A stretch of DNA of 64,000 nucleotides from an uncultured Candidatus Saccharibacteria bacterium (GTDB lineage: Bacteria > Patescibacteriota > Dojkabacteria > SC72), in assembly GCA_964514595.1 (NCBI GenBank), contig CAZEQZ010000001.1:43914-107913 (forward strand), written 5' to 3'. Positions 1 through 64,000 of this stretch are shown here, one piece after another. How positions within the stretch are numbered: the first letter of the stretch is position 1; every line of letters begins with the position of its first letter. The translations under genes and the position numbers were made by a program. The notes under the pieces were generated by a model that was not told the origin of the DNA, searched no databases, and worked only from the letters and a program-made list of their open reading frames with translations.

Positions 1-1536
1 TTGAATAGTGAAGACAACGAAATATTGAGAGTAATAGATATAGAGGAAGTGAAATACGGAGATCTAGTTACATTTGAATTTAAATTGAATTTTAATTCAA
101 ACAGTAATCTTAATCCTGAAGGTCTATATAACTTCGATATCTCTATATTAGATAGAAGTATGGTTGGAAATTTAATAGATCATACCTCTGTTAAAAGCTA
201 TTTCAAATGGGGAATAGATTTGGAAGATCCTAGGATAGAAAATTTGGGGCAAAAGGTGATAGATGCGCAGGAGTTATTCCTAAACTGGGAGGCATATGGA
301 ACAGGGTCATATATTACAGATATAGTTCTGAATGGATATAGGGAAGTTGGATTAGATAGTTATGACATAACTTTATTATCTCCTCCTGGTTATGAAAATA
401 AAATAGAGCTAGGGGATATCTCCGGTGTAACAGGGAGCCTAAAGGAGGAATACTTGCTAAACAGTTGGCATTATCCAGACCTAAATAGTGGTGCTAATCC
501 AGAGGACCCGTATGTAGATTTTGAAAACACTAGAATAAATATAGGCTTAAATGCATTCGGTTCGATAATAATGTATGTAACTGCATATGACAAAGCTTGT
601 AATTATGCCTCCAAACCGCACAACATAGATCTGAGATCTTGGATAGCTACAAAGGGAGGAATAATGTACTCACAGGGTGGTTTCGGACCTGCAGCAAAAT
701 TATTGGAAGAGGAAAAGGAGGAAAGATTGATCCAAGCGTTGGGTCTAGCTGAAGGTAGGGGAAATATTGTTTTGGGCGATAGATTACTCACAGGAACGGG
801 TCTAATCTCTTCTAGTAGAAGAGATACGATAAGGAATATCGTGTATCCAGAACTAAAAGGTGTTGTGGCAGAGGGAGTATATGACACAAATGATAGGAAA
901 AGTTTCTGGTATGATTACTTAATTCAAAAACTTTTGATTCAGAAGGAATTGATAGATTTGGCAATATTTGAACATGAATTGCTAGATGATGAAGAGATAG
1001 GATTGAATACAGCAGAAAAATGTCTAGGTAATGAGAATTGCATAATATCTTCCTCCGATAATATAGTAGTCCCATCTGGATTTGAGTGTCAAAATAATAC
1101 CTTGATACTGTCTGGCGGAAATATAATATTAGAGCCTAATGTAAATTCCTCAGAGGGTGGAATTAAAGGATGCATATTCTTGGCGAAAGGAGATATAGAA
1201 ATAGGGCAGGGAGATTATCAAAGTTTAGGGTCGGACACTGTTCGGTATGATTACCTAGATGCATTCTTAATAGCAGAAAGACAGATAGTAATAAAAGAAG
1301 GTGATTTGGATAAGGCGGTTAGGGACGGCTTGCTAATATTCGGGAGTGCATTAGCATTTGGTAGAGATTTAGCAGATACCTCGGCTATAGTACTAAATAG
1401 GAATTTAAGACTATTTAACTACGATAATCCCACCTTAGTTGTATCTTGGGCTGTGAAGTACACGGAATTAGCTGAGATATTCTTTGGAACAGAATCGCCT
1501 TTGTATAAACAAGAAGTAGGATTTAAGGCACATTAA
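1..1536 (+). CDS. 5'-truncated hypothetical protein (large secreted or surface protein fragment; continues upstream of window)
   Basis: ORF open from base 1 with no upstream start in window. No recognisable catalytic motif. Composition and frame are coding-like. Confidence 0.45.
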   Translation: MNSEDNEILRVIDIEEVKYGDLVTFEFKLNFNSNSNLNPEGLYNFDISILDRSMVGNLIDHTSVKSYFKWGIDLEDPRIENLGQKVIDAQELFLNWEAYGTGSYITDIVLNGYREVGLDSYDITLLSPPGYENKIELGDISGVTGSLKEEYLLNSWHYPDLNSGANPEDPYVDFENTRINIGLNAFGSIIMYVTAYDKACNYASKPHNIDLRSWIATKGGIMYSQGGFGPAAKLLEEEKEERLIQALGLAEGRGNIVLGDRLLTGTGLISSSRRDTIRNIVYPELKGVVAEGVYDTNDRKSFWYDYLIQKLLIQKELIDLAIFEHELLDDEEIGLNTAEKCLGNENCIISSSDNIVVPSGFECQNNTLILSGGNIILEPNVNSSEGGIKGCIFLAKGDIEIGQGDYQSLGSDTVRYDYLDAFLIAERQIVIKEGDLDKAVRDGLLIFGSALAFGRDLADTSAIVLNRNLRLFNYDNPTLVVSWAVKYTELAEIFFGTESPLYKQEVGFKAH

Positions 1537-1544
1537 ATAATAAG

Positions 1545-2609
1545 ATGGAACAAAACATAAAAAAAATAGAAGATAATAAATATTCGGCACAGGCCCTCGC
1601 TATAGCTATGGTGGTTTTAGTGGTGTCTTCATTAATAGCTATGTCAGTCTATTCTAGGACCTCAAGAGATAAAAGTATGGCATTGGAAGAAAGAGCCTCT
1701 GCGGAAGCCTTGGAGGTGTCAGATTTAATTTTGGACAAGATAATGCTTTACAATGCAAAAGATTTGGTAGAAGCTGTAAGTGGCTTGTCTAGATTCTCTC
1801 TGGAGGAAGTTGCAGATTACACAGAAGGTGTAGTATTGAAAGAAAATGATAAAGTTACTGACATAACAGAGCTGTTTCGAAGTGTTAATATATTAGAAGC
1901 TGATGAGGTACTGTCTGATTTGGTAGATCCTCTCTGTCCCATAAATGTCGGGACTAATGAATATCAGTTAACGGTCAAAGAAATGGATCATTCCTCTTAC
2001 TACGAAATAAGGTCTGGTCATGTATGGAGCTTACCTGTAAAGAATCTAATGGAAGCCAATCTCTGTCTGTTGAACCTTAAACTAACAGTAAGGGGTGACT
2101 CGAGAGCAGGATTCTCTGTGATAAAGAAGTTTTGTAGATACGATGTGTATGGAGAGGTGGTAGATTGTGAAGAATTTAATCCAGAGGATCCAGATAAGGA
2201 TCATTTTACTAATTACTGTTTTTCAAGTGGTAATCTGTCATCTTGCAATAATACTGATTTCGTAGACTCTGATAATTGGATTAAGTACAATCCTGATGAT
2301 AAAGATAATGAGGGGATTGAACTAGAGATTGAAAGAAGATTAGTAGAGGTAGGAGAGGGAGGGGATCCAGTTACGCAAGCTCCAACGGAGTATCAATTGT
2401 CGGAAATTCGTGTGAAGGCGATAGGAGGAACGATAGGTATATCATATTACTTACCGGAGGATTGCCTGTCCGGCTTTAGAATGTATCAACTTAGAGCAAC
2501 TGCTAATTGCCAAGGAGTATATAGAGGTAAAGAAATCCTTATACCAGAAGCAAAATGGTACAATGTCTTGTTCGACTATGTACTATTTAATGGGGAAGGA
2601 TCTATGTAA
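1545..2609 (+). CDS. hypothetical membrane-anchored protein (single N-terminal TM helix AQALAIAMVVLVVSSLIAMSVY)
   Basis: ATG 9 nt after previous stop. N-terminal hydrophobic segment. Cys-rich C-terminal half. No classic prepilin G-F-T-L-I-E motif. Confidence 0.5.
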   Translation: MEQNIKKIEDNKYSAQALAIAMVVLVVSSLIAMSVYSRTSRDKSMALEERASAEALEVSDLILDKIMLYNAKDLVEAVSGLSRFSLEEVADYTEGVVLKENDKVTDITELFRSVNILEADEVLSDLVDPLCPINVGTNEYQLTVKEMDHSSYYEIRSGHVWSLPVKNLMEANLCLLNLKLTVRGDSRAGFSVIKKFCRYDVYGEVVDCEEFNPEDPDKDHFTNYCFSSGNLSSCNNTDFVDSDNWIKYNPDDKDNEGIELEIERRLVEVGEGGDPVTQAPTEYQLSEIRVKAIGGTIGISYYLPEDCLSGFRMYQLRATANCQGVYRGKEILIPEAKWYNVLFDYVLFNGEGSM

Positions 2610-2632
2610 AGAAAAATATAGATCCAAAGGTC

Positions 2633-2661
2633 TTGCATACACTCTTTTAGTATGTTAAAAT
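2633..2661 (+). promoter_or_regulatory. candidate sigma70-type rRNA operon promoter, TTGCAT-17nt-TAAAAT
   Basis: Hexamers read directly, about 275 nt upstream of the 16S 5' end, in the only long non-coding stretch before the operon. Confidence 0.35.
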
Positions 2662-2934
2662 CCTTCACGAGTTTGGGATTATATACGGAGATACTGGCTT
2701 CCTCTTAGAGTATGATTCTCTAACGAAAACCTGATATAAAGATATTTTCATATCTTCAAACAAATACCCTCCTCAGCTCCTTAAAAGTTGAAGAGTGACA
2801 GGAAGTCTAAATTCAAATTTTATGACTTTCTATATTAGTGTGATTGGGTCACACAATTCATTTAGTCAGACATTAAAAATCCAACTCAATGCTGGTTGGT
2901 CATATTACTTTGGTAATGTGTAAGTCAAGCGTTT

Positions 2935-4483
<1,549 letters not shown>

Positions 4484-4562
4484 CAAGGAGTAACCAAGAC
4501 TTTCCTGTCACTTTTTAGCTTTTAAGAAAGCTTAGATCTTTAAATATATGAACCAAGGAGAT

Positions 4563-4639
4563 GGGCGTATAGCTCAGCTGGTTAGAGCACAGTCCTGATA
4601 AGACTGAGGTCCCAAGTTCGATTCTTGGTGCGCCCACCA
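4563..4639 (+). tRNA. tRNA-Ile (anticodon GAT), CCA encoded
   Basis: GGGCGTATAGCTCAGCTGGTTAGAGC...CCTGATAAG...GGTTCGATTC...CGCCCACCA. Cloverleaf read by eye. Confidence 0.9.
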
Positions 4640-4651
4640 GATTCGATTAAT

Positions 4652-4725
4652 GGGCCTGTAGCTCAGCTGGCTAGAGCACTTCATTTGCAATGAAGAGGTC
4701 AAGGGTTCGATCCCCTTCAGGTCCA
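4652..4725 (+). tRNA. tRNA-Ala (anticodon TGC)
   Basis: GGGCCTGTAGCTCAGCTGGCTAGAGC...CATTTGCAATG...GGTTCGATCCCC. G3:U70 Ala identity pair present. No encoded CCA. Confidence 0.9.
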
Positions 4726-4869
4726 TAGATGACAGAGAAAGAAGAGAAATCTTTGATCTTTGAAACAAGATATATGTATATCTGTACTGTTGAGGTAGGT
4801 CCAATTTATTACAGTAGGATTAACAGTATCTGTAGTTGCACATTTACAACTGAATAGAAAGTAATTTCA

Positions 4870-8003
<3,134 letters not shown>

Positions 8004-8128
8004 GAATTTCGACTTTCTATTCGGTTTTAAGTGTACAAAGTACACTGTTCGCTCTTTAGAACTGAAGTCCTGTTGGTCTTTCGAAAGAAAGACCCCCAGG
8101 CAAAAGGACTTGATATATCGAATCTTTT

Positions 8129-8247
8129 TGCCTGGCGATTGTAGCAGAGTGGAACTACCTGACTCCATCCCGAACTCAGAAGTAAAACACTCTAGCGCCG
8201 AAAATACTTGGACCTTTGGTCCTGGGAAGATAGGTCATTGCCAGGAT
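8129..8247 (+). rRNA. rrf: 5S ribosomal RNA
   Basis: TGCCTGGCGATTGTAGCAGAGTGGAACTACCTGACTCCATCCCGAACTCAGAAGTAAAACACTCTAGCGCCGA...GCCAGGAT matches the bacterial 5S consensus. Confidence 0.85.
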
Positions 8248-8260
8248 TTTAGAAATTGAA

Positions 8261-8288
8261 ACCCACTCGAAAGAGTGGGTTTTTGTTT
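8261..8288. terminator. rho-independent terminator (ACCCACTC-GAAA-GAGTGGGT + T-tract), probably bidirectional
   Basis: Perfect 8-bp stem with GAAA loop followed by TTTTTGTTT. Sits between the 5S end and the stop of the convergent minus-strand gene. Confidence 0.6.
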
Positions 8289-9183
8289 ATACGTACCTCT
8301 TTAATATATCCTCAGTTTCTGAGGGATTGTTAATCTGGTGTACCTTTATGCCTAAGGATAGGATAGGGTAGTCATTTCCGTGGGGAGTAAATTCATCCCC
8401 TATATATATACAATTTTGTAATGGTATAGAAGTTAACTCAGATAGTTTAACAATATTATCTGCCTTGTTCATTCCCCTTGGTACTAAATCAATTGTATTT
8501 CTTCCCGTAATGAATATTTCATATTCATCACCCAACTTCTTTATTAATTCTTTCTTAATATTCTCCCTAACGCTCCCATCTATATCCCAGCTATCCTTCT
8601 CTAGATCGGTAGATTCATTTCCCAAACAATTTACAGATATAACAGAACCTTTATCATGTATCCTTTGCTTAGAATCGCTCCTAGGGGTGTATAATTTCCA
8701 AGGTACTCTTCTAATTATCCTTTCTATCCTTCTCTTTTTTCTAGTTGGTATATTGGGAGCTTCATATAGAACAAACCACCCATTCTCATACTCTAAGATT
8801 AAGTTCCCATACTTGGTACAGAGTAGGAGATTTTTAAGTAGGTCCGGATTATTTAACTCTGAGCTTGATATCAACAAGTCCCTTAAACCTTTAATAGACC
8901 TACCTGCTGTTAGTATTCCTACCTTATTCCTATGTAATAACGACGAAATAGTTTCAATCATTTTCTCGCCGGGAGCCTCCTTGGATTTGGCTATGGTGTT
9001 GTCATAGTCTAGTATGATTAATTTCTGCATTCTCCATTGTATCATGAGGGAGAGGATATAACCCAAGAGGGGACAGGGCCGATATATATTTTCACCAGGT
9101 CTGTTTTTGGTGGGAATACTGAATTTTGGGGCAAAACGGGGAGTAATGTTTAAGTTACGCAAGATGTGTTTATTAGCGGGCAC
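8287..9183 (-). CDS. HAD superfamily IIB hydrolase, eukaryotic-type phosphomannomutase-like (probable true start at 9030, MQKLIILDYDNTI)
   Basis: DxDxT motif LIILDYDNTI. C-terminal IYIGDEFTPHGNDYPI resembles the PMM GDKTxxGGNDxEI motif. The N-terminal 51 codons of the ORF lack homology and lie in the intergenic region. Confidence 0.65.
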   Translation of the reverse strand: MPANKHILRNLNITPRFAPKFSIPTKNRPGENIYRPCPLLGYILSLMIQWRMQKLIILDYDNTIAKSKEAPGEKMIETISSLLHRNKVGILTAGRSIKGLRDLLISSSELNNPDLLKNLLLCTKYGNLILEYENGWFVLYEAPNIPTRKKRRIERIIRRVPWKLYTPRSDSKQRIHDKGSVISVNCLGNESTDLEKDSWDIDGSVRENIKKELIKKLGDEYEIFITGRNTIDLVPRGMNKADNIVKLSELTSIPLQNCIYIGDEFTPHGNDYPILSLGIKVHQINNPSETEDILKRYV

Positions 9184-9405
9184 AGGGGGGTTGTCATTTG
9201 CACTGACGTAACACAGGGTATCTTCCGCCGTTTCGTAATAGAGAACAAAGTGTAAAGCAAATTAGCAGGAGAGGTTATAGTCGAATATAAATCTCAAATA
9301 GTCCTTGGCGGAGGGAAATAGTGGTGAGTAAAACAGTTGTACGAGATTCGGTGTGATTATGAATGTAGTATAATAATTAAGGTATAAATTTATGAAAATA
9401 TTGAT

Positions 9406-10437
9406 TTGAAGGCAAGCCGGGACTATAGGGTGTTTGTGTGTGAGGGGGTAGATCAAGTAGGGAAGGGAGATGCGATCTTAAATTTGTCTGAGAGATTGTT
9501 AGAGAACAGTATCCCCGTAACCTATTCCTCTTTTCCAATCTATGCCACTCCTGTTGGAACATTGGTGCGTTTTTCTTTGATTGGATTGCTTAAAGAATTT
9601 GAATTTGAAAAAATTCAAGAGCTAAAAATTAGAATGGCTCTCTATGCTCTCAATAGGCTGGAATTCATGGATGTTCTTCTATCCAATAGGGATTATAAAA
9701 AGACATTGATAGTCCTTGATAGGAGCCCCTTCAGTAATGCTGTGACAATAGGGTATGGCGTTATGAGTTTGGGAAAGTCTGCAGAGGATCAGGATGTAAA
9801 GGATTTGGTAGATTATGCTCTTTGGTTAGAGTCATTTATGATTAAAAAGTTAAGCCTGACCAACTCTGTTGTGCAGATGGTATCTGAAGATGAATCTTGG
9901 AAGAATCTTCGAAAGGAGAAAGGAGATATGTATGAGCAGGGTAATGTACAGAAACTATCTGGGGAGATATATGACTTGTATCAAGAAAGAGCAGGGAAAG
10001 GATGGAAGAAAGTTGTGACAAAAACAAAGAGTGGTTGGAGATCTCGTGAGGATATATCGGATGAAATATATGAATTTCTCCTCTCTAGAATCGAAGGTGT
10101 TAATGAAATGTCTAGGTCGAGTATGTACAAGTTAAGATATGAGATAGGGGCAGAGGAAATACTCAAAAATCTATACATTGGTGGGACATTGCCCAGTGGC
10201 CTGTTATCATCATATCTAAAGGCACTAAGATCTAATGACAAGGATAGTATGTACAGGCATGGGGTTGATATAGGGGTGCGTGTTGGAAGAACATGTCAGT
10301 TGGTGAAGATAAAAAATCCAAGGGTAAGGAAAGAAATGGGGAAGATAATAAAAGAGTTGCCAGAGATAAAAAGTATTATGTCTGGTTTAATAAATAAGGA
10401 CTTCTCAGATAAGTTTTGTAGAGCTTTAGATGACTAG
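9406..10437 (+). CDS. thymidylate/dNMP-kinase-fold protein with degenerate P-loop, plus about 150-aa C-terminal extension
   Basis: VFVCEGVDQVGKGD resembles the FEGxDGxGKT[TS] P-loop but lacks the Ser/Thr. A VLDRSPFSNAVTIGYG block sits where TMK has the DRY..SS.AYQG lid. TTG or GTG start is uncertain. Confidence 0.45.
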   Translation: MKASRDYRVFVCEGVDQVGKGDAILNLSERLLENSIPVTYSSFPIYATPVGTLVRFSLIGLLKEFEFEKIQELKIRMALYALNRLEFMDVLLSNRDYKKTLIVLDRSPFSNAVTIGYGVMSLGKSAEDQDVKDLVDYALWLESFMIKKLSLTNSVVQMVSEDESWKNLRKEKGDMYEQGNVQKLSGEIYDLYQERAGKGWKKVVTKTKSGWRSREDISDEIYEFLLSRIEGVNEMSRSSMYKLRYEIGAEEILKNLYIGGTLPSGLLSSYLKALRSNDKDSMYRHGVDIGVRVGRTCQLVKIKNPRVRKEMGKIIKELPEIKSIMSGLINKDFSDKFCRALDD

Positions 10438-11071
10438 GAAGCAATTAGCTATACATCTACTGTCAAAATTAGAAAAACTCTTCCCAGAGGCCACTACAGA
10501 GCTTGAGAACTGGTCAACACCGTTTCAGTTCTTGATCTGTATAATGTTGTCTGCACAAACTACAGATAAGCAGGTGAATAAAGTTACTAAAGAGCTATTT
10601 GAAAAATATCCAAATGCGAGTGTCTTGGCGAAAGCAGATATTGAAGATGTGCAGCATACCGTAGGGGGTATTAATTATTTTAAAACAAAATCTAAGCATA
10701 TAATTGAAACAGCCAAGATCATAAGTACTCAGTACAAAGGCAAGCCTCCCAAGGAGCTTCTAAAGCTCCAAAATCTCCCGGGTGTAGGTTACAAGACTGC
10801 AAATGTTTTCCTGAACGATCTATATAAAGCTAATCAGGGGATAGCAGTAGATACCCATGTTATGAGAGTTGCTATCAGATATGGGTTAAGTGAGGGGACA
10901 GACCCCACAAAGATAGCTCATGATCTAGAAAGTCTATATCCCAAAAAGGATTGGTACAAAGTTAATTCAACTTTTGTTTTATATGGTAGATATATTCTAA
11001 AGGCTAAAAAGCCTGATTGGGATAGGGTTGTTTTAAAGAAATATCTCAAAATAAGGACAGACCCAAAATAG
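10430..11071 (+). CDS. nth: endonuclease III-like HhH-GPD DNA glycosylase (no Fe-S cluster cysteines)
   Basis: HhH-GPD motif LPGVGYKTANVFL...GIAVDTHVMRV. Ends without the CxxxxxxCxxCxxxxxC cluster. 8-nt overlap with the upstream gene. Confidence 0.8.
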   Translation: MTRKQLAIHLLSKLEKLFPEATTELENWSTPFQFLICIMLSAQTTDKQVNKVTKELFEKYPNASVLAKADIEDVQHTVGGINYFKTKSKHIIETAKIISTQYKGKPPKELLKLQNLPGVGYKTANVFLNDLYKANQGIAVDTHVMRVAIRYGLSEGTDPTKIAHDLESLYPKKDWYKVNSTFVLYGRYILKAKKPDWDRVVLKKYLKIRTDPK

Positions 11072-11155
11072 TATGATATAATCCAACTGCAACATTTTAG
11101 ATTAGTAGTATGCAAATACCAGTTGCATGTATTGCATCACCAATAGGAAAATCCT

Positions 11156-12388
11156 ATGGATAATAAAAAACAAAAAGATTCATATTCACAGATAGATCAG
11201 TTTCTTGCTGATGGCGAGAACCAAATAAAAACATTCTCAAGGGGAGATATAGTAGAAGGCACCGTAGTGGATGTCAGAGATGGCCTTGTAGTTGTAGATA
11301 TTGGTTTTAAATCAGAAGGAATAGTGGCCGGGAGGGAGTTAAAGAGCGATGTTTTGGATTGGAGGGAGTTGAAAGAGGGAGACAAAATAATAGTATATGT
11401 TGTTAAGCCAGAAGATGAAGAAGGTCAATTGGTTCTTTCCATTAAGAGAACACAACAGGCCAGTGCATGGTTGAACCTAGAGAAGGCTAGAAAAGAAAAT
11501 GATGTGATAGAGACGGTAGTTGTAGAGTCTAATAATGGTGGTTTGATAGTAGAGATAGGTAAGGATATCAGAGGCTTCATCCCAACATCTCAGTTAGATG
11601 CTTCTAGGGTGTATTTAAATGGTGTGAGACAGGTGGGGAAGGATATTTCTTCTAAGGTTCAGAAAACTCTAAGCTCTTTGGTTGGAACAAAAATATCTAC
11701 AAGGATTATAGAGTTGGATAGGGAGAAGAATAGAATAATTCTCTCCGAGAAGATGGTCACACAATCAAGAGATCTAGAACAGAGAGAGAAGACCTTAAAT
11801 AAGGTAAAGGAAGGTGATGTGCTAGAAGGCACAGTAAGTGGCATTACACCTTTTGGTATATTTGTTAATGCAGAGGGCTTAGAAGGATTGGTTCATCTTT
11901 CCGAGCTATCTTGGGATAAGGTGGAGGATATTGGTAGTATGTATTCCGTTGGAAGTAAGGTGAAAGTTATGGTAATAGGAGTTTCCGATGGAGGAAAGAG
12001 GGTGGCATACAGTGTTAAGAGACTTCAACAAGACCCTTGGTCAGAAGCAATAGCGAAATATAAGGTAGGGGATATCGTTGAAGGAGAGATTCAAAAGGTT
12101 GTACCATATGGAGCTTTTGTAAGAATAGATAAAGGTCTAAATGGATTAATACATATTTCAGAACTTTCAGATAAACTTGTCAAAGATCCTGCAGATATAG
12201 TCAAAGAGGGTGACAAGGTTAAAGTTAAAATACTTTCCATATCTTCAACAGAGAGACATCTAGGTTTAAGTCTAAAAGCCACATCCTCTAAGGCACCAGT
12301 TAAGGTGGAAGAACCTAAAATCTCCAAGGAAGAGCTAGCCTCTGTGGTGGACTCTGCAGTGGAGGAGGAAATAGGAGAGAAAGAGTAA
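11156..12388 (+). CDS. rpsA: 30S ribosomal protein S1
   Basis: Four S1 RNA-binding repeats (GDIVEGTVV..., GDVLEGTVSGITPFGIFV..., GDIVEGEIQKVVPYGAFVRI...). Confidence 0.85.
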   Translation: MDNKKQKDSYSQIDQFLADGENQIKTFSRGDIVEGTVVDVRDGLVVVDIGFKSEGIVAGRELKSDVLDWRELKEGDKIIVYVVKPEDEEGQLVLSIKRTQQASAWLNLEKARKENDVIETVVVESNNGGLIVEIGKDIRGFIPTSQLDASRVYLNGVRQVGKDISSKVQKTLSSLVGTKISTRIIELDREKNRIILSEKMVTQSRDLEQREKTLNKVKEGDVLEGTVSGITPFGIFVNAEGLEGLVHLSELSWDKVEDIGSMYSVGSKVKVMVIGVSDGGKRVAYSVKRLQQDPWSEAIAKYKVGDIVEGEIQKVVPYGAFVRIDKGLNGLIHISELSDKLVKDPADIVKEGDKVKVKILSISSTERHLGLSLKATSSKAPVKVEEPKISKEELASVVDSAVEEEIGEKE

Positions 12389-12415
12389 TTGCCCAAGTAT
12401 ATAGTATAATTAGGA

Positions 12416-14914
12416 ATGCTAATGAAGGTTGTTAAAAAGAAACAATCCATATTTAATCGTCTTAGCCAGAATGCTAATGTGTCCCTAAGGAGTGCATCTC
12501 TGGTTTCGGAGCATTTCAGAGAGAAGAAAATATCTGCTGTTAGCCTATTTGTAGGAATACTTCTTAATGAGGAATGTATAGCCACTAGAACTATAGAAGA
12601 AATGGGCCTAGATAGGGGCGAAATTTTGAAAGATTTTTTCGATGGAAAGATAGTAGAGATAACAGGGGATACCTCTGTCAAAAGAGAACTATCGCTCTCC
12701 GCTGAGGTTCAGGATATATTCAGGAAGGCATTTGACTATGCGCAGAAGATGGCCCATGTGTATGTTGGTACTGAACATCTAATGTTAGCAATATTAAGCT
12801 CAGATAACCCAAAATTTTCTAGACTTGCGAGCTTCGGTTTAACATATAGATCTTTTAGAAAAGTTCTTGGGAAATTGGCAATGTACCCATTAGGAATACT
12901 TGCTAAGCCGAGAGACATTAATATGCAAAATCAGGGAGAAAGAGTTGTGGATTTTCTAGGAACAGATCTGGTAGAGCTTGGGAGGGAGGGAAGATTGGAT
13001 CCAGTGATAGGGAGGGAGGGTGAAATAGAACAGTTAATAAATATATTGAGTAGAAGAAAGAAGAATAATCCTTTGGTAATAGGTGAAGCGGGGGTTGGGA
13101 AAACGGTATTGGTAGAGGGTTTAGCTCAAAAAATAGCAGATGGCCATGTTCCTCCCTCTCTAAGGGAGATGAGAATAATATCTCTGGATGTTGCAAGCAT
13201 AATGGCAGGGAGTAGGATGAGAGGGGATGTTGAAGAAAAAGTTATGGCAATTGTCCAAGATGTGGTAACTAGTAATAATACAATACTTTTCATAGACGAA
13301 ATTCATAATATAGTCTCTCCTGGTATGCCGGGTACTTCATCTGATATAGCGTCTGTTCTCAAACCTGCACTTCTTCAAGATGATTTTAGGTGTATAGGGG
13401 CAACAACAAGTGATGAATATACGGCATATTTTGAAATGGATAATGCTTTGACAAGGAGATTCCAACCACTTTTCCTCAAAGAAGCATCTTTGGAGGATAC
13501 GGTAGAGATTTTAAAGAATGTCAAGCCAATACTAGAAGCGCATCATAATGTTAGGATTGCGGAGGGAGCATTGGCATCTGCAGCTTCCTTGTCCGATCGA
13601 TATGTGACAGATAGGTATCTTCCGGATAAAGCAATAGATCTGCTTGATGAGGCGGCAGCATCTAAAAGGCTTAAGATAGAGGCAGGATTTAAAGATCTGT
13701 CGGTCTTGATGACAGACATAAAGAGTGTGAGGGTCAAGAAGGAGGCGGAGATTCAAAAAGGGAGGATGGAGGAGGCATTAAATTTACAGAAAAAGGAGGA
13801 TTCTTTGGAACAAAAGATTGCTAAGTTAGAAGCACAGTGCCTAAAGAATAAGAAAAGTATTAGTAATGAGGTTAATACAGAGGACATTAGAAATGTTGTT
13901 TCTAAATGGACGGGAATACCTCTTAATACGTTAGGTAGTAAGGAGAAGAGTGCTCTTTTGAAATTAGAGAATAATTTGAAAAAGTATGTAGTTGGACAGG
14001 AAGAAGCATGTTCCTCTGTTGCTTCTGCCATAAAAAGAGCTAGAACAGGAATAATGGATTCTGATAGGCCGTGGGCTTCATTTCTTTTTCTCGGTCCCAC
14101 TGGTGTGGGGAAAACGGAGTTAGCAAAAGTTCTGACAAAGGAGCTTTTTGGAAATGAAAACAAATTAATACAGATAGATATGAGTGAGATGATGGAGATG
14201 CATAGTGTTTCTAAGTTAATAGGTTCTCCTCCAGGATATGTGGGTTTTCAACAGGGGGGATGGTTAACAGAAAGGGTTAAGAGAAATCCCCACTCAGTAA
14301 TACTTTTCGATGAAGTGGAGAAGGCTCATCCGGATGTATTAAATGTATTACTCCAGATATTAGAGTACGGTCATTTAATGGATGGAAGGGGTAGGAGAGT
14401 GAATTTTAAAAATACAGTTGTAATACTCACATCGAATATTGGAGCGGAAGAGATTAGTAAGGATAAGGTGTTAGGATTTGTAGGCAAGGGGGTAAAGGCT
14501 AGGTCGGATAAGGATATAGATAGTGCATATACATCAATGAAATCTATGTTATTAGAAGAGTTAAGGGACAATCTAAGGCCTGAACTCTTGAATAGGTTGG
14601 ATGACATAGTAATCTTTAGATCACTAACAAGGAGAGATGCTAGAAAGATAGTAAGACTTCTTCTTGGACAGCTGAATGGGAGATTGGTTGAAGAAAAAGT
14701 TAAAGTTGTCTTGGATAGTAAAGCTATTACATACATGATTGAGAATAGTTTTAGTGAGGAGTATGGGGCAAGGCCTTTAAGGAGGTTCTTGCAGGATAAG
14801 GTGGAAAATCTTCTAGCAGAGTACATGCTTAAGGAGAGTGTTAAGTTTGAGAAAGGGAAAGGGGTTGTGGTCAAAATGGTAGTTAAGGGGGATAATATAG
14901 TTATAGATAATTAA
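12416..14914 (+). CDS. clpC: Clp ATPase ClpC (double AAA+ module with short middle domain)
   Basis: Clp_N repeats. Walker A GEAGVGKT and GPTGVGKTELAKVL. Sensor region SVILFDEVEKAHPDVLNVLLQILEYGHLMDGRGRRVNFKNTVVILTSN. Short coiled-coil linker. Confidence 0.85.
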   Translation: MLMKVVKKKQSIFNRLSQNANVSLRSASLVSEHFREKKISAVSLFVGILLNEECIATRTIEEMGLDRGEILKDFFDGKIVEITGDTSVKRELSLSAEVQDIFRKAFDYAQKMAHVYVGTEHLMLAILSSDNPKFSRLASFGLTYRSFRKVLGKLAMYPLGILAKPRDINMQNQGERVVDFLGTDLVELGREGRLDPVIGREGEIEQLINILSRRKKNNPLVIGEAGVGKTVLVEGLAQKIADGHVPPSLREMRIISLDVASIMAGSRMRGDVEEKVMAIVQDVVTSNNTILFIDEIHNIVSPGMPGTSSDIASVLKPALLQDDFRCIGATTSDEYTAYFEMDNALTRRFQPLFLKEASLEDTVEILKNVKPILEAHHNVRIAEGALASAASLSDRYVTDRYLPDKAIDLLDEAAASKRLKIEAGFKDLSVLMTDIKSVRVKKEAEIQKGRMEEALNLQKKEDSLEQKIAKLEAQCLKNKKSISNEVNTEDIRNVVSKWTGIPLNTLGSKEKSALLKLENNLKKYVVGQEEACSSVASAIKRARTGIMDSDRPWASFLFLGPTGVGKTELAKVLTKELFGNENKLIQIDMSEMMEMHSVSKLIGSPPGYVGFQQGGWLTERVKRNPHSVILFDEVEKAHPDVLNVLLQILEYGHLMDGRGRRVNFKNTVVILTSNIGAEEISKDKVLGFVGKGVKARSDKDIDSAYTSMKSMLLEELRDNLRPELLNRLDDIVIFRSLTRRDARKIVRLLLGQLNGRLVEEKVKVVLDSKAITYMIENSFSEEYGARPLRRFLQDKVENLLAEYMLKESVKFEKGKGVVVKMVVKGDNIVIDN

Positions 14915-14923
14915 ATAAACAAT

Positions 14924-16267
14924 ATGAAATACGTATGCTCATCCTGTGGCTCGGAGTCTCTTAAATGGTCTGGAAAGTGTCCAGTATGCGACGAATGGGG
15001 GACACTTGAGGAGGTGAATGAGGTTTTGGAACAAACACAGAGGGCAAAGCCTGTAGTGCCATCCAACTATATGCCAATTAAAGAGGTTGGTAATAAGTCC
15101 TCTAGTGTTGGTGGGCGTATAGAGACAGGATATAAGGAACTAGATAGAGTCTTAGGGAAAGGAATAGTCGAAGGTGAGGTAATCCTACTTAGTGGTGAGC
15201 CGGGAGTTGGAAAATCAACCCTCCTTATGCAATTAGTTCTTAAGTTTGCTAAAAGAGGAAAGGTATTATATGTATGCGGTGAAGAATCCCCTGCGCAATT
15301 AAATTCGAGATTGGAAAGAATATCTTCTAAGAAATTAACGGAGAAAGAAAGGGGGAATTTCGTTTTAACAGAGGATGTGGTAGTTGAAAATATCGCAGAA
15401 CTTATAAAAAGTGATAACTTTGAACTTGTAGTAATTGACTCGATTCAAAGTATGAGCTCCCTCTCCTCAAAGGGATATCCTGGAAGTATTAGTCAGGTAC
15501 GAATAAGTGGTTCCGTATTAACAAGGGTCTCGAAAATGACGGGAGTGCCTATGTTCATAGTAGGGCAGATCAATAAAGGTGGAGATATTGCTGGGCCAAA
15601 AGTTTTGGAGCATATAGTGGATTGTGTTTTGTATATGGAAGGGGATCAATACAATCAGTATAGGATAGTTAGGAGTATGAAGAATAGGTTTGGCTCTACG
15701 AACGAGATAGGTGTATTCGAGATGCGAGGTGACGGATTAAAAGAGGTGGGGAATCCATCTTTGGTGTTCCTAGAGTCGGAGAGTAAGTCCTCTGGTAGCG
15801 CGATAGGGGCGGTTATTCAAGGTTCAAGGGTTGTTTTTGTTGAAGTTCAGGCATTAGTGGTAGAGAGGGAAAGTGAGGCTGGGCCATTAAGGAGAGTTGC
15901 TAATGGGATTAAAAAGCCAAGGCTTGATATGCTATGTGCTGTGATGTCCAGGAAAGGCAAAGTGTTTCTGGGAAATAAGGATGTGTTTGTGAATGTTGTA
16001 GGAGGAATTACTGTAAATGATCCAGCCATTGATTTGGCAATATGTGCGGCTATTAGATCTTCGGCAGAAGAAATAGTTCTTCCTAAGAGCACAATATATT
16101 TTGGAGAGGTAGGTCTTACGGGGGAGGTTAGAGGTACTTGGGGGGTGGATTCGGTTGTCTCCGAGGCAGTTAGGGCAGGTTATGAAGAGTTGGTAGTTGG
16201 AAGGATGAAGGTGGGGCAGGCTAAGAATCTGAAAATAAGGAAGGTCTCAAAAATCAGTACAATTTAA
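14924..16267 (+). CDS. radA: DNA repair protein RadA/Sms
   Basis: N-terminal C4 zinc finger CSSCGSESLKWSGKCPVCDEWG. RecA-like GEPGVGKSTLLMQ. KNRFG motif. Lon-like C-terminal domain. Confidence 0.9.
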   Translation: MKYVCSSCGSESLKWSGKCPVCDEWGTLEEVNEVLEQTQRAKPVVPSNYMPIKEVGNKSSSVGGRIETGYKELDRVLGKGIVEGEVILLSGEPGVGKSTLLMQLVLKFAKRGKVLYVCGEESPAQLNSRLERISSKKLTEKERGNFVLTEDVVVENIAELIKSDNFELVVIDSIQSMSSLSSKGYPGSISQVRISGSVLTRVSKMTGVPMFIVGQINKGGDIAGPKVLEHIVDCVLYMEGDQYNQYRIVRSMKNRFGSTNEIGVFEMRGDGLKEVGNPSLVFLESESKSSGSAIGAVIQGSRVVFVEVQALVVERESEAGPLRRVANGIKKPRLDMLCAVMSRKGKVFLGNKDVFVNVVGGITVNDPAIDLAICAAIRSSAEEIVLPKSTIYFGEVGLTGEVRGTWGVDSVVSEAVRAGYEELVVGRMKVGQAKNLKIRKVSKISTI

Positions 16268-16412
16268 GCTCTATTTTTATTTTGCCTCCTAGATATCCAC
16301 CAGTTAGGTAACAGCTATATTTTACGTAACCCAGGCAGTACGCGTGCCCTGGGAGTGCTTTATAGTAAGTGCTTCCCAACGGACTGTGCCTATGTGGATA
16401 CAGTATATAGGG

Positions 16413-16441
16413 TTGACAATTATCATGCAAAAAGATATACT
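16413..16441 (+). promoter_or_regulatory. near-consensus sigma70 promoter TTGACA-17nt-TATACT, candidate rho leader promoter
   Basis: Read directly. Lies in the 516-nt non-coding gap between radA and rho, about 340 nt upstream of the rho ATG. Confidence 0.4.
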
Positions 16442-16783
16442 TTATACAGATCTTTCAAATATATGTGGATATCTTAGTTTTCTCCCTTTGTCTGGGGTGT
16501 CACAAGCACAACTGGGCAACAGGAAAAGATTAAGATATCTTCCGTCTCTTTCTCTCTCTATTTGTATTATGAATATAGCAAGAAGAAGATGGGAAACATG
16601 TATCATGTTCTTCGAGACTTTTCCTAATTTAAGGAAAAGAACCCGGGGTCGGTTGGGGCAGTACCGATCCCTTCTTCTTTATCCCATACGATTTTCAAAG
16701 TATTTGACATCTCATTTTGATTTCAATATACTTCAAATATCATATGGCTAAATAGCCCCATATTTTAATTCCCTAATAATCAA

Positions 16784-18049
16784 ATGGTTAAGAAAACTAA
16801 GAGTATTAAAGAATATGAGCAGATGAATCTTGCTGATTTACGCTCAGAAGCTCAAGATTTAAAACTTGAGAATTTTATGGAACTTCCAAAGAGAGAACTA
16901 ATTATTGAAATCCTAAAAAAATCAACGAATGATGAGGGATTTGTTTTTGTAGAGGGTATATTGGAGGTATTGAAGGATGGATCACACGGTCTTTTAAGGA
17001 CAGATGGGCTTCTTCCAGGAGATAATGATGTATATATATCTGGTTCTCAGATAAAGAAATTTAGTTTAAGAACAGGTGATGAAGTTGCTGGTCCAGCAAG
17101 ACTACCTAAAGAGAAAGAGAAATTTCTAAGTCTACTTAGGGTTGATACCGTATATGGAAAACCTGCTGCAGAGGCCGTAAAGAGGCCAAATTTCAGAAAA
17201 TTAACACCAATATTTCCTAAAAAACAGATTAAATTAGAAACAGATCAAGAGACAATATCTACTAGAATGATAGATTTATTATCACCAATAGGGTTTGGTC
17301 AGAGATCTATGGTTGTATCACCACCAAAGGCAGGAAAAACTTGGCTACTTAAAGATATAGCAGATGGGGTGGCTAAAAATCATCCAAAAGCTAAATTGAT
17401 AGTAGTACTAGTAGGGGAAAGGCCTGAGGAGGTAACTGATATGAAGAGGTTTGTTAAAGGAGAGGTATATGCCTCAAACTTTGATGAACTTCCAGAGCAT
17501 AACTGTAGGGTTGCAGAGATGGCACTTCAGAAGGCCATGAGGATGGTGGAGTGGGGTGAGGATGTGATTGTATTAATGGATAGTATTACTAGATTAGCAA
17601 GAGCATACAATATCACTATGCCCACATCTGGAAAAACACTCTCAGGAGGTTTTGATCCAGTAGCTTTGTATCCTCCAAAGAGATTTTTTGGTGCAGCCAG
17701 AAATTTCGAAGAGCAAGGAAGTCTCACAATTATAGCTACTGCTTTGGTAGAGACAGGAAGTAGGATGGATGATTTAGTATATGAGGAGTTTAAAGGTACT
17801 GGTAATATGGAACTCCACTTGGACAGAAAACTAGCTAATAAGAGAATATATCCTTCAATTGATGTGATTAGTTCAGGTACTAGAAATGAAGAGCTACTTT
17901 TAGGAAAAGAGGTTCTAAATCAATCATGGAGAATTAGAAGAATGTTGGAAGTGCTAGATTCCAATGAAGATCCAACCGATGTGTTGATTAGTAGGCTTAA
18001 GAAAACCAAGAGTAATGAAGAATTCCTAGCTACTCTGCATGAAGCATAG
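16784..18049 (+). CDS. rho: transcription termination factor Rho
   Basis: Rho N-terminal domain. Walker A SPPKAGKTWLL. RIYPSIDVISSGTRNEELL signature. Confidence 0.9.
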   Translation: MVKKTKSIKEYEQMNLADLRSEAQDLKLENFMELPKRELIIEILKKSTNDEGFVFVEGILEVLKDGSHGLLRTDGLLPGDNDVYISGSQIKKFSLRTGDEVAGPARLPKEKEKFLSLLRVDTVYGKPAAEAVKRPNFRKLTPIFPKKQIKLETDQETISTRMIDLLSPIGFGQRSMVVSPPKAGKTWLLKDIADGVAKNHPKAKLIVVLVGERPEEVTDMKRFVKGEVYASNFDELPEHNCRVAEMALQKAMRMVEWGEDVIVLMDSITRLARAYNITMPTSGKTLSGGFDPVALYPPKRFFGAARNFEEQGSLTIIATALVETGSRMDDLVYEEFKGTGNMELHLDRKLANKRIYPSIDVISSGTRNEELLLGKEVLNQSWRIRRMLEVLDSNEDPTDVLISRLKKTKSNEEFLATLHEA

Positions 18050-18092
18050 ATAATTGATATAATATTAGGTATCAATTAACATATCTACTATC

Positions 18093-19466
18093 TTGGATAA
18101 AGATAATATTTCCGAAAATAAAAATATCTCTGGTTTAAGCTTTAGAGAGCTCTCTAATAGACGTATACAACAATACAGAAGTAGGAGTGATCTAGAAAGT
18201 TTTCTTTTTGTGGATGATGATATTAGCAAAGGAAGCACCCTTAAAAAACTAAGAAGATTCATCTATGAAGGATATATTAAACAGACGAATAAAAGGGGGG
18301 TATTCTCCTTCCTGTTCTCTCTTTTTGACTATACGTATGCAAGATTAAGGGTTTTGTTGATTCTTCTTTCCGTTATACTAGATATGTTCTTTAAATCATT
18401 TGAGAACATAAAGGATAACTTAACGAGAAGAATGTTCTGGGGAAGAGGTAATTTTCTTGGTTCTGCACTCCAGGTAGTGGCTTTTGTTTTAATATTTATA
18501 GTAGTCATTTCATATCTATATAGAAAACCTGTTGTTATTGTTGCTAGTGATGGACAGTTGGATAGAATAGGGGTTCCAGAAACGGACATCATGGTTATGA
18601 ATGCGTCCTTGAATACACTTGTCCCACAAGATAGGGCAAGAAGATCAGTTGAGCAGTATGTAGTTAAAGGAGGTGATACTTTAAGTACGATTGCAGAGTA
18701 CTACAGTATTAGTACAGAGTCTATACTATGGGCAAATAATATGACTGCTCGTGATTTCATAAAGCCTGGTCAAACTCTTGAAATACCTCCGAGTGATGGA
18801 GTTTTGGTTACAGTTGCTAAGGGTGATACATTAGCAGGTTTGGCAAAAAAATATGAGGCAAATGAACAATCTATAGCAGATTTTAACTGGTTAGACTATC
18901 CCTTTACGCTTGAAGAGGGGGCGAAACTATTTATACCAGATGGAAAGATGCCAGCTCCTCCAAAGCCAGTCATAGCATCCACTCCATCATTCTATGTCTC
19001 CAACCAGTATACTACTGCAAGTACAGCTGCTGCAGTTGGAGATCCAAATGTTGGTAGATTCATATCTTGGCCTGTTGCAGGTGGAGCAGGTGTAATATCA
19101 CAAGGGTACAGAGCATATCATAGGGCAATAGACATTGCATCTAGTGCAATGCCCAATATCGCGGCAGCGGCACCAGGTACAGTTATATTTGCTGGATGTA
19201 GTGGATACTGTCCTCCGTTAGGTTCCACATACGGGGGATCAGGTTATGCTTGGTCTATACAGATAGACCATGGTAATGGATATACCACATGGTATGCACA
19301 TCTAAAGAACATATATGTGAGGTCAGGGCAGTACGTTGGAAGAGGAGAGGCTATTGGCCAGATGGGTTCTACTGGTCGTTCAACGGGTGTACATCTCCAC
19401 TTCGAACTTAGGAATGGAGTAGGTTTTGGATCTCAGGTTAATCCATTAGGTTTTGGGAATTGGTAG
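18093..19466 (+). CDS. LysM-domain M23 family metallopeptidase (cell-wall hydrolase). TTG start uncertain, and the TM anchor suggests the true start is further downstream
   Basis: Two LysM repeats (VVKGGDTLSTIAEYY..., VAKGDTLAGLAKKY...). M23 motifs HRAIDIA ... GSTGRSTGVHLHFEL. Confidence 0.8.
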   Translation: MDKDNISENKNISGLSFRELSNRRIQQYRSRSDLESFLFVDDDISKGSTLKKLRRFIYEGYIKQTNKRGVFSFLFSLFDYTYARLRVLLILLSVILDMFFKSFENIKDNLTRRMFWGRGNFLGSALQVVAFVLIFIVVISYLYRKPVVIVASDGQLDRIGVPETDIMVMNASLNTLVPQDRARRSVEQYVVKGGDTLSTIAEYYSISTESILWANNMTARDFIKPGQTLEIPPSDGVLVTVAKGDTLAGLAKKYEANEQSIADFNWLDYPFTLEEGAKLFIPDGKMPAPPKPVIASTPSFYVSNQYTTASTAAAVGDPNVGRFISWPVAGGAGVISQGYRAYHRAIDIASSAMPNIAAAAPGTVIFAGCSGYCPPLGSTYGGSGYAWSIQIDHGNGYTTWYAHLKNIYVRSGQYVGRGEAIGQMGSTGRSTGVHLHFELRNGVGFGSQVNPLGFGNW

Positions 19467-19576
19467 TTAGTACCCTACGTCCGATTTTGCAAATAACGTT
19501 GATCTGATAATCCCTATACACTTTCTTTTAACAAAATTTAATGTACTATAGGGGGAGGGTCAATCCAATATATCTG

Positions 19577-19585
19577 TGATATAAT
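19577..19585 (+). promoter_or_regulatory. extended -10 element TGaTATAAT upstream of tRNA-Ala pair
   Basis: TGATATAAT ends 9 nt before tRNA 5' end. No good -35. Confidence 0.35.
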
Positions 19586-19594
19586 CTTGCTGTT

Positions 19595-19667
19595 GGGCTC
19601 ATAGTTCAGAAGGTAGAACATCGCATTCGCATTGCGAAGGTGGCTGGTTCGATTCCAGCTGAGTCCA
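19595..19667 (+). tRNA. tRNA-Ala (anticodon CGC)
   Basis: GGGCTCATAGTTCAGAAGGTAGAAC...loop TTCGCAT...GGTTCGATTCCAGC...TGAGTCCA. G3:U70 present. Confidence 0.85.
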
Positions 19668-19679
19668 TATATATGATAT

Positions 19680-19753
19680 GGGCCTGTAGCTCAGCTGGCT
19701 AGAGCACATCGCTGGCAGCGATGGGGTCAGGGGTTCAAACCCCCTCAGGTCCA
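19680..19753 (+). tRNA. tRNA-Ala (anticodon GGC)
   Basis: GGGCCTGTAGCTCAGCTGGCTAGAGC...loop CTGGCAG...GGTTCAAACCCCT...CAGGTCCA. G3:U70 present. Confidence 0.85.
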
Positions 19754-20187
19754 ATGTTGTCTTTCTCCAAATAATTCAGAATTAATCCAATATGTCTTTT
19801 ATCTTTCTCTTTATTTCTTTTTGCCTTCAGTTCTAATAAACTTTCTAATGATTGGAAAGGATATTTTTTTATGAAATGTACATCCTTATAAACACTTTCA
19901 AAGGTATATTCTCTGGGATCCCATTCGTCGTATATGCACAATTTTCCTTCTAGAAAAGGTATAACATTGGTATTATTTTGGTGATTATGTATAATTTCAC
20001 CAAATTCCTTTACCTTCTTCCATCCGCTATCGGAAACCAATATATCAATATCATTTATTTCCTCTATTGGCCTTATCCCCAAAGCATACATAATTCCAGA
20101 ACCCATAATAATATATTCGTCAGGATTCAAATTTAAACTATCTAGTTTTTTGAAGATAGGGTGACTCTTTAAATCTGTATTTTTCAT
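19735..20187 (-). CDS. minimal nucleotidyltransferase-fold protein (Pol-beta superfamily-like)
   Basis: GSGIMYALG-x12-DIDIL fits the hG[GS]-x(9-13)-Dh[DE]h motif. Stop overlaps the 3' end of tRNA-Ala by about 19 nt. Confidence 0.5.
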   Translation of the reverse strand: MKNTDLKSHPIFKKLDSLNLNPDEYIIMGSGIMYALGIRPIEEINDIDILVSDSGWKKVKEFGEIIHNHQNNTNVIPFLEGKLCIYDEWDPREYTFESVYKDVHFIKKYPFQSLESLLELKAKRNKEKDKRHIGLILNYLEKDNIGPEGV

Positions 20188-20336
20188 CTCTAGACATTAT
20201 ACATTCTTTTGTACACAATCATATATACAACCTTAATTTCGTTCCACAGCCACGTTCCACAAACCAACTAAACCCCATTCTTTTAATGTTTTCTTTTTTC
20301 CTGTAAAATATCCCAATCAAATATAAATAACCAACC

Positions 20337-22760
20337 ATGGAATACAATCCAAAAGAATTTGAACAAAAGTGGCAAGATAGGTGGTTCTCCGACCTGTCCT
20401 ATGAAGGAAAAGACTTTGATAAAAAGGGAAAATACTACCTCTTAGTAGAATTCCCATACCCATCTGGAGACAGTATGCACATGGGTCATACCAGAAACTA
20501 CTCCATGATGGATGTAGTGGCAAGATTAAGAAGAATGAAAGGCCAAAATGTCATATTCCCAATGGGTTGGGATGCATTCGGTCTCCCCACGGAAAACTAC
20601 GCTATTAAAGTAAAAAGACCCCCTCAGGAGATAACGAAGGAAAATGTAGAGAACTTCAAAAAGCAATTAAAAAGCTTAGGCTTAACATTTGATTGGAGTA
20701 GGGAGATTAATACAACGGATCCAGAGTACTACAAATGGACCCAATGGATATTCCTTAAGATGTATGAAAAAGGCCTAGCATACAAGACAGAAATGCCAAT
20801 TAATTGGTGTCCGAAATGTAAGGTGGGATGTGCAAATGAGGAAGTTATAGATGGCAAGCATGAAAGATGTGATACTCCAGTCGAAAGAAGAAACATCAGT
20901 CAATGGGTACTTAAGATAACGGAGTATGCAGACAGGCTAGATAAAGACCTGGATCTCACAGAGTATTGGGAAAGTGTAAAAACTAGACAAAGAAATTGGA
21001 TAGGGAAGAAAACATGGTATGACATAGAGTACGAAGTAGAGGGAACAGATCTTAAGATAAAGGTCTCAACAACAAGGCCAGATACTCAATTTGGAGCCAC
21101 ATTTGTTGTTATTGCTCCTGAGCATGAGATTATAGAGCAGTTAAAGAAATATATGGATGATAAGGCAGTCAAAGAGGTGGAGAAATATCAGGATGAGAGT
21201 AAAAAGAAATCAGAATTAGATAGAATTAGTGAAACACGAGAGAAGACTGGTGTAAATACTGGATTATTTGCCAAAAATAGCATAACCGGCCGAAGTATGC
21301 CAATATTCCTTGCGGACTTTGTTCTAACAACGGTTGGGACTGGTATGGTGGTAGGAGTGCCTGGACATGACTTGAGAGATTTCGAATTTGCTCAGAAATT
21401 TAATATTCCTGTAATTAGGGTAATAGAGGGACCCAATGGTGATAGGTCTGATATAGATAAAATAGAAAAAGTATACGAAGGGGAGGGGATTGTTTTCAAC
21501 TCGGGGTTTTTGGACGGGATTAGCAGTGAAGGTGCTAGAGTGGAAGTGGGGAAGTATATAAAGAAGAAGGGTATAGGAGATATAGTTGTTAGATATCACC
21601 TTCGTGATTGGATATTTTCTAGACAGCATTATTGGGGAGAGCCAATCCCTATAGTTTTTTGTGATAAATGTGGAGAAGTAGCTGTTCCGGAAGATCAATT
21701 ACCTGTGGAACTGCCAGTTGTTGAAAGTTACGAACCAACAGATACGGGGGAATCGCCGTTGGCAAATATTACCCAATGGGTCAATACACAATGTCCGAAA
21801 TGTGGTGGTCCTGCAAGAAGGGAAACAGACACAATGCCTAATTGGGCTGGTTCTAGTTGGTATTTCCTAAGATATATAGACCCGAAGAATTCGGACATAC
21901 TTGCTGATCCTGACAAGTTAAAATACTGGCTTCCAGTTGATCACTATGAAGGCGGTTCTGAACATGTTACTCTCCATCTTCTGTACTCCAGATTTTGGCA
22001 CAAATTTCTATATGATATAAATGTTGTACCAACACCAGAACCTTATCACAAAAGGACAATTCACGGTATTGTGTTAGGAGAAGGTGGAGTAAAGATGTCA
22101 AAATCATTGGGAAATGTAATTAACCCAGATGACCTAATAGAAAAATATGGTGCAGATGTAACAAGAGCATATATGATGTTTATGGGTCCATATGAAGGAG
22201 ATGTATCGTGGAATACCGAAACCATAAATGGGGTTAAAAGATTTGTGACAAAGTACTACAGGTTCCTATTATACGCTTGGGGAAATAAAGGGGAAAGTAC
22301 CCTGAAGGAACAGAAGGCCGTTGCAAGGCTAATCAAAAGAGTAGAGAGAGACATACTAGACTTCAAATTCAATACAAGTATTTCTGCTCTTATGGAATTC
22401 TTTAATGAATTCCACGAATCAACCTTCTCGAAAGAAGATTTAGAGAAATTGATGGTATGTGTGGCACCGATTTTACCACATCTGGCAGAAGAGATTTGGG
22501 AGAAAACAGGACATGACTATAGCGTCCATATGCAAACTTGGCCCAAGATTGATGAAAAACTTCTCGAAGAAGACGAAATAGAGATACCAGTTCAAATTAA
22601 TGGAAAGGTTAGAGGAAAGTTGAAAGTTTCAACAGATTTGAACGAAAAAGAAGTACAAGAGAAAGCGTTGTCAGAAAAGGCTTTTGAGGCATACTTGCAA
22701 GGTGGCAACATAAAGAAATTTATATATGTCCCGGGCAGAATAATTAATGTTGTTGTATAG
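20337..22760 (+). CDS. leuS: leucyl-tRNA synthetase
   Basis: HMGH (HIGH) motif, KMSKS motif, editing domain. Length 807 aa. Confidence 0.93.
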   Translation: MEYNPKEFEQKWQDRWFSDLSYEGKDFDKKGKYYLLVEFPYPSGDSMHMGHTRNYSMMDVVARLRRMKGQNVIFPMGWDAFGLPTENYAIKVKRPPQEITKENVENFKKQLKSLGLTFDWSREINTTDPEYYKWTQWIFLKMYEKGLAYKTEMPINWCPKCKVGCANEEVIDGKHERCDTPVERRNISQWVLKITEYADRLDKDLDLTEYWESVKTRQRNWIGKKTWYDIEYEVEGTDLKIKVSTTRPDTQFGATFVVIAPEHEIIEQLKKYMDDKAVKEVEKYQDESKKKSELDRISETREKTGVNTGLFAKNSITGRSMPIFLADFVLTTVGTGMVVGVPGHDLRDFEFAQKFNIPVIRVIEGPNGDRSDIDKIEKVYEGEGIVFNSGFLDGISSEGARVEVGKYIKKKGIGDIVVRYHLRDWIFSRQHYWGEPIPIVFCDKCGEVAVPEDQLPVELPVVESYEPTDTGESPLANITQWVNTQCPKCGGPARRETDTMPNWAGSSWYFLRYIDPKNSDILADPDKLKYWLPVDHYEGGSEHVTLHLLYSRFWHKFLYDINVVPTPEPYHKRTIHGIVLGEGGVKMSKSLGNVINPDDLIEKYGADVTRAYMMFMGPYEGDVSWNTETINGVKRFVTKYYRFLLYAWGNKGESTLKEQKAVARLIKRVERDILDFKFNTSISALMEFFNEFHESTFSKEDLEKLMVCVAPILPHLAEEIWEKTGHDYSVHMQTWPKIDEKLLEEDEIEIPVQINGKVRGKLKVSTDLNEKEVQEKALSEKAFEAYLQGGNIKKFIYVPGRIINVVV

Positions 22761-22794
22761 CCATTTTTTAGATGTAAAAATTTGAGCAAAATCC

Positions 22795-22823
22795 TTGACG
22801 GATTACTCAATTTCCTCTATTAT
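22795..22823 (+). promoter_or_regulatory. candidate sigma70 promoter TTGACG-17nt-TATTAT for the giant-protein operon
   Basis: Read directly. 64 nt upstream of the ATG at 22887. Confidence 0.45.
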
Positions 22824-22886
22824 TATTCATAGGTTGGGGCACTAAAATTTTACCGTTAAAACAGCGTTTTCTACTGTCTAGAAAAA

Positions 22887-25800
22887 ATGCAAGAAAAGTA
22901 CTGCCTAAAACTAGTAAAAAATATATTCATTTTTCTTGGAATACTGCTCCCAACTTTCTTTCTGTTTTTTATAGAAAAATCGTATGCACTCTCTACAAAT
23001 ACGATAAATTTGCAAGGAAAAATAGTTAGGAATGATACAGGGTATGAGGGATTGAATGTTACTACGGGTAATCCTTCGTGTGTTGTAGCTGGATCAAGTA
23101 ATGATACTTGTGATTTCAGAGTAAGATACTACAGTGCAGCTTCTGGAGGTACACTCTTTCTCACGGAAGTTTTTTCTAACAAAGAGATAGGGCAATACAA
23201 TGGTGCTTTCAATCTATCTCTTGGTTCTGATCCCTCTCCCACAGCTGGTTCATATAGTTCGCTAGATGCACTCGTAGCGGCAGAAAATACGGTATACATA
23301 GAGATAGGTTTCGATCCCGCAGGAGGTAATTCATATACAGAAACGTTCACAAGGATGTCTCTTCAAGCCACTGCATTTGCCATGAGATCAAAATATGCAT
23401 CTCATGCTAATACTGCATTTCAATTTGATACAGCAGCTAATTCCTCCGGATATGCTAGTCCTAGCGCAGGTATGGTTTACTGGGATACAACAGATTCAAC
23501 ACTTAAGGTATATGATGGTGCATCTTGGGTTGATATAGGGAGTGGAGGTACAGGGAGTTCTCTTTGGACACAGGGGACGGGCTTTGCCTATTTGACCACA
23601 TTGACAGATAGTCTGGTTCTCGGTGCTGATTCATATACTGCTATTGGTAGTGATACCTATTCGACTTATGTTGCTGGGTTGGGTGCAAGACCTCCGTTTT
23701 CTTTTGATATGGGCGCAGAAAGAGCTTCAATATCAGGAGATACTGCTAAGTCTGGTTTAACAGTATATTCCAACTACACATCAACAGGAGCTTGGCCGTT
23801 GGTTTTGTTTAAAACTGAAAGCTCTAACTTTGACAATTTGGTTCTAGAAATAGTCCAGGATGGTACAGGTCACCTTATGTCCTTAAAGAAGGGAAGTACA
23901 GAGGTATTTGCATTTGAAAACCCTATGACATTCTTCATTAGGCCCAGAGATGATGCCCCGACGATCTATGAGAATAGGTTGTACAATGTTGGAGGGACAC
24001 TCTATTGGAACGGTACGGCTTTAGGAGGAGGAAGTAGCTCTCTTTGGACAGATGATGGAACATACACATATCTAACAGATACAACAGACGATGTAATAAT
24101 TGGAGGGGATTCTGCATTGAACGCTCAATTCTATTTTGATGTTGCTAATGGAAGATTAGGTATCGGAACCGGAACTCCCACATCTAGGCTTGATATCGCG
24201 GGTGCTAGCTCCATAATCTCAAATAGCTCGGGAGACATCACAATATCTCCCGATGAGACAGTTGTCATAAAGGCACAGAATACAGATCCGAATAACTTGA
24301 TGGAGTGGCAAAATAGTTCTGGTACTGTGTTAAGTTTAATAAATCAGAGTGGATATGCAAGTCTTGGGAAGAGTACAGGTAGTACAACAGCTATGCTTTC
24401 ATTGGGTGCTAATACAGCTTCTGTGGCACAACTGAATTTAGCGGCTTCTAGTGCAATAGATGTGAGTAGTCCTAATACAGGGGATCTTTGGTATAACGGT
24501 ACCAATCTCTATTTCTATGACGGTACTGATCATATTGATCTTTTGGTAGGGAACAGTGATGGAGTTGGATTATTCTCAGAACATGGTTCAGTAGCTAGTG
24601 GTAGCTATCTTAATGTAGAGCATAACGATGATACATATAACATATTAGCAGATGGCTGGATATGTGTAGGGGGTAGTGAAAATGAGAGTTGTACAGGAGG
24701 AAATTGGAAGAATATCAAAGAAGAGAGTATTAGTATTAGGCATGCTTTAAAAGAGGATTGGGAGGATGCAGGAAGTACAGGAATCATAAGAACAGATGTT
24801 AGGGATACCTCTGTATCTCTTTCCCCAGCTTTTAATCCTGGTACAGGGGCAGATGGTGATGTAACGGTGCAGTACAATACAAATATTAATACAACAAGTC
24901 TATCTGCGGGGAGGAGTTGTGCAGATGGTGGAGATGCAGTTAATTACAATATAACTGCATTCCCATCTTCTACAACAGCTACACTTTCAGCTACACCAAG
25001 TACAGGTTGTTTGGCCGTAGGGGATGAGGTATTGATTATAAATCTCCAGGGTACATATACAGCTATGGATAATGTAGGTAACTATGAGACGTTGGAGATA
25101 GCTAATGTCTCTGGGACTACGATTACATTTAAGACAGCCAAGAAGAACTACTATGGGGATGGGTTAGCAGATGATACCAATTTAGGCACTTCTACTAGTA
25201 CGCAAAGAGTTATGTTACAGAGAGTTCCTAATTACAGAAATCTTACAGTTAATTCAGGTGTTAACTTCTATCCTTCTACATGGAATGGTGTAAAGGGAGG
25301 AGTTATATTTTTCAGAGCTAGTGTTAGTGCAAATATTAATGGAACAATAGATGTAAGTGGGATAGGGTATAGAGGAGGTAGTGCAGGTGGAAATCTTCAA
25401 GGGAGCTCAGGAGGAGAGGCATTTTGCGGACCTGGTGGTGCAGGGGCAACAACTACAACAAATGGTACTAGTGGGGCTGGTGGTGGTGGTGGGTATAATG
25501 GTTATTTGGGTGGAAATGGTTACTGTGGTGGTGGTGGTGGTGCAAGTAATGGCTCCACTTTAGGATTGGGTAGTGCTAACAGGGGGGGTTCTGGTGGTGG
25601 CTCCGAGTACGCAGCCGCCGGTAGCGGTGGAGGATATGGTACAGCTGGAAGTGGAGGAGCAAATTATACTGCTGGATCAAATGCTCCTTCTGGTGGGACT
25701 AATGCTTCTGGAGATGGAACTCTGTCGACCAGTGTTACATATAGTGGAGGAGGAGGGGGAGGAACATATGGGGAGGCTAATTTAAGTAAACTCTTTTTTG

Positions 25801-28800
25801 GGAGTGCTGGATCGGGAGGTACTGTAGGAACAGCTGGAGTTTCTGGTTCTGGTGGAATAGGAGGAGGAATAATAGCTGTTTATTCCAAGAGTGTAGTTGT
25901 TTCAGGAATGGTATCATCTAGAGGTACAGGCGGAGCTTCTGCTACAGTTGCTAATGCAGCAGGAGCAGGAGCTGGAGCTGGAGGAAGCATATTGCTTAGT
26001 GGTGAAAGTGTTAATACTGGAACTTCCTTTGTTGGTGCAAGTGGAGGAGCTGGAGGTACAAGTACTGGGTGGGTAGGAGTGAATGGTGGTGCCGGAGGTG
26101 ATGGCCGTATAGCAATATACTACTCTGACTCATATTCTGGTACCACAGCCAACCCCTCTGTTACCAACTACTACCAATCTGGATATAACTCATACGGTAT
26201 ATATAATTCTCCAGTAATAGCTACACCCAATGCTCAAACATATGACAATATTAGATGGAGTCAAGATTTAGATACATACGGTAATATCAGTATACAAACA
26301 AGAAGTGGTAATAGTACAAACCCATTAGATGCATCATGGGAAGAGTGGAGACCATTTGTGGTTAATCAAAACTACATTATGCTTGAAAGTGCCGATACCC
26401 ATACTAACTGGAGCGGTACTAACGCGACTGTCTCTGAAGGAGATGTAACTAGAAATGTGGACTATTTTGAAGATGAGGATGAAACTACTGCTACAAATGT
26501 AACTAAGGTGGTTAGTAGTACGAATGGGGGATATGTGGAGGCCGCAGTATCAAATGAAGACCTAAGTAACTATGACTACATAACTGCTTGGGTTAGGGCA
26601 TCTCAAATAGGGAATACCTTGAGATTAGGTTTTGGAGAAAGTGCTGGTACTGAACAGTATGAAGATATTACAGTAGATGCATCGGATACGTGGCAGAAGA
26701 TATATTGGGATATATCTGATATAGCTACAGGAGATAGGGATGATGTGACCGTACTAAGATTAACCAATAAGACGGGATCAAGTAATACGATATATTTAGA
26801 TAATGTTAGAGCAGAAAAATTAATAACAGATAACGATGGTAGTGATATAAGCAGTACACCCAATAACTATATGCAGTACAGAGTAGTATTTAGTACTACG
26901 AACCTTGCATACCAACCAATACTTAGGAACATAACCATATCCTATAACTCGGGATATCGCATAGTTATACATGATAATAATAACGTTAGAGTATACAACT
27001 ACAGTGGTAGTACAAAATATCTCAAACTAGATGTAGCAACATCTGGAGGTGGAGGTGGTGGAAGCGGAACTGGCTTTGTAGCAGGAGTTGCCACATCCAC
27101 AATAGCAGATGGAGAGGATGCTGTGGCGTTCACATTTAACACACCTACTTCATATACGGATCCGTCATCCAAGCTACTCTCTGTAATGAATAACAGTGTG
27201 GAGAAGATGTATCTGGATTCAAATGGAAACCTATATGTAGCAGGAAGTGTAATAGCGGGAAATGGTTTTGGTTCTGGATTGATTAATAATACAGGAGGGG
27301 CTGTGACAGAAAGAACATTAGTAACGATAGATCCTTCAACAAATGACTCCTTCATTACAACAAACATCGAAAATCAAATGGGAGCATTTGGTGTCGTAAC
27401 AGGAGTAAGTGTAAGTGGGGATATAAATAAGAATGGCGTTTGTGATGATGGAGATACATGTATGGTTGTATTTGAGGGAATTACTAATGTGAATACATAT
27501 GATGCCACTACAGCCTCTGTAGGGGACTATATATATTCATATTCTGAATATGGATATGCGAAAGCTTCATCTGAACAAGAGAATGGGTTAATAGGGATGG
27601 TTATGTCAACAGAAAACGCTGCTTCAGGATATCTTAAGATAGTCTTCTTTACACAAAATAAGAGTGCTGCTGATTTCTATCTTAATGTTGGTTTTGATAA
27701 GAATGCGTATAGGGATATGTACACACTATTGGCCAAAGATTATGAAGCTCTAAGTCTAGCGGAGAGAAGGGGACTAATAGAGAGTAATCAATCAGAAAGT
27801 ATTATGTTTGATACTTTTGTAGATGGATTAAAGATAGATAGTGAAAATTCTGATGTAGGCTTGGATATATACAATCAAAAGATGGGACTATGGGGTGGAC
27901 TATCATTAACAGATTCCACAACAGACATGGCATCTAATAGATATTTTGGTACTACTGGAGCAACATTAATAGATGCTGCATACTACTACGATAGGTCTCA
28001 GACAGGGGAGGTTGGCCAGGATTCCACAATAGGTGATTTGATTACCGATGGTATAGATCCGTATTGGTACAAGGGAGTCTCATACATAAGTGGGACTACA
28101 GCTCTATCTGCTAAATACAATGGGCTACTTTTCAATGTCACAGGTGCATACGGTACGTCCTCTGAGCATGGAAGTATAGAGATAGAGGTAGCAAGCCAGA
28201 CAGTTAGTGGTATTACAGCAAATATTTCATCTTCCGATGGTACATGTACAGCTACAGGTGCTACATTAACATTTGGAAATGAGTATTCATTCACATCTGG
28301 TAGTTGTAGTGGGAGTAGTATTAAGATCACACCTCAAAGAACAGATTATGCGGTGGGGGATAAATTTAAGATAGCAAGTTGGTATTTAGAACCAACCACA
28401 GCTAACGACAGAGGGAGTAGGAGAGATTTTCCAGAGAGATCCATCATCATACCTACTGCAACAGCAGGGGATATATATATAACCATAGTAGACTACGATA
28501 CACAGAGAGTATGGATGAAGTTTAATTCAGATACAGATGCAATAGCCACAGGTAATATCTTAATAGATAACGCAGACAAAGATATTAATAAGATATTCAT
28601 GATAAACGGAGATATGTATGTAGATTTTACTACAGTATCATCTAATGTAGATGCTATTGTAGTAGGATTTGCAAGGGATGATGCATGGGCAGTAAATGGA
28701 GCAACCTGGTACAAGTATGATACCAATATAGGGTTAAGAAATAATGGAGATGGTTATACTACAACAACAAATCCATATACATTCTCAGATGGGGATGGGA

Positions 28801-31800
28801 GTGGGGTATCATTTGTAGGTCTAGATTATGAGGTGTTTGGTAGTAGTACTATAAAAGGAATAGATAGTAATGCAGAAGATACCACAGGCATCTACTATAG
28901 CAACCCAGTAACATTCCAATACAATAGTAACAAAGCATACCTTTGGATGAATGCATATATAGATCCAGATGATACTTCAGGAGATATTTCAGTTTCCGTA
29001 TCTAACGATGGGGGTAGTACATATGTTGCAGGGAGCCTAATAAGAGCTACGGGTAGTACAGTTAAGGAGTATGAATATAGTTTCAACCTTGCTGATTCTG
29101 ATAATGAATATATAGTAAAGATAGAGCTAGAAAGAGGTAGTAGTAAGAAATCAACGGTATATGTAAATAGTTGGGGGTTAGCACAAATGGATATAAGTGG
29201 AGTAGGAGGTGGAGGATTATTTACTAATACAGAGAATGCAGTTCCCCACAAGGGTTATGTTGAAGTACTACACGGACAGAATACAAATAACATATTAGCT
29301 ACAGGTTGGGTATACAATACTAATTTAGCTAGATGGATTAAGACTAGTGAGAGTAGTATATCCGTAAGTCATGTAAAAGATTCGGATTGGTTAAAAGACC
29401 CTGATATGATACCTGCTACACCTATATGGGTAGATCCAATAACAGGAGAGCCTGGAGAGTTAGATGCAGGTACTGGGGCAGATGGTGATATAACAGTAAG
29501 TACTAATTCAGATATTAATGTAAATAAATTAATTACGAGTAGGAATGCTGCTTGTCCAGATGCTCCTAATTACAATATAACTACATTTAGTGTTGATGGA
29601 ACAGAGGCTACCATTACACCAGCTGCAGATACTGCTAATAGTTGTTTATCTCCAGGGGATGAGGTATTAATTATAAACCTTCAAGGTACATACTCTGCAA
29701 TGGTCAATGTCGGGAACTATGAGACCCTAACTATCGACTCTATAGATGTTACGGGTACAACTATTACATTCACAGAAGCTAAATCCAACTATTATGGAGG
29801 GAATATTAATGATGATAGTAACTTAGGTACTGCAACTAACACACAGAGAGTTATGATGCAAAGGGTGCCTCAATATGATGATGTTACTGTAAATGCAGGA
29901 ATAAACTTCTATCCTTCTGCATGGAATGGAATAAAGGGAGGGGTAATGTTCTTTAGGGCCACAGGCGAAGTAAATATTAATGGAACAATACATGCAGATG
30001 GGAAAGGTTATTTAGGTGCTACACAACATGGAGGATATAGTTACGCGGGTGGTGGTGGTGGTGAGGCTTTTTGTGGTGAAGGTGGTGATGGTAGTACTAC
30101 AAATGGGACGGATGGTGCCGCGGGTGGTGGTGGTGGTGCATCAGGCGGATTGGGAGGAGATGGATATTGTGGAGGAGGAGGAGGGGGAAGGGTTATTGAG
30201 GATCCGGGCCGAGGATCAGTAGGGCAAGGAGGTGCAGGTGGAGGTGGTGGTAGATATTCGGGTGGTGGTGGTGGTGGTTATGGGACTCCTGGTTCTGGCG
30301 GCCATAGAAGTTTTGATAACTACGGTGAAGACGGAGGGGCTAATACTTCGGGAGATGGTGGTGTCTCTACAGGAACTGGTGCAGGTGGAGGAGGAGGTGG
30401 TAGCTATGGTATTGAATCCTTATCAAAATTAATGCTTGGATCTGGTGGTGGGAGGGGTGGTAATCAAACATCTCCTATGCTGGGAGGTGCAGGAGGAAAT
30501 GGCGGGGGAATAGTTAATATTGCTGGTGGAACGATTAGGGTTAATGGGGCTTTAAGTAGTAATGGGGTCAATGGTGCAAATGGTGCAAGTGGAACATCAT
30601 ACTACACAGGTGGTGGTGGTGGTGGTGCGGGTGGGTCAGTGAGGGTAGAGGGGGGAGTTGTTAATATTGGGTCATCTTTGCTTGCTGCAAATGGTGGCGA
30701 TGGTGGAATCGGTAGAATATCCAATGTGGCAACTCAAAATGGAGGTGCAGGTGGTGATGGTAGAATCGCAATCTATTTTGCTACCAGTTATGTAGGCATC
30801 TCGGGAACACCTACAGTAACAAACTTCTATACAGTAGGGGAGGAAGTAGTGCAGAATCCTTCTAGTGGAAGTGATGGAGATTTAACACTTAGTACAGCTG
30901 GAACGGTAAACATAAACAGAACAAGCCCTATGGGTGTGAGATCTTGCTCAGATGGTGGTGATGCTGTTAACTATAACATTGTTGCATTTAACGTTGCTGG
31001 GAATGAAGCAACATTGAGTGTTTCTCCTAGTAGTGGATGTCTGGATTCGGGGGACGAAGTTCTGATAATCAATCTTCAGGGCTCATACTCAGCTATGAAC
31101 AATGTTGGTAATTGGGAAATATTAACAATAGATGAGGTAGTGGGTACAACAGTTACATTTACAACAACTAAAACAAAATATTACGGTAATAACTTAGATG
31201 ATGATACAAACCTAGGTACTGCAACAAATACGCAAAGAGTTATGCTACAGAGGGTACCTCAATATGAGGATGTTACTATAGGTGTCGGTGTAACACTTGA
31301 ACCAGATGCCTGGAATGGGGTAAAAGGTGGGGTTATGTTCTTCAAGGCAAGCGGTAGTGTAAGTATTAACGGAAATATAAGTGCAAGTAGTAAGGGATTC
31401 TTAGGGGGGGTTACAGAAGGTGGATATAATCATGGTGGTGGGCAGGGAGGTGATTCTTTATGTGGTCCTGGAGGTTCTCCCGGAAGAGTAGTCTCAGGAG
31501 GGGATGGTGCAGGTGGTGGTGGTGGTTATACGGCTGGTACTGGAGATGGATATTGTGGTGGTGGTGGTGGTGGTGAGCCAACAGGCGGTATAGGTAGTGT
31601 TACAAGTGGTGGTGCAGGTGGTGGTGGTGGACGAAGAGCAGGTGGTGGCGCGGGTGGTTATGGCACTGCTGGGACATCAGGAACGTATAATGCATTAACC
31701 TATGGTGCTACTGATGGGGGGACTAACAGTTCGGGTGATGGTGGTGCAGTAGCAACTGGAATTGGCCCAGGTGGTGGTGGAGGAACATATGGAGATGAAC

Positions 31801-34800
31801 AATTAACAAAACTATTCCTTGGTTCGGGAGGTGGTAGGGGAGGAAATAATGCGTCCCCTCAACTCGGAGGTGCAGGTGGTAATGGTGGTGGTATTGTGTA
31901 TATAGTTGCCGACTCTGTTACAGTGTCTGGTACTTTAGCAAGTAACGGTGCTACGGGTGGTAATGGTGCAAGTGGTACATCATACTATACAGGTGCTGGA
32001 GGAGGTGGGTCAGGCGGTGCAGTTAGGGTTGAGGGAAGAACGGTGAATATAGGTTCCTCTGCACTCACAGTTACAGGGGGAAGCAGTGGAGTTGGTAGAT
32101 TTAACAATACGGCAGTAAATAATGGTGGTACTGGTGGTAGTGGTAGAGTAGCAGTCTACTATACAGATACATACTCCGGTACATCTGGGACCCCAGCTGT
32201 CACAAACTTCTACGAACTAGATCCAAGTACGGTAGGAGATGAGGATGTAGAAGCTCCAACGGGGATAATAAGGGCTATGATTGGTTTAACTGAAATATCA
32301 TTAGAGTCTGGTATAGATGTAGGGGATGGTAGGGATGGTAATGTGACAGTTGCTTATAATACGAATATAAATAGGACAAGTTTAATAGCAGGAAGGAGTT
32401 GTGCTGATGGCGGGGATGCCGTTAACTACAATGTTCTTGCTTTTAATTCTGCTGGGACAGAGGCAACGTTAGCTAGAGCTCCAAGTTTGGGTTGTTTAAA
32501 TGCAGGAGATGAAGTTTTAGTAATAAATCTTGCAGGTACTTCGTCCGCATTTTTTAATGTTGGCAACTATGAGACATTTAGAGTTCAAAGTATAACCGGT
32601 ACCACAGTTAGGTTTACTACGGCAAAAACCAAATATTATGGTAATAATCCTAATGATGATTCAAATTTAGGGGTAGCAAATAATACACAGAGAGTCATGC
32701 TACAGAGGGTCCCAAATTACCAGAATTTAACAGTAAATAATGGAGTTACCTTCTATCCGGATGAATGGTCAGCAGAGGCCAAGGAAAATTCGGTATATAG
32801 AGAAGGAAAGGGTGGTGTAATGTTCTTTAGAGCAACAGGGAGTGTAAATATAAATGGTACTATAAGCGCTTCCGGAAAGGGGTACAGGGGTGGTGGGAGG
32901 ACTGTGCAAGGAATATATGAGGGCTTTAAGGGAGAGTCGTATACGGGAGGGTATAATTTATATACATCCTGGTCTCCTAACGGAGGAGGAGGAGGTGGTG
33001 GTGGTGATTATTCTGTGTCTTCAAATACTGAGGCTGGTGGTGCAGGAGGTTCCTATGGAACAAAGGGGCAGGATGGTGGAGCTGGGGGGACATTTGGTGA
33101 TCAAACAAAAGGTATTGCCGGGGATATATATGCTGTAGGAGAAGATCTTAGTGATAGGATATATTTTGGTTCTGGTGGTGGTGCGGGATCTAATGATAAT
33201 GACACGGCTAATGGTCCATACGGAGGTGCAGGTGGAGATGGGGGAGGTATAATTGGAGTGTTTTCTGGAAGTATTGTGGTTAGTGGGAGCGTTGCTAATA
33301 ACGGTGACAATGGTGAAGCTGGATATAGGGGTTCTGCGAGCGACAATGAAACTGGAGGAGGTGGTGGGGGGGCAGGTGGGTCCATATATCTTGCTGGTGC
33401 AGGTGTATCTGTAGGAAGTAGTTTAGTTACAGTAAATAATGGTATAGGCGGTTTGGCTGGTGAGACAGCAGCTGCCGAAGCTGGTGGTGTTGGTGGTCTC
33501 GGCCGTATAGCTATTCACTACTCTGAAACATACTCTGGTACATCTGGTAATCCAACTGTTACAAACTTCTATGAAGGAAGCTCATACTCATACGGTATGT
33601 ATCACTCCAATGAAATAGTAACAAAAGGTGCTGGATCATTCTCAGATTTAAGATGGGATTACAATAATAATGGATACGGTAGAATATCTGTTCAAACAAG
33701 AACAGGTGCCACTGCAGATTCCACAGATGGCTCATGGGAGGAGTGGAGATCCACTAGTCCAACATATGAAGCACAATCCCTAAATGATGCTGAGAACGCA
33801 TCCTCTTGGGTTGGCACTAATGTTGTAGTATCTGATGGAGATGTGACAAGGGATGTGGACTTCTTCGAAGATGAGGATGAATTTACAACCGGTAGTATAA
33901 CTAAGATGATATCCTCTACTAATGGAGGATATGCAGAATCAACAATATCCTCAACTGATCTCTCAGGATATGAATATATAACATTCTGGGTTAAAGCTTC
34001 GGTATTAGGGCAGAAACTATCCTTTAGTATGGGAGAGAGTTCAGGTGATGAGCATACTGAGGATATAGTGATAGATAGTTTGGAATGGCAGAAGGTATAT
34101 TGGGATTTAGCTGATATACCCGCTGAAAATAGAGATGCTATAACAAAACTTAGAATAACCAACCTATCCTCAGTAATTAACACCTTCTATATAGATAACG
34201 TGAGTGCAGAAGGAAGAGGTACTAGCAGTATAGATAGGATTAATTCCACACCAAATGACTATTTACAATATAGAGTGATATTTACAACCACAGATTCTAG
34301 ATATAGACCAGAGCTACAAAGCATATCCTTCACATACAATATCGGATATGAAATTGTACAGATAGATACAAATAGAGTAAGGCTATACAACTACTCAGGA
34401 TATACTCAAAAATTAAGACTAGACATAGCTACTGGGGGATTGATGATAGATTTAAGATCCAGTCTAGGTTCGAGTACTGTCAATCTAGCACCAACCATAG
34501 CTCAACAAGATTGGGACGACTACACAAACAGTCTGTGGGTGAACAAGACAGGCACAGAGGGTAACTTCATGAGATTCCAGCAGTATGGAGTGGACAAATT
34601 CGTCTTAAGTGCGGATGGTACTATGGAGATGAGGGGAGGCACCATTACATTAGGAGATACTGGATTAAAGGGGAGTATAAGATTTAATACCGGTACCAAT
34701 AAGTTAGAATTCAGTAATGATGGCTCAACATGGATACCCGTTGCTGACTCTCTCTCCGCAGTTACTCTTGCTGCAGAATACTCAGGAGCGGTACTGTCTG

Positions 34801-35240
34801 CTGATGGTAGTAATAATACCGGGACAATGATCGCAGATAGTGATGCCTCATACAATTCTATGAACTACTATCAATGGAATAGTTCCGAATCTACACTACA
34901 AGATTACGATATCAGGCTAAGATTTATGCTTCCCTCTAACTTCAGTGGTTGGGGAAGTGGTGGAGTTACATTCAATTTTGTAACAGAAGCTACTGCAACA
35001 TCTAGTAATGAATTAGATTTCTATATATTTGAGGAAAGCTCTGGAAGCGTAGATGGAAGTTCGGAGAACCAAGTTTCCTCCTCTGCAGGGATATGGACCT
35101 CAACAACAATCTTAGGCTCATCCCTCACAGAGTGTGTCTCAGCAGGAGATGTATGTATGTTCGTTATTAAAATGTCTTCTAGAAATGATAATTATGTAAG
35201 GGTAGGTGATATAGAGATAGTATATGACAGGAAACTATAA
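22887..35240 (+). CDS. giant (4117 aa) secreted/surface modular protein: four beta-helix-like modules with Gly/Cys-rich tracts and two CBM-like beta-sandwich domains
   Basis: N-terminal hydrophobic signal/anchor. Four copies of an approximately 450-aa module (GDEVLIINLQGTYSAM.NVGNYETL...NTQRVM.QRVP.Y...FYPS.WNG.KGGV.FFRA.G ... GGGI..I......V.G..S..G ... GG.GG.GRIAIYY). Two copies of an approximately 280-aa domain ending (I/F)Y(L/I)DNV. Uninterrupted ORF. Confidence 0.85.
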   Translation: MQEKYCLKLVKNIFIFLGILLPTFFLFFIEKSYALSTNTINLQGKIVRNDTGYEGLNVTTGNPSCVVAGSSNDTCDFRVRYYSAASGGTLFLTEVFSNKEIGQYNGAFNLSLGSDPSPTAGSYSSLDALVAAENTVYIEIGFDPAGGNSYTETFTRMSLQATAFAMRSKYASHANTAFQFDTAANSSGYASPSAGMVYWDTTDSTLKVYDGASWVDIGSGGTGSSLWTQGTGFAYLTTLTDSLVLGADSYTAIGSDTYSTYVAGLGARPPFSFDMGAERASISGDTAKSGLTVYSNYTSTGAWPLVLFKTESSNFDNLVLEIVQDGTGHLMSLKKGSTEVFAFENPMTFFIRPRDDAPTIYENRLYNVGGTLYWNGTALGGGSSSLWTDDGTYTYLTDTTDDVIIGGDSALNAQFYFDVANGRLGIGTGTPTSRLDIAGASSIISNSSGDITISPDETVVIKAQNTDPNNLMEWQNSSGTVLSLINQSGYASLGKSTGSTTAMLSLGANTASVAQLNLAASSAIDVSSPNTGDLWYNGTNLYFYDGTDHIDLLVGNSDGVGLFSEHGSVASGSYLNVEHNDDTYNILADGWICVGGSENESCTGGNWKNIKEESISIRHALKEDWEDAGSTGIIRTDVRDTSVSLSPAFNPGTGADGDVTVQYNTNINTTSLSAGRSCADGGDAVNYNITAFPSSTTATLSATPSTGCLAVGDEVLIINLQGTYTAMDNVGNYETLEIANVSGTTITFKTAKKNYYGDGLADDTNLGTSTSTQRVMLQRVPNYRNLTVNSGVNFYPSTWNGVKGGVIFFRASVSANINGTIDVSGIGYRGGSAGGNLQGSSGGEAFCGPGGAGATTTTNGTSGAGGGGGYNGYLGGNGYCGGGGGASNGSTLGLGSANRGGSGGGSEYAAAGSGGGYGTAGSGGANYTAGSNAPSGGTNASGDGTLSTSVTYSGGGGGGTYGEANLSKLFFGSAGSGGTVGTAGVSGSGGIGGGIIAVYSKSVVVSGMVSSRGTGGASATVANAAGAGAGAGGSILLSGESVNTGTSFVGASGGAGGTSTGWVGVNGGAGGDGRIAIYYSDSYSGTTANPSVTNYYQSGYNSYGIYNSPVIATPNAQTYDNIRWSQDLDTYGNISIQTRSGNSTNPLDASWEEWRPFVVNQNYIMLESADTHTNWSGTNATVSEGDVTRNVDYFEDEDETTATNVTKVVSSTNGGYVEAAVSNEDLSNYDYITAWVRASQIGNTLRLGFGESAGTEQYEDITVDASDTWQKIYWDISDIATGDRDDVTVLRLTNKTGSSNTIYLDNVRAEKLITDNDGSDISSTPNNYMQYRVVFSTTNLAYQPILRNITISYNSGYRIVIHDNNNVRVYNYSGSTKYLKLDVATSGGGGGGSGTGFVAGVATSTIADGEDAVAFTFNTPTSYTDPSSKLLSVMNNSVEKMYLDSNGNLYVAGSVIAGNGFGSGLINNTGGAVTERTLVTIDPSTNDSFITTNIENQMGAFGVVTGVSVSGDINKNGVCDDGDTCMVVFEGITNVNTYDATTASVGDYIYSYSEYGYAKASSEQENGLIGMVMSTENAASGYLKIVFFTQNKSAADFYLNVGFDKNAYRDMYTLLAKDYEALSLAERRGLIESNQSESIMFDTFVDGLKIDSENSDVGLDIYNQKMGLWGGLSLTDSTTDMASNRYFGTTGATLIDAAYYYDRSQTGEVGQDSTIGDLITDGIDPYWYKGVSYISGTTALSAKYNGLLFNVTGAYGTSSEHGSIEIEVASQTVSGITANISSSDGTCTATGATLTFGNEYSFTSGSCSGSSIKITPQRTDYAVGDKFKIASWYLEPTTANDRGSRRDFPERSIIIPTATAGDIYITIVDYDTQRVWMKFNSDTDAIATGNILIDNADKDINKIFMINGDMYVDFTTVSSNVDAIVVGFARDDAWAVNGATWYKYDTNIGLRNNGDGYTTTTNPYTFSDGDGSGVSFVGLDYEVFGSSTIKGIDSNAEDTTGIYYSNPVTFQYNSNKAYLWMNAYIDPDDTSGDISVSVSNDGGSTYVAGSLIRATGSTVKEYEYSFNLADSDNEYIVKIELERGSSKKSTVYVNSWGLAQMDISGVGGGGLFTNTENAVPHKGYVEVLHGQNTNNILATGWVYNTNLARWIKTSESSISVSHVKDSDWLKDPDMIPATPIWVDPITGEPGELDAGTGADGDITVSTNSDINVNKLITSRNAACPDAPNYNITTFSVDGTEATITPAADTANSCLSPGDEVLIINLQGTYSAMVNVGNYETLTIDSIDVTGTTITFTEAKSNYYGGNINDDSNLGTATNTQRVMMQRVPQYDDVTVNAGINFYPSAWNGIKGGVMFFRATGEVNINGTIHADGKGYLGATQHGGYSYAGGGGGEAFCGEGGDGSTTNGTDGAAGGGGGASGGLGGDGYCGGGGGGRVIEDPGRGSVGQGGAGGGGGRYSGGGGGGYGTPGSGGHRSFDNYGEDGGANTSGDGGVSTGTGAGGGGGGSYGIESLSKLMLGSGGGRGGNQTSPMLGGAGGNGGGIVNIAGGTIRVNGALSSNGVNGANGASGTSYYTGGGGGGAGGSVRVEGGVVNIGSSLLAANGGDGGIGRISNVATQNGGAGGDGRIAIYFATSYVGISGTPTVTNFYTVGEEVVQNPSSGSDGDLTLSTAGTVNINRTSPMGVRSCSDGGDAVNYNIVAFNVAGNEATLSVSPSSGCLDSGDEVLIINLQGSYSAMNNVGNWEILTIDEVVGTTVTFTTTKTKYYGNNLDDDTNLGTATNTQRVMLQRVPQYEDVTIGVGVTLEPDAWNGVKGGVMFFKASGSVSINGNISASSKGFLGGVTEGGYNHGGGQGGDSLCGPGGSPGRVVSGGDGAGGGGGYTAGTGDGYCGGGGGGEPTGGIGSVTSGGAGGGGGRRAGGGAGGYGTAGTSGTYNALTYGATDGGTNSSGDGGAVATGIGPGGGGGTYGDEQLTKLFLGSGGGRGGNNASPQLGGAGGNGGGIVYIVADSVTVSGTLASNGATGGNGASGTSYYTGAGGGGSGGAVRVEGRTVNIGSSALTVTGGSSGVGRFNNTAVNNGGTGGSGRVAVYYTDTYSGTSGTPAVTNFYELDPSTVGDEDVEAPTGIIRAMIGLTEISLESGIDVGDGRDGNVTVAYNTNINRTSLIAGRSCADGGDAVNYNVLAFNSAGTEATLARAPSLGCLNAGDEVLVINLAGTSSAFFNVGNYETFRVQSITGTTVRFTTAKTKYYGNNPNDDSNLGVANNTQRVMLQRVPNYQNLTVNNGVTFYPDEWSAEAKENSVYREGKGGVMFFRATGSVNINGTISASGKGYRGGGRTVQGIYEGFKGESYTGGYNLYTSWSPNGGGGGGGGDYSVSSNTEAGGAGGSYGTKGQDGGAGGTFGDQTKGIAGDIYAVGEDLSDRIYFGSGGGAGSNDNDTANGPYGGAGGDGGGIIGVFSGSIVVSGSVANNGDNGEAGYRGSASDNETGGGGGGAGGSIYLAGAGVSVGSSLVTVNNGIGGLAGETAAAEAGGVGGLGRIAIHYSETYSGTSGNPTVTNFYEGSSYSYGMYHSNEIVTKGAGSFSDLRWDYNNNGYGRISVQTRTGATADSTDGSWEEWRSTSPTYEAQSLNDAENASSWVGTNVVVSDGDVTRDVDFFEDEDEFTTGSITKMISSTNGGYAESTISSTDLSGYEYITFWVKASVLGQKLSFSMGESSGDEHTEDIVIDSLEWQKVYWDLADIPAENRDAITKLRITNLSSVINTFYIDNVSAEGRGTSSIDRINSTPNDYLQYRVIFTTTDSRYRPELQSISFTYNIGYEIVQIDTNRVRLYNYSGYTQKLRLDIATGGLMIDLRSSLGSSTVNLAPTIAQQDWDDYTNSLWVNKTGTEGNFMRFQQYGVDKFVLSADGTMEMRGGTITLGDTGLKGSIRFNTGTNKLEFSNDGSTWIPVADSLSAVTLAAEYSGAVLSADGSNNTGTMIADSDASYNSMNYYQWNSSESTLQDYDIRLRFMLPSNFSGWGSGGVTFNFVTEATATSSNELDFYIFEESSGSVDGSSENQVSSSAGIWTSTTILGSSLTECVSAGDVCMFVIKMSSRNDNYVRVGDIEIVYDRKL
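24790..26175 (+). repeat. beta-helix/Gly-rich module copy 1 (coding repeat)
   Basis: Amino-acid-level repeat, about 60-70% identity in core blocks to the copies at 29462, 30860, 32310 and 48805. Confidence 0.6.
29462..30830 (+). repeat. beta-helix/Gly-rich module copy 2
   Basis: As above. Confidence 0.6.
30860..32220 (+). repeat. beta-helix/Gly-rich module copy 3
   Basis: As above. Confidence 0.6.
32310..33575 (+). repeat. beta-helix/Gly-rich module copy 4
   Basis: As above. Confidence 0.6.
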
Positions 35241-35271
35241 GGCATAAAATATTTAGAAGAGCTCTCTACAC

Positions 35272-38200
35272 ATGAGAAAATTTGATGTATTAAAACTTAA
35301 AAAAATATCTAAGCGAGGAAGATTAAGAGTATTAATACTTCTTCTCATTGGTATTTTGGTATCAGTATCTGCTCTGTGGTTTTCTTCCCTATCTAAGACC
35401 AAGCCAAATGATGATATATTTTTCCTAGATACCAATAGTGGGGCAATACTTGGTAACAAAAATCCAACATTTAATGTAAGCTTTGGAAAGAGGGATGAAC
35501 CTGAAAAGCAGTGGGTTAGATTTGAAGCCCAAGTTAGTTCACAAAATCCGTTCGAAGGGAAAAATGAGAATCTTTTCACAAAATTAGCAGACTTGTTCAA
35601 ACGGGAGAAAGAGTACGGCATAGAAATGAGTTTGAATGGTGTTGTACTTAGTGAAACAGAGAAACTAGATTTGGATGGAAAAGAAGAGGTAATTAAAACT
35701 GTTGCAGACATTCTTGGAACAGATGATGTTAGAACGTCTACGGAGTTGATAGAAAGTGGTAGGGTAATAGGGGAGTATAGTGAGGAAGCAGTATCAAAAA
35801 AGAGTGTATTAAACAAAAATGTTGCGGATGGGGTTGATATTGAGTATCAGATATTGGAAGGTTTGGGCTTAAAGGAAGAAATAGTGATACGAAATCTAGA
35901 TGAATATACAAAAGGTTGTGGAGAGGATTTAATGGGGTGTAAGTTGCCTCTTAATGAGTTTAATTTTGATCTCAAACTGGATGAGGGTTTAGAATTACGG
36001 AAAGGTTGGTTAACTTTGAAGGGTGGGAGTACACAGACATACTATTTCACTGATAAGGACGGTAATTATGTAGCGCATTTTCTTCCCAACTGGGCGATAG
36101 ATAGTGCTGGAGAGAAGACATATGATGTTCCTATGCAAGTAGAAGATGCAGGTGGCGGTAACTACAGGATTAAGGTTATAGTTGATATAGAGTGGTTATT
36201 TAGTCCTGGAAGAGTATATCCAATAAGGATAGATCCAAGCATAGTTCATGATACTAAGAATCAATTCGATCAGGGAATCTTTGATAGAACTAATAGTTCT
36301 GATGATCCTGCAATTACTATTACTAACGCAAACAATTTCTTGCATGAAATATATGCATTCACATCAGATGGGACATTTTCTCCACCTCTAGGAGTTACTG
36401 AAGTAAAAGTATTAGTTGTTGGGGGAGGAGGAGGTGGTGGATCATCAGGGGGTAGTGCAGCAGGAGCAGGTGGTGGTGGTGCAGGCGGTTTAGTATGGGA
36501 AGATTCATATGTATTTTCATCTTTAGAAATAGAAGAAGGAGTACCAATAACCGTGGGTAGTGGAGGAAGTGGAGGGGCTAGTGGTGATAGCAATGGACAG
36601 AATGGTGGAGATAGTACATTTGGTACATTAACAGCCATTGGAGGAGGTGGTGGTGGACACAGAACTTCGAATGGTGGTGATGGAGGTTCTGGTGGTGGTG
36701 TAGGTGGTGCTACAGTAACACCTGGGTCTGGAACTGTTGGACAGGGGCACGATGGAGGAAATGGCACTACCAGTGGAGATGGTTCTGCAGGGGGTGGTGG
36801 TGGTGCCGGAGAAGCTGGGTATGATTTTATTAGTGGAAGCTTTGGAGGAGCTGGTGGAGTTGGTATTTATTTAGGGAATATGTTAGGTGATAGTTTAGGA
36901 GATGATGGTTGGTTTGCAGGAGGAGGAGGTGGCGGTGCTACCGTGCATGCTGGTGGTACAGGAGGAAAAGGTGGTGGTGGTACTGGTGGTGTTTCGACCT
37001 CTAATGCCCAAGATGGTGTGGCAGGTACAGGTGGAGGTGGAGGTGGAGGTGGAAGAAGTGGATCCTCTGGTGGTTCTGGTGGCTCTGGTATAGTTATCAT
37101 TGCTATACCCAAAAAACACTCATATGGTCAATATATATCACCCGTTATAGATTTTGAAGACTCATACTACGTCGAACATATGTCTTTAGATATATCTGGT
37201 GTTCATACAGGTGGTGGGGAAAATATGTATAGTACAGTGGGTTTGGAGGCTCAATGGAATTTCAATGAAATATGGGGTGATGTTGCAGAAAATAATGATG
37301 GAACTTGCGGAAGCTCTTGTAATGCTAATCTTGTTAATTTCTCAAATACATTAGCACAGGATATACTGCCTATGAGTGGTTGGACATATATTAATAGGAA
37401 ATGGGGGAATGGTTCCATAATGATTGATGGAGTAGATGATTATATTAATTTAACCACACCAATATTCACTGCGGAAAATGGCTCTTTCTCTTTCTGGTTT
37501 AGAAAGGATATAGCTCCATCCTTTTTAGAGTGCTTCTTTGGTTATTTCGAGACATCAGTAGCAGACTCTTGTGTCGGTATAAACGATGAAGGGAAGATAG
37601 TTATTGAAGATCTAGCTTTTGCGAGCAATATTTCCTCCGAACAATCATATGCCGATGGAGAGTGGCATCATGTTGTTGTTAATGGTAACTATACAGGAGA
37701 TACTTTAGAGCTTTGGGTCGATGGGATTTTGATATCTACGTCTAAATGGGAACAGCCTGCCTATATGACTACTCAATTGCTTGGTGCTAGATATAATGAA
37801 AGTACTGGGACCCCGGAAAATCTCTTTAGAGGGATGATAGATACGGTTGTAAAGTACAATCGTCCTTTATTAGCTTCGGAAATACTTTCTAATTACCAAT
37901 CGGGCAATGTTGAGTTCAGATACAGAACTAGTAACGATGGTTCGACATGGGGCGTTTGGGAGGGTGGTGAGGAGGCAGATGTAGATATAACCCAGGATTA
38001 TACAAAATGGTCTGACTCAGTATCCGATACTCGTATACTGCAACTGAGTAATGATTCGAACATAAAGGTTGGGGTAAATGATAGTCTAAGAGTTGATTCA
38101 GATTATACTAAAGTTGATACAGTCAACGGCTTGGTCGGACTTTGGCATTTAGATGAAGAGTCCGGTTCTGGTGCGTATCTCCTAGATTATAGTGATAACG

Positions 38201-40182
38201 ATAATCATGGGACTCCAAATGGCACTACATATGTAGAGGGCAAAATAGGGGGAGCTAGGGATTTCGATGGGTCAAGTGATTATATTAGTACAGATTTCAG
38301 TAGTGAGGCAAGCTCTCTTTTCGCAGACTCAAGTGGATCTTGGACTGTAGAAGCATGGTTTAAACATAAAGGGGGGATGAGCTCTGATGGTGTTATAGTT
38401 GGGAGGGGAGGGGGAACTGGGACTTCAGCTACATTTGGAATATTTGTAAATAGTAGTGGGGCACTTCGTACTGTTCTAAGAGGTTCCTATACCACCTTGA
38501 TGAGCAATGTTGCTAATGATCAATGGTGCCATGTTGTAGTAACTTGGACGGGCGGTGAAGCTAGAGGTTATGTAAATGGAGAGGATGTTGGAACTCTTTC
38601 TGTTGGATCTGCTTCCCTACAATCAAATAATCTCGTTATAGGGGCTACCAACAATGGCTCAAGCGCGCGCTATAGAGGTCAGATAGATGAGGTTAGAGTA
38701 TACGAGACTGCTAGAAGTGGGAAAGAAGTAGCAGAGTCATACAGGATGGGTAAAAATCATTATGTATACAGTACACTAGAAACGGGTATGGATCTGTCAG
38801 AAAGCACAAAGATACCGTTTTGGATAGCATCTGACAAATTGGGCAGTAACATAGATTTGATTGTGGGGAATTCTCCAAGCTCTAACTATTTGACAGATTC
38901 TAATGTAGTTGGATTATGGAAGATGGATGAGATGTCAGGTTCTGGTGCATACATTAATGATAGTAGCGGAAATGATAATCATGCTACTCCATCGGGAACA
39001 ACTTACACAGAAGGAAGGGTTGGAGGTGCAAGGTATTTTAATGGAACAAGTGATTACATGCTAACTAGTGATTTTGGTTTTGATTACGACAACATTACGA
39101 TAGAGGCTTGGGTTAAACCGGAAGATTTAAGTGGAAGAAGAACTCTCTTAGATCTTGGGGCTGAAACCACTTTGGTTCCTCAGTTAGAGGTGGGAACATG
39201 TGATGGTGGATCTAACGCAATCTGTGTTGTCACGCCTGGTGTATGGCAGGCTCAAACAGTCGACAATGTTATCTCAGAAGGAGAGTGGGTACATATTGCC
39301 TATACTAAGGAAGGAACAGGAGCTACACATAAAATATATGTTAACGGAGTAGAGCAACCTCTTGTAACGAATAATAGTGAGACCTATAGCTCTACGTCGG
39401 TAGGAAAGAATATTGGAAGACGTGGTGATAATACGCAGTTTTTTAATGGGAACATAGATGAGCTTCGCATCTCTGATATAGTACGCACAGGTGAGGTAAT
39501 TAGGGAAGCATATGAAATTACAAAGAGAAAGTATTCTATAAAGATTGACTTCAAAGCGGACCTTCAGTTATCTAACTTGATTTCAGACTCAAATGATCTA
39601 TCCTTTACAATTAGTGAGACCTCATATGGCACAACAAAGGAGATAGAGAACTTAAGTCTCTCGGATAGGATAATTATAAAAGAATATGCCGATTCTGCAG
39701 AGTATATTGCACAAGGCGTCGTAGACAGCATAAACGAAGACACCGGAGCAGTGACAGTAGAGCAGTGGGAATTAGGTAGTACATTTCCTTCTGGTGGATA
39801 TTCAGAGGACGCAGTTGTATTTAAATGGCAGGAAGAAATATTTGATATTAGGGATATTCTAGACACCCAAAGAGATGATATATCTACGTTTATGCTTGTA
39901 CTAAATAATCAAGTAGGGGCAAACTACTGGATAGATGGTATAAGGAGTGCCAAATATCTTGCACCTCTAGATTTAAGTCAAGGTTTAGGAGATCCAACGC
40001 AGTATTTCCAGTATAAGATTATGTTCTCAACCTATGATGAGTACATAACCCCCACTCTAAACAAGGTCCAGATAGACTATACCTCTGAAATACTTGTGGA
40101 GCCACCACTGAGAAGAATAATGAGACATGGTAAATGGTTCTATACGGGAGAGGAGCAGCCCTTCTGGTGGGCACAGGAGTAG
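35272..40182 (+). CDS. giant (1636 aa) surface protein: N-terminal TM, Gly-rich tract, three concanavalin-A-like/LamG (Laminin_G_3-type) lectin domains, C-terminal CBM-like tail
   Basis: Three repeats, each with (W.LDE.SGSGAY..D.S.NDNHGTP.GTTY.EG..GGAR.F.G.SDY...), W..EAW.K and W.H...T core blocks; the third ends G.IDE.R.Y/IS. Tail shares Y.QY.I.F.T motif with the upstream giant gene. 32-nt spacing suggests co-transcription. Confidence 0.85.
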   Translation: MRKFDVLKLKKISKRGRLRVLILLLIGILVSVSALWFSSLSKTKPNDDIFFLDTNSGAILGNKNPTFNVSFGKRDEPEKQWVRFEAQVSSQNPFEGKNENLFTKLADLFKREKEYGIEMSLNGVVLSETEKLDLDGKEEVIKTVADILGTDDVRTSTELIESGRVIGEYSEEAVSKKSVLNKNVADGVDIEYQILEGLGLKEEIVIRNLDEYTKGCGEDLMGCKLPLNEFNFDLKLDEGLELRKGWLTLKGGSTQTYYFTDKDGNYVAHFLPNWAIDSAGEKTYDVPMQVEDAGGGNYRIKVIVDIEWLFSPGRVYPIRIDPSIVHDTKNQFDQGIFDRTNSSDDPAITITNANNFLHEIYAFTSDGTFSPPLGVTEVKVLVVGGGGGGGSSGGSAAGAGGGGAGGLVWEDSYVFSSLEIEEGVPITVGSGGSGGASGDSNGQNGGDSTFGTLTAIGGGGGGHRTSNGGDGGSGGGVGGATVTPGSGTVGQGHDGGNGTTSGDGSAGGGGGAGEAGYDFISGSFGGAGGVGIYLGNMLGDSLGDDGWFAGGGGGGATVHAGGTGGKGGGGTGGVSTSNAQDGVAGTGGGGGGGGRSGSSGGSGGSGIVIIAIPKKHSYGQYISPVIDFEDSYYVEHMSLDISGVHTGGGENMYSTVGLEAQWNFNEIWGDVAENNDGTCGSSCNANLVNFSNTLAQDILPMSGWTYINRKWGNGSIMIDGVDDYINLTTPIFTAENGSFSFWFRKDIAPSFLECFFGYFETSVADSCVGINDEGKIVIEDLAFASNISSEQSYADGEWHHVVVNGNYTGDTLELWVDGILISTSKWEQPAYMTTQLLGARYNESTGTPENLFRGMIDTVVKYNRPLLASEILSNYQSGNVEFRYRTSNDGSTWGVWEGGEEADVDITQDYTKWSDSVSDTRILQLSNDSNIKVGVNDSLRVDSDYTKVDTVNGLVGLWHLDEESGSGAYLLDYSDNDNHGTPNGTTYVEGKIGGARDFDGSSDYISTDFSSEASSLFADSSGSWTVEAWFKHKGGMSSDGVIVGRGGGTGTSATFGIFVNSSGALRTVLRGSYTTLMSNVANDQWCHVVVTWTGGEARGYVNGEDVGTLSVGSASLQSNNLVIGATNNGSSARYRGQIDEVRVYETARSGKEVAESYRMGKNHYVYSTLETGMDLSESTKIPFWIASDKLGSNIDLIVGNSPSSNYLTDSNVVGLWKMDEMSGSGAYINDSSGNDNHATPSGTTYTEGRVGGARYFNGTSDYMLTSDFGFDYDNITIEAWVKPEDLSGRRTLLDLGAETTLVPQLEVGTCDGGSNAICVVTPGVWQAQTVDNVISEGEWVHIAYTKEGTGATHKIYVNGVEQPLVTNNSETYSSTSVGKNIGRRGDNTQFFNGNIDELRISDIVRTGEVIREAYEITKRKYSIKIDFKADLQLSNLISDSNDLSFTISETSYGTTKEIENLSLSDRIIIKEYADSAEYIAQGVVDSINEDTGAVTVEQWELGSTFPSGGYSEDAVVFKWQEEIFDIRDILDTQRDDISTFMLVLNNQVGANYWIDGIRSAKYLAPLDLSQGLGDPTQYFQYKIMFSTYDEYITPTLNKVQIDYTSEILVEPPLRRIMRHGKWFYTGEEQPFWWAQE

Positions 40183-40220
40183 AATATATACTAATAGAAA
40201 TAAATCTAGTAGAATATACT

Positions 40221-40886
40221 ATGAGTGTTGCATCGGATGCCATAAAAGATAATAAAAAAGTATTACTACTAGCACTCGGGCTTCTAGTAGTCTCTGTATT
40301 TGGTTTAATTTTAACTAGAGAAGGCATGATAATTCAACCAGACAATTTAGTACAACCTCCGTCCTCTCCTAATACATATTCTCAACCAAACAATGTACTA
40401 GAGGAGGGTGTAGACTATAAGGCAGTGATCAAAACATCTGTGGGAGACATAGAGGTAGATCTGTTTGAGGGCGAAACTCCACAAACCGTGAATAGCTTTG
40501 TATTTCTTGCAGGGGAAAGATTCTTTGATCGATTAATATTTCATAGAGTAATAGAGGGATTTGTTATACAGGGAGGAGATCCTAAAGGAGATGGAACAGG
40601 AGGCCCGGGATATCAGATACCGGATGAAATTACAGAGAGAAAATATATGCCATATACTCTAGGGATGGCAAATGCAGGTCCAAATACCAATGGCTCTCAG
40701 TTTTTCATTACATCAGGCAATATCCTAGAGGATAACCTGAAAGCCTTAGATGGAGGATACACAATATTTGGAAAAGTAACGAAGGGATTTGCTGTAGTGG
40801 ATTCTATTGAAAGAGTAGAAACAGATCGAAATGACAAGCCGATAAATCCTGTAGTCATAGAGGCGGTCCAAATAATTGAGAATTAA
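40221..40886 (+). CDS. membrane-anchored cyclophilin-type peptidyl-prolyl cis-trans isomerase
   Basis: HRVIEGFVIQGGDP...GMANAGPNTNGSQFFIT...GYTIFGKV cyclophilin signatures. N-terminal TM helix. ATG at 40221 preferred over the longer ORF start at 40134, which overlaps the upstream gene. Confidence 0.85.
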   Translation: MSVASDAIKDNKKVLLLALGLLVVSVFGLILTREGMIIQPDNLVQPPSSPNTYSQPNNVLEEGVDYKAVIKTSVGDIEVDLFEGETPQTVNSFVFLAGERFFDRLIFHRVIEGFVIQGGDPKGDGTGGPGYQIPDEITERKYMPYTLGMANAGPNTNGSQFFITSGNILEDNLKALDGGYTIFGKVTKGFAVVDSIERVETDRNDKPINPVVIEAVQIIEN

Positions 40887-40921
40887 TCTATAGTTAATAT
40901 CTGTCCTGTATATTCTTCTAT

Positions 40922-41671
40922 ATGAAGAATATACAGAAGAAAACCGTCTACTATTTCCTTATGGTATCCCTAATATCTTTCCTCTTTGGGGTATTTTTTG
41001 ATCATTACATACTACAAAAGAGCTTTGATCTAGAACAGAAACCGCAGGAAGAGCTAGAGATACTTCTTCAGGAAGAAGAAGAAGGGAAGAAGAAAGACAA
41101 ACTCATTAGTAAAGAGGAGGGCTGTAGTATATATGTAGATGTAAGTGGATCGTTAAGGAATCCAGGTGTGTACTGCTTAGAAAGCAATGCCCTGATAATA
41201 GATGCTGTGAACAAAGCGGGAGGATTTAGTAAAGATGCCGCAACCAAATTTATATCAAGGAAGATAAATCTTGCACAACCATTAATAGATAATCAGAAAC
41301 TATACTTTCCATTTGAAAACGAACTAATATGCCAATTAGAGCCTCTAGTAGAGGAGAGTAAGAAGATTGAGAATATGTTCGTCACTCCTGTAACCACACT
41401 TCCCACAACAGAGCCATATTCAGATACTGATCAAAATACAACCCCTTCATCTTCAAATAGTGGTACAGATAGTACAAATGAGAATAACACACAATGTGTG
41501 AACATAAATACAGCTACTAAGGAACAGCTAGTAACTCTAAATGGGGTGGGAGAAGTTACCGCAGAAAAAATTATTCAAGGAAGACCGTATAGTAAAGTAG
41601 AAGATTTGTTGAATGTGAGTGGTATAGGAGAGGCGACACTAAACAAATTCAAAGACCAAGTCTGTATTTAG
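40922..41671 (+). CDS. comEA: competence protein ComEA (SLBB + tandem helix-hairpin-helix DNA-binding)
   Basis: SIYVDVSGSLRNPGVY (SLBB). C-terminal VNINTATKEQLVTLNGVGEVTAEKII...VSGIGEATLNKF HhH pair. Confidence 0.8.
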   Translation: MKNIQKKTVYYFLMVSLISFLFGVFFDHYILQKSFDLEQKPQEELEILLQEEEEGKKKDKLISKEEGCSIYVDVSGSLRNPGVYCLESNALIIDAVNKAGGFSKDAATKFISRKINLAQPLIDNQKLYFPFENELICQLEPLVEESKKIENMFVTPVTTLPTTEPYSDTDQNTTPSSSNSGTDSTNENNTQCVNINTATKEQLVTLNGVGEVTAEKIIQGRPYSKVEDLLNVSGIGEATLNKFKDQVCI

Positions 41672-41673
41672 AC

Positions 41674-43335
41674 ATGTTCCACAAGTTAGAAAGTATATTT
41701 AATGTCTTTATTAGAAAAGCTAGGGGGGTAGTAAGATATATAAATGATTATAAAGGACTTCAACTATCAGTAATATATATAATTTCAACTTATATATCCT
41801 TTGGAATCCTGAGAAACATAAAAGGCATAGGGACTATAGGGTTAATCTGTTTGTTATCAATGTCAGTCGTGGTAGGTTTAATACTTTTCCTGCCCCTGAG
41901 AAACATATTCTTGCCAAAGAGGAGGGGGAGTATTCGGGAAGATGGCCCCAAAGGGCGTGTGCATTTTTTTGCTACAAGTGTGGTAATAGCTGTAACGGTA
42001 TTTGTAGCGGTTGTGAAGGCCGCCCTCGTTTGTAACCACAGTGTTGATGTAGAACAAATGGTCCGCGGTTTCACAGGCTGTCAGCACTCCTTTGAGGGGT
42101 ATATATATGACGAACCAGATAGAAAACATAGATATCAACATATAGAATTTAGATTACTAGAGGACCTAGTTGTTGGTGATGAAATTTTAGACAAAAACCA
42201 CGGTTATATACTAGTAAAAACCGAAAATTACGAAAAATTCTCAGTAGGCCAAGTATGTACGTTCACAGGCACGCTCGTGGAACCTGAAGGCTTTGAAGAA
42301 TTTGACTACAAGCAGTACCTTAAAAATAACAACATATTCTTGATTATGGAAGACCCAACATTCTACTGCTGGGATATATCGCAGAGGAGGGCAGGTAACA
42401 CAATAAAAAATTATTTGATCGATTTAAAAGAAAGAATTATTAAAAAGGTTGATTTAATAGTGCAGGAACCACAATCTTCCTTGTTAGTAGGGATACTTTT
42501 TGGTAAAAAACGATTATTTAGTACTGAATTTGATAAGAATGTAAGGGTAGCTGGAGTAAGTCACATTGTTTCTGCATCGGGATATAATATTACAATACTA
42601 GTCTTGATACTTAATAAAATACTCTTTTTTCTACCTAAAAAGATCAAGATAATTTTGGGCCTAATAGTAATTTGGCTCTTTGCAATATTTTCTGGATTCT
42701 CCTCTTCAATAGTTAGGGCCTGTATTATGAGCTCTTTCTCACATATCGCCTTATTAACAGGAAGAAACAACACAATTCACATCACTCTACCATTAGCATC
42801 TGCGATATTTGTATTCTTTGATCCGCTAATCATTTATGACATAGGGTTTCTTCTTTCTATCTCTGCAACATTAGGTTTGGTATATTTACTACCAATATTC
42901 CTATCTTTTAAAGAAAAACTCACCAAGAAATACAAGTTTCTCGACGAATACGTATTCCCCACTATGAGTTGCACTATATCGACGCTCCCAATATCAGTAT
43001 CAACCTTCAAAACATTCTCTATGTGGTCAGTTCCGGTCAATGCCATGGTATTGCCTGTAATCGAAGGCACGATGTTATGGGGCGTACTATCACTTTTAGC
43101 GAATGGTATACATAAGCCGTTATCCCTCTTTTTTATTTCCATTGCAAACCTACAACTTAAATATTTCGAATATACGGTGAATATTATTGGAAAATTGAAT
43201 ATAGGGGCATGGGAAATACCTGATCAGAATGTATTCTTTATCTCCTTAATCCTAACTCTTTCAATAATACTTATTTCCATATATCATTATCCTGTAGAGA
43301 ATGAAAAATATAACTACTATCTCAAAGATAGGTAA
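41674..43335 (+). CDS. comEC: ComEC/Rec2 DNA internalisation channel, membrane (Competence) domain only
   Basis: N-terminal OB-like DUF4131-type region followed by polytopic domain with VAGVSHIVSASGYNITIL (ComEC GLSHLLAISG motif). 3-nt gap after comEA. Confidence 0.75.
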   Translation: MFHKLESIFNVFIRKARGVVRYINDYKGLQLSVIYIISTYISFGILRNIKGIGTIGLICLLSMSVVVGLILFLPLRNIFLPKRRGSIREDGPKGRVHFFATSVVIAVTVFVAVVKAALVCNHSVDVEQMVRGFTGCQHSFEGYIYDEPDRKHRYQHIEFRLLEDLVVGDEILDKNHGYILVKTENYEKFSVGQVCTFTGTLVEPEGFEEFDYKQYLKNNNIFLIMEDPTFYCWDISQRRAGNTIKNYLIDLKERIIKKVDLIVQEPQSSLLVGILFGKKRLFSTEFDKNVRVAGVSHIVSASGYNITILVLILNKILFFLPKKIKIILGLIVIWLFAIFSGFSSSIVRACIMSSFSHIALLTGRNNTIHITLPLASAIFVFFDPLIIYDIGFLLSISATLGLVYLLPIFLSFKEKLTKKYKFLDEYVFPTMSCTISTLPISVSTFKTFSMWSVPVNAMVLPVIEGTMLWGVLSLLANGIHKPLSLFFISIANLQLKYFEYTVNIIGKLNIGAWEIPDQNVFFISLILTLSIILISIYHYPVENEKYNYYLKDR

Positions 43336-44152
43336 AAAGTTTCTCCAAAAAAATATTGTTAATATAATCTTTGTTCTGGCAACGATTATACTGTTCTCTT
43401 TTTCCAGAAATGATAATAACCGGGGCCCAGAGATAATATTTTTTGATGTAGGGCAGGGAGATGCCATATTAATTCAGCAGGATAATTTTCAGGTATTGGT
43501 AGATGGTGGTCCGGATGACGGGATTATATATGAATTAGCAAGAAAGATGCCTTTGTATGACAAAAATATTGAAATAATGGTATTAACACACCCACACGAG
43601 GATCATATTAGGGGGCTTCTCAATGTACTAGAAGAGTATACCGTGGAAAAAATATTCATAAATAGAGTAGAGTATGAAAACAGGGCATACAAATATATGC
43701 TAGATAACTACGAAAACATTCTGTACGACGTGGTAGGGGGAGATACATTTGAGTATGGGGATATTAAGGGTGAGGTTCTGTATCCTTTTAATGAAGAAAG
43801 ATCTCAGGAGAAAAACCTAAACAACGAATCCATAGTACTTTTAGTGGGCATTAAGAATTACAGGATACTACTTATGGGTGATGCAGAAATCGAAGTAGAA
43901 GGGAGATTAATAGAACAGTACGATCTGCAAAACATATATATACTAAAAGTTGGACACCACTGTTCAAAGACTTCTTCTTCTGAGATGTTTCTCAAAATCA
44001 CAAAACCACAAATAGCTATTTGTTCCTGTGGTGAAAAGAATAAATTTGGTCATCCCCATTATGAAACCATAGAAAAATTCATAAACCTAGATGTTCAATA
44101 TTTAATAACATACAAGGAAGGAAGTATAGTTATTAAATTCAATGATTTGTGA
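43301..44152 (+). CDS. comEC: ComEC C-terminal metallo-beta-lactamase domain encoded as a separate, overlapping ORF
   Basis: IIFFDVGQGDAILI ... VLTHPHEDHIRGL ... LLMGDAE ... KVGHHCSKTSS. Overlaps the membrane-domain ORF by 35 nt in another frame. Confidence 0.75.
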   Translation: MKNITTISKIGKKFLQKNIVNIIFVLATIILFSFSRNDNNRGPEIIFFDVGQGDAILIQQDNFQVLVDGGPDDGIIYELARKMPLYDKNIEIMVLTHPHEDHIRGLLNVLEEYTVEKIFINRVEYENRAYKYMLDNYENILYDVVGGDTFEYGDIKGEVLYPFNEERSQEKNLNNESIVLLVGIKNYRILLMGDAEIEVEGRLIEQYDLQNIYILKVGHHCSKTSSSEMFLKITKPQIAICSCGEKNKFGHPHYETIEKFINLDVQYLITYKEGSIVIKFNDL

Positions 44153-44178
44153 TAAAATGCTTTTAATTAGCACATTCT

Positions 44179-44252
44179 GTACCTGTAGCTCAACTGGATA
44201 GAGCATTGGTTTGCGGAACCAAAGGTTGTCGGTTCGATTCCGACCAGGTACT
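44179..44252 (+). tRNA. tRNA-Arg (anticodon GCG as read)
   Basis: GTACCTGTAGCTCAACTGGATAGAGC A TTGGT-TTGCGGA-ACCAA ... GTCGGTTCGATTCCGAC CAGGTAC. 7-nt loop gives positions 34-36 = GCG. Confidence 0.75.
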
Positions 44253-44433
44253 AACTACGTCCGGTTTGTACAAAAACCTCAGCCTATCAAGCACTATACG
44301 GTATTATCTTTTCTTTTTTAATATGCTATGAGACATGGGGTCTCTTTTTCAAATTTTTGTTTTTCTGAAAAGTCTTTTCCTGTGTTTTTTGTTTTAAAAA
44401 TGGTAAGATTATGCCTAAGGGTCTGTTCCTTAA

Positions 44434-44507
44434 GCACTCGTAGCTTAACTGGATAGAGCATCGGTCTTCGGAACCGAGGGTTGGGGGTTCGAATCCCTCC
44501 GAGTGCG
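44434..44507 (+). tRNA. tRNA-Arg (anticodon TCG)
   Basis: GCACTCGTAGCTTAACTGGATAGAGC A TCGGT-CTTCGGA-ACCGA ... GGGGGTTCGAATCCCTC CGAGTGC. Confidence 0.85.
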
Positions 44508-44530
44508 TTCGCTGTGTTATTATATATACT

Positions 44531-46321
44531 ATGGAAATAACAAAGAAAATAACTAACCTACTTACTGAGTCGTTAAATTCGCAGGAAATAGATTCTGCGA
44601 ATATTGATATTGTAGTGGAGGCTCCAAACGATATGTCAAAGGGAGACTATGCGACGAACGTTGCAATGAGGCTATCTTCTCAATTAAAACAAAATCCAAT
44701 GAATATAGCTCAAAGTATAGTAGAGAACTTGCCAAAGGACATAGATATTGAAGAAGTGGAAGTAGCACCTCCAGGCTTTATTAACTTCACTCTCTCTAAC
44801 AGATACTATCTTGCAGAAATAGCAAAGATAATAGGGAACGGTGAATACTTCAAGCTAGACCAAAGACAGAATGAAAAAGTAGTAATCGAGTATACAGATG
44901 CAAACCCATTTAAAGAATTCCATATTGGTCATCTATATTCAAATGCTGTAGGGGAATCATTTTCAAGGCTCCAGGAGGCTCTGGGGGCCGACGTAACAAG
45001 AGCTTGCTATCAAGGAGATGTGGGGCTTCATGTTGCCAAATCTATATGGGGATTAGAAAAGAAACTAACACAGGAAAATAAAAAATTTGAAGAATTAGAA
45101 AAACTATCTTTAGAACAAAGAGTGAAATACTTAGGAGAAGCCTATGTATTAGGGGCACACCACTATGATGAACTAAAGGATGAAAGTGCCATAAAAGAAA
45201 CAGATGACCTTAATTACTACATATTCTCACTAACATCAGATACCCTAGAAAAAAGAGATTTCTCAGAATATGAAAAGAGAAATGTGGCCCAGGTGTATAA
45301 GAAGGGACGACAGTGGTGCTTAGATTTCTTTGAGAAGATATATGAAAAGGTTGATACTAAGTTTGATCATTACTTTTTTGAGAGCGAAGTGGGGGAGGCC
45401 GGTCTAAAAATCGTTCTAGATAATATCGAGGATATATTTGAAAAAGACCAAGGAGCAATCATCTACAGGGGAGATGAAAAAAAGAATCTTCATACACGAG
45501 TTTTTGTAAATAGCTATGGTTTGCCAACCTATGAAGCTAAGGAAATAGGCTTAGCTCTAAAGAAAGAAGATCTACTGGACTATGACGAGTCTGTAGTGAT
45601 TACTGCAGATGAGCAGAGTGGATATTTTAAGGTAGTCTTGGATGCTTTGAGTAAGATAAGACCTGATGTGGCAAAGAAAATTAAGCATTTTGCCCACGGG
45701 AAGGTTAAGCTTCCGGGGAATAGTAAGATGTCTAGTAGGAAGGGTGGAATACTCTCTGGGGAATGGTTAATTAATGAGACAAAGGTGAAGGTGAAGGAGG
45801 TAATGAAGAAAAATGGGAAGATTTCGGGTATTCTCTTGGATAGAGTAAGTGAAAAAGTGGCTATAGGTGCAATTAAATATGCATTCCTTAAGGTCTCTAT
45901 TGGTAGAGACATAGTTTTCGATTTTGATAAATCAATCTCATTTGATGGGGATACAGGACCATACCTTATGTACGTATATGCTAGATGTGCATCAATATTA
46001 AAAGAAGCCGGGAAACTTGCAGATCCAAGAAATGTCTGCCTAGACCCATGTATGGATAATGCCGAGACAAGGGGGTTAGTTTCGACACTTAGCAAATACC
46101 GAGAGGCCTTGCTTGATTCTTCTACTAACTATGCACCATCAATATTGACACAGTATCTCTTTTCTTTAGGCCAATCATTTAACTCTTTCTATCAAAATGT
46201 GAGGGTATTGGATGCCTCTGATGAACAAAGAGAAATACTTCTTCTAATTGTTAAAGCTACTATGTTAATTATGAAAGATGGCCTTGATAATCTAGGTATA
46301 GATGTAGTGCAAAAGATGTAG
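44531..46321 (+). CDS. argS: arginyl-tRNA synthetase
   Basis: Arg_tRNA_synt_N-type N-terminal domain (GDYATNVAMRLSSQLKQNP). Class I HIGH variant PFKEFHIGHLYS. KMSSRKG (KMSKS-like). C-terminal DALR-type helical domain. Confidence 0.85.
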   Translation: MEITKKITNLLTESLNSQEIDSANIDIVVEAPNDMSKGDYATNVAMRLSSQLKQNPMNIAQSIVENLPKDIDIEEVEVAPPGFINFTLSNRYYLAEIAKIIGNGEYFKLDQRQNEKVVIEYTDANPFKEFHIGHLYSNAVGESFSRLQEALGADVTRACYQGDVGLHVAKSIWGLEKKLTQENKKFEELEKLSLEQRVKYLGEAYVLGAHHYDELKDESAIKETDDLNYYIFSLTSDTLEKRDFSEYEKRNVAQVYKKGRQWCLDFFEKIYEKVDTKFDHYFFESEVGEAGLKIVLDNIEDIFEKDQGAIIYRGDEKKNLHTRVFVNSYGLPTYEAKEIGLALKKEDLLDYDESVVITADEQSGYFKVVLDALSKIRPDVAKKIKHFAHGKVKLPGNSKMSSRKGGILSGEWLINETKVKVKEVMKKNGKISGILLDRVSEKVAIGAIKYAFLKVSIGRDIVFDFDKSISFDGDTGPYLMYVYARCASILKEAGKLADPRNVCLDPCMDNAETRGLVSTLSKYREALLDSSTNYAPSILTQYLFSLGQSFNSFYQNVRVLDASDEQREILLLIVKATMLIMKDGLDNLGIDVVQKM

Positions 46322-46322
46322 G

Positions 46323-46396
46323 CGGGGTGTAGTTCAGATGGCTAGAACGCTACATTCGGGATGTAGAGGTCGTCCGTTCAAGTCGGATCACCCCGA
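46323..46396 (+). tRNA. tRNA-Pro (anticodon CGG)
   Basis: CGGGGTGTAGTTCAGATGGCTAGAAC G CTACA-TTCGGGA-TGTAG ... GTCCGTTCAAGTCGGAT CACCCCG. Starts 2 nt after the argS stop. Confidence 0.85.
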
Positions 46397-46407
46397 TTTC
46401 ATTATTT

Positions 46408-47334
46408 TTGTTCCCCAGACTATATGTTAAAATGACATATATGCAAGATCCATTAGAAATAGTAAAAGAGGCTGATAAATATCGAGAACAGGAGGGTGAT
46501 ATTCAAAAGGGCATTACTCTTTTGGAGAAAAATTTAAAAGAATTGGAGAAAGATCCTATTATTCTTTCTTTCTATATCCCGCTGTTTTTAAAGAAATTAG
46601 GAAACTTCTACAGAGATATTGGCGACACAAAGAGAGCCAAAGAGCTATATCAGAATGGTTTGGAAGTAGCCAAGAATGACTTAAATAGAATGGAGGAAGC
46701 CGATATATTGGTATCTATGGCTTTCTTGGAGCTTAAAACTGGTACTGCAAAAGATGCCCTTAAGTATGCACTTAAGGCTTGGGAGTATATAGGGCCTAAG
46801 AGAGGTGGTAAGTTTGCAGAAATAAAGGTTAATACCCTAGCTGTGTTAGGGAATATCCATTTTGAGCAAGCAGACTTAGAAGAGGCATTGAGGAGATATG
46901 AAAGGGCCCTTAGAATATCGGAAAAATATAAGATTAAGAAAAGAATCATAACTGTTTCTGGAGACATAGCTAATGTATATATTATGCTTAAGGAAGAGGA
47001 GAAGGCATTACGTATTCTAGAAAAAGTTTTGCCCTTAGCAGAGGAATTGTACCAAGTTGCACTTCCACAGATACATATGAGAATTGGAAAGCTGAATATG
47101 GCAAAAAGAAATTATGAGAAAGCAAAAGGGAGTTTCCGGGTTGCCTTAGATATCTCGGAAACCATGGGCTTGTCAAGGGATATAGGGGAGTCGTATGAAA
47201 ATCTAGGTGATGTATCAGCGTTAGAAGATAGCCATGAGGCTAAAATCTATTATGAAAAAGCCTTGACTCAGTATAAAAAGAGTGGGTTAAGTCCCCACGT
47301 CGAGTCCGCAAATAGGAAGCTTAAGACGGTTTAA
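46408..47334 (+). CDS. tetratricopeptide-repeat protein (true start probably an internal Met)
   Basis: Multiple 34-aa TPR-like repeats (AKELYQNGLEVAK..., ALRRYERALRISE..., AKIYYEKALTQYK...). Confidence 0.65.
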   Translation: MFPRLYVKMTYMQDPLEIVKEADKYREQEGDIQKGITLLEKNLKELEKDPIILSFYIPLFLKKLGNFYRDIGDTKRAKELYQNGLEVAKNDLNRMEEADILVSMAFLELKTGTAKDALKYALKAWEYIGPKRGGKFAEIKVNTLAVLGNIHFEQADLEEALRRYERALRISEKYKIKKRIITVSGDIANVYIMLKEEEKALRILEKVLPLAEELYQVALPQIHMRIGKLNMAKRNYEKAKGSFRVALDISETMGLSRDIGESYENLGDVSALEDSHEAKIYYEKALTQYKKSGLSPHVESANRKLKTV

Positions 47335-48328
47335 CACTTGCCAATTGCCCACATGCTGCTTTGATATCATTCCCGTATGAGTGCCTGAGTGTGTTATTAA
47401 TACCTCTGGAATCAAGAATATTTTGGAAGGCTAGTATAGACTTTTTGATACTTGGTTGAAATGGTATACCTGGAGAGTCATTAAACCCAATTAGGTTAAC
47501 TAAGGCTATTTGGTTTTTAAGTAGCTTTGATAGCTGTATCGCATGCTCTGGTTGATCATTTATATTTTTCAAAAGTAGGTATTCATAGGTAATCTTTTTA
47601 TTTGATTTTTTCTGATAATCTATTAGGGTATCAATTAAATCATCCAAGTGATTCTCTTTGGAAACTGTTGGCATTATGTTTTCTCTTAAAGCTTGTGTAG
47701 GTGCATGTAAACTCACAGCTATCTTTACCCCCAGATTACTTTTTAGGAACTTTTTCAACTGTTCTATATACCCAACAGTTGATACAGTAATTCTTCTTCT
47801 CCCTAGGGCAACCTTGTCGGGGTGCGTTAAGATTTTAATAGCTTCTGTGACATTTTCTAGATTTAGCATAGGTTCTCCCATACCCATAAATACAACATTA
47901 GTAATAGTTTGTCCTGTAGTACTGAGCTGTCTTTTAAAATACATAATCTGATCAATAATCTCTTGTACATCCAAATTTCTATTAAACTGCATTTGCCCTG
48001 TGGCACAGAATTTACATCCAACAGGGCAGCCACTCATGCAGCTAACACATATGGTATTCCTGCTTTTTGATTTCATAAGGACTGTTTCGACAGGATATCC
48101 CTCTGAGGTATAACTAATTGTCTTTATAGTTCGTTTGTCATCGGATTTGTACTTCTGGAAACCTAACAACTTGGAGAAGGGAACCTGTTTTGAAAGCTCA
48201 TTTCTAAGGGTGATGGGCCATGTAGAGAGTTCATCCCACGATGCAATATTATTGCCGTAGTATTGGAGATTTATCTGCTTTAATCTGTAGCTTGGTAGGT
48301 TGTTTTCTAGTATGAATTTCTCGAACAT
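47321..48328 (-). CDS. rlmN: 23S rRNA (adenine2503-C2)-methyltransferase RlmN (radical SAM)
   Basis: CVSCMSGCPVGCKFCATG radical-SAM cluster. MGMGEPMLN. C-terminal C-x-GQL motif. Confidence 0.9.
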   Translation of the reverse strand: MFEKFILENNLPSYRLKQINLQYYGNNIASWDELSTWPITLRNELSKQVPFSKLLGFQKYKSDDKRTIKTISYTSEGYPVETVLMKSKSRNTICVSCMSGCPVGCKFCATGQMQFNRNLDVQEIIDQIMYFKRQLSTTGQTITNVVFMGMGEPMLNLENVTEAIKILTHPDKVALGRRRITVSTVGYIEQLKKFLKSNLGVKIAVSLHAPTQALRENIMPTVSKENHLDDLIDTLIDYQKKSNKKITYEYLLLKNINDQPEHAIQLSKLLKNQIALVNLIGFNDSPGIPFQPSIKKSILAFQNILDSRGINNTLRHSYGNDIKAACGQLASVKPS

Positions 48329-48335
48329 ATATTTA

Positions 48336-48364
48336 TTGACAGAAGGTATATATAAATGTAAAGT
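48336..48364 (+). promoter_or_regulatory. candidate promoter TTGACA-17nt-TAAAGT upstream of dockerin-like gene
   Basis: Read directly in the 78-nt divergent gap between rlmN and 48407. Confidence 0.3.
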
Positions 48365-48406
48365 ATTAATTAATAAAAGTAATTATAACTTAATTATATA
48401 CTAAAT

Positions 48407-50134
48407 ATGTTTAGGATAAATCAGAAGGCTAAACTCTTTTTAGCTGTTGTTGTATTTCTTCTATTAGCACCATTGACAATCTACTATGTAGTGGATGGAG
48501 TTTTTGACTTAAGAAGTAGGGCAGGTGATCCTGATGTATTACCTGAGGAGTTTAAAATTGCTGATTTGAATGCAGATAACAAAATTACTATAGCTGACTT
48601 TAGTATATGGTTGAGTAATTTTAGACAATTCAAATTAAATCCGGCAGCATTCAATGCCATGAGTGATTTGGATAAGAATGCCGCTATAACGATCTCCGAT
48701 TTCGCGATATGGTTAGATCTATGGAGAAAGTATAAGGTATACAATTTCGGGGGAGATGGAGGAGTGACACCTCCTATTATTGTAGAGTCTCCGCTATTTG
48801 GAACTGGTACCGATGGAAGTGTTTCAGTAAGTGCTGATACGAATATTAATACCTCAACAATTTCATCAACTAGATCTTGTGCAGATGCCAAGTCATATAA
48901 TGTCGTTAAGTTTGATTCTGATACGGTAGTACAGGTCAATGAAGGTGTTAGTGAGGCTTGTATAAAGACAGGTGATGAGGTTTTGGTTTTGGGTCTAGCT
49001 GGAACAGAAACAAATGTGGAGACAGTGGGGAATTATGAGACATTTATAGTGGCAAGTGTAGCGGGGGATAAAATAACTTTTGCAACGGCCAAAACTAAGG
49101 CATTTGGTAATAAGGCTATAGTACAAAGAGTTCCTCAGTATGAGAATGTTAGTATTGCTGCAGGAAAGAGTCTATATCCTTCTGCTTGGGATGGGACCTC
49201 TGGTGGTGTTGTTTTCTTTAGGGCAACAGGGAGGGTAAGTGTAGAGGGGACAATACATGCAGATGGTATGGGGTATAGAGGTGGAGCTGCATCTTTGAAT
49301 AATGGTCAAAATTCTAAACCTGGAGAGGGAGCTATCCCTTCTAGTGGTACAAATGGTCAGGGTGGAGCTATTGGTCAGAATGGTTTTGCTGGGACGTTTA
49401 GTGGTGGAGGTGGTGCAGGGACTTCTATGAAAACAGGTGGAGTAGCTTCCACACTTCTAGGTTCTACAGGAGGAGGTGGAGGTGGTGGTGCAAGTAGCGG
49501 GTCAGGGAACGATTTCGGTGGTTTTGCAGGTGGAGGAGGAGGTGGTGGAAATGGTACAGGTGGAATAGGGGGTAAAAGCGCAGAGTATGGGACTAGTACT
49601 GTTGGTGCTACGGGTACAGATATGGCAGGTGCTGGTGGTAAAGCAGCAAGGGGATCTAAAACAGTAACCGCGACAGGTAGCACTGTTTATAAAAAACAAG
49701 CAGGAGGAGGTGGTGGCGGCGGTGCAACTATAGGTACTGCGAATCTTTTAAAACTAACTTTTGGAGGAGGAGGTGGTGGTGGTGGCTGCGGAACTGGTGT
49801 TGAAAAACAAAACAGGCAGGGAACTTCTGGAACAAATGGAGGTGGCATTATATATATTGCTGCCAATGAAATAACAGTTACAGGTGTTATTTCTGCCAGA
49901 GGGCTAGATCCCGTTGTTCCTAGTTATCGTGCTGGAGGGCAGGGTGGTGGTGGTGCAGGTGGTTCTATTAAGTTAATAGGAAATATCTTGAATTTAGGAA
50001 CTAACAAAATTTTAGCAACTGGTGGCGCAAATACAACAACTGGAGGAACTGGTGGGATGGGTAGAATTGGAATACAGTATATGAGTACATTTACTGGATC
50101 AACTAATCCAGTCTCTGCAAACTCAAAGATTTAA
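48407..50134 (+). CDS. secreted protein with N-terminal dockerin-like Ca-binding repeat pair followed by one beta-helix/Gly-rich module (paralogue of giant-protein modules)
   Basis: Signal/TM peptide. Then ADLNADNKITIADFSIWL and SDLDKNAAITISDFAIWL, both fitting D-x-[DN]-x-[DN]-x-x-I-x-x-x-D. Then GDEVLVLGLAGTETNVETVGNYETF...VQRVPQYENV...VFFRATG...GGGIIYIAANEITVTGVISARG...GGMGRIGIQY. Confidence 0.75.
   Translation: MFRINQKAKLFLAVVVFLLLAPLTIYYVVDGVFDLRSRAGDPDVLPEEFKIADLNADNKITIADFSIWLSNFRQFKLNPAAFNAMSDLDKNAAITISDFAIWLDLWRKYKVYNFGGDGGVTPPIIVESPLFGTGTDGSVSVSADTNINTSTISSTRSCADAKSYNVVKFDSDTVVQVNEGVSEACIKTGDEVLVLGLAGTETNVETVGNYETFIVASVAGDKITFATAKTKAFGNKAIVQRVPQYENVSIAAGKSLYPSAWDGTSGGVVFFRATGRVSVEGTIHADGMGYRGGAASLNNGQNSKPGEGAIPSSGTNGQGGAIGQNGFAGTFSGGGGAGTSMKTGGVASTLLGSTGGGGGGGASSGSGNDFGGFAGGGGGGGNGTGGIGGKSAEYGTSTVGATGTDMAGAGGKAARGSKTVTATGSTVYKKQAGGGGGGGATIGTANLLKLTFGGGGGGGGCGTGVEKQNRQGTSGTNGGGIIYIAANEITVTGVISARGLDPVVPSYRAGGQGGGGAGGSIKLIGNILNLGTNKILATGGANTTTGGTGGMGRIGIQYMSTFTGSTNPVSANSKI
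48805..50131 (+). repeat. beta-helix/Gly-rich module copy 5 (in separate gene)
   Basis: Same block order as the copies inside 22887..35240. Confidence 0.6.
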
Positions 50135-50162
50135 TTAATATGAATTAAGGAAGGATAATTAT

Positions 50163-50770
50163 TTATTCTCCCTTTTTCTCTGTTAATCCTCCAATGGCCA
50201 ATATGAAAGCTATTAGAGTTATTACTCCAGCCAATACATATAAAGCATTGTCAGAAAGAAATGTAGATACTTTGTCGAACAAAGAATCTTCGCTTGTTTC
50301 TATCTCTTCTGTTACTTCCAAATCATCAGAACCTAGATTCTCAGGTTTATTAACGTTTAATATCTCTCCAATAATCAATGAGCCAAAATCTAATGTTTTC
50401 TCATCAACATAGAAGAAATAATCCTCTGATTCTGTCTCATATGTAACAGTAGCTAACACTCCAGACATCTCTGTTTCTGAATCATTAAAGCATTCGATGC
50501 TTATCTTTTCATCATCAAACTTTGCATTACCTCCGAAAGTACAAAATCCTTCGGAAGGTGTAACCTCCTTTATGGTTACATCTTCAGAATACAAGATGTT
50601 CATATCTAAACCATCAACATAGCTACCATTAGAGTGTACTATTACAGAAAGAGTGCCTTCCTCCCTATTATCTTCCAATTCTATACTTACAGCAGCATAT
50701 ACTTTGCTTGAGAAAATAAAACCAAAACCTACGAATAATAACAATCCAAAGATATATTTCTTGAACATAA
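50163..50770 (-). CDS. small cell-surface protein: signal peptide, cohesin-like beta-sandwich domain (tentative), acidic linker, C-terminal TM anchor
   Basis: Signal peptide MFKKYIFGLLLFVGFGFIFSSKVYA (start at 50770 preferred over 50822). About 130-aa domain with alternating beta pattern and a GVLATVTYE block. C-terminal LYVLAGVITLIAFILAIGGL + KKGE. Confidence 0.55.
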
Positions 50771-50906
50771 TTAAGATTAATAATAAATTATTCCTTAATC
50801 CAGAGTAGCAGAGTGAAAACATAATGTAAAGGGTTCCTTAATTTAATTGACAAAGGGAAATATTTATTGCAATATATTAATTAATGTAAATTTAAGAAAT
50901 ATTAAT

Positions 50907-51614
50907 ATGAACTGTCCTAGAAGAAAATCTTTCTCTTTGGTATTATTTCTTCTTTTCCTCTCGGTATTTATTTCTTCTCCGACACATGTTCAGGCGGATT
51001 ACGCCTCCATAGCTCTATTACCCTCTACAGGGACTATATATGCAGACTACACGGCTCTTTCTTTAGTCGTAAATAGTGGGTCGGATGAGTTCTACGGTGT
51101 TGATGTTAATATTGCATTTACAGGAAGTGTTGTATATATGGAATCAACTGGGGCTAGCAGATGTAGTAGTTTTGTAACGACCGGTGGGGCAGGTACAATT
51201 AATGTTGAGTGTCTCTCTACTGCTCATGCAGAGGGGGAGACATATAGCGGTGTTGTTGCAACTCTCTATTTTAGATCTACAGGCACAGGAACCTCTACAT
51301 TCACCTTCACAAGTACAGATCCAAATATATTAACTAAAACGGGGGGGACATATACGCTCTCAACTGAAAATAATCCCGTACCAAGAGGTGGGAGTGCTGG
51401 TGGTGGTTTGCCAGAATCGGGCATATTTGATGACACAAGAAGCATCATAGCGATAGGGGCTGTACTCATGTTAGTTGGTATATTCTTTAATCAGGTAAAT
51501 CAATATACTGTGTCACTACTAGGCAATATCTCCGGAAAAGTGAAGGAGAGTAAACAGAAGAGGGAAGAGGAGAAAATTTCTAAAAGAAGGGGTAAATTAG
51601 AGAAAAGATTTTAA
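50907..51614 (+). CDS. small cell-surface protein: signal peptide, cohesin-like domain (tentative), LPESG sortase-type sorting signal with TM and basic tail
   Basis: Signal peptide MNCPRRKSFSLVLFLLFLSVFISSPTHVQA. Domain containing FYGVDVNIAFTGSVVYMES and YSGVVATLYFRSTGTGTSTFTF. LPESG, then hydrophobic IIAIGAVLMLVGIF, then K/R-rich tail. Confidence 0.55.
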   Translation: MNCPRRKSFSLVLFLLFLSVFISSPTHVQADYASIALLPSTGTIYADYTALSLVVNSGSDEFYGVDVNIAFTGSVVYMESTGASRCSSFVTTGGAGTINVECLSTAHAEGETYSGVVATLYFRSTGTGTSTFTFTSTDPNILTKTGGTYTLSTENNPVPRGGSAGGGLPESGIFDDTRSIIAIGAVLMLVGIFFNQVNQYTVSLLGNISGKVKESKQKREEEKISKRRGKLEKRF

Positions 51615-51620
51615 ACTGCC

Positions 51621-53006
51621 ATGTTCAAAAAACAAGAAGATTCTTATTCAAATAGATATATAGCGCCTAAGGGTTGGAAACCGAAGAACCCTGATGAGGA
51701 CTATGTAATAACATATTTAGATATTGAACTAGCTGATGGGGTAGAGATGAATCAGTTTGAGACTGTTGTTGCCGCATGCGCTGCAGAAAGCTCTACTGGT
51801 ACATGGACAAAGGTGTATGACGGAAAGGATTCAGGTGTCCCTATGGCAGACAAAATGAGGGCTATTGCTTTTGATCTAGAACCTGAAACAAAAACGTTTA
51901 AGATAGCATATAGGCAAGATTTGTTTGAAACGGACAATATGTCGGGCTTATTGGCTGGTATAGTGGGGAATGTTGGAGGAATGAAAATGCTTAAAGCGTT
52001 AAGATGTTTGGATATTAGATTTCCTAAGTGTATGGTGCAGGCATTTCCTGGCCCTCAGTTTGGTATAGATGGAGTTAGGGAACAGCTTTTGGTAGAGGAG
52101 GGTCCATTACTTCTCACGGTTCCTAAGCCTAAGATAGGGAGAACCGCAAAGGAGCAAGCGGAATTGGCTAGGATTCTATTTACAGCTGCAAATGGAGAGT
52201 ATCACGGTATAAAAGATGATGAAAATTTAACGAGTCTCTTTTTTAACACATTTGACGAGAGGTGTGAAAGAGTACATAAGGTAAGGAGAGAAATAGAGGA
52301 GAAGAGTGGAAAGAGAAAATTCTTCCTATGTAATATAACTCATTCAAATCTGGATACAATGATATCTAGGGCTGACAAAATTAAAGCACAAGGCGGTAGG
52401 TGGATGATGATGGATGTTATAACTACTGGTTTTTCCGCTGTTCATACAATGAGATTAAAAAATCCAGGTTTAGCTATTCATGCACATAGAGCTATGCACA
52501 GTCTCTTCACTAGAGAGTCCGGACCTGGTGTACATGATAAGGGGGAAATTGTTGATTTCTCAATGTCCATGGTTGCAAATGCAAAAATAATGCGTCTTCT
52601 GGGTGTAGATTCCTTCCATGGTGGTGCTCCTAAAACTAAGATGGAAAACTATGGAGAGCCTAAATTAATAAGGGATGTTTTACAACTTGATATAACTCCT
52701 GAGTCGTCTATAACATTAGGACAGAACTGGTTTGGAATGAAGCCGGTATGGCATGTTGCATCTGGAGGTCTTCATCCTGGAAGTATACCTGAGGTTCTGC
52801 ATCAACTCGGAGAGGACATAATGATACAGTGTGGTGGAGGAGTATTAGGTCATCCTTGGGGCATAGAGGCGGGAGTAGAGGCTGTTGTACAAGCTAAAGA
52901 GATAGCATTGGGTAGAGGTAATGTTGATGATTGGATAAAAGAGAATCCGGATAGTGCACTAGCCAAAGCAGCACAGCATTGGGGATTTGATCCTAGAATT
53001 GTTTAA
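51621..53006 (+). CDS. rbcL: ribulose-1,5-bisphosphate carboxylase/oxygenase large subunit, form III or II/III-like
   Basis: GTWT. VPKPKIG (K175/K177 region). GIKDDEN (carbamylated K201, D203, E204). IHAHRAMHS (H294/R295/H298). ASGGLHPG. QCGGGVLGHPWG. All catalytic blocks present, so not a RuBisCO-like protein. Confidence 0.9.
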   Translation: MFKKQEDSYSNRYIAPKGWKPKNPDEDYVITYLDIELADGVEMNQFETVVAACAAESSTGTWTKVYDGKDSGVPMADKMRAIAFDLEPETKTFKIAYRQDLFETDNMSGLLAGIVGNVGGMKMLKALRCLDIRFPKCMVQAFPGPQFGIDGVREQLLVEEGPLLLTVPKPKIGRTAKEQAELARILFTAANGEYHGIKDDENLTSLFFNTFDERCERVHKVRREIEEKSGKRKFFLCNITHSNLDTMISRADKIKAQGGRWMMMDVITTGFSAVHTMRLKNPGLAIHAHRAMHSLFTRESGPGVHDKGEIVDFSMSMVANAKIMRLLGVDSFHGGAPKTKMENYGEPKLIRDVLQLDITPESSITLGQNWFGMKPVWHVASGGLHPGSIPEVLHQLGEDIMIQCGGGVLGHPWGIEAGVEAVVQAKEIALGRGNVDDWIKENPDSALAKAAQHWGFDPRIV

Positions 53007-53038
53007 TTTTCCGTAATAAATAGTGTAGAATAGTACTT

Positions 53039-54514
53039 ATGTCAAACAAAGGTATAACCCCTAGGGAGAAAAGCTATTCAGAATGGTATCTGGATATAAT
53101 AGAAAAAGCCGAACTAGCAGAGAATTCGTCTGTTAGAGGATGTATGGTGATTAAACCATACGGTTATGCAATATGGGAAAACATTCAAAAAGGTTTGGAT
53201 GAGATGATAAAAGAGTCTGGTGCTAAGAATGCATACTTTCCAATATTTATTCCCCTGTCATTTCTGTCTAAAGAAGCTGATCATGTTAAAGGTTTTGCGA
53301 AAGAGTGCGCAGTGGTAACCCATCATAGGCTTAAAGAAACAGAAGATGGGAAGGGGGTAGAGGTTGATCCAGAATCAAAATTGGAAGAGGAGTTAATAGT
53401 TAGGCCAACTTCCGAAACAATAATATATGATACATTCTCCACATGGATTAAGTCTTGGAGAGATCTTCCATTGAGAATAAATCAATGGGCAAATATAGTT
53501 AGATGGGAGAAAAGAACCAGGCCTTTCTTAAGGACTGCAGAATTTCTTTGGCAGGAAGGACATACAGTACATTTAACACATAAAGAGGCCCAGGAGGAGG
53601 TTCTGAGGGCCTTAAACATGTATGTAGAGTTTGCAAGGAAGTATTTAGCTATGGAAACATACTATGGTAAAAAATCAGAATCAGAAAAGTTTGCAGGGGC
53701 TGTAGATACATACGGTGTAGAAGCTATGATGCAGGATGGAAAGGCTCTTCAATTTGGAACTTCTCATGATTTAGGACAAAATTTTGCAAAGGTATTTAAT
53801 ATTCAATTTGCAGACAAAGATGGTACTCTTAAATATCCATGGCAAACAAGCTGGGGTGTTAGTACAAGAATGATAGGGGCATTAGTTATGACACATAGTG
53901 ATGATAATGGGCTTGTTTTGCCTCCAAGTATAGCACCAGTAAAGGTTATATTAATACCTATATTCAAAGATGAGAATAAGGAAAAGGTCCTTGAATATAG
54001 TAAGAGTGTTAAGAAGGAGCTTTCTAAAGGCATTTTTGATGTAGAGTTGGATGATAGAGATTTTGTATCACCAGGTTTTAAATTTAATGAGTGGGAGAAA
54101 AAGGGAGTTCCTATTAGAATTGAGATAGGACAGAAAGAAATGGAGAATGGTGGAGTTGTGCTTGTTAGAAGAGATACATCTGAGAAGATCCAGAATGGAT
54201 TTGGAGATCTATCTAAAGTTGTTAAAAAGACCTTGGAAGATATTCAGAAAAACCTATATGAAAAATCTAAAGAATTATTAGTATCTAAGACCTATAGGGT
54301 GGAGGAGTTTGAAGAACTAAAGAAGACTTTTAAATCTGGGAAGGGTTTTGTTCGTGCGAATTGGTGCGGGGATCCTGAATGTGAGGAGAATATTAAATAT
54401 CATACAAAAGCAACGACGAGATGTCTCACAGAAGATGGAGTAGGTGTGAAGGGTAAATGTGTATACTGCGGTAAAGATAGTAATGAGGAGTGGATATTTG
54501 CCAAGGCGTATTAA
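53039..54514 (+). CDS. proS: prolyl-tRNA synthetase, archaeal/eukaryotic-type with C-terminal zinc-binding domain
   Basis: N-terminus SYSEWYLDIIEKAEL...RGCMVIKPYGYAIWE typical of archaeal-type ProRS. Class II motifs. C-terminal CGDPECEE...CVYCG. Confidence 0.88.
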   Translation: MSNKGITPREKSYSEWYLDIIEKAELAENSSVRGCMVIKPYGYAIWENIQKGLDEMIKESGAKNAYFPIFIPLSFLSKEADHVKGFAKECAVVTHHRLKETEDGKGVEVDPESKLEEELIVRPTSETIIYDTFSTWIKSWRDLPLRINQWANIVRWEKRTRPFLRTAEFLWQEGHTVHLTHKEAQEEVLRALNMYVEFARKYLAMETYYGKKSESEKFAGAVDTYGVEAMMQDGKALQFGTSHDLGQNFAKVFNIQFADKDGTLKYPWQTSWGVSTRMIGALVMTHSDDNGLVLPPSIAPVKVILIPIFKDENKEKVLEYSKSVKKELSKGIFDVELDDRDFVSPGFKFNEWEKKGVPIRIEIGQKEMENGGVVLVRRDTSEKIQNGFGDLSKVVKKTLEDIQKNLYEKSKELLVSKTYRVEEFEELKKTFKSGKGFVRANWCGDPECEENIKYHTKATTRCLTEDGVGVKGKCVYCGKDSNEEWIFAKAY

Positions 54515-54790
54515 GTGAAACCATGGGAAATTTATAGAAATTTATTTTCCATCTTTGTTCAATGAAAATATACTCAATAGTTCATATATTTAATCAGAAT
54601 ATTTTTATACATCTATTTTGCTCCTTTGTTACAATGAAAATTTTTGTATATATACTTTTGAACGGAGAAAAATTTTGGAGGAGCTAGTGGTCGTACTCTA
54701 ACTCGGCAGGAGAGTTTCACTCATTGTTTGGTCGTGAAGTTACAAAAAGTTTACAAAAACAAAGAGAGTACATGTCTATATTTGGTTGTT

Positions 54791-57649
54791 CTAATAACCA
54801 TTATTGAGATATTCCTTTAAATACTGTCCAGTGTAACTAGCTTTTGTAGCCATGATATCCTTTGGGGTGCCTTCAGCTACAATATAACCTCCTTTCTCTC
54901 CACCTTCGGGTCCAAGATCTATGATCCAGTCCGAGAGTTTAATTACGTCTAAATTATGTTCTACTATGACGACCGTATTCCCTTTCTCCACAAGATCAGT
55001 AAGGATATTCATTAAATTGTCGATGTCGTAATAGTGAAGACCTGTAGTGGGTTCGTCTAGTATATAGAGTGTATGTCCTGTTGATATCTTTGAAAGCTCC
55101 TTGGCAAGTTTTATTCGTTGAGATTCACCTCCAGATAGCGTTAGAGCTGATTGACCGAGTTCAATGTATCCTAGCCCAACTTTCATTAGTATGTCAAGCT
55201 TTTTCTTGATGTTAGGAATATTTTTGAAAAATTCTGAGGCATCTTCCACGGTCATTTTTAGTATGTCGGCAATGTTCTTGCCCTTAAAATCTATTTGTAG
55301 AGCCTCTTTATTGTATCTGCTACCTTCGCATTCATCACAGGTTATGTACATGTCAGGTAGGAATTGCATTTCAATTTTTAATTGACCATCACCTTTACAT
55401 TTTTCACATCTCCCACCTTTAACATTGAAGCTAAATCTTCCAGGGGTGTATCCTCTTGCTTGAGCTTCTTTAGTGTTTGCAAATAGTTCACGAATGGGGG
55501 TGAATAGTCCTGTGTATGTTGCAGGATTTGATCTGGGGGTTCGACCTATAGGAGACTGATCAATACCAATTACTTTGTTTATATTCTCTAACCCTTCTAT
55601 GTCGTCATAGGAACCCTCAATTTGTTTACCATTCATAATTCTGTTTGTCAGCACTGGGAAAAGCGTATTTTCTATCAAGGAGGACTTCCCACTGCCAGAA
55701 ACTCCCGTAATGGATATTAGCTTTCCCAAGGGGATTTCTATATTAAGGTTCTTTAAATTGTGTGTTTTTACACCTGTTATTTTTATACTTTGTTTTAAAT
55801 CTAGTTTTTTCTCTCGGCGGATCTTATTGCCTACTATCAAGCTTTTATTAATATACTTCGCAGTGAGAGAAGGGGAGTGCTTAATGTCGTCGAAAGTGCC
55901 ACTAGCAACAACCTTGCCACCGTGCTTGCCAGCTTTAGGTCCTATATCTATAATCCAGTCCGAATGTCTCATAGTCTCGGCGTCATGTTCTACGATGACA
56001 ACTGTATTATCTAGATCTCTGAGATCTTTTAATGAGGTTATTAATCTTGTCACATCTCTTGGATGAAGCCCAATTGAAGGCTCGTCTAGGACATAGAGTA
56101 CTCCGGAAAGGCCAGTTCCTATTTGAGAGGCTAAGCGTATTCTTTGAGATTCTCCTCCAGAAAGAGTGTTGGCTTTTCTAGATATTGTTAAATATTCAAG
56201 TCCAACATTTGTTAAGAAATCAAGTCTAGTTAATATCTCTTTTATGATGGGTTTGGCTATTTCGTATTTATTTCCTTTAAGGTTTAGTTCTTTCAAGAAT
56301 CTTTTTGCATCTGCTATGGACATATTGGTTATATCATCTATGTTCATTTTGTTTATGGTAACATGAAGAGAGTATGGTTTTAATCTTCTCCCTTGGCATA
56401 CAGAACATGTATCTTCTTTCATATATTTCTCAATCTCCATCCTAGAGTATTCTGAGGATGTTTCTTTATATCTTCTTTTTAGCTCGTTCATAACCCCCTC
56501 GTATTCAGTACTATACGTATTTGTTCGACCAAATCTGTTGGTGTATATTATTTCATATGGGGGTTTAGCCCCTGTCCCATAGAATAGTAGGTCAAATACC
56601 TCCTTTGGATATTTTCCTATGGGTGTTTTGAGGTCAAAGTTATGTCTTTTTGCAACCTCATTAAGTATTCTGGTAGTCCATGAATCCTTTGTGGTTCTAT
56701 TTCCCCAAGGGAATATTCCTCCCTCCGATATTGTTAGATTAGGGTTATAGAGTAGGTTGATGTCGATTTCTTTCAATGTGCCAAGTCCTGTGCATTCTGA
56801 GCATGCGCCCTCAGGAGAGTTGAAGGAGAATGATGCGGGTGTAATTTGGGGGTATGAGATGCCACACTTAAAGCAGGTGTTGTTTTCTGAAAAGAAGAGT
56901 TCTTCGTTTTCTGTTATTATTTTTACTTCCCCTTCTGATTGGTTAGTTGCAAGTTCTATTGCATCTACAAGGCGTTTTTTGAACTCTTTTGTGTTAATTT
57001 CCGTTGTGTCTAGTCTGTCTATGACTAAATCTACAGTGTGCTTTTTATTTTCATCAATTTTTATATTTTCAACGTCGTCGAGCATGTACAGATCATGATC
57101 AATTATCACCCTAAGGAATCCTTTGCTTAGGAGCTTATCAAAGAGGGAAAAGAACTGTCCTTTACGGTTTTTTATAAGTGGTGAAACCACCTGTATCTTT
57201 TGCGTGGAACCTTTGAGGGTGGTGAGTACTTTTTTTGATATTTCTTCTATGGTTTGAGCTTGGACTGGTATTCCACACTGAGGGCAATGTGGTTGACCTA
57301 CGTGTCCGTATAGGAGTCTTAGATGGTTGTATATTTCTGTTATTGTTCCTACTGTGGATCGAGGGTTGGTGGAAGTGGTTTTTTGATCTATGGATATGGC
57401 TGGAGAGAGTCCCTCTATGGAGTCTACATCAGGTTTTTTCATTACACCAAGAAATTGTCTGGCATAGGAGGAGAGTGATTCGACGTATCTTCTTTGTCCT
57501 TCTGCGTAGAGAGTATCGAAGGCTAGGGATGTTTTTCCACTTCCCGAGACTCCTGTTAAGACAACTAACTTATTTTTAGGGATTTCTACTGAGATGTTCT
57601 TTAGATTGTTCTCTCTAGCTCCCTTTATTTTAATGAATTCCTTTTGCAT
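54791..57649 (-). CDS. uvrA: excinuclease ABC subunit A (start at [14 protein letters not shown], 57649)
   Basis: Two ABC modules ([10 protein letters not shown] x2, LSGGESQRI x2). Zinc-finger cysteines. N-terminus aligns with UvrA MDKIxIKGARxHNLKNI. Confidence 0.95.
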
Positions 57650-57782
57650 ATCAATCTTTATTATATCACGATTTAGCCATATCATCTGGCCCATAGAGTA
57701 TTAAATATGATGAGTAAATGTGATATAGTCTGTACTAACAAAAGGAAATCAGGTAAACTGAACGTAGTATGTGACGTAGTAT

Positions 57783-57856
57783 GCACCCGTAGCTCAATAG
57801 GATAGAGCAACGCACTCCTAACGCGTAGGTTGTTGGTTCGATTCCGACCGGGTGCG
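57783..57856 (+). tRNA. tRNA-Arg (anticodon CCT). One A-C mismatch in anticodon stem as folded by eye
   Basis: GCACCCGTAGCTCAATAGGATAGAGC A ACGCA-CTCCTAA-CGCGT ... GTTGGTTCGATTCCGAC CGGGTGC, followed by T-run. Confidence 0.65.
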
Positions 57857-57860
57857 TTTT

Positions 57861-59393
57861 TTACTTGATTTTGTATTGGTGAATGGAGAGGGTTTCTTCT
57901 TCTTCCTCAAGGGTTATGATATGTTCTCTGGAGTTTTTTATTGAGTAGAGGAGTTTATTATTCACGTTGAAGATTTCTTGGGTGTTCTCTCCGTCTTTCT
58001 CAGATATAAATAGAGAATTGTTACGTATGTAGTAGACGTAGAGGGAGTTTGAGAGCCAGTTAATCTCGGTAACTTCATTTTTTGGTAGGTTAACTATTTT
58101 CTTGCTTCCTATTTCTTCTGTGTGATTGGCGTCTTCTTTGTCAAATGTAAATATGTATATACTGTCCCCGTTACTGAAGAGTAGTTTTTTAGAGTCTGGA
58201 GAGAATTGTATTAAGTCGGCTGGATAGGGAGATATCATTCGATATCTGTCTTTCTCCATGTTGTACCAGTATGTGGATGTTTCTGTTTTTATAAATAGGC
58301 CTTTTGCTGATTGGTTTACTTCAATTGATATTATTTGTCCTGTAGTTTGGGTAGATGTGGGAGAATTTTTGAATTCTGGGTATGTATCTCCATTGTTTCT
58401 GTAGTGTTCTGCATATTTCGCATCTTTTTGTAGGTATATTTTATCTATTGTATATTTAGGATCTGTACCGTCTAGATTTAGCTGTTTGAGAGCGTATGTG
58501 TATGTTGGATCTTCTTGTGTATGGAGAGGGTCTAGGATGAAGAAGGATCCCTCTTCATCGGTAGTCCATATGTATTGGTTTGTATCGTTTTTCTTTTGTA
58601 GTAGGTATCTTATGTTCCTTGTAATGTCCAAGGAGATTATATCTTCCTGAGATTCCAAGATTAAGTGTCTGTTATCTTTTGCCCAGGTAATTGTGTATCC
58701 TTGTAGGTCTGATATGTCTAGGGGAGTGAGGTCTTCGATGGTGGTGGATCTTTGCAGTTCTAGAATGTAGTTTGTGGTTCCTTCTTCATTTGTCATTTGC
58801 AATAGTGCTATTTGCCCATTTGGTGATATGTTTAGTTCAATGTTCTCCGTTTCTAATGTTATTATCTGCATGGGGTTTGGGTTTAAGCTCCAGAGTGGTG
58901 TATTTACTCTGTATTGCCAGAGGGTGTATATGTCTTCATTCTCTTGTTGAAGAAACATGAAGGACTCTTTATATTTGCTAACCCAGTATTTCACAAGAGG
59001 TTTCTCTGATTCCCAGAGCGTAGATTCTACAGGTTCTTTTAGTATTAGAAATGGATAGATGGGGGTCGATTTCTCCTCGACTATCTCGATATTCTTTTTC
59101 CATTCTCTGTATCCATTTCTCCAAACAGATATGTTGTGTGTTCCAACATCCAAGGTTCTGCTTCTGGGTGTTCTTCCTATGCTGTTATCATTAATATATA
59201 GATTGGCCGCAGATGGCTCACTTTGTACAGTTAAGACACCGGTTTTTCGTATCTCTCTTTCGGAGAAATCTAATCTATATCCTTTTGAGAAGTAGTATAT
59301 TGATAGTGATCCTCCTAGAATAAAGAGTGTGGAGAGTATTGATACAACTAAGCCCTTAATATTAAGGGAGAGCTTTTTCTTGTTGGACTTCAT
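57861..59393 (-). CDS. membrane-anchored PEGA-domain protein with C-terminal beta-rich (propeller-like) region
   Basis: N-terminal TM. TVQSEPSAANLYINDNSIGRTPRSRTLDVGTHNISVWRNGY fits the PEGA motif. Remainder Y/W-rich repeats. Confidence 0.55.
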   Translation of the reverse strand: MKSNKKKLSLNIKGLVVSILSTLFILGGSLSIYYFSKGYRLDFSEREIRKTGVLTVQSEPSAANLYINDNSIGRTPRSRTLDVGTHNISVWRNGYREWKKNIEIVEEKSTPIYPFLILKEPVESTLWESEKPLVKYWVSKYKESFMFLQQENEDIYTLWQYRVNTPLWSLNPNPMQIITLETENIELNISPNGQIALLQMTNEEGTTNYILELQRSTTIEDLTPLDISDLQGYTITWAKDNRHLILESQEDIISLDITRNIRYLLQKKNDTNQYIWTTDEEGSFFILDPLHTQEDPTYTYALKQLNLDGTDPKYTIDKIYLQKDAKYAEHYRNNGDTYPEFKNSPTSTQTTGQIISIEVNQSAKGLFIKTETSTYWYNMEKDRYRMISPYPADLIQFSPDSKKLLFSNGDSIYIFTFDKEDANHTEEIGSKKIVNLPKNEVTEINWLSNSLYVYYIRNNSLFISEKDGENTQEIFNVNNKLLYSIKNSREHIITLEEEEETLSIHQYKIK

Positions 59394-59434
59394 AGAAGAA
59401 AGTATAGCATAATGGGCAGGAAGTTGTTAGAATA

Positions 59435-60439
59435 GTGGGTATGAAAAAGAAAATATTAACAGGGGATAGGCCAACTGGGAGACTACATATTGGACATCTT
59501 CTGGGTACCTTGGAAAATAGGGCAAAACTACAGGACGAGTATGATGAATATATTATAGTGGCTAATGTACAGGCTCTGGCTGATAATTTTGATAATCCTG
59601 GGAAAGTTAGAGAAAATATTGAGGAGCTTCTTTGTGATTATTATGCATCTGGGTTGGATTTTGATAAGGCGAATGTATTTATTCAGAGTGAGGTTCCAGA
59701 GATTCATGAGATATTTATATATCTTTCAAATTTCGCTACAGTTCAACAGATTCAGCATAATCCTACAATTAAAACTGAGATGGCTCAGAAGGGTATTGAG
59801 GTTTCTACACCTTTAGGTTTTTTTATGTATCCTATTCATCAAACTGCAGATATTCTTTGCGTGAATGCTGATTTGGTTCCGGTGGGTAAGGATCAGGCTC
59901 CAATGGTGGAGGATACTAGGAAGTTGGCTAGAAAATTTAACAAAACATATGGAGTGAATATTCTAAATGAACCTGAAGCATTGTTTGGTGTTGAAAAGAA
60001 TGTCCCGGGTATAGATGGAAATGAAAAGATGGGAAAGAGCTTAAATAATTGTATATATTTGTCAGACTCTGAGGAGGATCTTAAAAAGAAGGTTTTTAAG
60101 GTATATACAGATCCTGATCGTATACATGCTACAGATCCTGGCAAAATAGAGGGGAATATAGCTTTTGTATACCACGACCTTTTCAATGATAACAAAGAAG
60201 AGGTTGAGGATATGAAGAAGAGGTACAGGGAGGGGAAGATAGGGGATGTGGAGGTTAAGGAGAAGTTATATTTAGCTATGAATGAGGTTTTGACCCCTAT
60301 TAGGGAGAAGAGAATTAAGGCAGAGAGTATAAAGGATGAGCTTTTACTTAAAGCTTTAGAAGATGGAAAGAAGGTTTCGAAGATTGCTAGAGGGATTGCT
60401 GATCAAATGAAAGAGGCAATGTTATTGAAATTTAAATAG
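59435..60439 (+). CDS. trpS: tryptophanyl-tRNA synthetase
   Basis: TGDRPTGRLHIGH (HIGH). KMGKSLNN (KMSKS). Length 334 aa. Confidence 0.9.
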   Translation: MGMKKKILTGDRPTGRLHIGHLLGTLENRAKLQDEYDEYIIVANVQALADNFDNPGKVRENIEELLCDYYASGLDFDKANVFIQSEVPEIHEIFIYLSNFATVQQIQHNPTIKTEMAQKGIEVSTPLGFFMYPIHQTADILCVNADLVPVGKDQAPMVEDTRKLARKFNKTYGVNILNEPEALFGVEKNVPGIDGNEKMGKSLNNCIYLSDSEEDLKKKVFKVYTDPDRIHATDPGKIEGNIAFVYHDLFNDNKEEVEDMKKRYREGKIGDVEVKEKLYLAMNEVLTPIREKRIKAESIKDELLLKALEDGKKVSKIARGIADQMKEAMLLKFK

Positions 60440-60463
60440 TACATAACTTATAGTTTTCATGAG

Positions 60464-61483
60464 ATGATAGGGAAGAAATTAGGTATAGACCTAGGAACAG
60501 CAAATTCAGTAGTTTTTGTCCAAGGTGAGGGTATAGTTCTAGTAGAGCCTACGGTAGTGGCTATTGACGTAAATACATTCACAGTTATTGCTGTTGGGCA
60601 GAAGGCAAAGAAGATGATAGGGAAAACTCCAGAGAATATTGTTGCCAAAAGACCACTTAGAGATGGAGTTATAGCGGATTCTAGAGTAACGGAGGCATTG
60701 CTTAGGCACTTTTTTGATACAGCATTGGGTAAGTCAAGATTTTTTAAACCGGATGTTGTTATAAGTGTCCCTGCAGGTATTACTACCGTAGAGCAAAGGG
60801 CTGTATTAAAGGCTGCTAATGCCGTTGGATCTAAGAGTATAACCTTGCTTCCGGAACCACTATTGGCTGCATTGGGTGCAGGATTACCGATAGATAAGTC
60901 GGCAGGGAGTATGATTGTAAATATGGGAGGGGGTACAACAGAGGTCGCTGTTATGTCTTTGGATGGAATCGTGGAGTATGAATCGTTAAGGGTTGCAGGA
61001 GATGCGATAAATGAGGCTATTATCTCATTTATGCGAAAGAAGAAGGGGATATTAATAGGAGAGCAGACTGCTGAGAGTATTAAAATTAAGATAGGGTCAG
61101 CAGTTGAGGTTAAAGATCCAAAGGAGATGGAGGTGAGGGGTAGGGACGTAGGTGCCGGTATGCCTAAGTCTATAGTAGTAGATTCTAATGATGTAGCTAA
61201 AGCGGTAGAAATCCCTTTGAGAAATATTATTAAAGCAATACAAACTGTATTAGAAAAGACACCTCCCGAACTGTCTGCTGATATAATAGATAGAGGTATG
61301 GTTATGAGTGGTGGTACTGCTAAGCTTAGAAATTTGGATAGACTGTTTTCGAAAGCAACTGGTGTTCCGTCTCATGTAGCTGATGAACCTATATACTGTG
61401 TAGCGAAAGGTACAGGTATAGCATTGGAGCTTCTGGCTTCCGGTGAGAGAGTTTTTTCTTTTAATCGGGATTTTAGAAGGTAG
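60464..61483 (+). CDS. mreB: rod-shape determining actin homologue MreB
   Basis: IGIDLGTANS phosphate-1. NMGGGTTEVAV phosphate-2. Full actin/Hsp70-fold order. Confidence 0.9.
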   Translation: MIGKKLGIDLGTANSVVFVQGEGIVLVEPTVVAIDVNTFTVIAVGQKAKKMIGKTPENIVAKRPLRDGVIADSRVTEALLRHFFDTALGKSRFFKPDVVISVPAGITTVEQRAVLKAANAVGSKSITLLPEPLLAALGAGLPIDKSAGSMIVNMGGGTTEVAVMSLDGIVEYESLRVAGDAINEAIISFMRKKKGILIGEQTAESIKIKIGSAVEVKDPKEMEVRGRDVGAGMPKSIVVDSNDVAKAVEIPLRNIIKAIQTVLEKTPPELSADIIDRGMVMSGGTAKLRNLDRLFSKATGVPSHVADEPIYCVAKGTGIALELLASGERVFSFNRDFRR

Positions 61484-61516
61484 TTTTTTCATAAATATTT
61501 CAGTAGAATAGAGAGT

Positions 61517-62671
61517 ATGATTTTTAATAGGTCGAAAAAGGTTATGCAATTAGAGGAGGTTACAAACCTTTTAGATGAATTAAGGTTACCTACATCCCTC
61601 GTATTTACACCTACAAACCTAGATATTGAGAAAAAGAAATTTTTCAATTCTGATACATATAATCCTCAATTTCAGTATAGGATAGTTAAGAATGTAAATA
61701 GGGATGTATTAAAGAAATTATCTTCAGTGGAGGAGGTATCTGATGTGGATCCTAGGATTTCTGATTTCTATATTGAGCTTATACGTTCAAAAAAGGAAGC
61801 AAATGATTTGATGTATGCAGTAGGGGATAATGAGCTTATTACAGAAATCTCAACCAATAGGTATGGAAGACCTTCTGTTAAATTATTTAGAAATGCGTGT
61901 AGGGTGTTAAGGGGTAAGATGGATATCTATAATGTAGCAAAGCGAGTTAGTGCTGAGGAAAAGCCTCTTAAATATGATGAGATTGAAAGAGTTTTTGGAA
62001 TCGTATTTAAAGAATTGGGATTGGATGGATGGGCAGTAGATAAGTCTATGAATATTGCAAAGAATGGGGTAAAGGTTGGTATTAAGACAAAGAAGATTTT
62101 AGTAGATCCTAATATAGAGAGAAGTAAATTCAAGTTAAGGAAGACTATTATTCATGAGGTTGGTACGCATGTGTTAAGGGCTGAGAATGGTCTTAAGAGT
62201 GGTTTGGAAGCATTGAGTAAACCTAATTTGCCTTCCTATTTAGATGTAGAGGAGGGACTTGCTACTTGGAATGAGAATAATATGGGCCTATTGACAGAGA
62301 ATTGGTTAAAGAAGAAGGCTGCATTGGTATATGCTTTATATGTTGGAGAGGATATGAGTTTTAGACAACTATACAACTGTATGTTAGGAGTACTTCCTAA
62401 GTATGCCTCTTTTGATGTTGTTTATAGAGTAAAAAGGGGATTGAGTGATACATCGTATGGAGGGTTGTATGCTAAGGATATTGCATATTTTAGAGGTTTT
62501 AGAAGAGTGTTGAATAAATTAGAAAAGGATATATCTTTGTATGAATTACTTTACTCAGGAAAGATAGGTTTTGAGCAATGTGAATGGGTTAGGGAAGGCT
62601 TAATACCTAGGGCTAAGAATATTCCCACAAAGGAAAGATGGAATGAAATATTTAAGAAGGCTGGGATATAG
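61517..62671 (+). CDS. DUF1704-like putative zinc metallopeptidase (HExxH + QEGLA-like motif)
   Basis: IIHEVGTHVLRAENG (HExxH). LDVEEGLATWNE (QEGLA-like). Confidence 0.5.
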   Translation: MIFNRSKKVMQLEEVTNLLDELRLPTSLVFTPTNLDIEKKKFFNSDTYNPQFQYRIVKNVNRDVLKKLSSVEEVSDVDPRISDFYIELIRSKKEANDLMYAVGDNELITEISTNRYGRPSVKLFRNACRVLRGKMDIYNVAKRVSAEEKPLKYDEIERVFGIVFKELGLDGWAVDKSMNIAKNGVKVGIKTKKILVDPNIERSKFKLRKTIIHEVGTHVLRAENGLKSGLEALSKPNLPSYLDVEEGLATWNENNMGLLTENWLKKKAALVYALYVGEDMSFRQLYNCMLGVLPKYASFDVVYRVKRGLSDTSYGGLYAKDIAYFRGFRRVLNKLEKDISLYELLYSGKIGFEQCEWVREGLIPRAKNIPTKERWNEIFKKAGI

Positions 62672-62695
62672 TAGGTAAGTTTAGTACAGATTTTT

Positions 62696-63379
62696 ATGCT
62701 AGAAACTTCCAAAAGGATAAAGGCCATAGTTGAAAAAATGCTCAAAGAGAATCCTGATTCCTCACATGATATGGATCATGTCATGCGTGTTCTCAATATA
62801 GCCAAAAAAATTGCTAAGAGTGAGAATTCTATAAATATGGAAGTCTTGGAAGCGGCTACCTTATTACATGATATCGGGGGCCCTAAGGAAATGAATGATT
62901 CTAGCGGTAAGACTGATCATGCGGTGGAGAGTGCCAGAATGGCAAAGCCAATATTGGAGAAGTTAGATTTTGATGAAGTAGACATTGTGCATATCCAGGA
63001 ATGTATAATTTCGCATAGATATAAGACAAATAAAAGACCCAAAACAATAGAGGCTAAAATTTTATTTGATGCTGACAAGTTGGATTCCACAGGGGCTATC
63101 GGTATAGCTAGGGGTTTTTGCTGGGTAGGAAAAAATAATGCAGATATTTACAGAAGGGTGGATATAAATAAATATGTAAAGGAGAATATGGGAGGGAAGA
63201 TGAATGGTCGCATACAAGATAAAAGTAAACACAATACTTGGATAGAGTACAATATTAAGACTAAGTACTTGGCTGAGAAGTTATATACAAAAACTGCAAA
63301 AGAAATCTGTAAAGAGAGGCTATCTTTTACAAAAAGCTATCTGAAGAGACTGGAAAAAGAAATAAACGGGAAGCTATAA
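62696..63379 (+). CDS. HD-domain metal-dependent phosphohydrolase
   Basis: HDMDHVMRV ... LLHDIGG ... D-x-D downstream. Confidence 0.7.
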   Translation: MLETSKRIKAIVEKMLKENPDSSHDMDHVMRVLNIAKKIAKSENSINMEVLEAATLLHDIGGPKEMNDSSGKTDHAVESARMAKPILEKLDFDEVDIVHIQECIISHRYKTNKRPKTIEAKILFDADKLDSTGAIGIARGFCWVGKNNADIYRRVDINKYVKENMGGKMNGRIQDKSKHNTWIEYNIKTKYLAEKLYTKTAKEICKERLSFTKSYLKRLEKEINGKL

Positions 63380-63403
63380 TCCTGTAGGCCTTCGATGATT
63401 TAC

Positions 63404-63988
63404 CTACTCTCTAAATGCAGTAATAATTGCTTCTGCTATATTAACAGGTTCTCCCTCTATCTTCTGTTCATATGCCTTATACCCAGGATGAAAACTAATC
63501 TCTTGTACGTGGGGTTTGTCATGTATATACATAAAATCTACAGCCATAAAGTCAGCTTCTAACAATGAAGCAACCTTTTCTGCAATACCCTTTATCTCTT
63601 CATTTGGTTCATTGTACATCTCGTATTCTCCTCTAAGTACTGTCATAATACCTTCTGATGCTTTTCTTCTCCATCCTGCTACTACTTTTCCTAATTTAAC
63701 AAATATTCTCATATCTTCTCCTGCATCAGAAAACTCCTGTATAAAGAAATCAACCATGTTCTGCTCTGATAGTTTTTCCTGATCTATATCATCTTCTCTG
63801 TCCAGCTTAAATACATTCTTTTTCACTTTCTCCTTCCCATCTATGATTTCTAGACGATTCTTTCCGGTATATTCCTTAATTATTAGAGGGTACTCTTGTA
63901 GCATGTCTCTTTGGGCTTTGTAGTTACCATCGCTTCTGTAGTAGGTATTAAAGAAGGGAATATTATGCTTATTACAAAACATAGCCAT
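63404..63988 (-). CDS. ATP-grasp-fold protein, C-terminal part (gene probably extends beyond window end)
   Basis: C-terminal ATP-grasp-like blocks (DMRIFVKLGKVVAGWRRK ... MAVDFMYIHDKPHVQEISFHPG). ORF reaches the last 12 nt of the window. Confidence 0.45.
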   Translation of the reverse strand: MAMFCNKHNIPFFNTYYRSDGNYKAQRDMLQEYPLIIKEYTGKNRLEIIDGKEKVKKNVFKLDREDDIDQEKLSEQNMVDFFIQEFSDAGEDMRIFVKLGKVVAGWRRKASEGIMTVLRGEYEMYNEPNEEIKGIAEKVASLLEADFMAVDFMYIHDKPHVQEISFHPGYKAYEQKIEGEPVNIAEAIITAFRE

Positions 63989-64000
63989 CGCTATCTTGTT

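What the first reader, a model, noticed from the sequence alone, without database searches (positions are those of the whole stretch)
22887..35240. 4117-aa giant modular surface protein with four repeats of a beta-helix plus Gly/Cys-rich module and two CBM-like domains
One 12.35-kb ORF (about 19% of the window) encodes an N-terminal anchor, three approximately 150-aa SLW/LWY-containing repeats (GSSLWTQGTGFAYLT..., SSSLWTDDGTYTYLTD..., TGDLWYNGTNLYFYDGT...), and then the higher-order architecture [module][CBM-like][middle][module][module][module][CBM-like][tail]. Each module has a conserved approximately 190-aa head (GDEVLIINLQGTYSAM.NVGNYETL ... NTQRVM.QRVP.Y...V...FYPS.WNG.KGGV.FFRA.G.V.ING.I...GKGY.GG). 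Each also has a glycine-rich tract carrying two conserved Cys about 40 residues apart (EAFCG.GG ... GYCGGGGGG), a beta-helix-like GGGI..I......V.G..S..G run, and a closing GG.GG.GRIAIYY...G(T/N)P.VTN(F/Y)Y. The CBM-like domains end in the (I/F)Y(L/I)DNV motif typical of sugar-binding beta-sandwiches. The same module occurs once in the dockerin-like gene at 48407, so the module is a mobile building block within this genome. Giant Gly-rich surface proteins are a hallmark of episymbiotic ultra-small bacteria, but this specific module has no family I can name.
Basis: seen in the sequence. Interest (0 to 1): 0.7.

Follow-up and report, generated by a model that had tools for sequence, protein, structure and literature searches.

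The report
Giant modular beta-helix surface fibre protein
A real 4117-residue secreted protein of a tiny-genome (CPR/Patescibacteria-type) bacterium, built from four copies of a widespread but unnamed beta-helix module plus sugar-binding-like domains, most likely a fibre that sticks the cell to its host; this is an expected kind of protein, not a surprise.

Summary
ORF 22887..35240 (+) is one uninterrupted 4117-codon gene. The identical protein occurs on 14 contigs, and a related genome carries a colinear ortholog (83% aa, dN/dS 0.12). Its four ~450-aa modules are only 57-63% identical in DNA, so this is not a collapsed-repeat artefact.

Three corrections:
- Only two N-terminal repeats are demonstrably related.
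- Module 4 lacks the Gly-tract Cys pair.
- The module does have a nameable relative, NCBIfam NF047640 (AgmC N-terminal domain), but scores far below its cutoff.

The module family is large (4526 cluster representatives at E<=1e-30), has no Pfam model, and is fused elsewhere to pilin, dockerin, EGF, Ig and lectin domains. Relatives with the same N-terminus and tail carry zero to several modules, so modules act as cassettes inserted into a conserved frame.

Most likely function: a membrane-anchored, disulfide-braced attachment fibre. Novelty: new member of a known kind. Interest is moderate to low.

The parts
22887..35240 (+). Whole gene: 4117-aa secreted or anchored modular protein, stop codon included
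   Evidence: Single ORF. The identical protein is on 14 contigs from independent assemblies. An ortholog is 83% identical, with dN/dS 0.12.
22887..22991 (+). N-terminal signal peptide or membrane anchor (aa 1-35; hydrophobic core aa 10-29; possible cleavage after SYA)
   Evidence: Only hydrophobic 19-mer window of the protein. Conserved in orthologs P0272, P0226 and P0138. Whether it is cleaved or stays as an anchor is inferred, not tested.
22992..24566 (+). N-terminal stalk region (aa 36-560). It contains two related ~150-aa repeats (aa 215-374 and 375-524) and short YWD/LYWNG/LWYNG motifs.
   Evidence: Repeat 1 against repeat 2 gives z = 8.2; a third repeat is not supported. Weak PHROG and DUF2793 hits fall at aa 160-231. 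The region is conserved at 45-83% in family members that carry no module at all.
24567..24839 (+). Pre-module segment 1 (aa 561-651)
   Evidence: Similar to aa 2108-2194, 39-43% identity. It recurs before modules in other proteins.
24840..26174 (+). Module 1 (aa 652-1096): head, Gly-rich tract and beta-helix
   Evidence: HMM 626 bits. NF047640 E 3e-9.
26175..27056 (+). CBM-like region 1 (aa 1097-1390): a jelly-roll-like insert ending in IYLDNV, apparently nested in a smaller beta-sandwich
   Evidence: About 50% identical to aa 3563-3855. The fold inference comes from the model of the second copy. The nesting is inferred from homologs in which the first ~50 aa are split from the rest by other domains.
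27057..29207 (+). Middle region (aa 1391-2107), fold unknown
   Evidence: No Pfam, NCBIfam, PDB or PHROG hit. Conserved in P0209, P0275 and P0146.
29208..29468 (+). Pre-module segment 2 (aa 2108-2194)
29469..30830 (+). Module 2 (aa 2195-2648)
   Evidence: 654 bits.
30867..32213 (+). Module 3 (aa 2661-3109); this is the copy that was modelled
   Evidence: 645 bits. AF2 pLDDT 87.7, pTM 0.91. Beta-helix matches.
32322..33572 (+). Module 4 (aa 3146-3562); has an insertion in the head and lacks the Gly-tract Cys pair
   Evidence: 512 bits. NF047640 matches profile positions 26-397 of 412.
33573..34451 (+). CBM-like region 2 (aa 3563-3855), ends in FYIDNV
   Evidence: AF2 pLDDT 60-84. CBM jelly-roll matches for the 555-aa model.
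34452..35237 (+). C-terminal tail (aa 3856-4117): an all-beta domain that is the conserved distal end of the protein family
   Evidence: pLDDT 80-92 for aa 3942-4117. It is 53-64% identical and always C-terminal in P0272, P0275, P0226, P0138, P0121 and P0124-P0126.
48800..50131 (+). Fifth copy of the module, in ORF 48407..50134, behind a dockerin/EF-hand-like N-terminal segment
   Evidence: HMM 492 bits. NF047640 E 3e-19. dockerin_GC E 6e-4, below its cutoff. EF-hand_7 E 1e-3.
35272..40182 (+). Neighbouring 1636-aa surface-protein gene, 31 nt downstream (Gly_rich_2 plus three Laminin_G_3 domains); probably co-transcribed. It is not a module carrier.
   Evidence: Pfam. Tail-fibre PHROGs. No module hit. 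The same gene pair occurs on an independent contig.

Best explanation
The gene encodes a cell-surface attachment fibre of a small-genome Patescibacteria (CPR)-type bacterium.

Proposed mechanism, with what is shown and what is inferred:
1. Export. The protein leaves the cell by Sec through its single N-terminal hydrophobic segment. It either stays tethered by that segment or is cleaved after SYA. The segment is shown; its fate is inferred.
2. Disulfide bracing. Outside the cell, twelve short-range Cys pairs form disulfides. The pairs are shown; their bonding is inferred.
3. Conserved frame. An N-terminal stalk and a C-terminal beta-sandwich tail make up a frame shared with much shorter relatives. 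This is shown.
4. Inserted cassettes. Between stalk and tail the gene has accumulated [pre-segment + ~450-aa beta-helix module + CBM-like jelly-roll] cassettes. There are four modules and two CBM-like regions, and the duplications are old. This is shown. The rigid beta-helices would lengthen the fibre and offer lateral binding faces. The jelly-rolls and the tail would bind glycans or other envelope components of a host cell. This is inferred.

The module is a remote homolog of the N-terminal domain of Myxococcus AgmC. It belongs to a very large extracellular family with no Pfam model.
For: The gene is real and under selection:
- The identical protein is on 14 contigs.
- An ortholog is 83% identical and colinear over aa 1-2396.
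- dN/dS is 0.07-0.16 in every region.

The protein is extracellular:
- It has one N-terminal hydrophobic segment, and 24 of its 25 Cys lie in 12 pairs 6-33 residues apart.
- In homologs the module is fused only to extracellular binding or display domains. These are a prepilin N-terminus (P0001, P0030, P0033), Dockerin_1, EGF, F5/8-type-C, Ig, fn3, Laminin_G_3 and DUF2341.

Fold:

Cassette behaviour: proteins with the same N region and tail exist with no module (P0138, 809 aa) or one (P0226, 1573 aa; P0272, 2251 aa), and a 3965-aa relative (P0275) carries one detected module head and a second pre-segment and CBM-like region, against four in the window protein.

Context:
- The next gene is another lectin-domain surface protein.
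- The genome is on 0.64-0.76 Mb contigs with CPR-like content.
- Giant surface proteins of CPR and other ultra-small bacteria are already proposed to be host-attachment factors (PMC8080830; bioRxiv 10.1101/2023.11.21.568195).
Against: - No binding or localisation data exist for any family member.
- The beta-helix fold is shared equally by polysaccharide depolymerases, and Foldseek's best hits are phage tailspikes.
- The CBM assignment is at fold level only. The model has moderate confidence (pLDDT 69, pTM 0.40) and no CBM sequence family is hit.
- The middle 717 aa and the stalk have no assignable fold.
- Family-wide invariant polar residues in the module head suggest a specific site whose nature is unknown. 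In module 3 these are D2692, D2723, N2729, E2744, Q2783, Q2788, R2789 and Y2793.
- The host, if there is one, is unknown.
Confidence: 0.6

Rival explanations
1. The modules are enzymes. On this view they are tailspike-like polysaccharide depolymerases or glycosidases that digest a host capsule, S-layer glycan or cell wall, with the CBM-like regions targeting the substrate. The protein would be mainly a degradative weapon or feeding device and not an adhesin.
For: - The pairing of a beta-helix with a CBM is typical of carbohydrate-active enzymes.
- The module head carries family-wide invariant D, D, E, N, Q and R residues.
- Giant proteins of predatory ultra-small bacteria have been linked to cell-wall degradation.
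Against: - The structural matches are weak: E no better than 2e-4, TM no more than 0.18, 9-18% identity.
- No Pfam, NCBIfam or PDB sequence match to any glycoside hydrolase or lyase family was found.
- The module is fused to pilins, dockerins and EGF arrays, which fits display or binding better.
- Four divergent copies in series are unusual for a catalytic domain.
Confidence: 0.17
2. It is a structural envelope component, an S-layer-like, sheath or spacer protein that builds or protects the cell's own surface, with no specific partner on another cell.
For: - It is abundant in Gly, Ser, Thr and Asn, is acidic, and has a modular all-beta architecture.
- It is N-terminally anchored.
- The length series from 809 to 4117 aa could tune envelope thickness.
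Against: - Lectin-like domains lie at the distal end and the neighbouring gene is rich in lectin domains.
- The module occurs on pilins and dockerin proteins.
- No S-layer homology (SLH) or other S-layer family was hit.
Confidence: 0.13
3. It is a surface adhesin for the cell's own movement, as the name of its only curated relative (AgmC, adventurous gliding motility) would suggest.
For: All five module copies and ten tested homologs hit only NF047640 gliding_AgmC_N, across profile positions of about 25-400 of 412. Myxococcota carry the module.
Against: - Scores are 19-69 bits per copy, against a cutoff of 275.
- No gliding machinery genes are in the window.
- The family is spread over many non-gliding phyla.
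- I found no paper describing AgmC's mechanism.
Confidence: 0.05
4. It is an assembly artefact: a chimeric or collapsed repeat ORF.
For: A repetitive gene in a metagenome-derived genome. In the related MAG the ortholog is broken at contig ends inside the tandem modules.
Against: - Module copies are only 57-63% identical in DNA, and the longest shared exact word is 14-22 nt.
- No DNA repeat in the ORF exceeds 81% identity.
- The identical 4117-aa product is on 14 contigs, including separate sequencing runs.
- An 83% ortholog is colinear.
- Purifying selection acts throughout the compared part, aa 1-1708.
Confidence: 0.02

Closest known systems
NCBIfam NF047640 gliding_AgmC_N (N-terminal domain of Myxococcus adventurous-gliding protein AgmC)
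   Same: It is the only curated sequence model hit. One module corresponds to the whole 412-position profile (positions of about 25-400). E-values run from 7e-4 to 3e-19 per copy. All tested homologs behave the same way.
   Different: Scores are 19-69 bits per copy (128 for the whole protein) against a cutoff of 275, so this is a remote homolog and not an equivalog. Here the module is internal, repeated four times, and sits in a CPR-type genome. AgmC's own mechanism is not documented in the papers I could search.
Beta-helix adhesins of two-partner and autotransporter secretion (HMW1, EtpA, HxuA, FHA TPS domains; VacA p55, Ag43, pertactin)
   Different: - Only about 30% of the module aligns.
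- There are no NPNL or NPNG TPS motifs.
- No TpsB partner or C-terminal beta-barrel was found.
- My identification of the organism as monoderm is an assumption.
- The Gly-rich tract and the head have no counterpart in these adhesins.
Tapirins of Caldicellulosiruptor (beta-helix cellulose-binding surface proteins)
   Different: There is no sequence similarity. Tapirins are single-domain proteins of about 600 aa.
Phage tailspike and capsule depolymerases, and GH110
   Same: They share the beta-helix fold and give the best Foldseek hits.
   Different: TM is 0.18 or less. No catalytic family signature is present, and there is no PHROG hit for the module.
Carbohydrate-binding modules with a beta-jelly-roll fold (CBM4, 6, 8, 11, 15, 22, 30, 35, 36)
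   Different: No sequence-family membership: Pfam gives none, with CBM_11 at E 6.7. Ligand-binding residues are not identifiable. The output does not say which sub-domain matched.
Giant surface proteins of CPR, DPANN and Omnitrophota episymbionts and predators
   Same: Proteins of several thousand residues, membrane-anchored and rich in adhesion, CBM and beta-helix domains, proposed to mediate host attachment (PMC8080830; 10.1101/2023.11.21.568195).
   Different: Those papers describe other domain sets (PKD, integrin, fibronectin, DUF11; antiparallel beta-helices; SecA-like domains). This module family is not named there.

Membership tests
NCBIfam NF047640 gliding_AgmC_N (equivalog domain) | Score at or above the curated cutoff of 275 bits | tested here: not met
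   Whole protein 127.9 bits over 5 stretches. Single modules score 36.3, 18.6, 52.8 and 50.2 bits; ORF 48407 scores 69.3 bits.
NCBIfam NF047640 gliding_AgmC_N (equivalog domain) | Significant homology over the full length of the domain profile | tested here: met
   E 3e-9, 7e-4, 3e-14, 2e-13 and 3e-19. Module 4 covers profile positions 26-397 of 412. Ten homologs from other phyla likewise hit this model as their only match to the module, with P0001 additionally matching pilin models at its N-terminus.
NCBIfam NF047640 gliding_AgmC_N (equivalog domain) | N-terminal position in an AgmC-type protein of a gliding myxobacterium | tested here: not met
   The modules are internal (aa 652-3562) and fourfold. 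The genome is of a small CPR type, with housekeeping neighbours.
Right-handed parallel beta-helix fold (pectate-lyase-like / beta-solenoid) | Confidently predicted stacked-coil beta-helix that matches solved beta-helices | tested here: met
TpsA (two-partner secretion) adhesins | TPS-domain NPNL / NPNG(I) motifs and a TpsB transporter partner | tested here: not met
   Neither motif occurs. No POTRA or ShlB-type gene is among the window ORFs scanned.
Autotransporter / chlamydial Pmp passengers | C-terminal beta-barrel translocator; enrichment of GGA[ILV] and FxxN repeats | tested here: not met
   No Pfam hit at all. GGA[ILV] occurs 3 times against 1.5 expected, and FxxN 8 times against 8.7 expected.
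CAZy-type carbohydrate-binding modules (beta-jelly-roll) | Beta-jelly-roll fold | tested here: met
CAZy-type carbohydrate-binding modules (beta-jelly-roll) | Sequence membership in a defined CBM family | tested here: not met
   Pfam gives no significant hit; CBM_11 is at E 6.7. The PDB profile search gives none.
CAZy-type carbohydrate-binding modules (beta-jelly-roll) | Demonstrated or predictable carbohydrate-binding site | not testable with these tools
   This needs model coordinates with ligand-site analysis, or glycan-array experiments.
Pfam PF21722 Gly_rich_2 | Match to the Pfam model | tested here: not met
   No hit in the giant or its pieces. The domain is present in the neighbouring gene 35272..40182 and beside the module in P0039.
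Giant host-attachment proteins of ultra-small episymbiotic bacteria (a functional class, not a sequence family) | Very large, exported or anchored, adhesion or lectin-type domains, in a reduced genome | tested here: met
   4117 aa, N-terminal anchor and Cys pairs. Beta-helix and CBM-like folds. Contigs of 0.64-0.76 Mb. Actual host attachment was not tested.

The most novel reading that the evidence does not exclude
The ~450-aa module (head, Gly-rich tract and beta-helix) may define a large superfamily that Pfam does not model. The representative search gave 4526 cluster representatives at E<=1e-30 and 11545 at E<=1e-10. On this reading it is a portable cassette that is inserted, in variable number, into a conserved stalk-plus-tail frame to set the reach and specificity of CPR host-attachment fibres. 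Its invariant polar cluster in the head would be a new ligand-binding or catalytic site shared with Myxococcus AgmC. That would link episymbiont attachment and gliding adhesion through one ancient domain.
Probability: 0.2. Interest if true: 0.55.

Novelty: new member of a known kind. Interest (0 to 1): 0.35.

Why it matters
How ultra-small CPR bacteria recognise and hold on to their hosts is largely unknown, and their large surface proteins are usually left as 'hypothetical'. This work gives three concrete handles:
- A confidently folded module that can be expressed on its own.
- A natural length series, from 809 aa with no module to 4117 aa with four, that could be correlated with host or habitat.
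- A family with thousands of members that merits a curated domain model.

It does not overturn any expectation. A giant beta-helix and lectin-like adhesin in such a genome is what specialists would predict.

Tried and rejected
- Pfam on the whole protein and on nine pieces gave no significant hit.
- PDB sequence searches gave nothing. I tried the module profile, the C-terminal profile, the N-terminal 650 aa and the middle 800 aa.
- PHROGs gave nothing for the module, middle region or tail. Only weak unknown-function families hit aa 160-231.
- Literature on AgmC gave no relevant paper in the library.
- The AlphaFold-database fold search (afdb50) was not available, so annotated structural relatives outside the PDB could not be checked.
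- A BLASTP self-hit of the intact protein hides internal repeats. Tiling solved this.
- Recent duplication or gene conversion between modules is rejected. DNA identity is 57-63%, and the same codon is used at only 40-46% of identical residues between the four modules (36-51% when the ORF 48407 copy is included).
- A diversity-generating retroelement targeting the tail is not supported within this window: there is no template/variable repeat pair. No reverse-transcriptase family appeared among the ORFs scanned, but not all ORFs were scanned.
- TPS, Pmp and LPxTG motifs are absent or not enriched.
Full report
OBSERVATION

Window 22887..35240 (+) is one ORF of 4117 codons with an ATG start and no internal stop.

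Tiling the protein and comparing the tiles, aligning the candidate copies (A1) and searching all window ORFs with a module HMM all gave the same picture.
- There are four modules, at aa 652-1096, 2195-2648, 2661-3109 and 3146-3562 (512-654 bits each).
- A fifth copy lies in ORF 48407..50134 at aa 132-575 (492 bits).
- No other window ORF carries the module.
- Two CBM-like regions (aa 1097-1390 and 3563-3855) are about 50% identical. They end in IYLDNV and FYIDNV.

Two details are not.
- Only two N-terminal repeats (aa 215-374 and 375-524) are demonstrably related, with z = 8.2 against shuffles. The proposed third is not (z about 1). Its LWYNG...YDGT motif resembles the short motifs that close the earlier units.
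- The Gly-tract Cys pair is in modules 1-3 only, 31-33 residues apart. The pair conserved in every copy, and in the consensus of the 124-sequence alignment, is the head pair RSC...GCL.

IS THE GENE REAL?

- Module copies share 52-62% of residues and 57-63% of bases. Their longest common exact word is 14-22 nt. At identical residues the same codon is used only 40-46% of the time between the four modules (36-51% when the ORF 48407 copy is included).
- No DNA repeat in the ORF or the window exceeds about 81% identity. The duplications are old, and a collapsed-repeat assembly is implausible.
- The exact 4117-aa product is on 14 contigs, including separate sequencing runs, with the same downstream gene.
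- A related MAG (JALHDC01) carries an ortholog that is colinear over aa 1-1708 at 83% identity. It continues to aa 2396, where its contig ends.
- Between the two orthologs dN/dS is 0.12 overall and 0.07-0.16 in each region, Gly-rich part included.

WHAT THE PARTS ARE

Sequence libraries:
- Pfam finds nothing in the protein or in nine pieces.
- PDB sequence searches find nothing.
- NCBIfam gives one family, NF047640 gliding_AgmC_N. It is hit by all five copies at E 7e-4 to 3e-19, over positions of about 25-400 of 412. Scores are only 19-69 bits against a cutoff of 275.
- Ten homologs from other phyla also hit NF047640 below its cutoff; it was the only match in nine, and P0001 additionally matched pilin families.
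- The module is therefore a remote homolog of the AgmC N-terminal domain, and not a member of that equivalog.

Module fold:
- AlphaFold2 on module 3 with 124 aligned sequences gives pLDDT 87.7 and pTM 0.91. The head (about 190 residues) and the C-terminal helix are above 90. The segment with the Cys pair scores 51-66 in places.
- Foldseek gives only weak partial hits, with best E 2e-4 and TM 0.18 or less, to tailspikes, GH110 and capsule depolymerases.
- The beta-helix claim therefore holds, but the module as a whole has no solved counterpart.

C-terminal 555 aa:
- A model of aa 3563-4117 built from 26 sequences has pLDDT 69. The tail scores 80-92.
- The output does not say whether the CBM-like region, the tail, or both gave the match.

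EXTRACELLULAR LOCATION

- The only hydrophobic segment is aa 10-29.
- Twenty-four of the 25 Cys form twelve pairs 6-33 residues apart.
- There is no LPxTG motif.

THE FAMILY

- A word-indexed search with the five copies found 223 proteins at E <= 1e-5. Named sources include Patescibacteria, Dojkabacteria, Myxococcota, Planctomycetes, Spirochaetia, Kiritimatiellia, Chloroflexota and Elusimicrobiota.
- An exhaustive profile search of 1.84 billion cluster representatives found 20750 at E <= 1e-3, 11545 at E <= 1e-10 and 4526 at E <= 1e-30. Many are proteins of 3000-7700 aa with 2-8 module stretches.
- A scan of species-representative genomes confirmed 116 loci. Most are in Patescibacteria lineages (Microgenomates, Woesebacteria, Collierbacteria, Dojkabacteria, WWE3 and others). 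Some are in TM6, Polyangiaceae/Myxococcales, Bdellovibrionales and Chloroflexi.
- Partner domains are all extracellular binding or display types: a prepilin N-terminus, Dockerin_1, EGF arrays, F5/8-type-C, Ig, fn3, Laminin_G_3, DUF2341 and the MopE motif.

A CONSERVED FRAME WITH INSERTED CASSETTES

Proteins sharing this gene's N-terminal region and C-terminal tail form a length series.

| Protein | Length (aa) | Architecture |
|---|---|---|
| P0138 | 809 | N + tail, no module |
| P0132, P0135, P0137 | about 860-890 | N + tail |
| P0226 | 1573 | N-pre-MOD-CBM-tail |
| P0272 | 2251 | N-pre-MOD-CBM-midA-tail |
| P0275 | 3965 | N-pre-MOD, split CBM, midA, midB, a second pre segment, CBM, tail |
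| window protein | 4117 | four modules |

- In P0128, P0129 and P0275 the first ~50 residues of the CBM-like region are separated from the rest by other domains. The jelly-roll is therefore probably nested in a smaller sandwich.

CONTEXT

- The upstream gene is LeuRS.
- A 1636-aa Gly_rich_2 + 3x Laminin_G_3 protein follows 31 nt downstream. After it come a cyclophilin, ComEA and ComEC.
- The rest of the window is housekeeping, plus an rRNA operon and a RuBisCO-like gene.
- Contigs carrying these genes are 0.64-0.76 Mb.
- The sources annotate the protein as 'hypothetical protein'.

INTERPRETATION

The best-supported reading is an N-terminally anchored, disulfide-braced attachment fibre. In it, beta-helix modules act as rigid, possibly binding, extension cassettes. 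The lectin-like jelly-rolls and the conserved tail engage envelope glycans of another cell. This matches what has been proposed for giant surface proteins of CPR and other ultra-small bacteria (PMC8080830; 10.1101/2023.11.21.568195).

Shown:
- the gene is real
- purifying selection in every region of the compared part (aa 1-1708)
- the module fold
- extracellular hallmarks
- the cassette series

Inferred:
- binding
- the ligand
- anchoring versus cleavage of the N-terminus
- the existence of a host

The main rival is a tailspike-like depolymerase function of the modules. It cannot be excluded, because beta-helix enzymes are among the structural matches and the head carries invariant polar residues. 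Against it, no enzyme family signature was found.

NOVELTY

This is a new, well-resolved member of a known kind, the giant modular adhesin-like proteins of reduced-genome bacteria. The module family is large, lacks a Pfam model, and is only remotely tied to a named family (AgmC_N). That is an annotation gap worth filling and not a conceptual surprise.

Noticed in passing
window 35272-40182 (+): A second large surface-protein gene (1636 aa) lies 31 nt after the giant's stop. It has Pfam Gly_rich_2 plus three Laminin_G_3 domains, and its Gly-rich part hits phage tail-fibre and tail-fibre-assembly PHROGs (phrog_863, phrog_454). It does not contain the module.
   Followed up: partly
window 40134-44152 (+): Directly downstream lie four genes: a cyclophilin-type PPIase with a ~97-aa N-terminal extension, ComEA (SLBB + HHH), ComEC (Competence + DUF4131) and a metallo-beta-lactamase-fold protein. 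This is a DNA-uptake cluster next to the surface-protein pair.
   Followed up: no
window 4869-8005 (+): The 23S rRNA match spans 3137 nt against a 2925-position model, so the gene may carry about 200 nt of insertion. The rRNA operon (16S at 2936-4483, two tRNAs in the spacer, 5S at 8131-8246) is otherwise complete.
   Followed up: no
window 48407-48799 (+): The N-terminal 131 aa of ORF 48407 carry a signal-like start and two DxNxDxxI-type loops. These give sub-threshold hits to dockerin_GC (E 6e-4) and EF-hand_7 (E 1e-3). A homolog (P0080) has a bona fide Dockerin_1 domain next to the module. No cohesin partner was looked for.
   Followed up: partly
P0001 (939 aa, Candidatus Dojkabacteria), P0030, P0033: In other CPR lineages one or two copies of the module sit directly behind a prepilin-type N-terminal methylation motif. 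The module would then be displayed on a type IV pilin-like protein.
   Followed up: partly
L003, L028, L009, L024 (JALHDC01 contigs): In the closest related MAG the orthologous giant gene is split over at least four contigs, with breaks inside the tandem modules. Such genes are likely to be under-counted or truncated in short-read MAGs.
   Followed up: partly
window 51621-53006 (+): A RuBisCO large-subunit-like gene (461 aa) sits in a genome with contigs of 0.64-0.76 Mb. From my own knowledge, this is typical of the form II/III-like enzymes reported in CPR bacteria.
   Followed up: no
window 57861-59393 (-): A 510-aa protein with a PEGA domain, another putative envelope or surface protein.
   Followed up: no
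giant protein aa 1097-1160 plus 1320-1350, and aa 3563-3625 plus 3785-3815: The CBM-like insert is flanked by two conserved half-segments (YDNIRW...ISIQTRSG...WEEWRP and YMQYRVVFSTT...P.L.NITISY). These look like one small beta-sandwich split by the insert. In P0128 and P0129 a Laminin_G_3 domain occupies the same insertion point.
   Followed up: partly

Follow-up and report, generated by a model that had tools for sequence, protein, structure and literature searches.

A split-scaffold LamG protein in a conserved chromosomal slot of Dojkabacteria, a candidate envelope-attached fibre subunit

Bacteria of the candidate phyla radiation (CPR) are presumed to live in attachment to other cells, and the molecules that serve this attachment are almost unknown. 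The locus studied here raises the question of whether a large gene product, which public sources annotate as a 'hypothetical protein', could be such a molecule. The gene lies in the window that we analysed, a stretch of 64,000 nucleotides from a tiny bacterium of the Dojkabacteria (WS6, CPR). The open reading frame claimed in the preliminary description was confirmed: it occupies 35272..40182 on the + strand, starts with ATG, encodes 1636 amino acids plus the stop codon and lies 31 nt beyond a giant gene whose stop codon ends at 35240. A Shine-Dalgarno check is uninformative in this case, since the sequence is absent from the majority of the window's genes. The protein is real but fairly ordinary; its family is large, uncharacterised and already catalogued, with more than 1,400 homologues, and the few named ones are called 'LamG domain-containing protein' in Dojkabacteria. 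The main effect of our analysis is to confirm and refine this existing annotation of the relatives.

Searching the protein with the Pfam model Laminin_G_3 (PF13385, gathering score 27.6 bits) yielded three domains above the cut-off, with an E-value of 1e-58 for the whole protein. LamG domain 1 covers residues 658-875 (37243..37896, +; Pfam envelope 719-871, 53.2 bits), domain 2 covers residues 950-1156 (38119..38739, +; envelope 999-1154, 92.5 bits) and domain 3, which is 34% identical to domain 2, covers residues 1212-1413 (38905..39510, +; envelope 1257-1410, 83.3 bits). The entry motif W.LDE.SGSGAY..D.S.N.NH, which had been pointed out before, is indeed found at residues 958 and 1216, together with a degenerate WNFNE version at residue 662. 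The three domains had also been described as a tandem; the number holds, but the simple tandem arrangement does not, as pieces of a scaffold separate them. Laminin_G_3 is a member of the ConA-like lectin/glucanase superfamily, and the LamG fold is also known from enzymes and from non-lectin binding modules. The closest solved-structure match by sequence was a domain of the extracellular arabinanase 5hon (E 5e-9), and this match is limited to the LamG-like accessory region. It is reasonable to suppose that the LamG domains recognise glycans on a host surface, the fold alone being no proof of lectin activity. An adhesion role has been proposed for LamG/ConA proteins of CPR and DPANN symbionts (PMC11310336, PMC10266531).

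Ahead of the LamG domains lies a Gly_rich_2 domain (PF21722; residues 368-611, 36373..37104, +) with 41% Gly, which scored 80.9-85.5 bits over these residues against a gathering score of 24.3. The same region matched phrog_2295 in PHROG (E 8e-38) and 243 predicted viral proteins in BFVD, ConA-like domains being present in some of these as well. In a Foldseek search the Bxb1 tail tip came up at E 5.5e-6 and gp24 of the Pam3 fibre at E 9e-5, and the matches to these two structures ran up to E 2e-4; the model used has a mean pLDDT of 56, and the abundance of Gly may have raised the scores. The Gly_rich_2 profile matched the Pam3 fibre weakly (E 0.002), and the Gly-rich segment gave zero matches when compared with the PDB by sequence. 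[quoted passage not shown] The proposal that the Gly-rich tract is homologous to parts of the upstream giant protein was not upheld. The family HMM, run with local-shuffle controls, gave no signal and reached at most 0.9 bits on all Gly-rich stretches of the giant, and BLASTP with composition correction found nothing significant. The Gly-rich likeness of both proteins is compositional, with 41% Gly here against 33-37% in the giant.

The upstream partner gene (22887..35240, +) encodes 4117 amino acids with a Sec-type signal peptide, as read from the sequence. This protein has no Pfam match; it contains four Gly-rich repeat modules and two copies of a scaffold module of about 270 residues (residues 1090-1360 and 3556-3824). 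These copies had been taken for carbohydrate-binding (CBM-like) modules, an identity that we could not support, with residues 1100-1360 and 3560-3820 returning no Pfam match at E <= 1 and no NCBIfam match at E <= 0.1. Of the five or more putative carbohydrate- or ligand-binding beta-sandwiches counted earlier, only the three LamG domains are therefore supported.

The same module links the two proteins in a different form. It is contiguous in both copies of the giant and divided into four collinear pieces, A to D, in the 1636-aa protein, where the LamG domains sit between the pieces. Piece A (residues 616-642, 37117..37197, +; module columns 12-38) is the weakest of the four, with a marginal hhalign P of 3e-4 against 0.05-0.5 in controls. 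Piece B (residues 878-919, 37903..38028, +; columns 43-92), which contains VEFRYRTSNDGSTWGVW, was matched by hhalign at E 3e-6, and piece C (residues 1164-1202, 38761..38877, +; columns 127-164) by hmmsearch at i-E 8e-4 and by hhalign at E 9e-7, with a shuffle z of 5.3. The strongest matches were those of piece D (residues 1519-1606, 39826..40089, +; columns 180-267), at 6e-13 with hmmsearch and 3e-17 with hhalign. The pieces follow one another in module order according to hhalign, controls gave P of at least 0.005, and the split matches recur in homologues. Piece D is the 'Y.QY.I.F.T...P.L..I.' segment that had been read as a C-terminal tail shared with the giant. The homology was borne out by BLASTP, in which residues 1510-1605 matched residues 1269-1355 (E 1e-10) and 3723-3817 (E 4e-8) of the giant; the segment is one piece of the module. 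The LamG 'insertions' could sit between small sub-domains and not inside one fold. If the split-scaffold reading holds, the protein is a clear case of repeated nested domain insertion and could guide the choice of domain boundaries for structural and binding work.

Between LamG domain 3 and piece D, AF2 predicted a small six-stranded beta-barrel with pLDDT above 90 (residues 1421-1517, 39532..39822, +), for which Foldseek found no significant PDB neighbour (best E 5.5e-3). MAFFT and some contiguous HMM matches had placed this barrel at module columns 100-178, an assignment ruled out by hhalign (E 0.51, against 9e-7 for piece C). The protein closes with a near-invariant tail, (G)P...MRHGKWF..G..Q.FWW (40111..40179, +).

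At the other end, a Kyte-Doolittle scan showed a sole hydrophobic segment at about residues 15-40 (35314..35391, +), which AF2 modelled as a helix over residues 14-40 and which would act as a signal anchor or signal peptide. V-S-A at residues 32-34 is a possible cleavage site, and the P-N-D at residues 45-47, after the segment, forms invariant alignment columns. The 4117-aa partner likewise has one hydrophobic segment, also N-terminal, and neither protein carries an LPXTG motif, with the C-terminus of the 1636-aa protein in particular lacking one. Residues from about 40 to 350 (35389..36321, +) make up a conserved N-terminal domain, the best-conserved part of the family, with identities of up to 66% in BLASTP and no matching Pfam, NCBIfam or PHROG model. 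Word-indexed protein searches with this N-domain and with the module of the giant returned few fragments only. The second half of the N-domain has a counterpart close to the N-terminus of an RHS protein from Coriobacteriales (residues 124-327 against 227-405, 32% identity, E 3e-17), and the alignment ends in a common W..SP.RV.PI..DP motif. All 15 distant N-domain carriers scanned (2.5-3.7 kb of protein each) were LamG proteins and none was Rhs. AF2 modelled residues 1-660 with a mean pLDDT of 56, and values of 70-86 were confined to parts of the Gly-rich domain; this confidence is too low for a fold of the N-domain, and faint likenesses to enzymes of GH92/GH65 and to the periplasmic domain of YidC (Foldseek E 0.03-0.4) were disregarded.

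The gene and its partner are separated by a spacer of 31 nt (35241..35271, +), and no terminator-like site was found in it by sequence scan. The sequence TTGACG-17-TATTAT, proposed as a promoter, is present at 22795, and no other site in the scanned region agrees better with the consensus; the sole promoter-like site near the spacer is a 9/12 match, and the region holds fewer such matches than its shuffles. In 17 loci the C-terminus of the partner lies directly before the LamG gene, and in three other genomes, at loci L003, L004 and L005, the gap measures 4, 48 and -1 nt, respectively. Co-transcription of the two genes is plausible because of the short spacer, its lack of a terminator-like site and the conserved adjacency and order.

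This conservation extends to the neighbouring genes. In about 17 related genomes the slot reads LeuRS, partner, LamG gene, cyclophilin, ComEA, ComEC and ArgRS, with the ends of both proteins conserved and their middles varying greatly. The order from the partner through PPIase and ComEA to ComEC was found in 17 of the 23 loci with a full-length N-domain; 15 of the 17 are distinct from the window's own contig, and L001 and L002 carry the identical protein. Among the syntenic loci the LamG gene measures 2.8-7.7 kb, and the homologues carry 0-9 LamG and 0-3 Gly_rich_2 cassettes, interleaved likewise with scaffold pieces. We found no sign of hypervariation of the diversity-generating retroelement (DGR) type: the direct repeats within 22800-40300 share no more than 85% identity, without a near-identical template/variable pair, and consist of the diverged modules of the giant or of Gly codon runs. 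No reverse transcriptase was found among the neighbouring genes scanned, a subset of the window's open reading frames. The downstream gene encodes a cyclophilin-type PPIase with an N-terminal hydrophobic anchor (40221..40886, +). Its likely true start is the ATG at 40221, which gives 221 aa against 218-220 aa in orthologues, and there is therefore no overlap with the LamG gene.

Taken together, these features lead us to regard the protein as probably an envelope-attached fibre or adhesin subunit of Dojkabacteria, extracytoplasmic, ligand-binding and co-expressed with the giant partner. The N-terminal hydrophobic helix would export and probably anchor the protein, and the conserved N-domain would form a base near the cell. 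Outward of this base would follow the Gly_rich_2 domain, with a putative TNF/glycine-rich fold like that of phage tail fibres, and the three LamG beta-sandwiches, the latter borne as insertions between the pieces of one scaffold module. Most likely, the ligands of these outer domains are molecules on the surface of another cell or a substrate, probably glycans or glycoproteins. Transcription would most likely be joint with the secreted partner, which bears the module uninterrupted and with which the protein may interact. Attachment of the source organism to a host is assumed here from its lineage.

A core envelope component would account for the fixed slot among housekeeping genes just as well as a host-specific adhesin would, and the protein could instead build a surface coat or an S-layer-like fibre, with the LamG and Gly-rich domains serving self-assembly or the binding of the cell's own wall polymers. 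Retention of the pair in that slot in most loci with a full-length N-domain, the strong conservation of the N-domain and C-terminal tail, and the membrane-anchored cyclophilin that comes after, which could be a foldase for a bulk envelope protein, all speak for this view. We nevertheless consider it unlikely: a middle that varies this much in LamG number and gene length is seen more typically in surfaces exposed to diversifying pressure, the Pfam scan found no SLH or other wall-binding domain in the 1636-aa protein, and Gly_rich_2 is typical of phage receptor-binding tips. It is distinctly improbable that the fibre pair belongs to the DNA-uptake machinery or serves it as an accessory, coupled to ComEA/ComEC, for example by docking to prey or host before DNA import. 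The pair, the PPIase, ComEA, ComEC and an MBL gene do lie on one strand with gaps of 38, 35 and 2 nt and then a 35-nt overlap, the spacers covered, up to 41500, hold no terminator-like sites, and the gene order is kept in most related loci. However, synteny covers the entire stretch from LeuRS to ArgRS, so that genome stability rather than function may explain the order; the LamG gene and the PPIase of L003 are separated by an AbiEii gene and a further open reading frame, in L023 neither PPIase nor ComEA occurs within 5.6 kb downstream of the LamG gene, and no pilin or secretin genes are adjacent to the locus. A bolder version of the adhesin reading, in which the pair is a single modular fibre on an insertion-tolerant scaffold, cassette swapping at fixed loops retargets host recognition, and the fibre is coupled via cyclophilin, ComEA and ComEC to the acquisition of host DNA, strikes us as quite unlikely.

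The superfamily of Laminin_G_3, the arabinanase as top solved-structure match and faint GH-related Pfam matches in some family members would suit a secreted or surface-bound carbohydrate-active enzyme, whose ConA-like domains would be catalytic or the substrate-binding modules of a glycanase. Such an enzyme is very improbable, since no catalytic glycoside hydrolase or lyase family was detected in the 1636-aa protein at E <= 0.1 and the 5hon match touches an accessory region only. Descent from a phage receptor-binding protein, domesticated or resident as a prophage or tailocin fibre, is extremely improbable and largely refuted by context. Gly_rich_2 and ConA-like domains do co-occur in phage proteins, and there are PHROG matches. 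However, the surroundings are housekeeping genes with no phage structural, chaperone or integrase genes nearby, the slot is conserved across species, the N-terminal hydrophobic anchor differs from a baseplate-docking domain, and tblastn against 50,697 phage records gave one LamG-level match, in a cyanophage (Synechococcus phage S-SKS1).

On the preferred reading as an envelope-attached fibre or adhesin subunit, the locus offers a testable attachment candidate, in which two conserved genes would form a fibre cassette whose LamG and phage-fibre-like modules are exchangeable, in a slot fixed across the class. Its single domains have counterparts in several known systems. The Gly_rich_2 domain has the same kind of GGGGxGG-rich strands as the phage tail-fibre tips of Pam3 gp24 and Bxb1 and may resemble them in fold, as judged from a model of low to moderate confidence; unlike those tips, the domain is one module within a 1636-aa cellular protein, without phage context, a fibre-chaperone gene or an N-terminal baseplate-docking helix. 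Pam3 gp24 itself has Salmonella phage S16 gp38 as its closest structural relative and resembles the glycine-rich ligand-binding domain of ALK/LTK (PMC9608196). That TNF-like and polyglycine domain (7lir, 7mzy) was also reached from the present protein, at a Foldseek E of 0.2-0.4, which is not significant and amounts to a fold-level analogy. The N-domain region is common to the Coriobacteriales protein, a 2023-aa RHS + GIY-YIG protein; unlike the Rhs-repeat proteins of Gram-positive bacteria, the 1636-aa protein has neither RHS_repeat nor toxin Pfam domains. By description, the products of the giant genes of Omnitrophota and the nanohaloarchaeal SPEARE proteins are, like the 4117-aa partner, exported, very large and encoded by an unusual share of a small genome. 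Their domain content is different, and the search at the present locus yielded none of the ATPase or secretion-system domains that are described for the nanohaloarchaeal proteins (PMC10266531). A close parallel in design is given by the multi-LamG/ConA-like proteins of CPR and DPANN, where an ultra-small organism, probably an episymbiont, likewise exports a large protein with several Laminin_G_3 domains, encoded in a cluster with other giant surface-protein genes. An adhesin role has been proposed for them (PMC11310336, PMC10266531); we did not find a functional test in the literature, nor a description of the frame of the present sub-family in the literature on CPR and DPANN LamG proteins. 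What sets this protein apart from those others is precisely that frame, made of the conserved N-domain, the split scaffold, the terminal barrel and the MRHGKWF tail, and the fixed slot in which it is encoded.

The LamG gene, at window 35272-40182 (+), has 1636 codons from an ATG start, and its product (the LamG protein) matches Pfam Laminin_G_3 in three stretches (E 1e-58) and also Gly_rich_2 (E 2e-22). Segment scans placed Gly_rich_2 at residues 368-611 and the Laminin_G_3 envelopes at residues 719-871 (LamG1, 53 bits), 999-1154 (LamG2, 92.5 bits) and 1257-1410 (LamG3, 83 bits). All three scores exceed the Pfam cut-off of 27.6 bits and lie far beyond chance, which confirmed the three domains reported in a preliminary description of this DNA; their tandem arrangement did not hold, since pieces of another module interleave with them. 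The entry motif quoted there occurs at residues 958 (WHLDEESGSGAYLLDYSDNDNHG) and 1216 (WKMDEMSGSGAYINDSSGNDNHA), with a degenerate form at 662. LamG2 shares 34% identity with LamG3 (E 6e-31); LamG1 is more distant. Metagenomic contigs, the longest of 760 kb, encode an identical copy of the protein, listed as "hypothetical protein". When the 8,000 best word-sharing candidates were scored, 1,434 homologues were obtained at E <= 0.001; most are unnamed, and the few that bear a name are "LamG domain-containing protein", chiefly of Candidatus Dojkabacteria / candidate division WS6. From these names, the organism is most likely a Dojkabacterium.

By BLASTP, residues 1510-1605 match residues 1269-1355 (E 1e-10) and 3723-3817 (E 4e-8) of the 4117-aa giant encoded immediately upstream (22887-35240, +). 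The C-terminal tail previously said to be shared with the giant is thus real, and it corresponds to the last third of a ~270-aa scaffold module, of which the giant has two copies (residues 1090-1360 and 3556-3824) and which its orthologues in two further genomes contain as well. An HMM made from five module copies aligned its columns 126-171 with residues 1163-1209 of the LamG protein (i-E 8e-4) and its columns 179-266 with residues 1518-1605 (i-E 6e-13); the two pieces are collinear, and the 308 residues between them include LamG3 and a small barrel. Using hhalign, we compared the family profile of each inter-LamG segment with the module profile and obtained four collinear matches (P or E values in brackets): piece A, residues 616-642 to module columns 12-38 (3e-4); piece B, 878-919 to columns 43-92 (3e-6); piece C, 1164-1202 to columns 127-164 (9e-7); and piece D, 1519-1606 to columns 180-267 (3e-17). 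The barrel (1421-1517) had no match to the module in hhalign (E 0.51), and reversed or column-shuffled module profiles gave P >= 0.005, typically 0.1-0.5. With the insertions spliced out in silico, the LamG protein aligned with both modules of the giant along their full length. The interleaved order recurs across homologues, with 0-9 LamG and 0-3 Gly_rich_2 cassettes. We read the LamG domains as cassettes at fixed insertion points of a scaffold module that the giant carries uninterrupted, and the Gly-rich domains of some relatives as cassettes likewise inserted in it. Alternatively, the insertion points may mark where small sub-domains meet, as opposed to loops within one fold. In the AF2 model, piece D alone folds poorly (block-mean pLDDT 43-66) next to a barrel above 90, which is weakly suggestive of a need for the other pieces.

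The Gly-rich tract of the LamG protein had also been regarded as homologous to the giant, a relationship that we could not recover. An HMM of the Gly_rich_2 region, built from 12 collinear family members and searched against the giant with all filters off, gave no domain score above 0.9 bits and did not outscore locally shuffled giants, and BLASTP with composition correction returned no Gly-rich match between the two proteins. Both are rich in glycine (41% in the tract, 33-37% in the giant), but the four ~460-aa Gly-rich repeat modules of the giant are, judged from sequence, a different entity. These modules have diverged (DNA repeat families 65-85% identical, spaced by about 4.6, 1.39 and 1.46 kb). 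A single weak similarity was seen for them, to the N-terminal domain of gliding-motility protein AgmC (E 6.5e-9), well short of the cut-off of that model. The predicted structure of the Gly_rich_2 region resembles the tail tip chains of mycobacteriophage Bxb1 (9d93, Foldseek E 5.5e-6) and the fibre gp24 of cyanophage Pam3 (7ypx/7yfw, Foldseek E 9e-5 and 2e-4); the Pam3 fibre was also found by sequence with the family profile of the region (E 0.002). In PHROGs the region further matches phrog_2295 (E 8e-38), along with a family whose label is tail-fibre assembly (E 8e-14); it also matches 243 predicted viral proteins (E <= 1e-3), some of which have ConA-like domains too. Because model confidence here is only moderate (pLDDT 70-86 in parts; mean 56 for the whole model), its assignment to a phage-fibre-tip type of fold is likely, if not secure.

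The giant bears a predicted signal peptide and as a whole had no Pfam match at E <= 0.01. Its two scaffold modules, formerly called CBM-like, matched nothing in Pfam (E <= 1) or NCBIfam (E <= 0.1), which leaves that label without backing from either. Partner proteins measure 809, 1685, 3781 and 4117 aa with conserved N- and C-termini; since the termini are the same and the lengths differ, the gene appears to grow and shrink by whole modules.

Because the LamG protein has a single hydrophobic segment (residues ~15-40; AF2 helix 14-40) and no LPXTG motif, SLH domain or second membrane segment, it is predicted to be exported and is probably N-terminally anchored, with cleavage after V-S-A (residue 34) as a conceivable alternative. 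The N-domain (residues ~40-350) has no family model in Pfam, NCBIfam or PHROGs and shows the strongest conservation in the family, with BLASTP identity of up to 66%. Among 1.84 billion cluster representatives, all scanned, it was detected in 428 clusters; the 150 best have it, almost without exception, within the first ~600 residues, in proteins of up to 6399 aa, and Laminin_G_3 was present in 15/15 distant carriers scanned. Its second half recurs at two further loci (L024 9332-15400; L025 9314-16107): near the start of a Coriobacteriales RHS/GIY-YIG protein (32% identity, E 3e-17), and at a Microbacterium locus where overlapping ORFs match PA14 and RHS_repeat. This half is thus common to CPR LamG proteins and Gram-positive Rhs/PA14-type proteins. 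We infer that the N-domain is a cell-proximal base or presentation domain. At the other end, a near-invariant tail, (G)P...MRHGKWF..G..Q.FWW (window 40111-40179), closes every syntenic orthologue (L003-L021), is absent elsewhere in 26 loci and matches none of the known sorting signals.

The window is chromosomal, with an rRNA operon and tRNAs, and its + strand order runs S1, Clp ATPase, RadA, Rho, M23/LysM peptidase, LeuRS, the giant and LamG genes, cyclophilin, ComEA, ComEC, an MBL-fold gene and ArgRS. Because GC skew is positive in all 2-kb bins of window 1-64000, with a steadily climbing cumulative curve, and all family-matched ORFs except UvrA are on the + strand, the window seems to lie on one replichore with strong co-orientation. 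The 23S rRNA match (4869-8005) spans 3137 nt against a 2925-position model, with ~200 extra nt that may be an insertion or an intron; the 16S rRNA has normal length and carries the usual anti-Shine-Dalgarno ...CCUCCUUUC at its 3' end. A Shine-Dalgarno sequence was recognisable at almost none of 14 genes checked (e.g. 20337, 22887, 35272, 40922, 44531).

For synteny, we used 3 homologues found by exact sequence and 21 loci of species-representative genomes, screened with the window's proteins. The order partner C-terminus, N-domain gene, conserved tail, cyclophilin, ComEA, ComEC (and ArgRS) was found in 17 of the 23 loci with a full-length N-domain, two of which, L001 and L002, carry a protein identical to that of the window. 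LeuRS is found upstream in every locus reaching far enough, LamG genes range from about 2.8 to 7.7 kb, and partner-LamG gene gaps are 4, 48, -1 and 31 nt. In one relative (L003 15580-16856), the LamG gene is separated from cyclophilin by an AbiEii-family toxin gene and a 189-aa ORF, interrupting a cluster that is otherwise tight. In the window, the giant ORF ends at 35240, and the 31-nt spacer holds no terminator-like site; the sole promoter-like site near it, at 35224-35253, matches at 9/12 positions, and such matches are fewer in the region as a whole (35) than in its shuffles (57 +/- 8). The proposed TTGACG-17-TATTAT promoter at 22795 proved to be the region's best match, within the LeuRS-giant spacer. 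Since the spacer has no terminator-like site and only the 9/12 promoter match, and close adjacency is conserved, co-transcription of the two genes is well supported indirectly.

Downstream, the first-ATG ORF of the cyclophilin PPIase (40134-40886) overlaps the LamG gene by 49 nt, probably a start-codon artefact. From ATG 40221 the protein has 221 aa (orthologues 218-220 aa); as this start keeps an N-terminal hydrophobic anchor, an extracytoplasmic foldase directly 3' of two giant exported proteins is implied. ComEC is split (41674-44152) into a 553-aa ORF (DUF4131 and Competence) and a separate 283-aa metallo-beta-lactamase ORF overlapping by 35 nt, as in L001-L005. Further on, a 575-aa ORF (48407-50134) has no convincing Pfam match, with a sub-threshold EF-hand only; at the equivalent position relatives have an unannotated 496-aa ORF (L004) or a RuBisCO-like large-subunit gene (L003, L005).

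We consider it reasonably probable that the giant and the LamG protein are produced together and assemble into a surface fibre that binds another cell's surface. The LamG and Gly-rich modules would bind molecules there, plausibly glycans, with specificity tuned by cassette gain and loss, and the anchored cyclophilin next door may aid folding of both large proteins. That the pair is instead a core envelope or coat component appears unlikely. A functional tie to DNA uptake through the neighbouring ComEA and ComEC is improbable, and a carbohydrate-active enzyme more so. A phage-derived fibre can be given hardly any credence.

Multi-LamG/ConA-like surface proteins are a recognised feature of CPR/DPANN organisms and also of their phages, with putative function (PMC11310336, PMC10266531). 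Close relatives of the LamG protein are already annotated as LamG-domain proteins, and nothing here is categorically new. What is added is a Gly-rich domain, likely of phage-fibre-tip type, that appears unrelated to the giant's Gly-rich modules; a shared "tail" that belongs to a scaffold module split by LamG cassettes; a gene pair that keeps the same slot throughout the class, its ends conserved and its middles hypervariable; and a family-wide conserved N-domain together with a conserved C-terminal tail.

Follow-up and report, generated by a model that had tools for sequence, protein, structure and literature searches.

Three genes, here designated A, B, and C, lie between positions 48,407 and 51,614 of the window, i.e., the whole 64-kb stretch of DNA that was analyzed. 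Gene A has a public entry, annotated "hypothetical protein", from a contig of 760 kb. The genes and their features are as follows:

48407..50134, plus strand: gene A (ORF), putative dockerin-bearing cargo protein, 575 aa
48407..48496, plus strand: A residues 1-30, basic n-region and ~21-residue hydrophobic helix (leader or signal anchor, from sequence) with a conserved (T/A)PL
48503..48523, plus strand: A residues 33-39, FDLRSRA, corresponding to the family-wide FDxRSxA motif
48560..48736, plus strand: A residues 52-110, dockerin-like duplicated Ca-loop and helix pair, loops D53-D64 and D87-D98
48794..49276, plus strand: A residues 130-290, predicted AgmC_N-like beta domain of the cargo (AF2 pLDDT ~85-95)
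49277..50131, plus strand: A residues 291-575, Gly-rich by composition (33% Gly), with beta-helix-like repeats at the end
50163..50768, minus strand: gene B (ORF), putative membrane-anchored single-cohesin protein, 201 aa
50349..50693, minus strand: B residues 26-140, cohesin-like beta domain (fold assigned by homology to C)
50181..50243, minus strand: B residues 176-196, C-terminal TM anchor (from sequence), with an acidic linker before it and TEKKGE after it
50907..51614, plus strand: gene C (ORF), putative single-cohesin protein with an LPXTG-type anchor, 235 aa
50997..51359, plus strand: C residues 31-151, predicted cohesin-fold beta sandwich
51408..51422, plus strand: C residues 168-172, LPESG sorting motif (LP[DEQK][ST]G as family consensus, then [LI]FDD)
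51441..51611, plus strand: C residues 179-235, TM helix (179-194) and an unusually long conserved basic tail ending in KRRGKLEKRF

All three ORFs had been recognized in a first-pass annotation of this DNA, as had a duplicated 18-aa segment with a Ca-binding loop pattern in A. The two copies, ADLNADNKITIADFSIWL at residues 52-69 and SDLDKNAAITISDFAIWL at residues 86-103, are identical at 10 of 18 positions. They are separated by 16 residues, not by the ~12 that had been proposed, and the first begins ~22 residues after the hydrophobic leader instead of right behind it. The loops read D53-L-N-A-D-N-K-I-T-I-A-D64 (loop 1) and D87-L-D-K-N-A-A-I-T-I-S-D98 (loop 2). In each, EF-loop positions 1, 3, 5, and 12 are occupied by acidic or amide residues and position 9 by Thr. 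The Ca ligands at positions 1 and 12 do not vary in either loop across 22 family representatives, and D-F-x-x-W-L is invariant behind each loop. A therefore contains the two tandem loop-helix segments of ~22 residues (12-residue loop, ligands at 1, 3, 5, 9, and 12) by which dockerins are defined. A regular expression for one loop-helix gave 0.29 matches per composition-shuffled ORF set of the window, and none of 200 shuffles contained a pair within 60 aa. Of all ORFs in the actual six-frame translation of the window, ORF A alone has such a pair.

The Pfam profile Dockerin_1 (PF00404, EF-hand clan; cut-off 22.9 bits) gave 13.2 bits for the full protein A and 21.1 bits for the isolated module, and the NCBIfam profile dockerin_GC gave 20.1 bits against a cut-off of 29. 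Five of the six other modules scanned singly passed Dockerin_1 (29.0, 34.8, 29.2, 23.6, and 24.2 bits), and orthologous modules range from 23.6 to 34.8 bits. Among 39 family representatives, Dockerin_1 was the commonest Pfam match (11/39, versus 3/39 for EF-hand_1). When the module profile was searched against 1.84 billion proteins, C-terminal domains outside the family were recovered with e-values from 1e-9 to 1e-6, and all 10 of the domains sampled were Pfam Dockerin_1 above the cut-off. The dockerin assignment made at first pass thus holds for the orthologues and through the onward matches to true dockerins, while the copy in the window itself stays below the cut-off. A profile search of PDB returned a mix of dockerins and calmodulin-type EF-hand pairs. 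These sequence comparisons support the placement of the module in the dockerin/EF-hand superfamily, with Pfam-verified dockerins as its nearest relatives outside its own family, and by this measure dockerins, and not EF-hand pairs of the calmodulin type, are its closer kin. The AF2 model of full-length A was built on a 7-sequence alignment and is of poor confidence at residues 12-128 (pLDDT 28-46). In this region, DSSP assigned helices at 62-77, 79-83, and 96-110, with no long helix before either loop. The three-helix fold of dockerins, in which a linker helix joins two loop-helix F-hands and entering E helices are absent, is therefore putative for A.

The N-terminal module of A is kept in orthologues. 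Its leader, which includes a helix at residues 6-30 in the AF2 model (DSSP, low confidence), is conserved across 22 family representatives. The FDxRSxA pattern was matched in 30 of 32 representatives, with one further truncated variant, and S37 and A39 are invariant in 22. The motif was confined to dockerin-bearing ORFs among the loci examined. To judge from its sequence, FDLRSRA may be cleaved by signal peptidase I (at S-x-A) or may serve specifically in sorting. Behind the module, residues 130-290 match NCBIfam gliding_AgmC_N with an e-value of 3e-19, a match that falls far short of the cut-off of that model, and this beta domain is common to P0043-P0046, which are without a dockerin. Residues 291-575 are mostly of low confidence in the AF2 model. 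Foldseek with the A model returned weak matches to phage tailspike and GH110 beta-helices (e-value 5e-4, TM 0.12), to which no weight was given for function.

The combination of leader, FDxRSxA, and dockerin heads ~40 clusters (50% identity) of proteins 215-1729 aa in length. The module occupies residues 1-115 and the cargo is unrelated, including GH10 xylanases, an esterase-like hydrolase, C11 peptidases, LamG, RCC1, BspA-LRR, Big_2, and Cys-rich domains. By sequence, the module is homologous to the dockerin/EF-hand group and is fused in a modular manner to varied cargo. As expected at first pass, further dockerin-bearing proteins are present, several per related genome (L023 and L024 have three each).

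B was correctly placed on the minus strand in the first-pass annotation, but its end had been put at 50770, two positions too far and not in frame; the end is 50768. The predicted architecture was borne out: both B and C have classical signal peptides, B has a C-terminal TM anchor, and C has LPESG followed by a TM helix and a basic tail. The TM helix of B is followed by a short basic tail, and the C-terminal TM anchor is conserved in all 8 homologues that make up the B family. C has 40 homologues, and those with names are from Candidatus Dojkabacteria. Homologues that open with MNC... back the ATG start of C. The LPXTG anchor of C is complete in motif, hydrophobic segment, and positive tail, and P169 and G172 are fully or almost fully conserved across 38 sequences. 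The basic tail of ~41 aa is conserved (KRRGKLEKKF) and atypical for LPXTG anchors; this type of anchor and tail recurs on other surface proteins in L002. Among the ORFs scanned in the 64-kb window, no sortase was found.

The block GV(L/V)AT(V/L)(T/Y)(Y/F), pointed out earlier as common to the two proteins, is real (GVLATVTY at B 103-110 and GVVATLYF at C 115-122). B and C are paralogues, with a BLASTP e-value of 4e-5 and a match by hhalign of the C-family and B-family alignments (probability 95.2%, e-value 2.7e-8, 134 columns). The AF2 model of C has a mean pLDDT of 85.6, rising to ~97 in the beta domain. Foldseek with this model gave 2xdh as the best match (e-value 6e-8, TMt 0.67), and 48 of the best 50 matches were cohesins. 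Two independent structure comparisons agree on the cohesin fold, and the modeled domain has the nine-stranded flattened beta-sandwich (jelly-roll) of ~120-150 residues that is characteristic of cohesins. The identity of the C-type domain to solved cohesins is 8-17%. The CLIPPER/DUF11 adhesin domain was considered as the fold and rejected, as it ranked below 12 cohesins and had no Pfam match in B or C.

Pfam Cohesin (PF00963) had no match in B or C even at an e-value of 10 or less, and neither PDB sequence searches nor C-family profile searches had a cohesin among their matches. Nothing informative was obtained from PDB with A as the query either. A weak bridge was provided by an ORF in an unrelated contig, L020, which was reached with the C profile (e-value 6.8e-4) and is itself Pfam Cohesin with 37.2 bits; hhalign of the C family with this cohesin gave an e-value of 4e-4 over 115 columns with a probability of 35%, and hhalign of the B family with this single cohesin found nothing. 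The cohesin likeness first suggested from strand pattern is accordingly upheld at the level of fold, by the model for C and by homology for B, and not at the level of Pfam. The C and B profiles revealed no further cohesin in the window. Two neighboring giant proteins (4117 aa and 1636 aa) were considered as scaffoldins and rejected; they had no match to the C or B cohesin profiles and no Pfam cohesin or dockerin.

In 11 independent contigs or genomes (the window, L001, L002/3, L004, L005, L006, L007, L008, L024, L025, and L026), a dockerin gene of this family lies beside a gene of B type, C type, or both, so the neighborhood noticed in the window is a repeated one. An extra case, WCY37_02465 with WCY37_02475, was inferred from locus tags alone. 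The adjacent loci represent at least three different genomic contexts, and L025 shares the synteny of the window but has other cargo on its dockerin gene. In one related genome the cassette is missing at the syntenic site, and some dockerin genes, in L021/22 and L023, lack a cohesin gene in the surrounding 10 kb. A scan of genome contigs with the narrow pattern of the dockerin alignment gave 2 loci, and a metagenome scan gave 14 loci, 2 of which are in the A-module family.

It is likely, with a probability of roughly 70%, that A, B, and C encode a minimal, lineage-specific cohesin-dockerin surface display system of a Dojkabacteria-like CPR bacterium. A would be exported through its N-terminal leader, which would either be retained as a signal anchor or be removed by cleavage within FDLRSRA at the conserved S-x-A, and the putatively Ca2+-binding dockerin-like module would be exposed at or near the N-terminus. 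B and C would each display one cohesin-fold domain outside the cell, B tethered by its C-terminal TM helix and C by its LPXTG-type signal, with wall attachment by sortase probable. The dockerin module of A would plug into the cohesin of B and/or C, as the conserved gene neighborhood suggests, and docking would fix the Gly-rich, beta-helix-like cargo on the cell surface. Ca2+ dependence of the binding, cleavage of the leader, and processing by sortase are all predicted on this scheme, and its biological role may lie in attachment to a substrate or a host, of which the episymbiotic attachment suggested at first pass would be one case. As the dockerin module is found on many other cargo domains, the monovalent anchors B and C would serve as general sockets for changeable surface enzymes or adhesins. 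The analysis largely supports the view of the system as a stripped-down, sequence-divergent version of the surface mounting used in cellulose-degrading bacteria.

It is less probable, indeed unlikely, that A is anchored in the membrane by an uncleaved N-terminal helix, that its EF-hand pair is a Ca2+-dependent structural or sensing element, and that the cohesin-fold surface proteins B and C work independently, for example as adhesin or stalk subunits, the three genes being neighbors as co-regulated envelope genes and not through binding of their products. The hydrophobic core of the A leader (~21 residues) is longer than those of the B and C signal peptides (~15-16 residues), and if it were an uncleaved TM anchor, it would by itself hold A on the cell, with no cohesin required; however, the invariant S-x-A 9-10 residues past the helix fits a cleavage site. 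EF-hand Pfam models score the module of the window about as well as Dockerin_1 does, while its nearest outside relatives are extracellular C-terminal dockerins and not calmodulin-like proteins. Certain dockerin-type genes are far from any cohesin gene, but the adjacency to B and C survives different genomic contexts and a change of cargo, which is not predicted by mere co-regulation.

Still less probable is a true assembly of the cellulosome type for polysaccharide degradation, in which B and C would be anchoring scaffoldins mainly for carbohydrate-active enzymes and A an accessory or substrate-binding component. A cellulosome in the strict sense has a multi-cohesin scaffoldin, many dockerin-bearing CAZymes, and usually a CBM, and this set is not present here: no multi-cohesin scaffoldin, CBM, or glycoside hydrolase was found in the window or beside the cassette, and each cohesin protein examined has one cohesin domain. 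GH10-dockerin fusions are present in related genomes, with GH10 xylanase domains in two family representatives (e-value 1.8e-55), an alpha/beta-hydrolase (esterase-like) behind the module in one, and lectin-like LamG in three; the family nevertheless carries mostly non-CAZyme cargo (RCC1, C11 peptidase, BspA-LRR, Big_2, Cys-rich, and Gly-rich). The weak likeness of the A cargo to beta-helix glycanases and tailspikes, and the predicted participation of Dojkabacteria MAGs in carbohydrate degradation (PMC7038595), would also agree with such an assembly. Because GH10 occurs in the module family, the contrast with glycoside hydrolase-bearing cellulosomes is less sharp than it was drawn in the first-pass annotation.

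A chance resemblance, in which the repeat pair and the beta domains would be unrelated to dockerin and cohesin and would reflect coincidence of fold or low complexity, is very improbable, and the present data speak strongly against it: the window's own proteins are sub-threshold in Pfam and solved cohesins are 8-17% identical, but the two structure comparisons concur, orthologues pass the curated dockerin cut-off, transitive matches lead to verified dockerins and a verified cohesin, the motif pair is absent from shuffles, and the gene triad is conserved.

Beyond the display system itself, a more tentative idea is that leader, FDxRSxA, and dockerin form a CPR-lineage-specific "export-and-dock" tag. 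Cargo would be secreted, a peptidase, general or dedicated, would process it at the motif, and it would click into B at the membrane or C at the wall. Adhesins and enzymes would be swapped by recombination, giving a surface for attaching to and feeding on host cells or polymers. The exchange of cargo at one syntenic site is cited as an instance of such swapping. If this idea is true, an ultra-small cell would gain a plug-and-play surface.

CPR bacteria have very small genomes and many depend on contact with other cells, but little is understood about the construction and variation of their surfaces. The locus offers a concrete candidate mechanism built from two small anchors and an N-terminal tag that is portable, being present on dozens of cargo proteins of unrelated type. 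In this lineage, cohesins are missed entirely by standard domain annotation; therefore, cohesin-dockerin systems are probably more widespread outside Firmicutes than is now estimated. As small monovalent parts, these domains could serve as orthogonal protein-docking pairs.

Among known systems, ScaE of Ruminococcus flavefaciens resembles C in that its architecture consists of a signal peptide, one cohesin, and an LPXTG wall anchor. Several different dockerin-bearing proteins, among them a peptidase and non-enzymes, use it as their socket on the surface (PMC5301203). What ScaE binds is an X-module-dockerin dyad located C-terminally in the client, whereas here the dockerin-like module is at the N-terminal end and immediately follows a conserved leader. 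ScaE is part of a multi-scaffoldin cellulosome, whereas no multi-cohesin scaffoldin was seen here, and C differs further in its conserved anchor tail of ~41 residues and in its CPR host. Non-cellulosomal cohesins of Archaeoglobus fulgidus (2xdh) and of Clostridium perfringens glycoside hydrolases (2vo8, 2w1n, and 2jh2) are likewise single modules outside cellulose degradation, but they are found by standard profiles and inside larger enzymes or free proteins, while B and C are dedicated small anchors invisible to Pfam. OlpA and OlpC of Clostridium thermocellum (3ul4 and 4dh2), with single type I cohesins, are monovalent anchors that take enzyme dockerins directly onto the surface; their anchoring is by SLH and not by a TM helix or LPXTG, and their clients have C-terminal type I dockerins.

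Divergent ruminococcal cohesins, missed by InterPro/Pfam and recognized by predicted fold (mBio 2026, PMC13463774; Front Microbiol 2024, PMC11557425), pose the same detection problem as B and C. They belong to large cellulosomes of Firmicutes, in contrast to the minimal two-anchor system of a ~0.76-Mb CPR-type genome proposed here. The claim at first pass that such a system had not been described in CPR-like bacteria was too strong, since cohesin and dockerin annotations are already known in passing for other CPR lineages. Expressed proteins annotated as cohesin I/II and dockerin III were reported from the Shapirobacterales MAG BG1-G2 (bioRxiv 10.1101/2021.08.21.457207), and in the Saccharibacterium Southlakia epibionticum the dockerin-domain envelope protein SEML1_0315 was reported as essential (PMC10633639). 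These are one-line annotations with no analysis of partner, locus, or architecture. Unlike them, the system described here has its own leader motif, predicted cohesins invisible to profiles, and a conserved three-gene cassette.

The three ORFs described in the first-pass annotation are all present in the window. They are designated as A (the dockerin-bearing cargo protein), B (the TM-anchored cohesin-like protein), and C (the LPXTG-type cohesin-like protein), with the following features:

48407-50134, plus strand, gene A, ORF of 575 aa
48503-48523, plus strand, FDLRSRA motif after the leader helix (A residues 33-39)
A residues 52-69, plus strand, repeat segment 1, ADLNADNKITIADFSIWL
A residues 86-103, plus strand, repeat segment 2, SDLDKNAAITISDFAIWL
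50163-50768, minus strand, gene B, ORF of 201 aa (the end at 50770 annotated earlier is out of frame)
50907-51614, plus strand, gene C, ORF of 235 aa

The N-terminus of A consists of a basic n-region and a hydrophobic helix of ~21 residues. A duplicated loop-helix pair had been placed right after this TM segment with a spacer of about 12 residues. The pair is present, with a spacer of 16 residues, and its placement was slightly off: FDLRSRA intervenes, and segment 1 starts at residue 52. The two 18-residue segments are identical at 10 of 18 positions, and each is composed of a 12-residue EF-type loop, with ligands at positions 1, 3, 5, 9, and 12, and the sequence D-F-x-x-W-L after it. When the window ORFs were shuffled with their composition preserved, a single loop-helix motif appeared 0.29 times per set and a motif pair within 60 residues in 0 of 200 shuffles, while in the real six-frame translation of the window the pair is confined to A.

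The full-length A protein was scored below the respective cut-offs by Pfam EF-hand_7 (E 1e-3), Pfam Dockerin_1 (E 0.11), and NCBIfam dockerin_GC (E 6e-4). The isolated window module (73 residues) reached 21.1 bits on Dockerin_1 against the cut-off of 22.9, and modules from related loci exceeded it with 29.0, 34.8, 29.2, 23.6, and 24.2 bits, three of them covering profile positions 2-51 of 57. Dockerin_1 and the EF-hand families share one Pfam clan, and EF-hand models score the modules about as well as Dockerin_1. The choice between dockerin and another EF-hand subfamily is best answered by an exhaustive search, in which a profile of A residues 1-115 was compared with 1.84 billion proteins and 212 were found at E <= 1e-3. 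The top ~50 matches are mostly family members aligned over the full profile at their own N-termini. The lower-ranked matches cover the loop-helix pair alone, mostly at protein C-termini; all 10 sampled have Pfam Dockerin_1 above cut-off at exactly the matched spot, in M4 peptidases, beta-helix proteins, and others. Of the Pfam models, Dockerin_1 matches the most family representatives (11/39, versus 3/39 for EF-hand_1). In an AlphaFold2 model of A based on a 7-sequence alignment, helices at 62-77, 79-83, and 96-110 fit a three-helix dockerin, but carry little weight at the pLDDT of 28-46 over residues 12-128. Judged from these profile comparisons, the N-terminal module of A is dockerin-like.

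Both B and C have a classical signal peptide, as annotated, and their anchors were also confirmed: an acidic linker, a TM helix, and a short tail in B, and LPESG, a TM helix, and a basic tail of ~41 residues in C. Forty homologues of C were collected, without a precomputed Pfam domain in any of them; those with names are all from Candidatus Dojkabacteria. The AlphaFold2 model of C, built from the C-family alignment, has a mean pLDDT of 85.6 and ~97 over residues 31-151. Its top Foldseek match is 2xdh (E 6e-8, TMt 0.67), the non-cellulosomal cohesin of Archaeoglobus fulgidus, and cohesins account for 48 of the best 50 matches. B is paralogous to C, both by BLASTP (E 4e-5) and by profile-profile comparison (E 2.7e-8, probability 95%). 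Pfam Cohesin matched neither B nor C, and PDB sequence searches with either protein returned no cohesin. A weak bridge was obtained in a small search, in which the C-family HMM matched one ORF of the unrelated metagenome contig L020 (E 6.8e-4). This ORF is a Pfam Cohesin (37.2 bits, cut-off 24.1), and hhalign aligned it with the C family over 115 columns (E 4e-4). The cohesin identity proposed earlier for the small proteins thus stands at the level of the fold, from the model of C and by paralogy for B, and not at that of a curated profile; B and C are predicted to have the cohesin fold.

L020 was used as a sequence bridge only. At 4697-11610 it encodes a 582-aa protein with Big_13 that is a canonical Pfam Cohesin, flanked by two proteins whose C-terminal domains are of the Dockerin_1 type, one at 28.4 bits, above the Pfam cut-off, and the other sub-threshold at 19.8 bits.

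The tail of C (residues 195-235, 51489-51611) is helical, conserved, and unusually long after an LPXTG-type anchor, ending in KRRGKLEKKF; sortase action would remove it. The same type of anchor and tail is present on other surface proteins at L002 7853-10036 and 10107-11432, and may thus represent a lineage-specific sorting signal.

The N-terminus of A (residues ~1-115) is a portable tag, shared by the 39 cluster representatives (50% identity), whose total lengths are 215-1729 aa. Its order is a basic n-region, a hydrophobic helix with (T)PL, FDxRSxA, and the dockerin-like pair. In an alignment of 22 modules, S37, A39, D53, D64, D87, D98, W68, and W102 are invariant, and F33, D34, and R36 are nearly so (each at least 90% conserved). 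FDxRSxA sits 2-6 residues past the leader helix and, among the loci compared (window, L001-L008, L021-L026), is restricted to dockerin-bearing ORFs. Its conservation, as seen in the alignment, exceeds what a signal-peptidase site requires, and we know of no sorting signal that resembles it.

The cargo behind the tag includes A-like Gly-rich beta-helices, Cys-rich modules, RCC1 (four representatives), Laminin_G_3 (three), GH10 xylanase (two; E 1.8e-55), Big_2 (two), DUF285/BspA-LRR, Peptidase_C11, alpha/beta hydrolase, and fibronectin-like repeats. Further dockerin-bearing proteins occur in related genomes, several per genome and with varied cargo: three tandem C11-peptidase giants in L023, three tagged genes in L024, and at least three tagged accessions from one MAG. 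In the RCC1 proteins P0088, P0091, and P0098, the first loop-helix alone is intact in the tag, and an extra single dockerin-like loop-helix (for example GDLNNDGKVNMEDFRLWLQAYREYK) is located internally near the C-terminus in P0088 and at the C-terminus in P0091 and P0098. The RCC1 propeller has a dockerin-like loop-helix on each side.

A dockerin-type gene and a gene of B and/or C type are neighbours in the window and ten other loci, and one further adjacency in a Dojkabacteria MAG (WCY37_02465, WCY37_02475) was judged from locus tags alone. The arrangements are as follows:

L001 (Dojkabacteria MAG), synteny as in the window: RlmN / A / B / C / RuBisCO
L025, exact window synteny, different cargo on the dockerin gene
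L002/L003, different context after EF-Ts / RRF / M50 peptidase, two Cys-rich-cargo dockerin genes flanking B and C
L004, two dockerin genes flanking C
L005, L006, L007, and L008, dockerin gene beside a B/C-type gene
L024, B-type gene with three dockerin genes around it
L026, B-type gene, dockerin-Big_2 gene, and C-type gene (protein of 577 aa, Big_2 stalk)

L025 and the window share the site but not the cargo, which has been swapped. Other dockerin genes are dispersed: no cohesin gene was found within 10 kb of the GH10 gene of L021/L022 or the C11 genes of L023. A large number of tags for a small number of sockets, with the genes clustered in part, is the known pattern of cohesin-dockerin systems.

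The gene directly 3' of C (51621-53006, plus strand) encodes a RuBisCO large-subunit homologue, whose L001 orthologue matches RuBisCO_large_N and RuBisCO_large. It lies beside the cassette of A, B, and C in L001 and L025, and in L021, which lacks the cassette between the two, it lies beside RlmN.

Several other features of the window were recorded. A 4117-aa ORF (22887-35240, plus strand) without a Pfam match at E <= 1e-3 is followed by a 1636-aa protein (35272-40182, plus strand) with three Laminin_G_3 and one Gly_rich_2; cohesin and dockerin profiles matched neither protein. A complete rRNA operon occupies 2936-8246 (plus strand), with 16S at 2936-4483, two tRNAs in the 16S-23S spacer, 23S at 4869-8005, and 5S at 8131-8246. 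The match to the 23S model (2925 positions) is 3137 nt long, suggesting insertions of ~200 nt. MreB is followed by a conserved MATCAP-like (PF08014) protein in the window (61517-62671, plus strand), L021 (13593-14759), and L022. In L022 (7263-13568), consecutive ATP-grasp/RimK-type ligases and a 7TM_transglut protein come after it.

We propose that A is exported, possibly with cleavage at S-x-A, and that its dockerin-like module would bind Ca2+ and dock onto the single cohesin of membrane-anchored B and/or of C, the latter attached through its LPXTG-type signal, probably by sortase. Docking would display the Gly-rich beta-helix-like cargo of A, and the same sockets would also serve other tagged proteins. 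This model builds on the folds and homologies, the modularity, and the gene linkage described above, and infers binding, Ca2+ dependence, cleavage at S-x-A, sortase action, and the biological role. In the main rival explanation, the leader of A stays uncleaved as an anchor, and its EF-hand pair binds neither B nor C. This locus is unlikely to encode a cellulosome in the strict sense; a scaffoldin with several cohesins, a CBM, and a glycoside hydrolase are all missing from it and from the window.

Cohesin and dockerin domains have been named in passing for CPR bacteria (bioRxiv 10.1101/2021.08.21.457207; PMC10633639), and the cassette is not described in the literature found on dockerin, and partly cohesin, in Dojkabacteria, Candidate Phyla Radiation, and Patescibacteria. 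Divergent cohesins that evade profile detection are known from ruminococci (PMC11557425; PMC13463774). Ruminococcus flavefaciens ScaE has one cohesin, is anchored through LPXTG and sortase, and serves several dockerin proteins as their socket (PMC5301203). With its single cohesin and LPXTG anchor, ScaE is the closest analogue of C, while the closest structures are the non-cellulosomal cohesins 2vo8 and 2xdh. The proposed docking system differs from known systems in the N-terminal dockerin behind a family-specific leader motif, the invariant DFxxWL signature of the module, cohesins invisible to profiles, two monovalent anchors that are attached in different ways, mostly non-CAZyme cargo, and a host with a tiny genome.

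Follow-up and report, generated by a model that had tools for sequence, protein, structure and literature searches.

A form III-like RuBisCO large subunit encoded upstream of proS in a Dojkabacteria genome

The 64-kb stretch of DNA analysed here (the window) carries an open reading frame that reads as a RuBisCO large subunit and lies between a putative surface protein gene and a tRNA synthetase gene. This setting raises the questions of whether the protein retains the active site of a carboxylase, where its substrate would come from, and to which of the RuBisCO forms it belongs. The host is an ultra-small CPR (Patescibacteria) bacterium of the Dojkabacteria (WS6); the window contains a bacterial rRNA operon, and its gene order is common to named Dojkabacteria/WS6 MAGs. 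We consider it probable that the product of the gene, rbcL, is a form III-like RuBisCO made of the large subunit alone, and that it carboxylates nucleotide-derived RuBP in this lineage. The form III-like clade was defined by Wrighton et al. 2016 (PMC5113843) and Jaffe et al. 2019 (PMC6389311).

Fold and active site of the rbcL product

The rbcL gene (51621..53006, plus strand) begins with an ATG codon and encodes 461 amino acids. There is no obvious Shine-Dalgarno sequence at the start codon, and promoter-like sites around the gene are no commoner than in shuffled controls (16 versus a mean of 16.0). The protein has the two-domain architecture of RuBisCO large subunits. The N-terminal domain (RuBisCO_large_N, PF02788, Pfam E 2.1e-25) comprises residues 24-137 (51690..52031, plus strand) and includes E56, T61, W62 and N117. 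The TIM-barrel catalytic domain (RuBisCO_large, PF00016, Pfam E 6.6e-53) comprises residues 149-454 (52065..52982, plus strand), and the match spans profile positions 2-299 of 299. The AF2 model of the product has a pLDDT of 88.6 and a pTM of 0.91. Its closest structural match is the type III Rubisco of T. kodakarensis with 2-CABP (PDB ID: 3a12; TM 0.87/0.92, rmsd 2.3 Å).

Active-site residues were mapped by alignment to spinach RbcL, the sequence of which was checked to be identical to PDB entries 1ir1/8ruc. All 19 catalytic and RuBP-binding residues compared are kept. Spinach E60, T65, W66, N123, K175, K177 and K201 correspond to E56, T61, W62, N117, K169, K171 and K198 of rbcL; D203, E204, H294, R295, H298, H327 and K334 correspond to D200, E201, H289, R290, H293, H333 and K340; and S379, G380, G381, G403 and G404 correspond to S381, G382, G383, G405 and G406. 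The motifs quoted in the original prediction are all present, namely GTWT (residues 60-63), VPKPKIG (167-173), IKDDEN (197-202), HAHRAMHS (287-294), SGG (381-383) and GGGVLGHPWG (405-414). The sole two departures from spinach are a valine at T173 and a methionine at L335. The valine is also found in the solved form III enzyme of A. fulgidus (PDB ID: 8dht), which matches the active-site pattern of rbcL except at L335M, and the methionine is found in the solved form III enzyme of P. horikoshii (PDB ID: 2cwx; GKM).

In the activation and metal-binding motif GIKDDEN (52206..52226, plus strand), K198 aligns with K201 of spinach, the carbamylated lysine, and D200 and E201 align with the Mg ligands. 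These positions are invariant across 53 III-like sequences. The loop 6 region, HGGAPKTKME (52617..52646, plus strand), carries H333 and K340, which align with H327 and K334 of spinach. With a complete RuBisCO active site, the product is expected to become active once K198 is carbamylated and D200 and E201 have bound Mg2+. The activated enzyme would convert ribulose-1,5-bisphosphate and CO2 to two molecules of 3-phosphoglycerate (3-PGA).

Form IV RuBisCO-like proteins (RLPs) have the superfamily fold in common with rbcL but lack key catalytic residues, whereas rbcL has all of them without substitution. By its residues rbcL is not an RLP, as the original prediction of a large subunit with an intact active site had maintained. 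The MtnW and OiaX NCBIfam models match rbcL weakly (113-152 bits), far under their cutoffs. The prediction had gone further and called the protein a carboxylase; this holds for the residues, which are complete, while carboxylation itself is what those residues lead one to expect.

The active-site pattern of rbcL is identical in 111 of 121 III-like clusters and at 42 of 48 species loci. Such retention, in about 90% of the clade, indicates that the carboxylase site is under purifying selection. In several Dojkabacteria (at least three lineages; loci L012, L061 and L190), orthologues in the same chromosomal slot have kept full-length ORFs and lost K175, K201, H294, H327 or K334 (spinach numbering). 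Carboxylation is therefore not indispensable in Dojkabacteria. It is conceivable, though unlikely, that the III-like clade represents a series of carboxylase-to-RLP transitions, or that a second, non-carboxylase role maintains the protein, with the intact rbcL copy as the ancestral state.

We think it decidedly unlikely that the rbcL product is no carboxylase in vivo and instead is an RLP that catalyses a different reaction (of the enolase, isomerase or decarboxylase type) or has a structural or regulatory role tied to its housekeeping neighbours. Such a reading would fit the full-length persistence of the degenerate orthologues between the radical SAM gene and proS, and the linkage of deoA or e2b2 to rbcL at none of 48 loci. 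It would also fit the one published assay of such proteins, in which RuBP carboxylation by recombinant WS6 RuBisCO proteins, whose form is not stated in the text, was undetectable and OD1 (Parcubacteria) RuBisCO showed weak activity (PMC5113843). However, the authors ascribed the WS6 result to catalytic residues missing from the tested clones (PMC5113843). The rbcL product differs from the 2016 clones and from the three degenerate orthologues in keeping all of these residues, those for carbamylation, Mg binding, enolisation and carboxylation included, and it shares its pattern with most of the clade. We therefore prefer to regard rbcL as encoding a putative working carboxylase.

Gene neighbourhood and the source of RuBP

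A class II prolyl-tRNA synthetase gene, proS (53039..54514, plus strand; Pfam), begins 32 nt downstream of rbcL and follows it at 38 of 48 related loci. The scan of positions 50000-55000 gave no terminator-like sites (shuffled controls, mean 2.8), including between these two genes, and rbcL is probably co-transcribed with proS. In Dojkabacteria the divergent upstream neighbour of rbcL is a radical SAM gene (here 47321..48328, minus strand; Pfam). It lies upstream at 26 of the 48 loci and is immediately adjacent in L006-L009. The block consisting of the radical SAM gene (minus strand), rbcL-proS and uvrA (minus strand) is kept across approximately 40 Dojkabacteria species. The III-like rbcL of Dojkabacteria appears to have long been fixed in a housekeeping block by proS and not with deoA/e2b2.

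In the window, a lineage-variable insert (48407..51614) separates the radical SAM gene from rbcL. It holds three Pfam-less genes for putative secreted or surface proteins of 575 aa (plus strand), 219 aa (minus strand) and 255 aa (plus strand). The trio is complete at 5 of the 48 loci, and the 255-aa gene occurs alone at four more. The original prediction had named a surface protein and proS as the neighbours, and the 255-aa ORF upstream and proS downstream agree with this. It had also placed rbcL after a cohesin/dockerin-like locus and judged the adjacency probably coincidental. No cohesin match was found in the upstream genes, and the lone family signal was a sub-threshold Dockerin_1 match (E 0.11). 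Because the trio is lineage-variable and rbcL-proS is nearly universal in Dojkabacteria, the adjacency is coincidental, and the trio is context outside the RuBisCO system.

Pfam scans of the 64-kb window, covering ORFs of 110 aa or longer that were neither in the rRNA operon nor nested within a longer annotated ORF, revealed no gene for a RuBisCO small subunit, phosphoribulokinase (PRK), carboxysome, AMP phosphorylase or IF-2B-type isomerase. A RuBisCO of the Calvin-Benson-Bassham cycle was rejected on the absence of small subunit, PRK and carboxysome genes from the window, an absence that the original prediction had correctly described. Exact-protein look-ups identified no Glycos_transf_3 or IF-2B domains within 10 kb past either window edge, so that neither PF01008 nor AMP phosphorylase is present across approximately 84 kb (window plus 10-kb flanks). 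Nucleoside phosphorylase and PRPP synthetase domains are likewise missing from the window and from 10 kb on either side. We used tblastn with the T. kodakarensis AMP phosphorylase (checked against PDB 4ga5), one CPR AMP phosphorylase and two CPR ribose-1,5-bisphosphate (R15P) isomerase domains as queries against 66 loci, made up of 45 species loci and further loci of RuBisCO homologues. No deoA or e2b2 was detected within 10 kb of any III-like rbcL among them, and partner matches were limited to the form III-c loci L019 and L020. The expectation that the partners are unlinked is borne out over these distances, and it is consistent with tight linkage being a property of form III-c (Jaffe 2019, PMC6389311).

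An AMP phosphorylase of the host was also sought in metagenomic data. Searching with a degenerate DNA pattern of the SSRAIT..GTAD motif brought up 120 metagenomic AMP phosphorylase loci. Among these, L134 (Ga0334885), the sole contig from a neighbouring sample series, has a GC content of 65% and was rejected as belonging to another organism. None of the genes flanking the retrieved loci matched window genes. In the AMP phosphorylase tree, L163 and L118 are CPR-like candidates. In homologue searches from these two, all names were of the Parcubacteria type (Kuenen-, Falkow- and Kerfeldbacteria; Paceibacteria/Minisyncoccia) and none was of Dojkabacteria, while cluster look-ups yielded hardly any taxon names. 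A further hit was rejected as an unrelated e2b2-rbcL-deoA operon.

The most likely role of the rbcL product, by analogy, would be the carboxylase step of an archaeal-type AMP/nucleoside salvage pathway. RuBP would come from nucleotides and not from the Calvin cycle, as Thermococcus and published WS6 genomes suggest. From an NMP and phosphate, an AMP phosphorylase of the DeoA type would form ribose-1,5-bisphosphate, which an isomerase of the e2b2/IF-2B type would turn into RuBP; both enzymes would be encoded elsewhere in the genome. The 3-PGA formed from RuBP would enter lower glycolysis and feed substrate-level ATP synthesis. All CPR genomes with RubisCO, the III-like WS6 bins included, carry homologs of AMP phosphorylase and R15P isomerase and lack PRK (PMC5113843). 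For WS6, the conversion of 3-PGA to acetate is described as the remaining metabolism (Wrighton 2016, PMC5113843).

A working carboxylase could instead receive RuBP from a PRK-type kinase in a partial Calvin-like route, from a nucleoside phosphorylase together with a ribose-1-phosphate kinase, or from PRPP. The ribose-1-phosphate kinase and PRPP routes have been discussed as alternatives (Wrighton 2016, PMC5113843), and PRK homologues occur in Gottesmanbacteria with III-like and III-c enzymes (Jaffe 2019, PMC6389311). The III-like loci of Gottesmanbacteria have genes for a small P-loop kinase and a HAD hydrolase after rbcL, and for the present host the homologue searches did not locate an AMP phosphorylase. 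We nevertheless hold such a source to be very unlikely here. No PRK, nucleoside phosphorylase or PRPP synthetase domain lies in the window or its 10-kb flanks, PRK is reported from Gottesmanbacteria and Peregrinibacteria only and not from Dojkabacteria, and both AMP-pathway genes are reported in WS6 genomes (PMC5113843).

The form III-like clade and its relatives

By its sequence, rbcL is a form III-like RuBisCO of the CPR/DPANN clade and is neither form II/III nor canonical III-b. More than 100 protein clusters share 61-95% identity with it, and several of them bear the label 'Form III-like' or Dojkabacteria/WS6. In NR, two full-length entries deposited as 'RuBisCO long chain, Form III-like' are 70-71% identical over 97% of the length, and a third, shorter one (426 aa) is 67% identical. 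An NR entry described as 'type III [candidate division WS6 bacterium GW2011_GWC2...]' is 80% identical, and a Dojkabacteria NR protein is 85% identical. At the level of 50%-identity representatives, just two clusters are related (62% and 54%), and the next one drops to 41%.

The original prediction had called for a phylogenetic placement and had left the form as III or II/III-like. In a neighbour-joining (NJ) tree of 409 columns, which is not a maximum-likelihood tree and holds no labelled II/III, III-a or IV references, rbcL falls with the III-like sequences. This clade has a bootstrap of 99/100, stands apart from form I, form II, III-b and e2b2-fused III-c, and is sister to the III-b representatives. 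A second marker of the clade is an 11-residue insertion, VHDKGEIVDFS (residues 304-314; 52530..52562, plus strand), identified from alignment gaps. It is common to all aligned III-like sequences and missing in 8dht, 2cwx and spinach, and Jaffe 2019 (PMC6389311) describes III-like insertions as 'mostly 11 amino acids'. The mean pLDDT of the AF2 model around the insertion is 52 (residues 291-300), 57 (301-310) and 85 (311-320). The earlier assignment can be narrowed to the III-like clade.

It is highly improbable that rbcL is canonical archaeal form III-b, or form II/III as in Methanococcoides/Peregrinibacteria. In favour of III-b, the solved structures closest to it belong to that form (8dht, 267 bits; 2cwx; 1geh), its best NCBIfam model is rubisco_III (TIGR03326) and its clade is the NJ sister of III-b. 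However, it scores 375 bits against the TIGR03326 cutoff of 497, is 40% identical to the A. fulgidus enzyme as against 61-95% within the III-like family, and has an insertion not found in III-b; among representatives, identity falls from 54% straight to 41%. For II/III, the insertion is 11 aa instead of the usual 29 aa, identity to the R. rubrum form II enzyme is 28%, the form II model NF010002 gives 174 bits against a cutoff of 489, and 5MAC, which scores 336 bits against R. rubrum, is absent from the best 60 PDB hits of rbcL.

Nothing substantive sets rbcL apart from other III-like enzymes; it has the clade, the 11-aa insertion, the Dojkabacteria/WS6 host and, over the window, the lack of a small subunit and PRK in common with them. 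The archaeal III-b enzymes (1geh/3a12, 2cwx and 8dht) have a similar fold (TM 0.87-0.92), likewise consist of the large subunit alone, and have a similar proposed role, the conversion of nucleotide-derived RuBP to 3-PGA. Sato et al. 2007 reportedly described the AMP pathway in which archaeal form III-b RuBisCO acts. The rbcL product differs from these enzymes in sequence (approximately 35-40% identity), in carrying the insertion past the HRAMH motif and in having a mesophilic bacterial host. Form III-c resembles rbcL in its CPR hosts, some Dojkabacteria included, and in the proposed pathway. However, form III-c genes either belong to operons of the order e2b2-rbcL-deoA or form a fusion with the isomerase gene, as in L019 and L066, where IF-2B::RuBisCO is followed by deoA, and also in L187-L189, whereas rbcL is unfused, lacks a partner for at least 10 kb around it, and is 38-39% identical to the III-c proteins of the compared loci.

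The observation of rbcL is correct but ordinary and already known. The exact protein is already present in NCBI, JGI, ENA and Logan assemblies, and the enzyme class, the host phylum, the proposed role in nucleotide-ribose fermentation and the loose linkage to deoA/e2b2 were published in 2016-2019. It therefore has little significance past correct annotation. To our knowledge, the biochemistry of the III-like clade is close to nil and amounts to one inactive WS6 test and one thermostability value from Kerfeldbacteria. The gene has modest value as a clean reference: it encodes an intact enzyme of the form III-like class, lies on a near-complete Dojkabacteria contig, and can be compared with degenerate orthologues in the same chromosomal slot.

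RuBisCO gene, active site and form

An open reading frame with an ATG start at window positions 51621–53006 (+) encodes the 461-residue product of rbcL. Both RuBisCO large-subunit Pfam domains are present: the N-terminal one spans residues 24–137 (E 2.1e-25), the catalytic one residues 149–454 (E 6.6e-53, full profile length). Every catalytic motif quoted in the original prediction was also found. For residue mapping, we used a spinach RbcL sequence identical to that of PDB 1ir1/8ruc. In the alignment, spinach E60, T65, W66, N123, K175, K177, K201, D203 and E204 correspond to window residues E56, T61, W62, N117, K169, K171, K198, D200 and E201. Spinach H294, R295, H298, H327 and K334 correspond to H289, R290, H293, H333 and K340, and S379, G380, G381, G403 and G404 to S381, G382, G383, G405 and G406. 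Only two differences, T173V and L335M (spinach numbering), were seen at the compared sites. Archaeal form III enzymes of known structure show both, with V in that of A. fulgidus (8dht) and GKM in that of P. horikoshii (2cwx). The original prediction is confirmed.

An AlphaFold2 model, for which 53 III-like sequences were used, was confident (pLDDT 88.6, pTM 0.91). Its least certain parts were the first 10 residues, the final residue and the 10-residue blocks spanning 291–310, where the insertion described below begins. The best structural match is the type III Rubisco of T. kodakarensis with 2-CABP (3a12; TM 0.87/0.92, rmsd 2.3 Å).

The top NCBIfam model for the protein is rubisco_III with 375 bits (curated cutoff 497), closely followed by a form I-type subfamily model at 368; the form II model gave 174 bits. 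Models of RuBisCO-like proteins (RLPs) reached at most 152 bits and the catalytic residues are kept in the spinach alignment, in agreement with the earlier view that this is not an RLP. The closest solved structures are archaeal form III enzymes (8dht, 267 bits; 2cwx, 262; 1geh, 256), and form I enzymes come next. The form II/III structure 5MAC is absent from the best 60 PDB matches, although it matched the form II enzyme of R. rubrum with 336 bits.

A collection of 5.8 billion proteins holds more than 100 close cluster representatives with 61–95% identity. Three of these (P0084, P0088, P0116) carry the source name 'RuBisCO long chain, Form III-like [uncultured bacterium]'. Another (P0022, 80% identity) is named as a type III ribulose bisphosphate carboxylase of candidate division WS6 bacterium GW2011_GWC2, and P0017 (85%) as Candidatus Dojkabacteria bacterium. 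Among 1.84 billion representatives clustered at 50% identity, an exhaustive HMMER search returned only two full-length related clusters, at 62% and 54% identity, with the next at 41%. Representatives from this search, neither of them in the window, include two unusual fusions: a TIR-domain::RuBisCO protein of 583 aa (P0229) and one of 1265 aa in which an APH-type phosphotransferase domain comes after the RuBisCO core (P0152).

A neighbour-joining tree (111 sequences, 409 columns, 100 bootstraps) was calculated with verified sequences of spinach (form I), R. rubrum (form II) and A. fulgidus (III-b) and the isomerase-fused III-c proteins P0124 and P0128 as references. The window protein and the named III-like sequences cluster in 99 of the 100 bootstraps, which supplies, against these references, a phylogenetic placement as called for at the outset. 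The III-b representatives are sister to this clade, and forms I, II and III-c lie apart from it. Compared with 8dht, 2cwx and spinach, an 11-residue insertion (VHDKGEIVDFS, residues 304–314) directly follows the HRAMH motif, and it is common to all III-like sequences. Jaffe et al. 2019 (PMC6389311) likewise give 11 amino acids as the length of most III-like insertions. The model scores, identity gap, tree, insertion and structural match therefore place the protein in the form III-like clade; it is not a II/III, canonical III-b or RuBisCO-like protein. Of the original assignment, 'form III or II/III-like', the first part stands as form III-like, and the second falls. Fold, catalytic residues and clade are established.

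Host and chromosomal slot

The gene content of the window is typical of CPR genomes. A bacterial rRNA operon occupies 2936–8246 (16S 2936–4483, tRNA-Ile(GAT), tRNA-Ala(TGC), 23S 4869–8005, 5S 8131–8246). The 23S match measures 3137 nt against a 2925-nt model, probably owing to an insertion of about 200 nt; rRNA insertions are common in CPR. Housekeeping genes include leuS, argS, proS, a trpS/tyrS-type gene, clpB-like, radA, rho, uvrA, mreB and comEC, and there are very large, Pfam-poor surface proteins. A 4117-aa ORF without any Pfam match (22887–35240) is followed by one for a 1636-aa protein (35272–40182) in which a glycine-rich domain accompanies three LamG-type (Laminin_G_3) matches; both products are presumably episymbiont-type surface proteins of giant size. 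Just past the window end, continuing 63404–63988 and beside an HD-domain gene, a minus-strand run of four RimK/ATP-grasp genes and a 7TM transglutaminase-like gene (L017:3441–9190) looks like a peptide-ligase type cluster.

The identical RuBisCO protein is encoded by 14 public contigs, one of them an ENA contig of 639,453 bp with the same gene order, and in NCBI by a contig of 760,270 bp. The rbcL region is syntenic with GenBank WS6 assembly GW2011_GWC2 (GCA_000991605.1, L008), where the RuBisCO is 80% identical. Scanning a single genome for each GTDB species gave 45 loci (51–94% identity), mostly titled Candidatus Dojkabacteria and a few Gottesmanbacteria; with three others, 48 loci were compared. 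The order argS ... radical-SAM(−) | rbcL–proS | uvrA(−)–PEGA(−)–trpS–mreB is conserved across the Dojkabacteria-type loci, and proS follows rbcL in 38 of the 48. The host and the synteny are likewise established. Gottesmanbacteria-type loci have a context unlike this order.

Three Pfam-less genes with signal-peptide or TM-like ends (575 aa +, 219 aa −, 255 aa +; 48407–51614) lie between the radical-SAM gene and rbcL. In the 575-aa protein, two EF-hand/dockerin-like repeats at the N-terminus (Dockerin_1, below threshold at E 0.11) precede a Gly-rich body; a search of the three genes gave no cohesin match. The trio occurs together in only 5/48 loci, with the 255-aa gene alone in four more. It is a lineage-specific insertion with no evident functional link to RuBisCO, much as the first reading, which took this adjacency for a probable coincidence, had supposed. 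The rbcL start lies 6 nt past the stop of the 255-aa ORF. Co-transcription of rbcL and proS is plausible from the sequence because the gap between them is 32 nt and the terminator scan gave no terminator-like site in this region.

Partner genes

The window and 10 kb past either end contain no small subunit, phosphoribulokinase (PRK) or carboxysome gene, and no gene for AMP phosphorylase (PF00591, PF02885, PF07831) or R15P isomerase (PF01008). The absence of the former from the window and, should the genome encode them, the unlinked state of the latter had both been anticipated. We also ran tblastn with the T. kodakarensis AMP phosphorylase (verified against PDB 4ga5) and with CPR queries from the III-c locus L019. 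In none of the 45 species loci or the other III-like loci was a partner detected up to 10 kb from rbcL; absence of linkage therefore characterizes the III-like clade as a whole. Jaffe et al. 2019 (PMC6389311) likewise report close linkage and fusion chiefly for form III-c.

A linked arrangement was observed at L019, L066 and L187–L189. Two Microgenomates-like genomes (L019:10001–13540 and L066:3598–7171) carry an insert between ruvX and yceG-rpoB, with an IF-2B (R15P isomerase)::RuBisCO fusion and then an N-terminally short AMP phosphorylase. Just upstream of it in L019 is argS, a gene that Dojkabacteria also have near rbcL. The AMP phosphorylase-specific motif SSRAIT..GTAD matched at least 120 metagenome loci (L067–L186), all encoding homologues of this enzyme. 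Many are on high-GC contigs (58–74% GC), which gives the enzyme a wide distribution, well beyond archaea and CPR. None of these loci was attributable to the window organism, and homologue searches with the two CPR-like candidates returned just Parcubacteria-type families.

At a Gottesmanbacteria III-like locus (L010:11396–12892), the genes directly after rbcL code for a P-loop kinase of 183 aa (AAA_33/zeta-toxin-like) and for a HAD hydrolase. Since PRK homologues are reported in Gottesmanbacteria (Jaffe et al. 2019, PMC6389311), this context may bear on another source of RuBP.

Proposed mechanism and degenerate orthologues

Wrighton et al. 2016 (PMC5113843) report both AMP-pathway homologues and no PRK for every RubisCO-bearing CPR genome, five III-like WS6 bins among them, and describe WS6 central metabolism as essentially only 3-PGA to pyruvate, acetate and ATP. 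We infer carboxylase activity and substrate supply for the window enzyme, and the following mechanism is overall the most likely one, held with good confidence. K198 would be carbamylated, with Mg2+ bound at D200 and E201. RuBP, made from scavenged nucleotides by unlinked AMP phosphorylase and R15P isomerase, would be carboxylated to two 3-PGA, which would be fermented to give ATP.

The main caveat is that the sole published assay of WS6 RuBisCO proteins detected no carboxylation, which its authors link to missing catalytic residues (PMC5113843). The full catalytic pattern is kept in 111 of 121 clusters and in 42 of 48 species loci, the window included. In several Dojkabacteria, the rSAM|rbcL–proS slot holds degenerate orthologues that remain full-length RuBisCO homologues. 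One of them (P0118, L012:10001–11371) carries E60Q, K175I, K201Q, H294S, H298N, H327E and K334Q, a second (P0050, L190:911–2293) K175Q, H298N, H327Q and K334N, and a third (L061:10001–11329) has also lost key catalytic residues. Such proteins look like RLP-like derivatives that arose within the III-like clade. They are consistent with the authors' account of the assay and may explain the inactive WS6 clones. That the recurrent loss reflects carboxylase-to-RLP transitions or a second function is an improbable reading.

The window RuBisCO belongs to a known enzyme class in a known host and its usual genomic setting. The family dates from a 2016 description and gained further members in 2019, and the identical protein is public; III-like is a named clade in a 2026 survey, with 2.5% of RuBisCO sequence diversity. 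Residue loss in the slot-conserved orthologues is the one thread that is new, and only mildly so.
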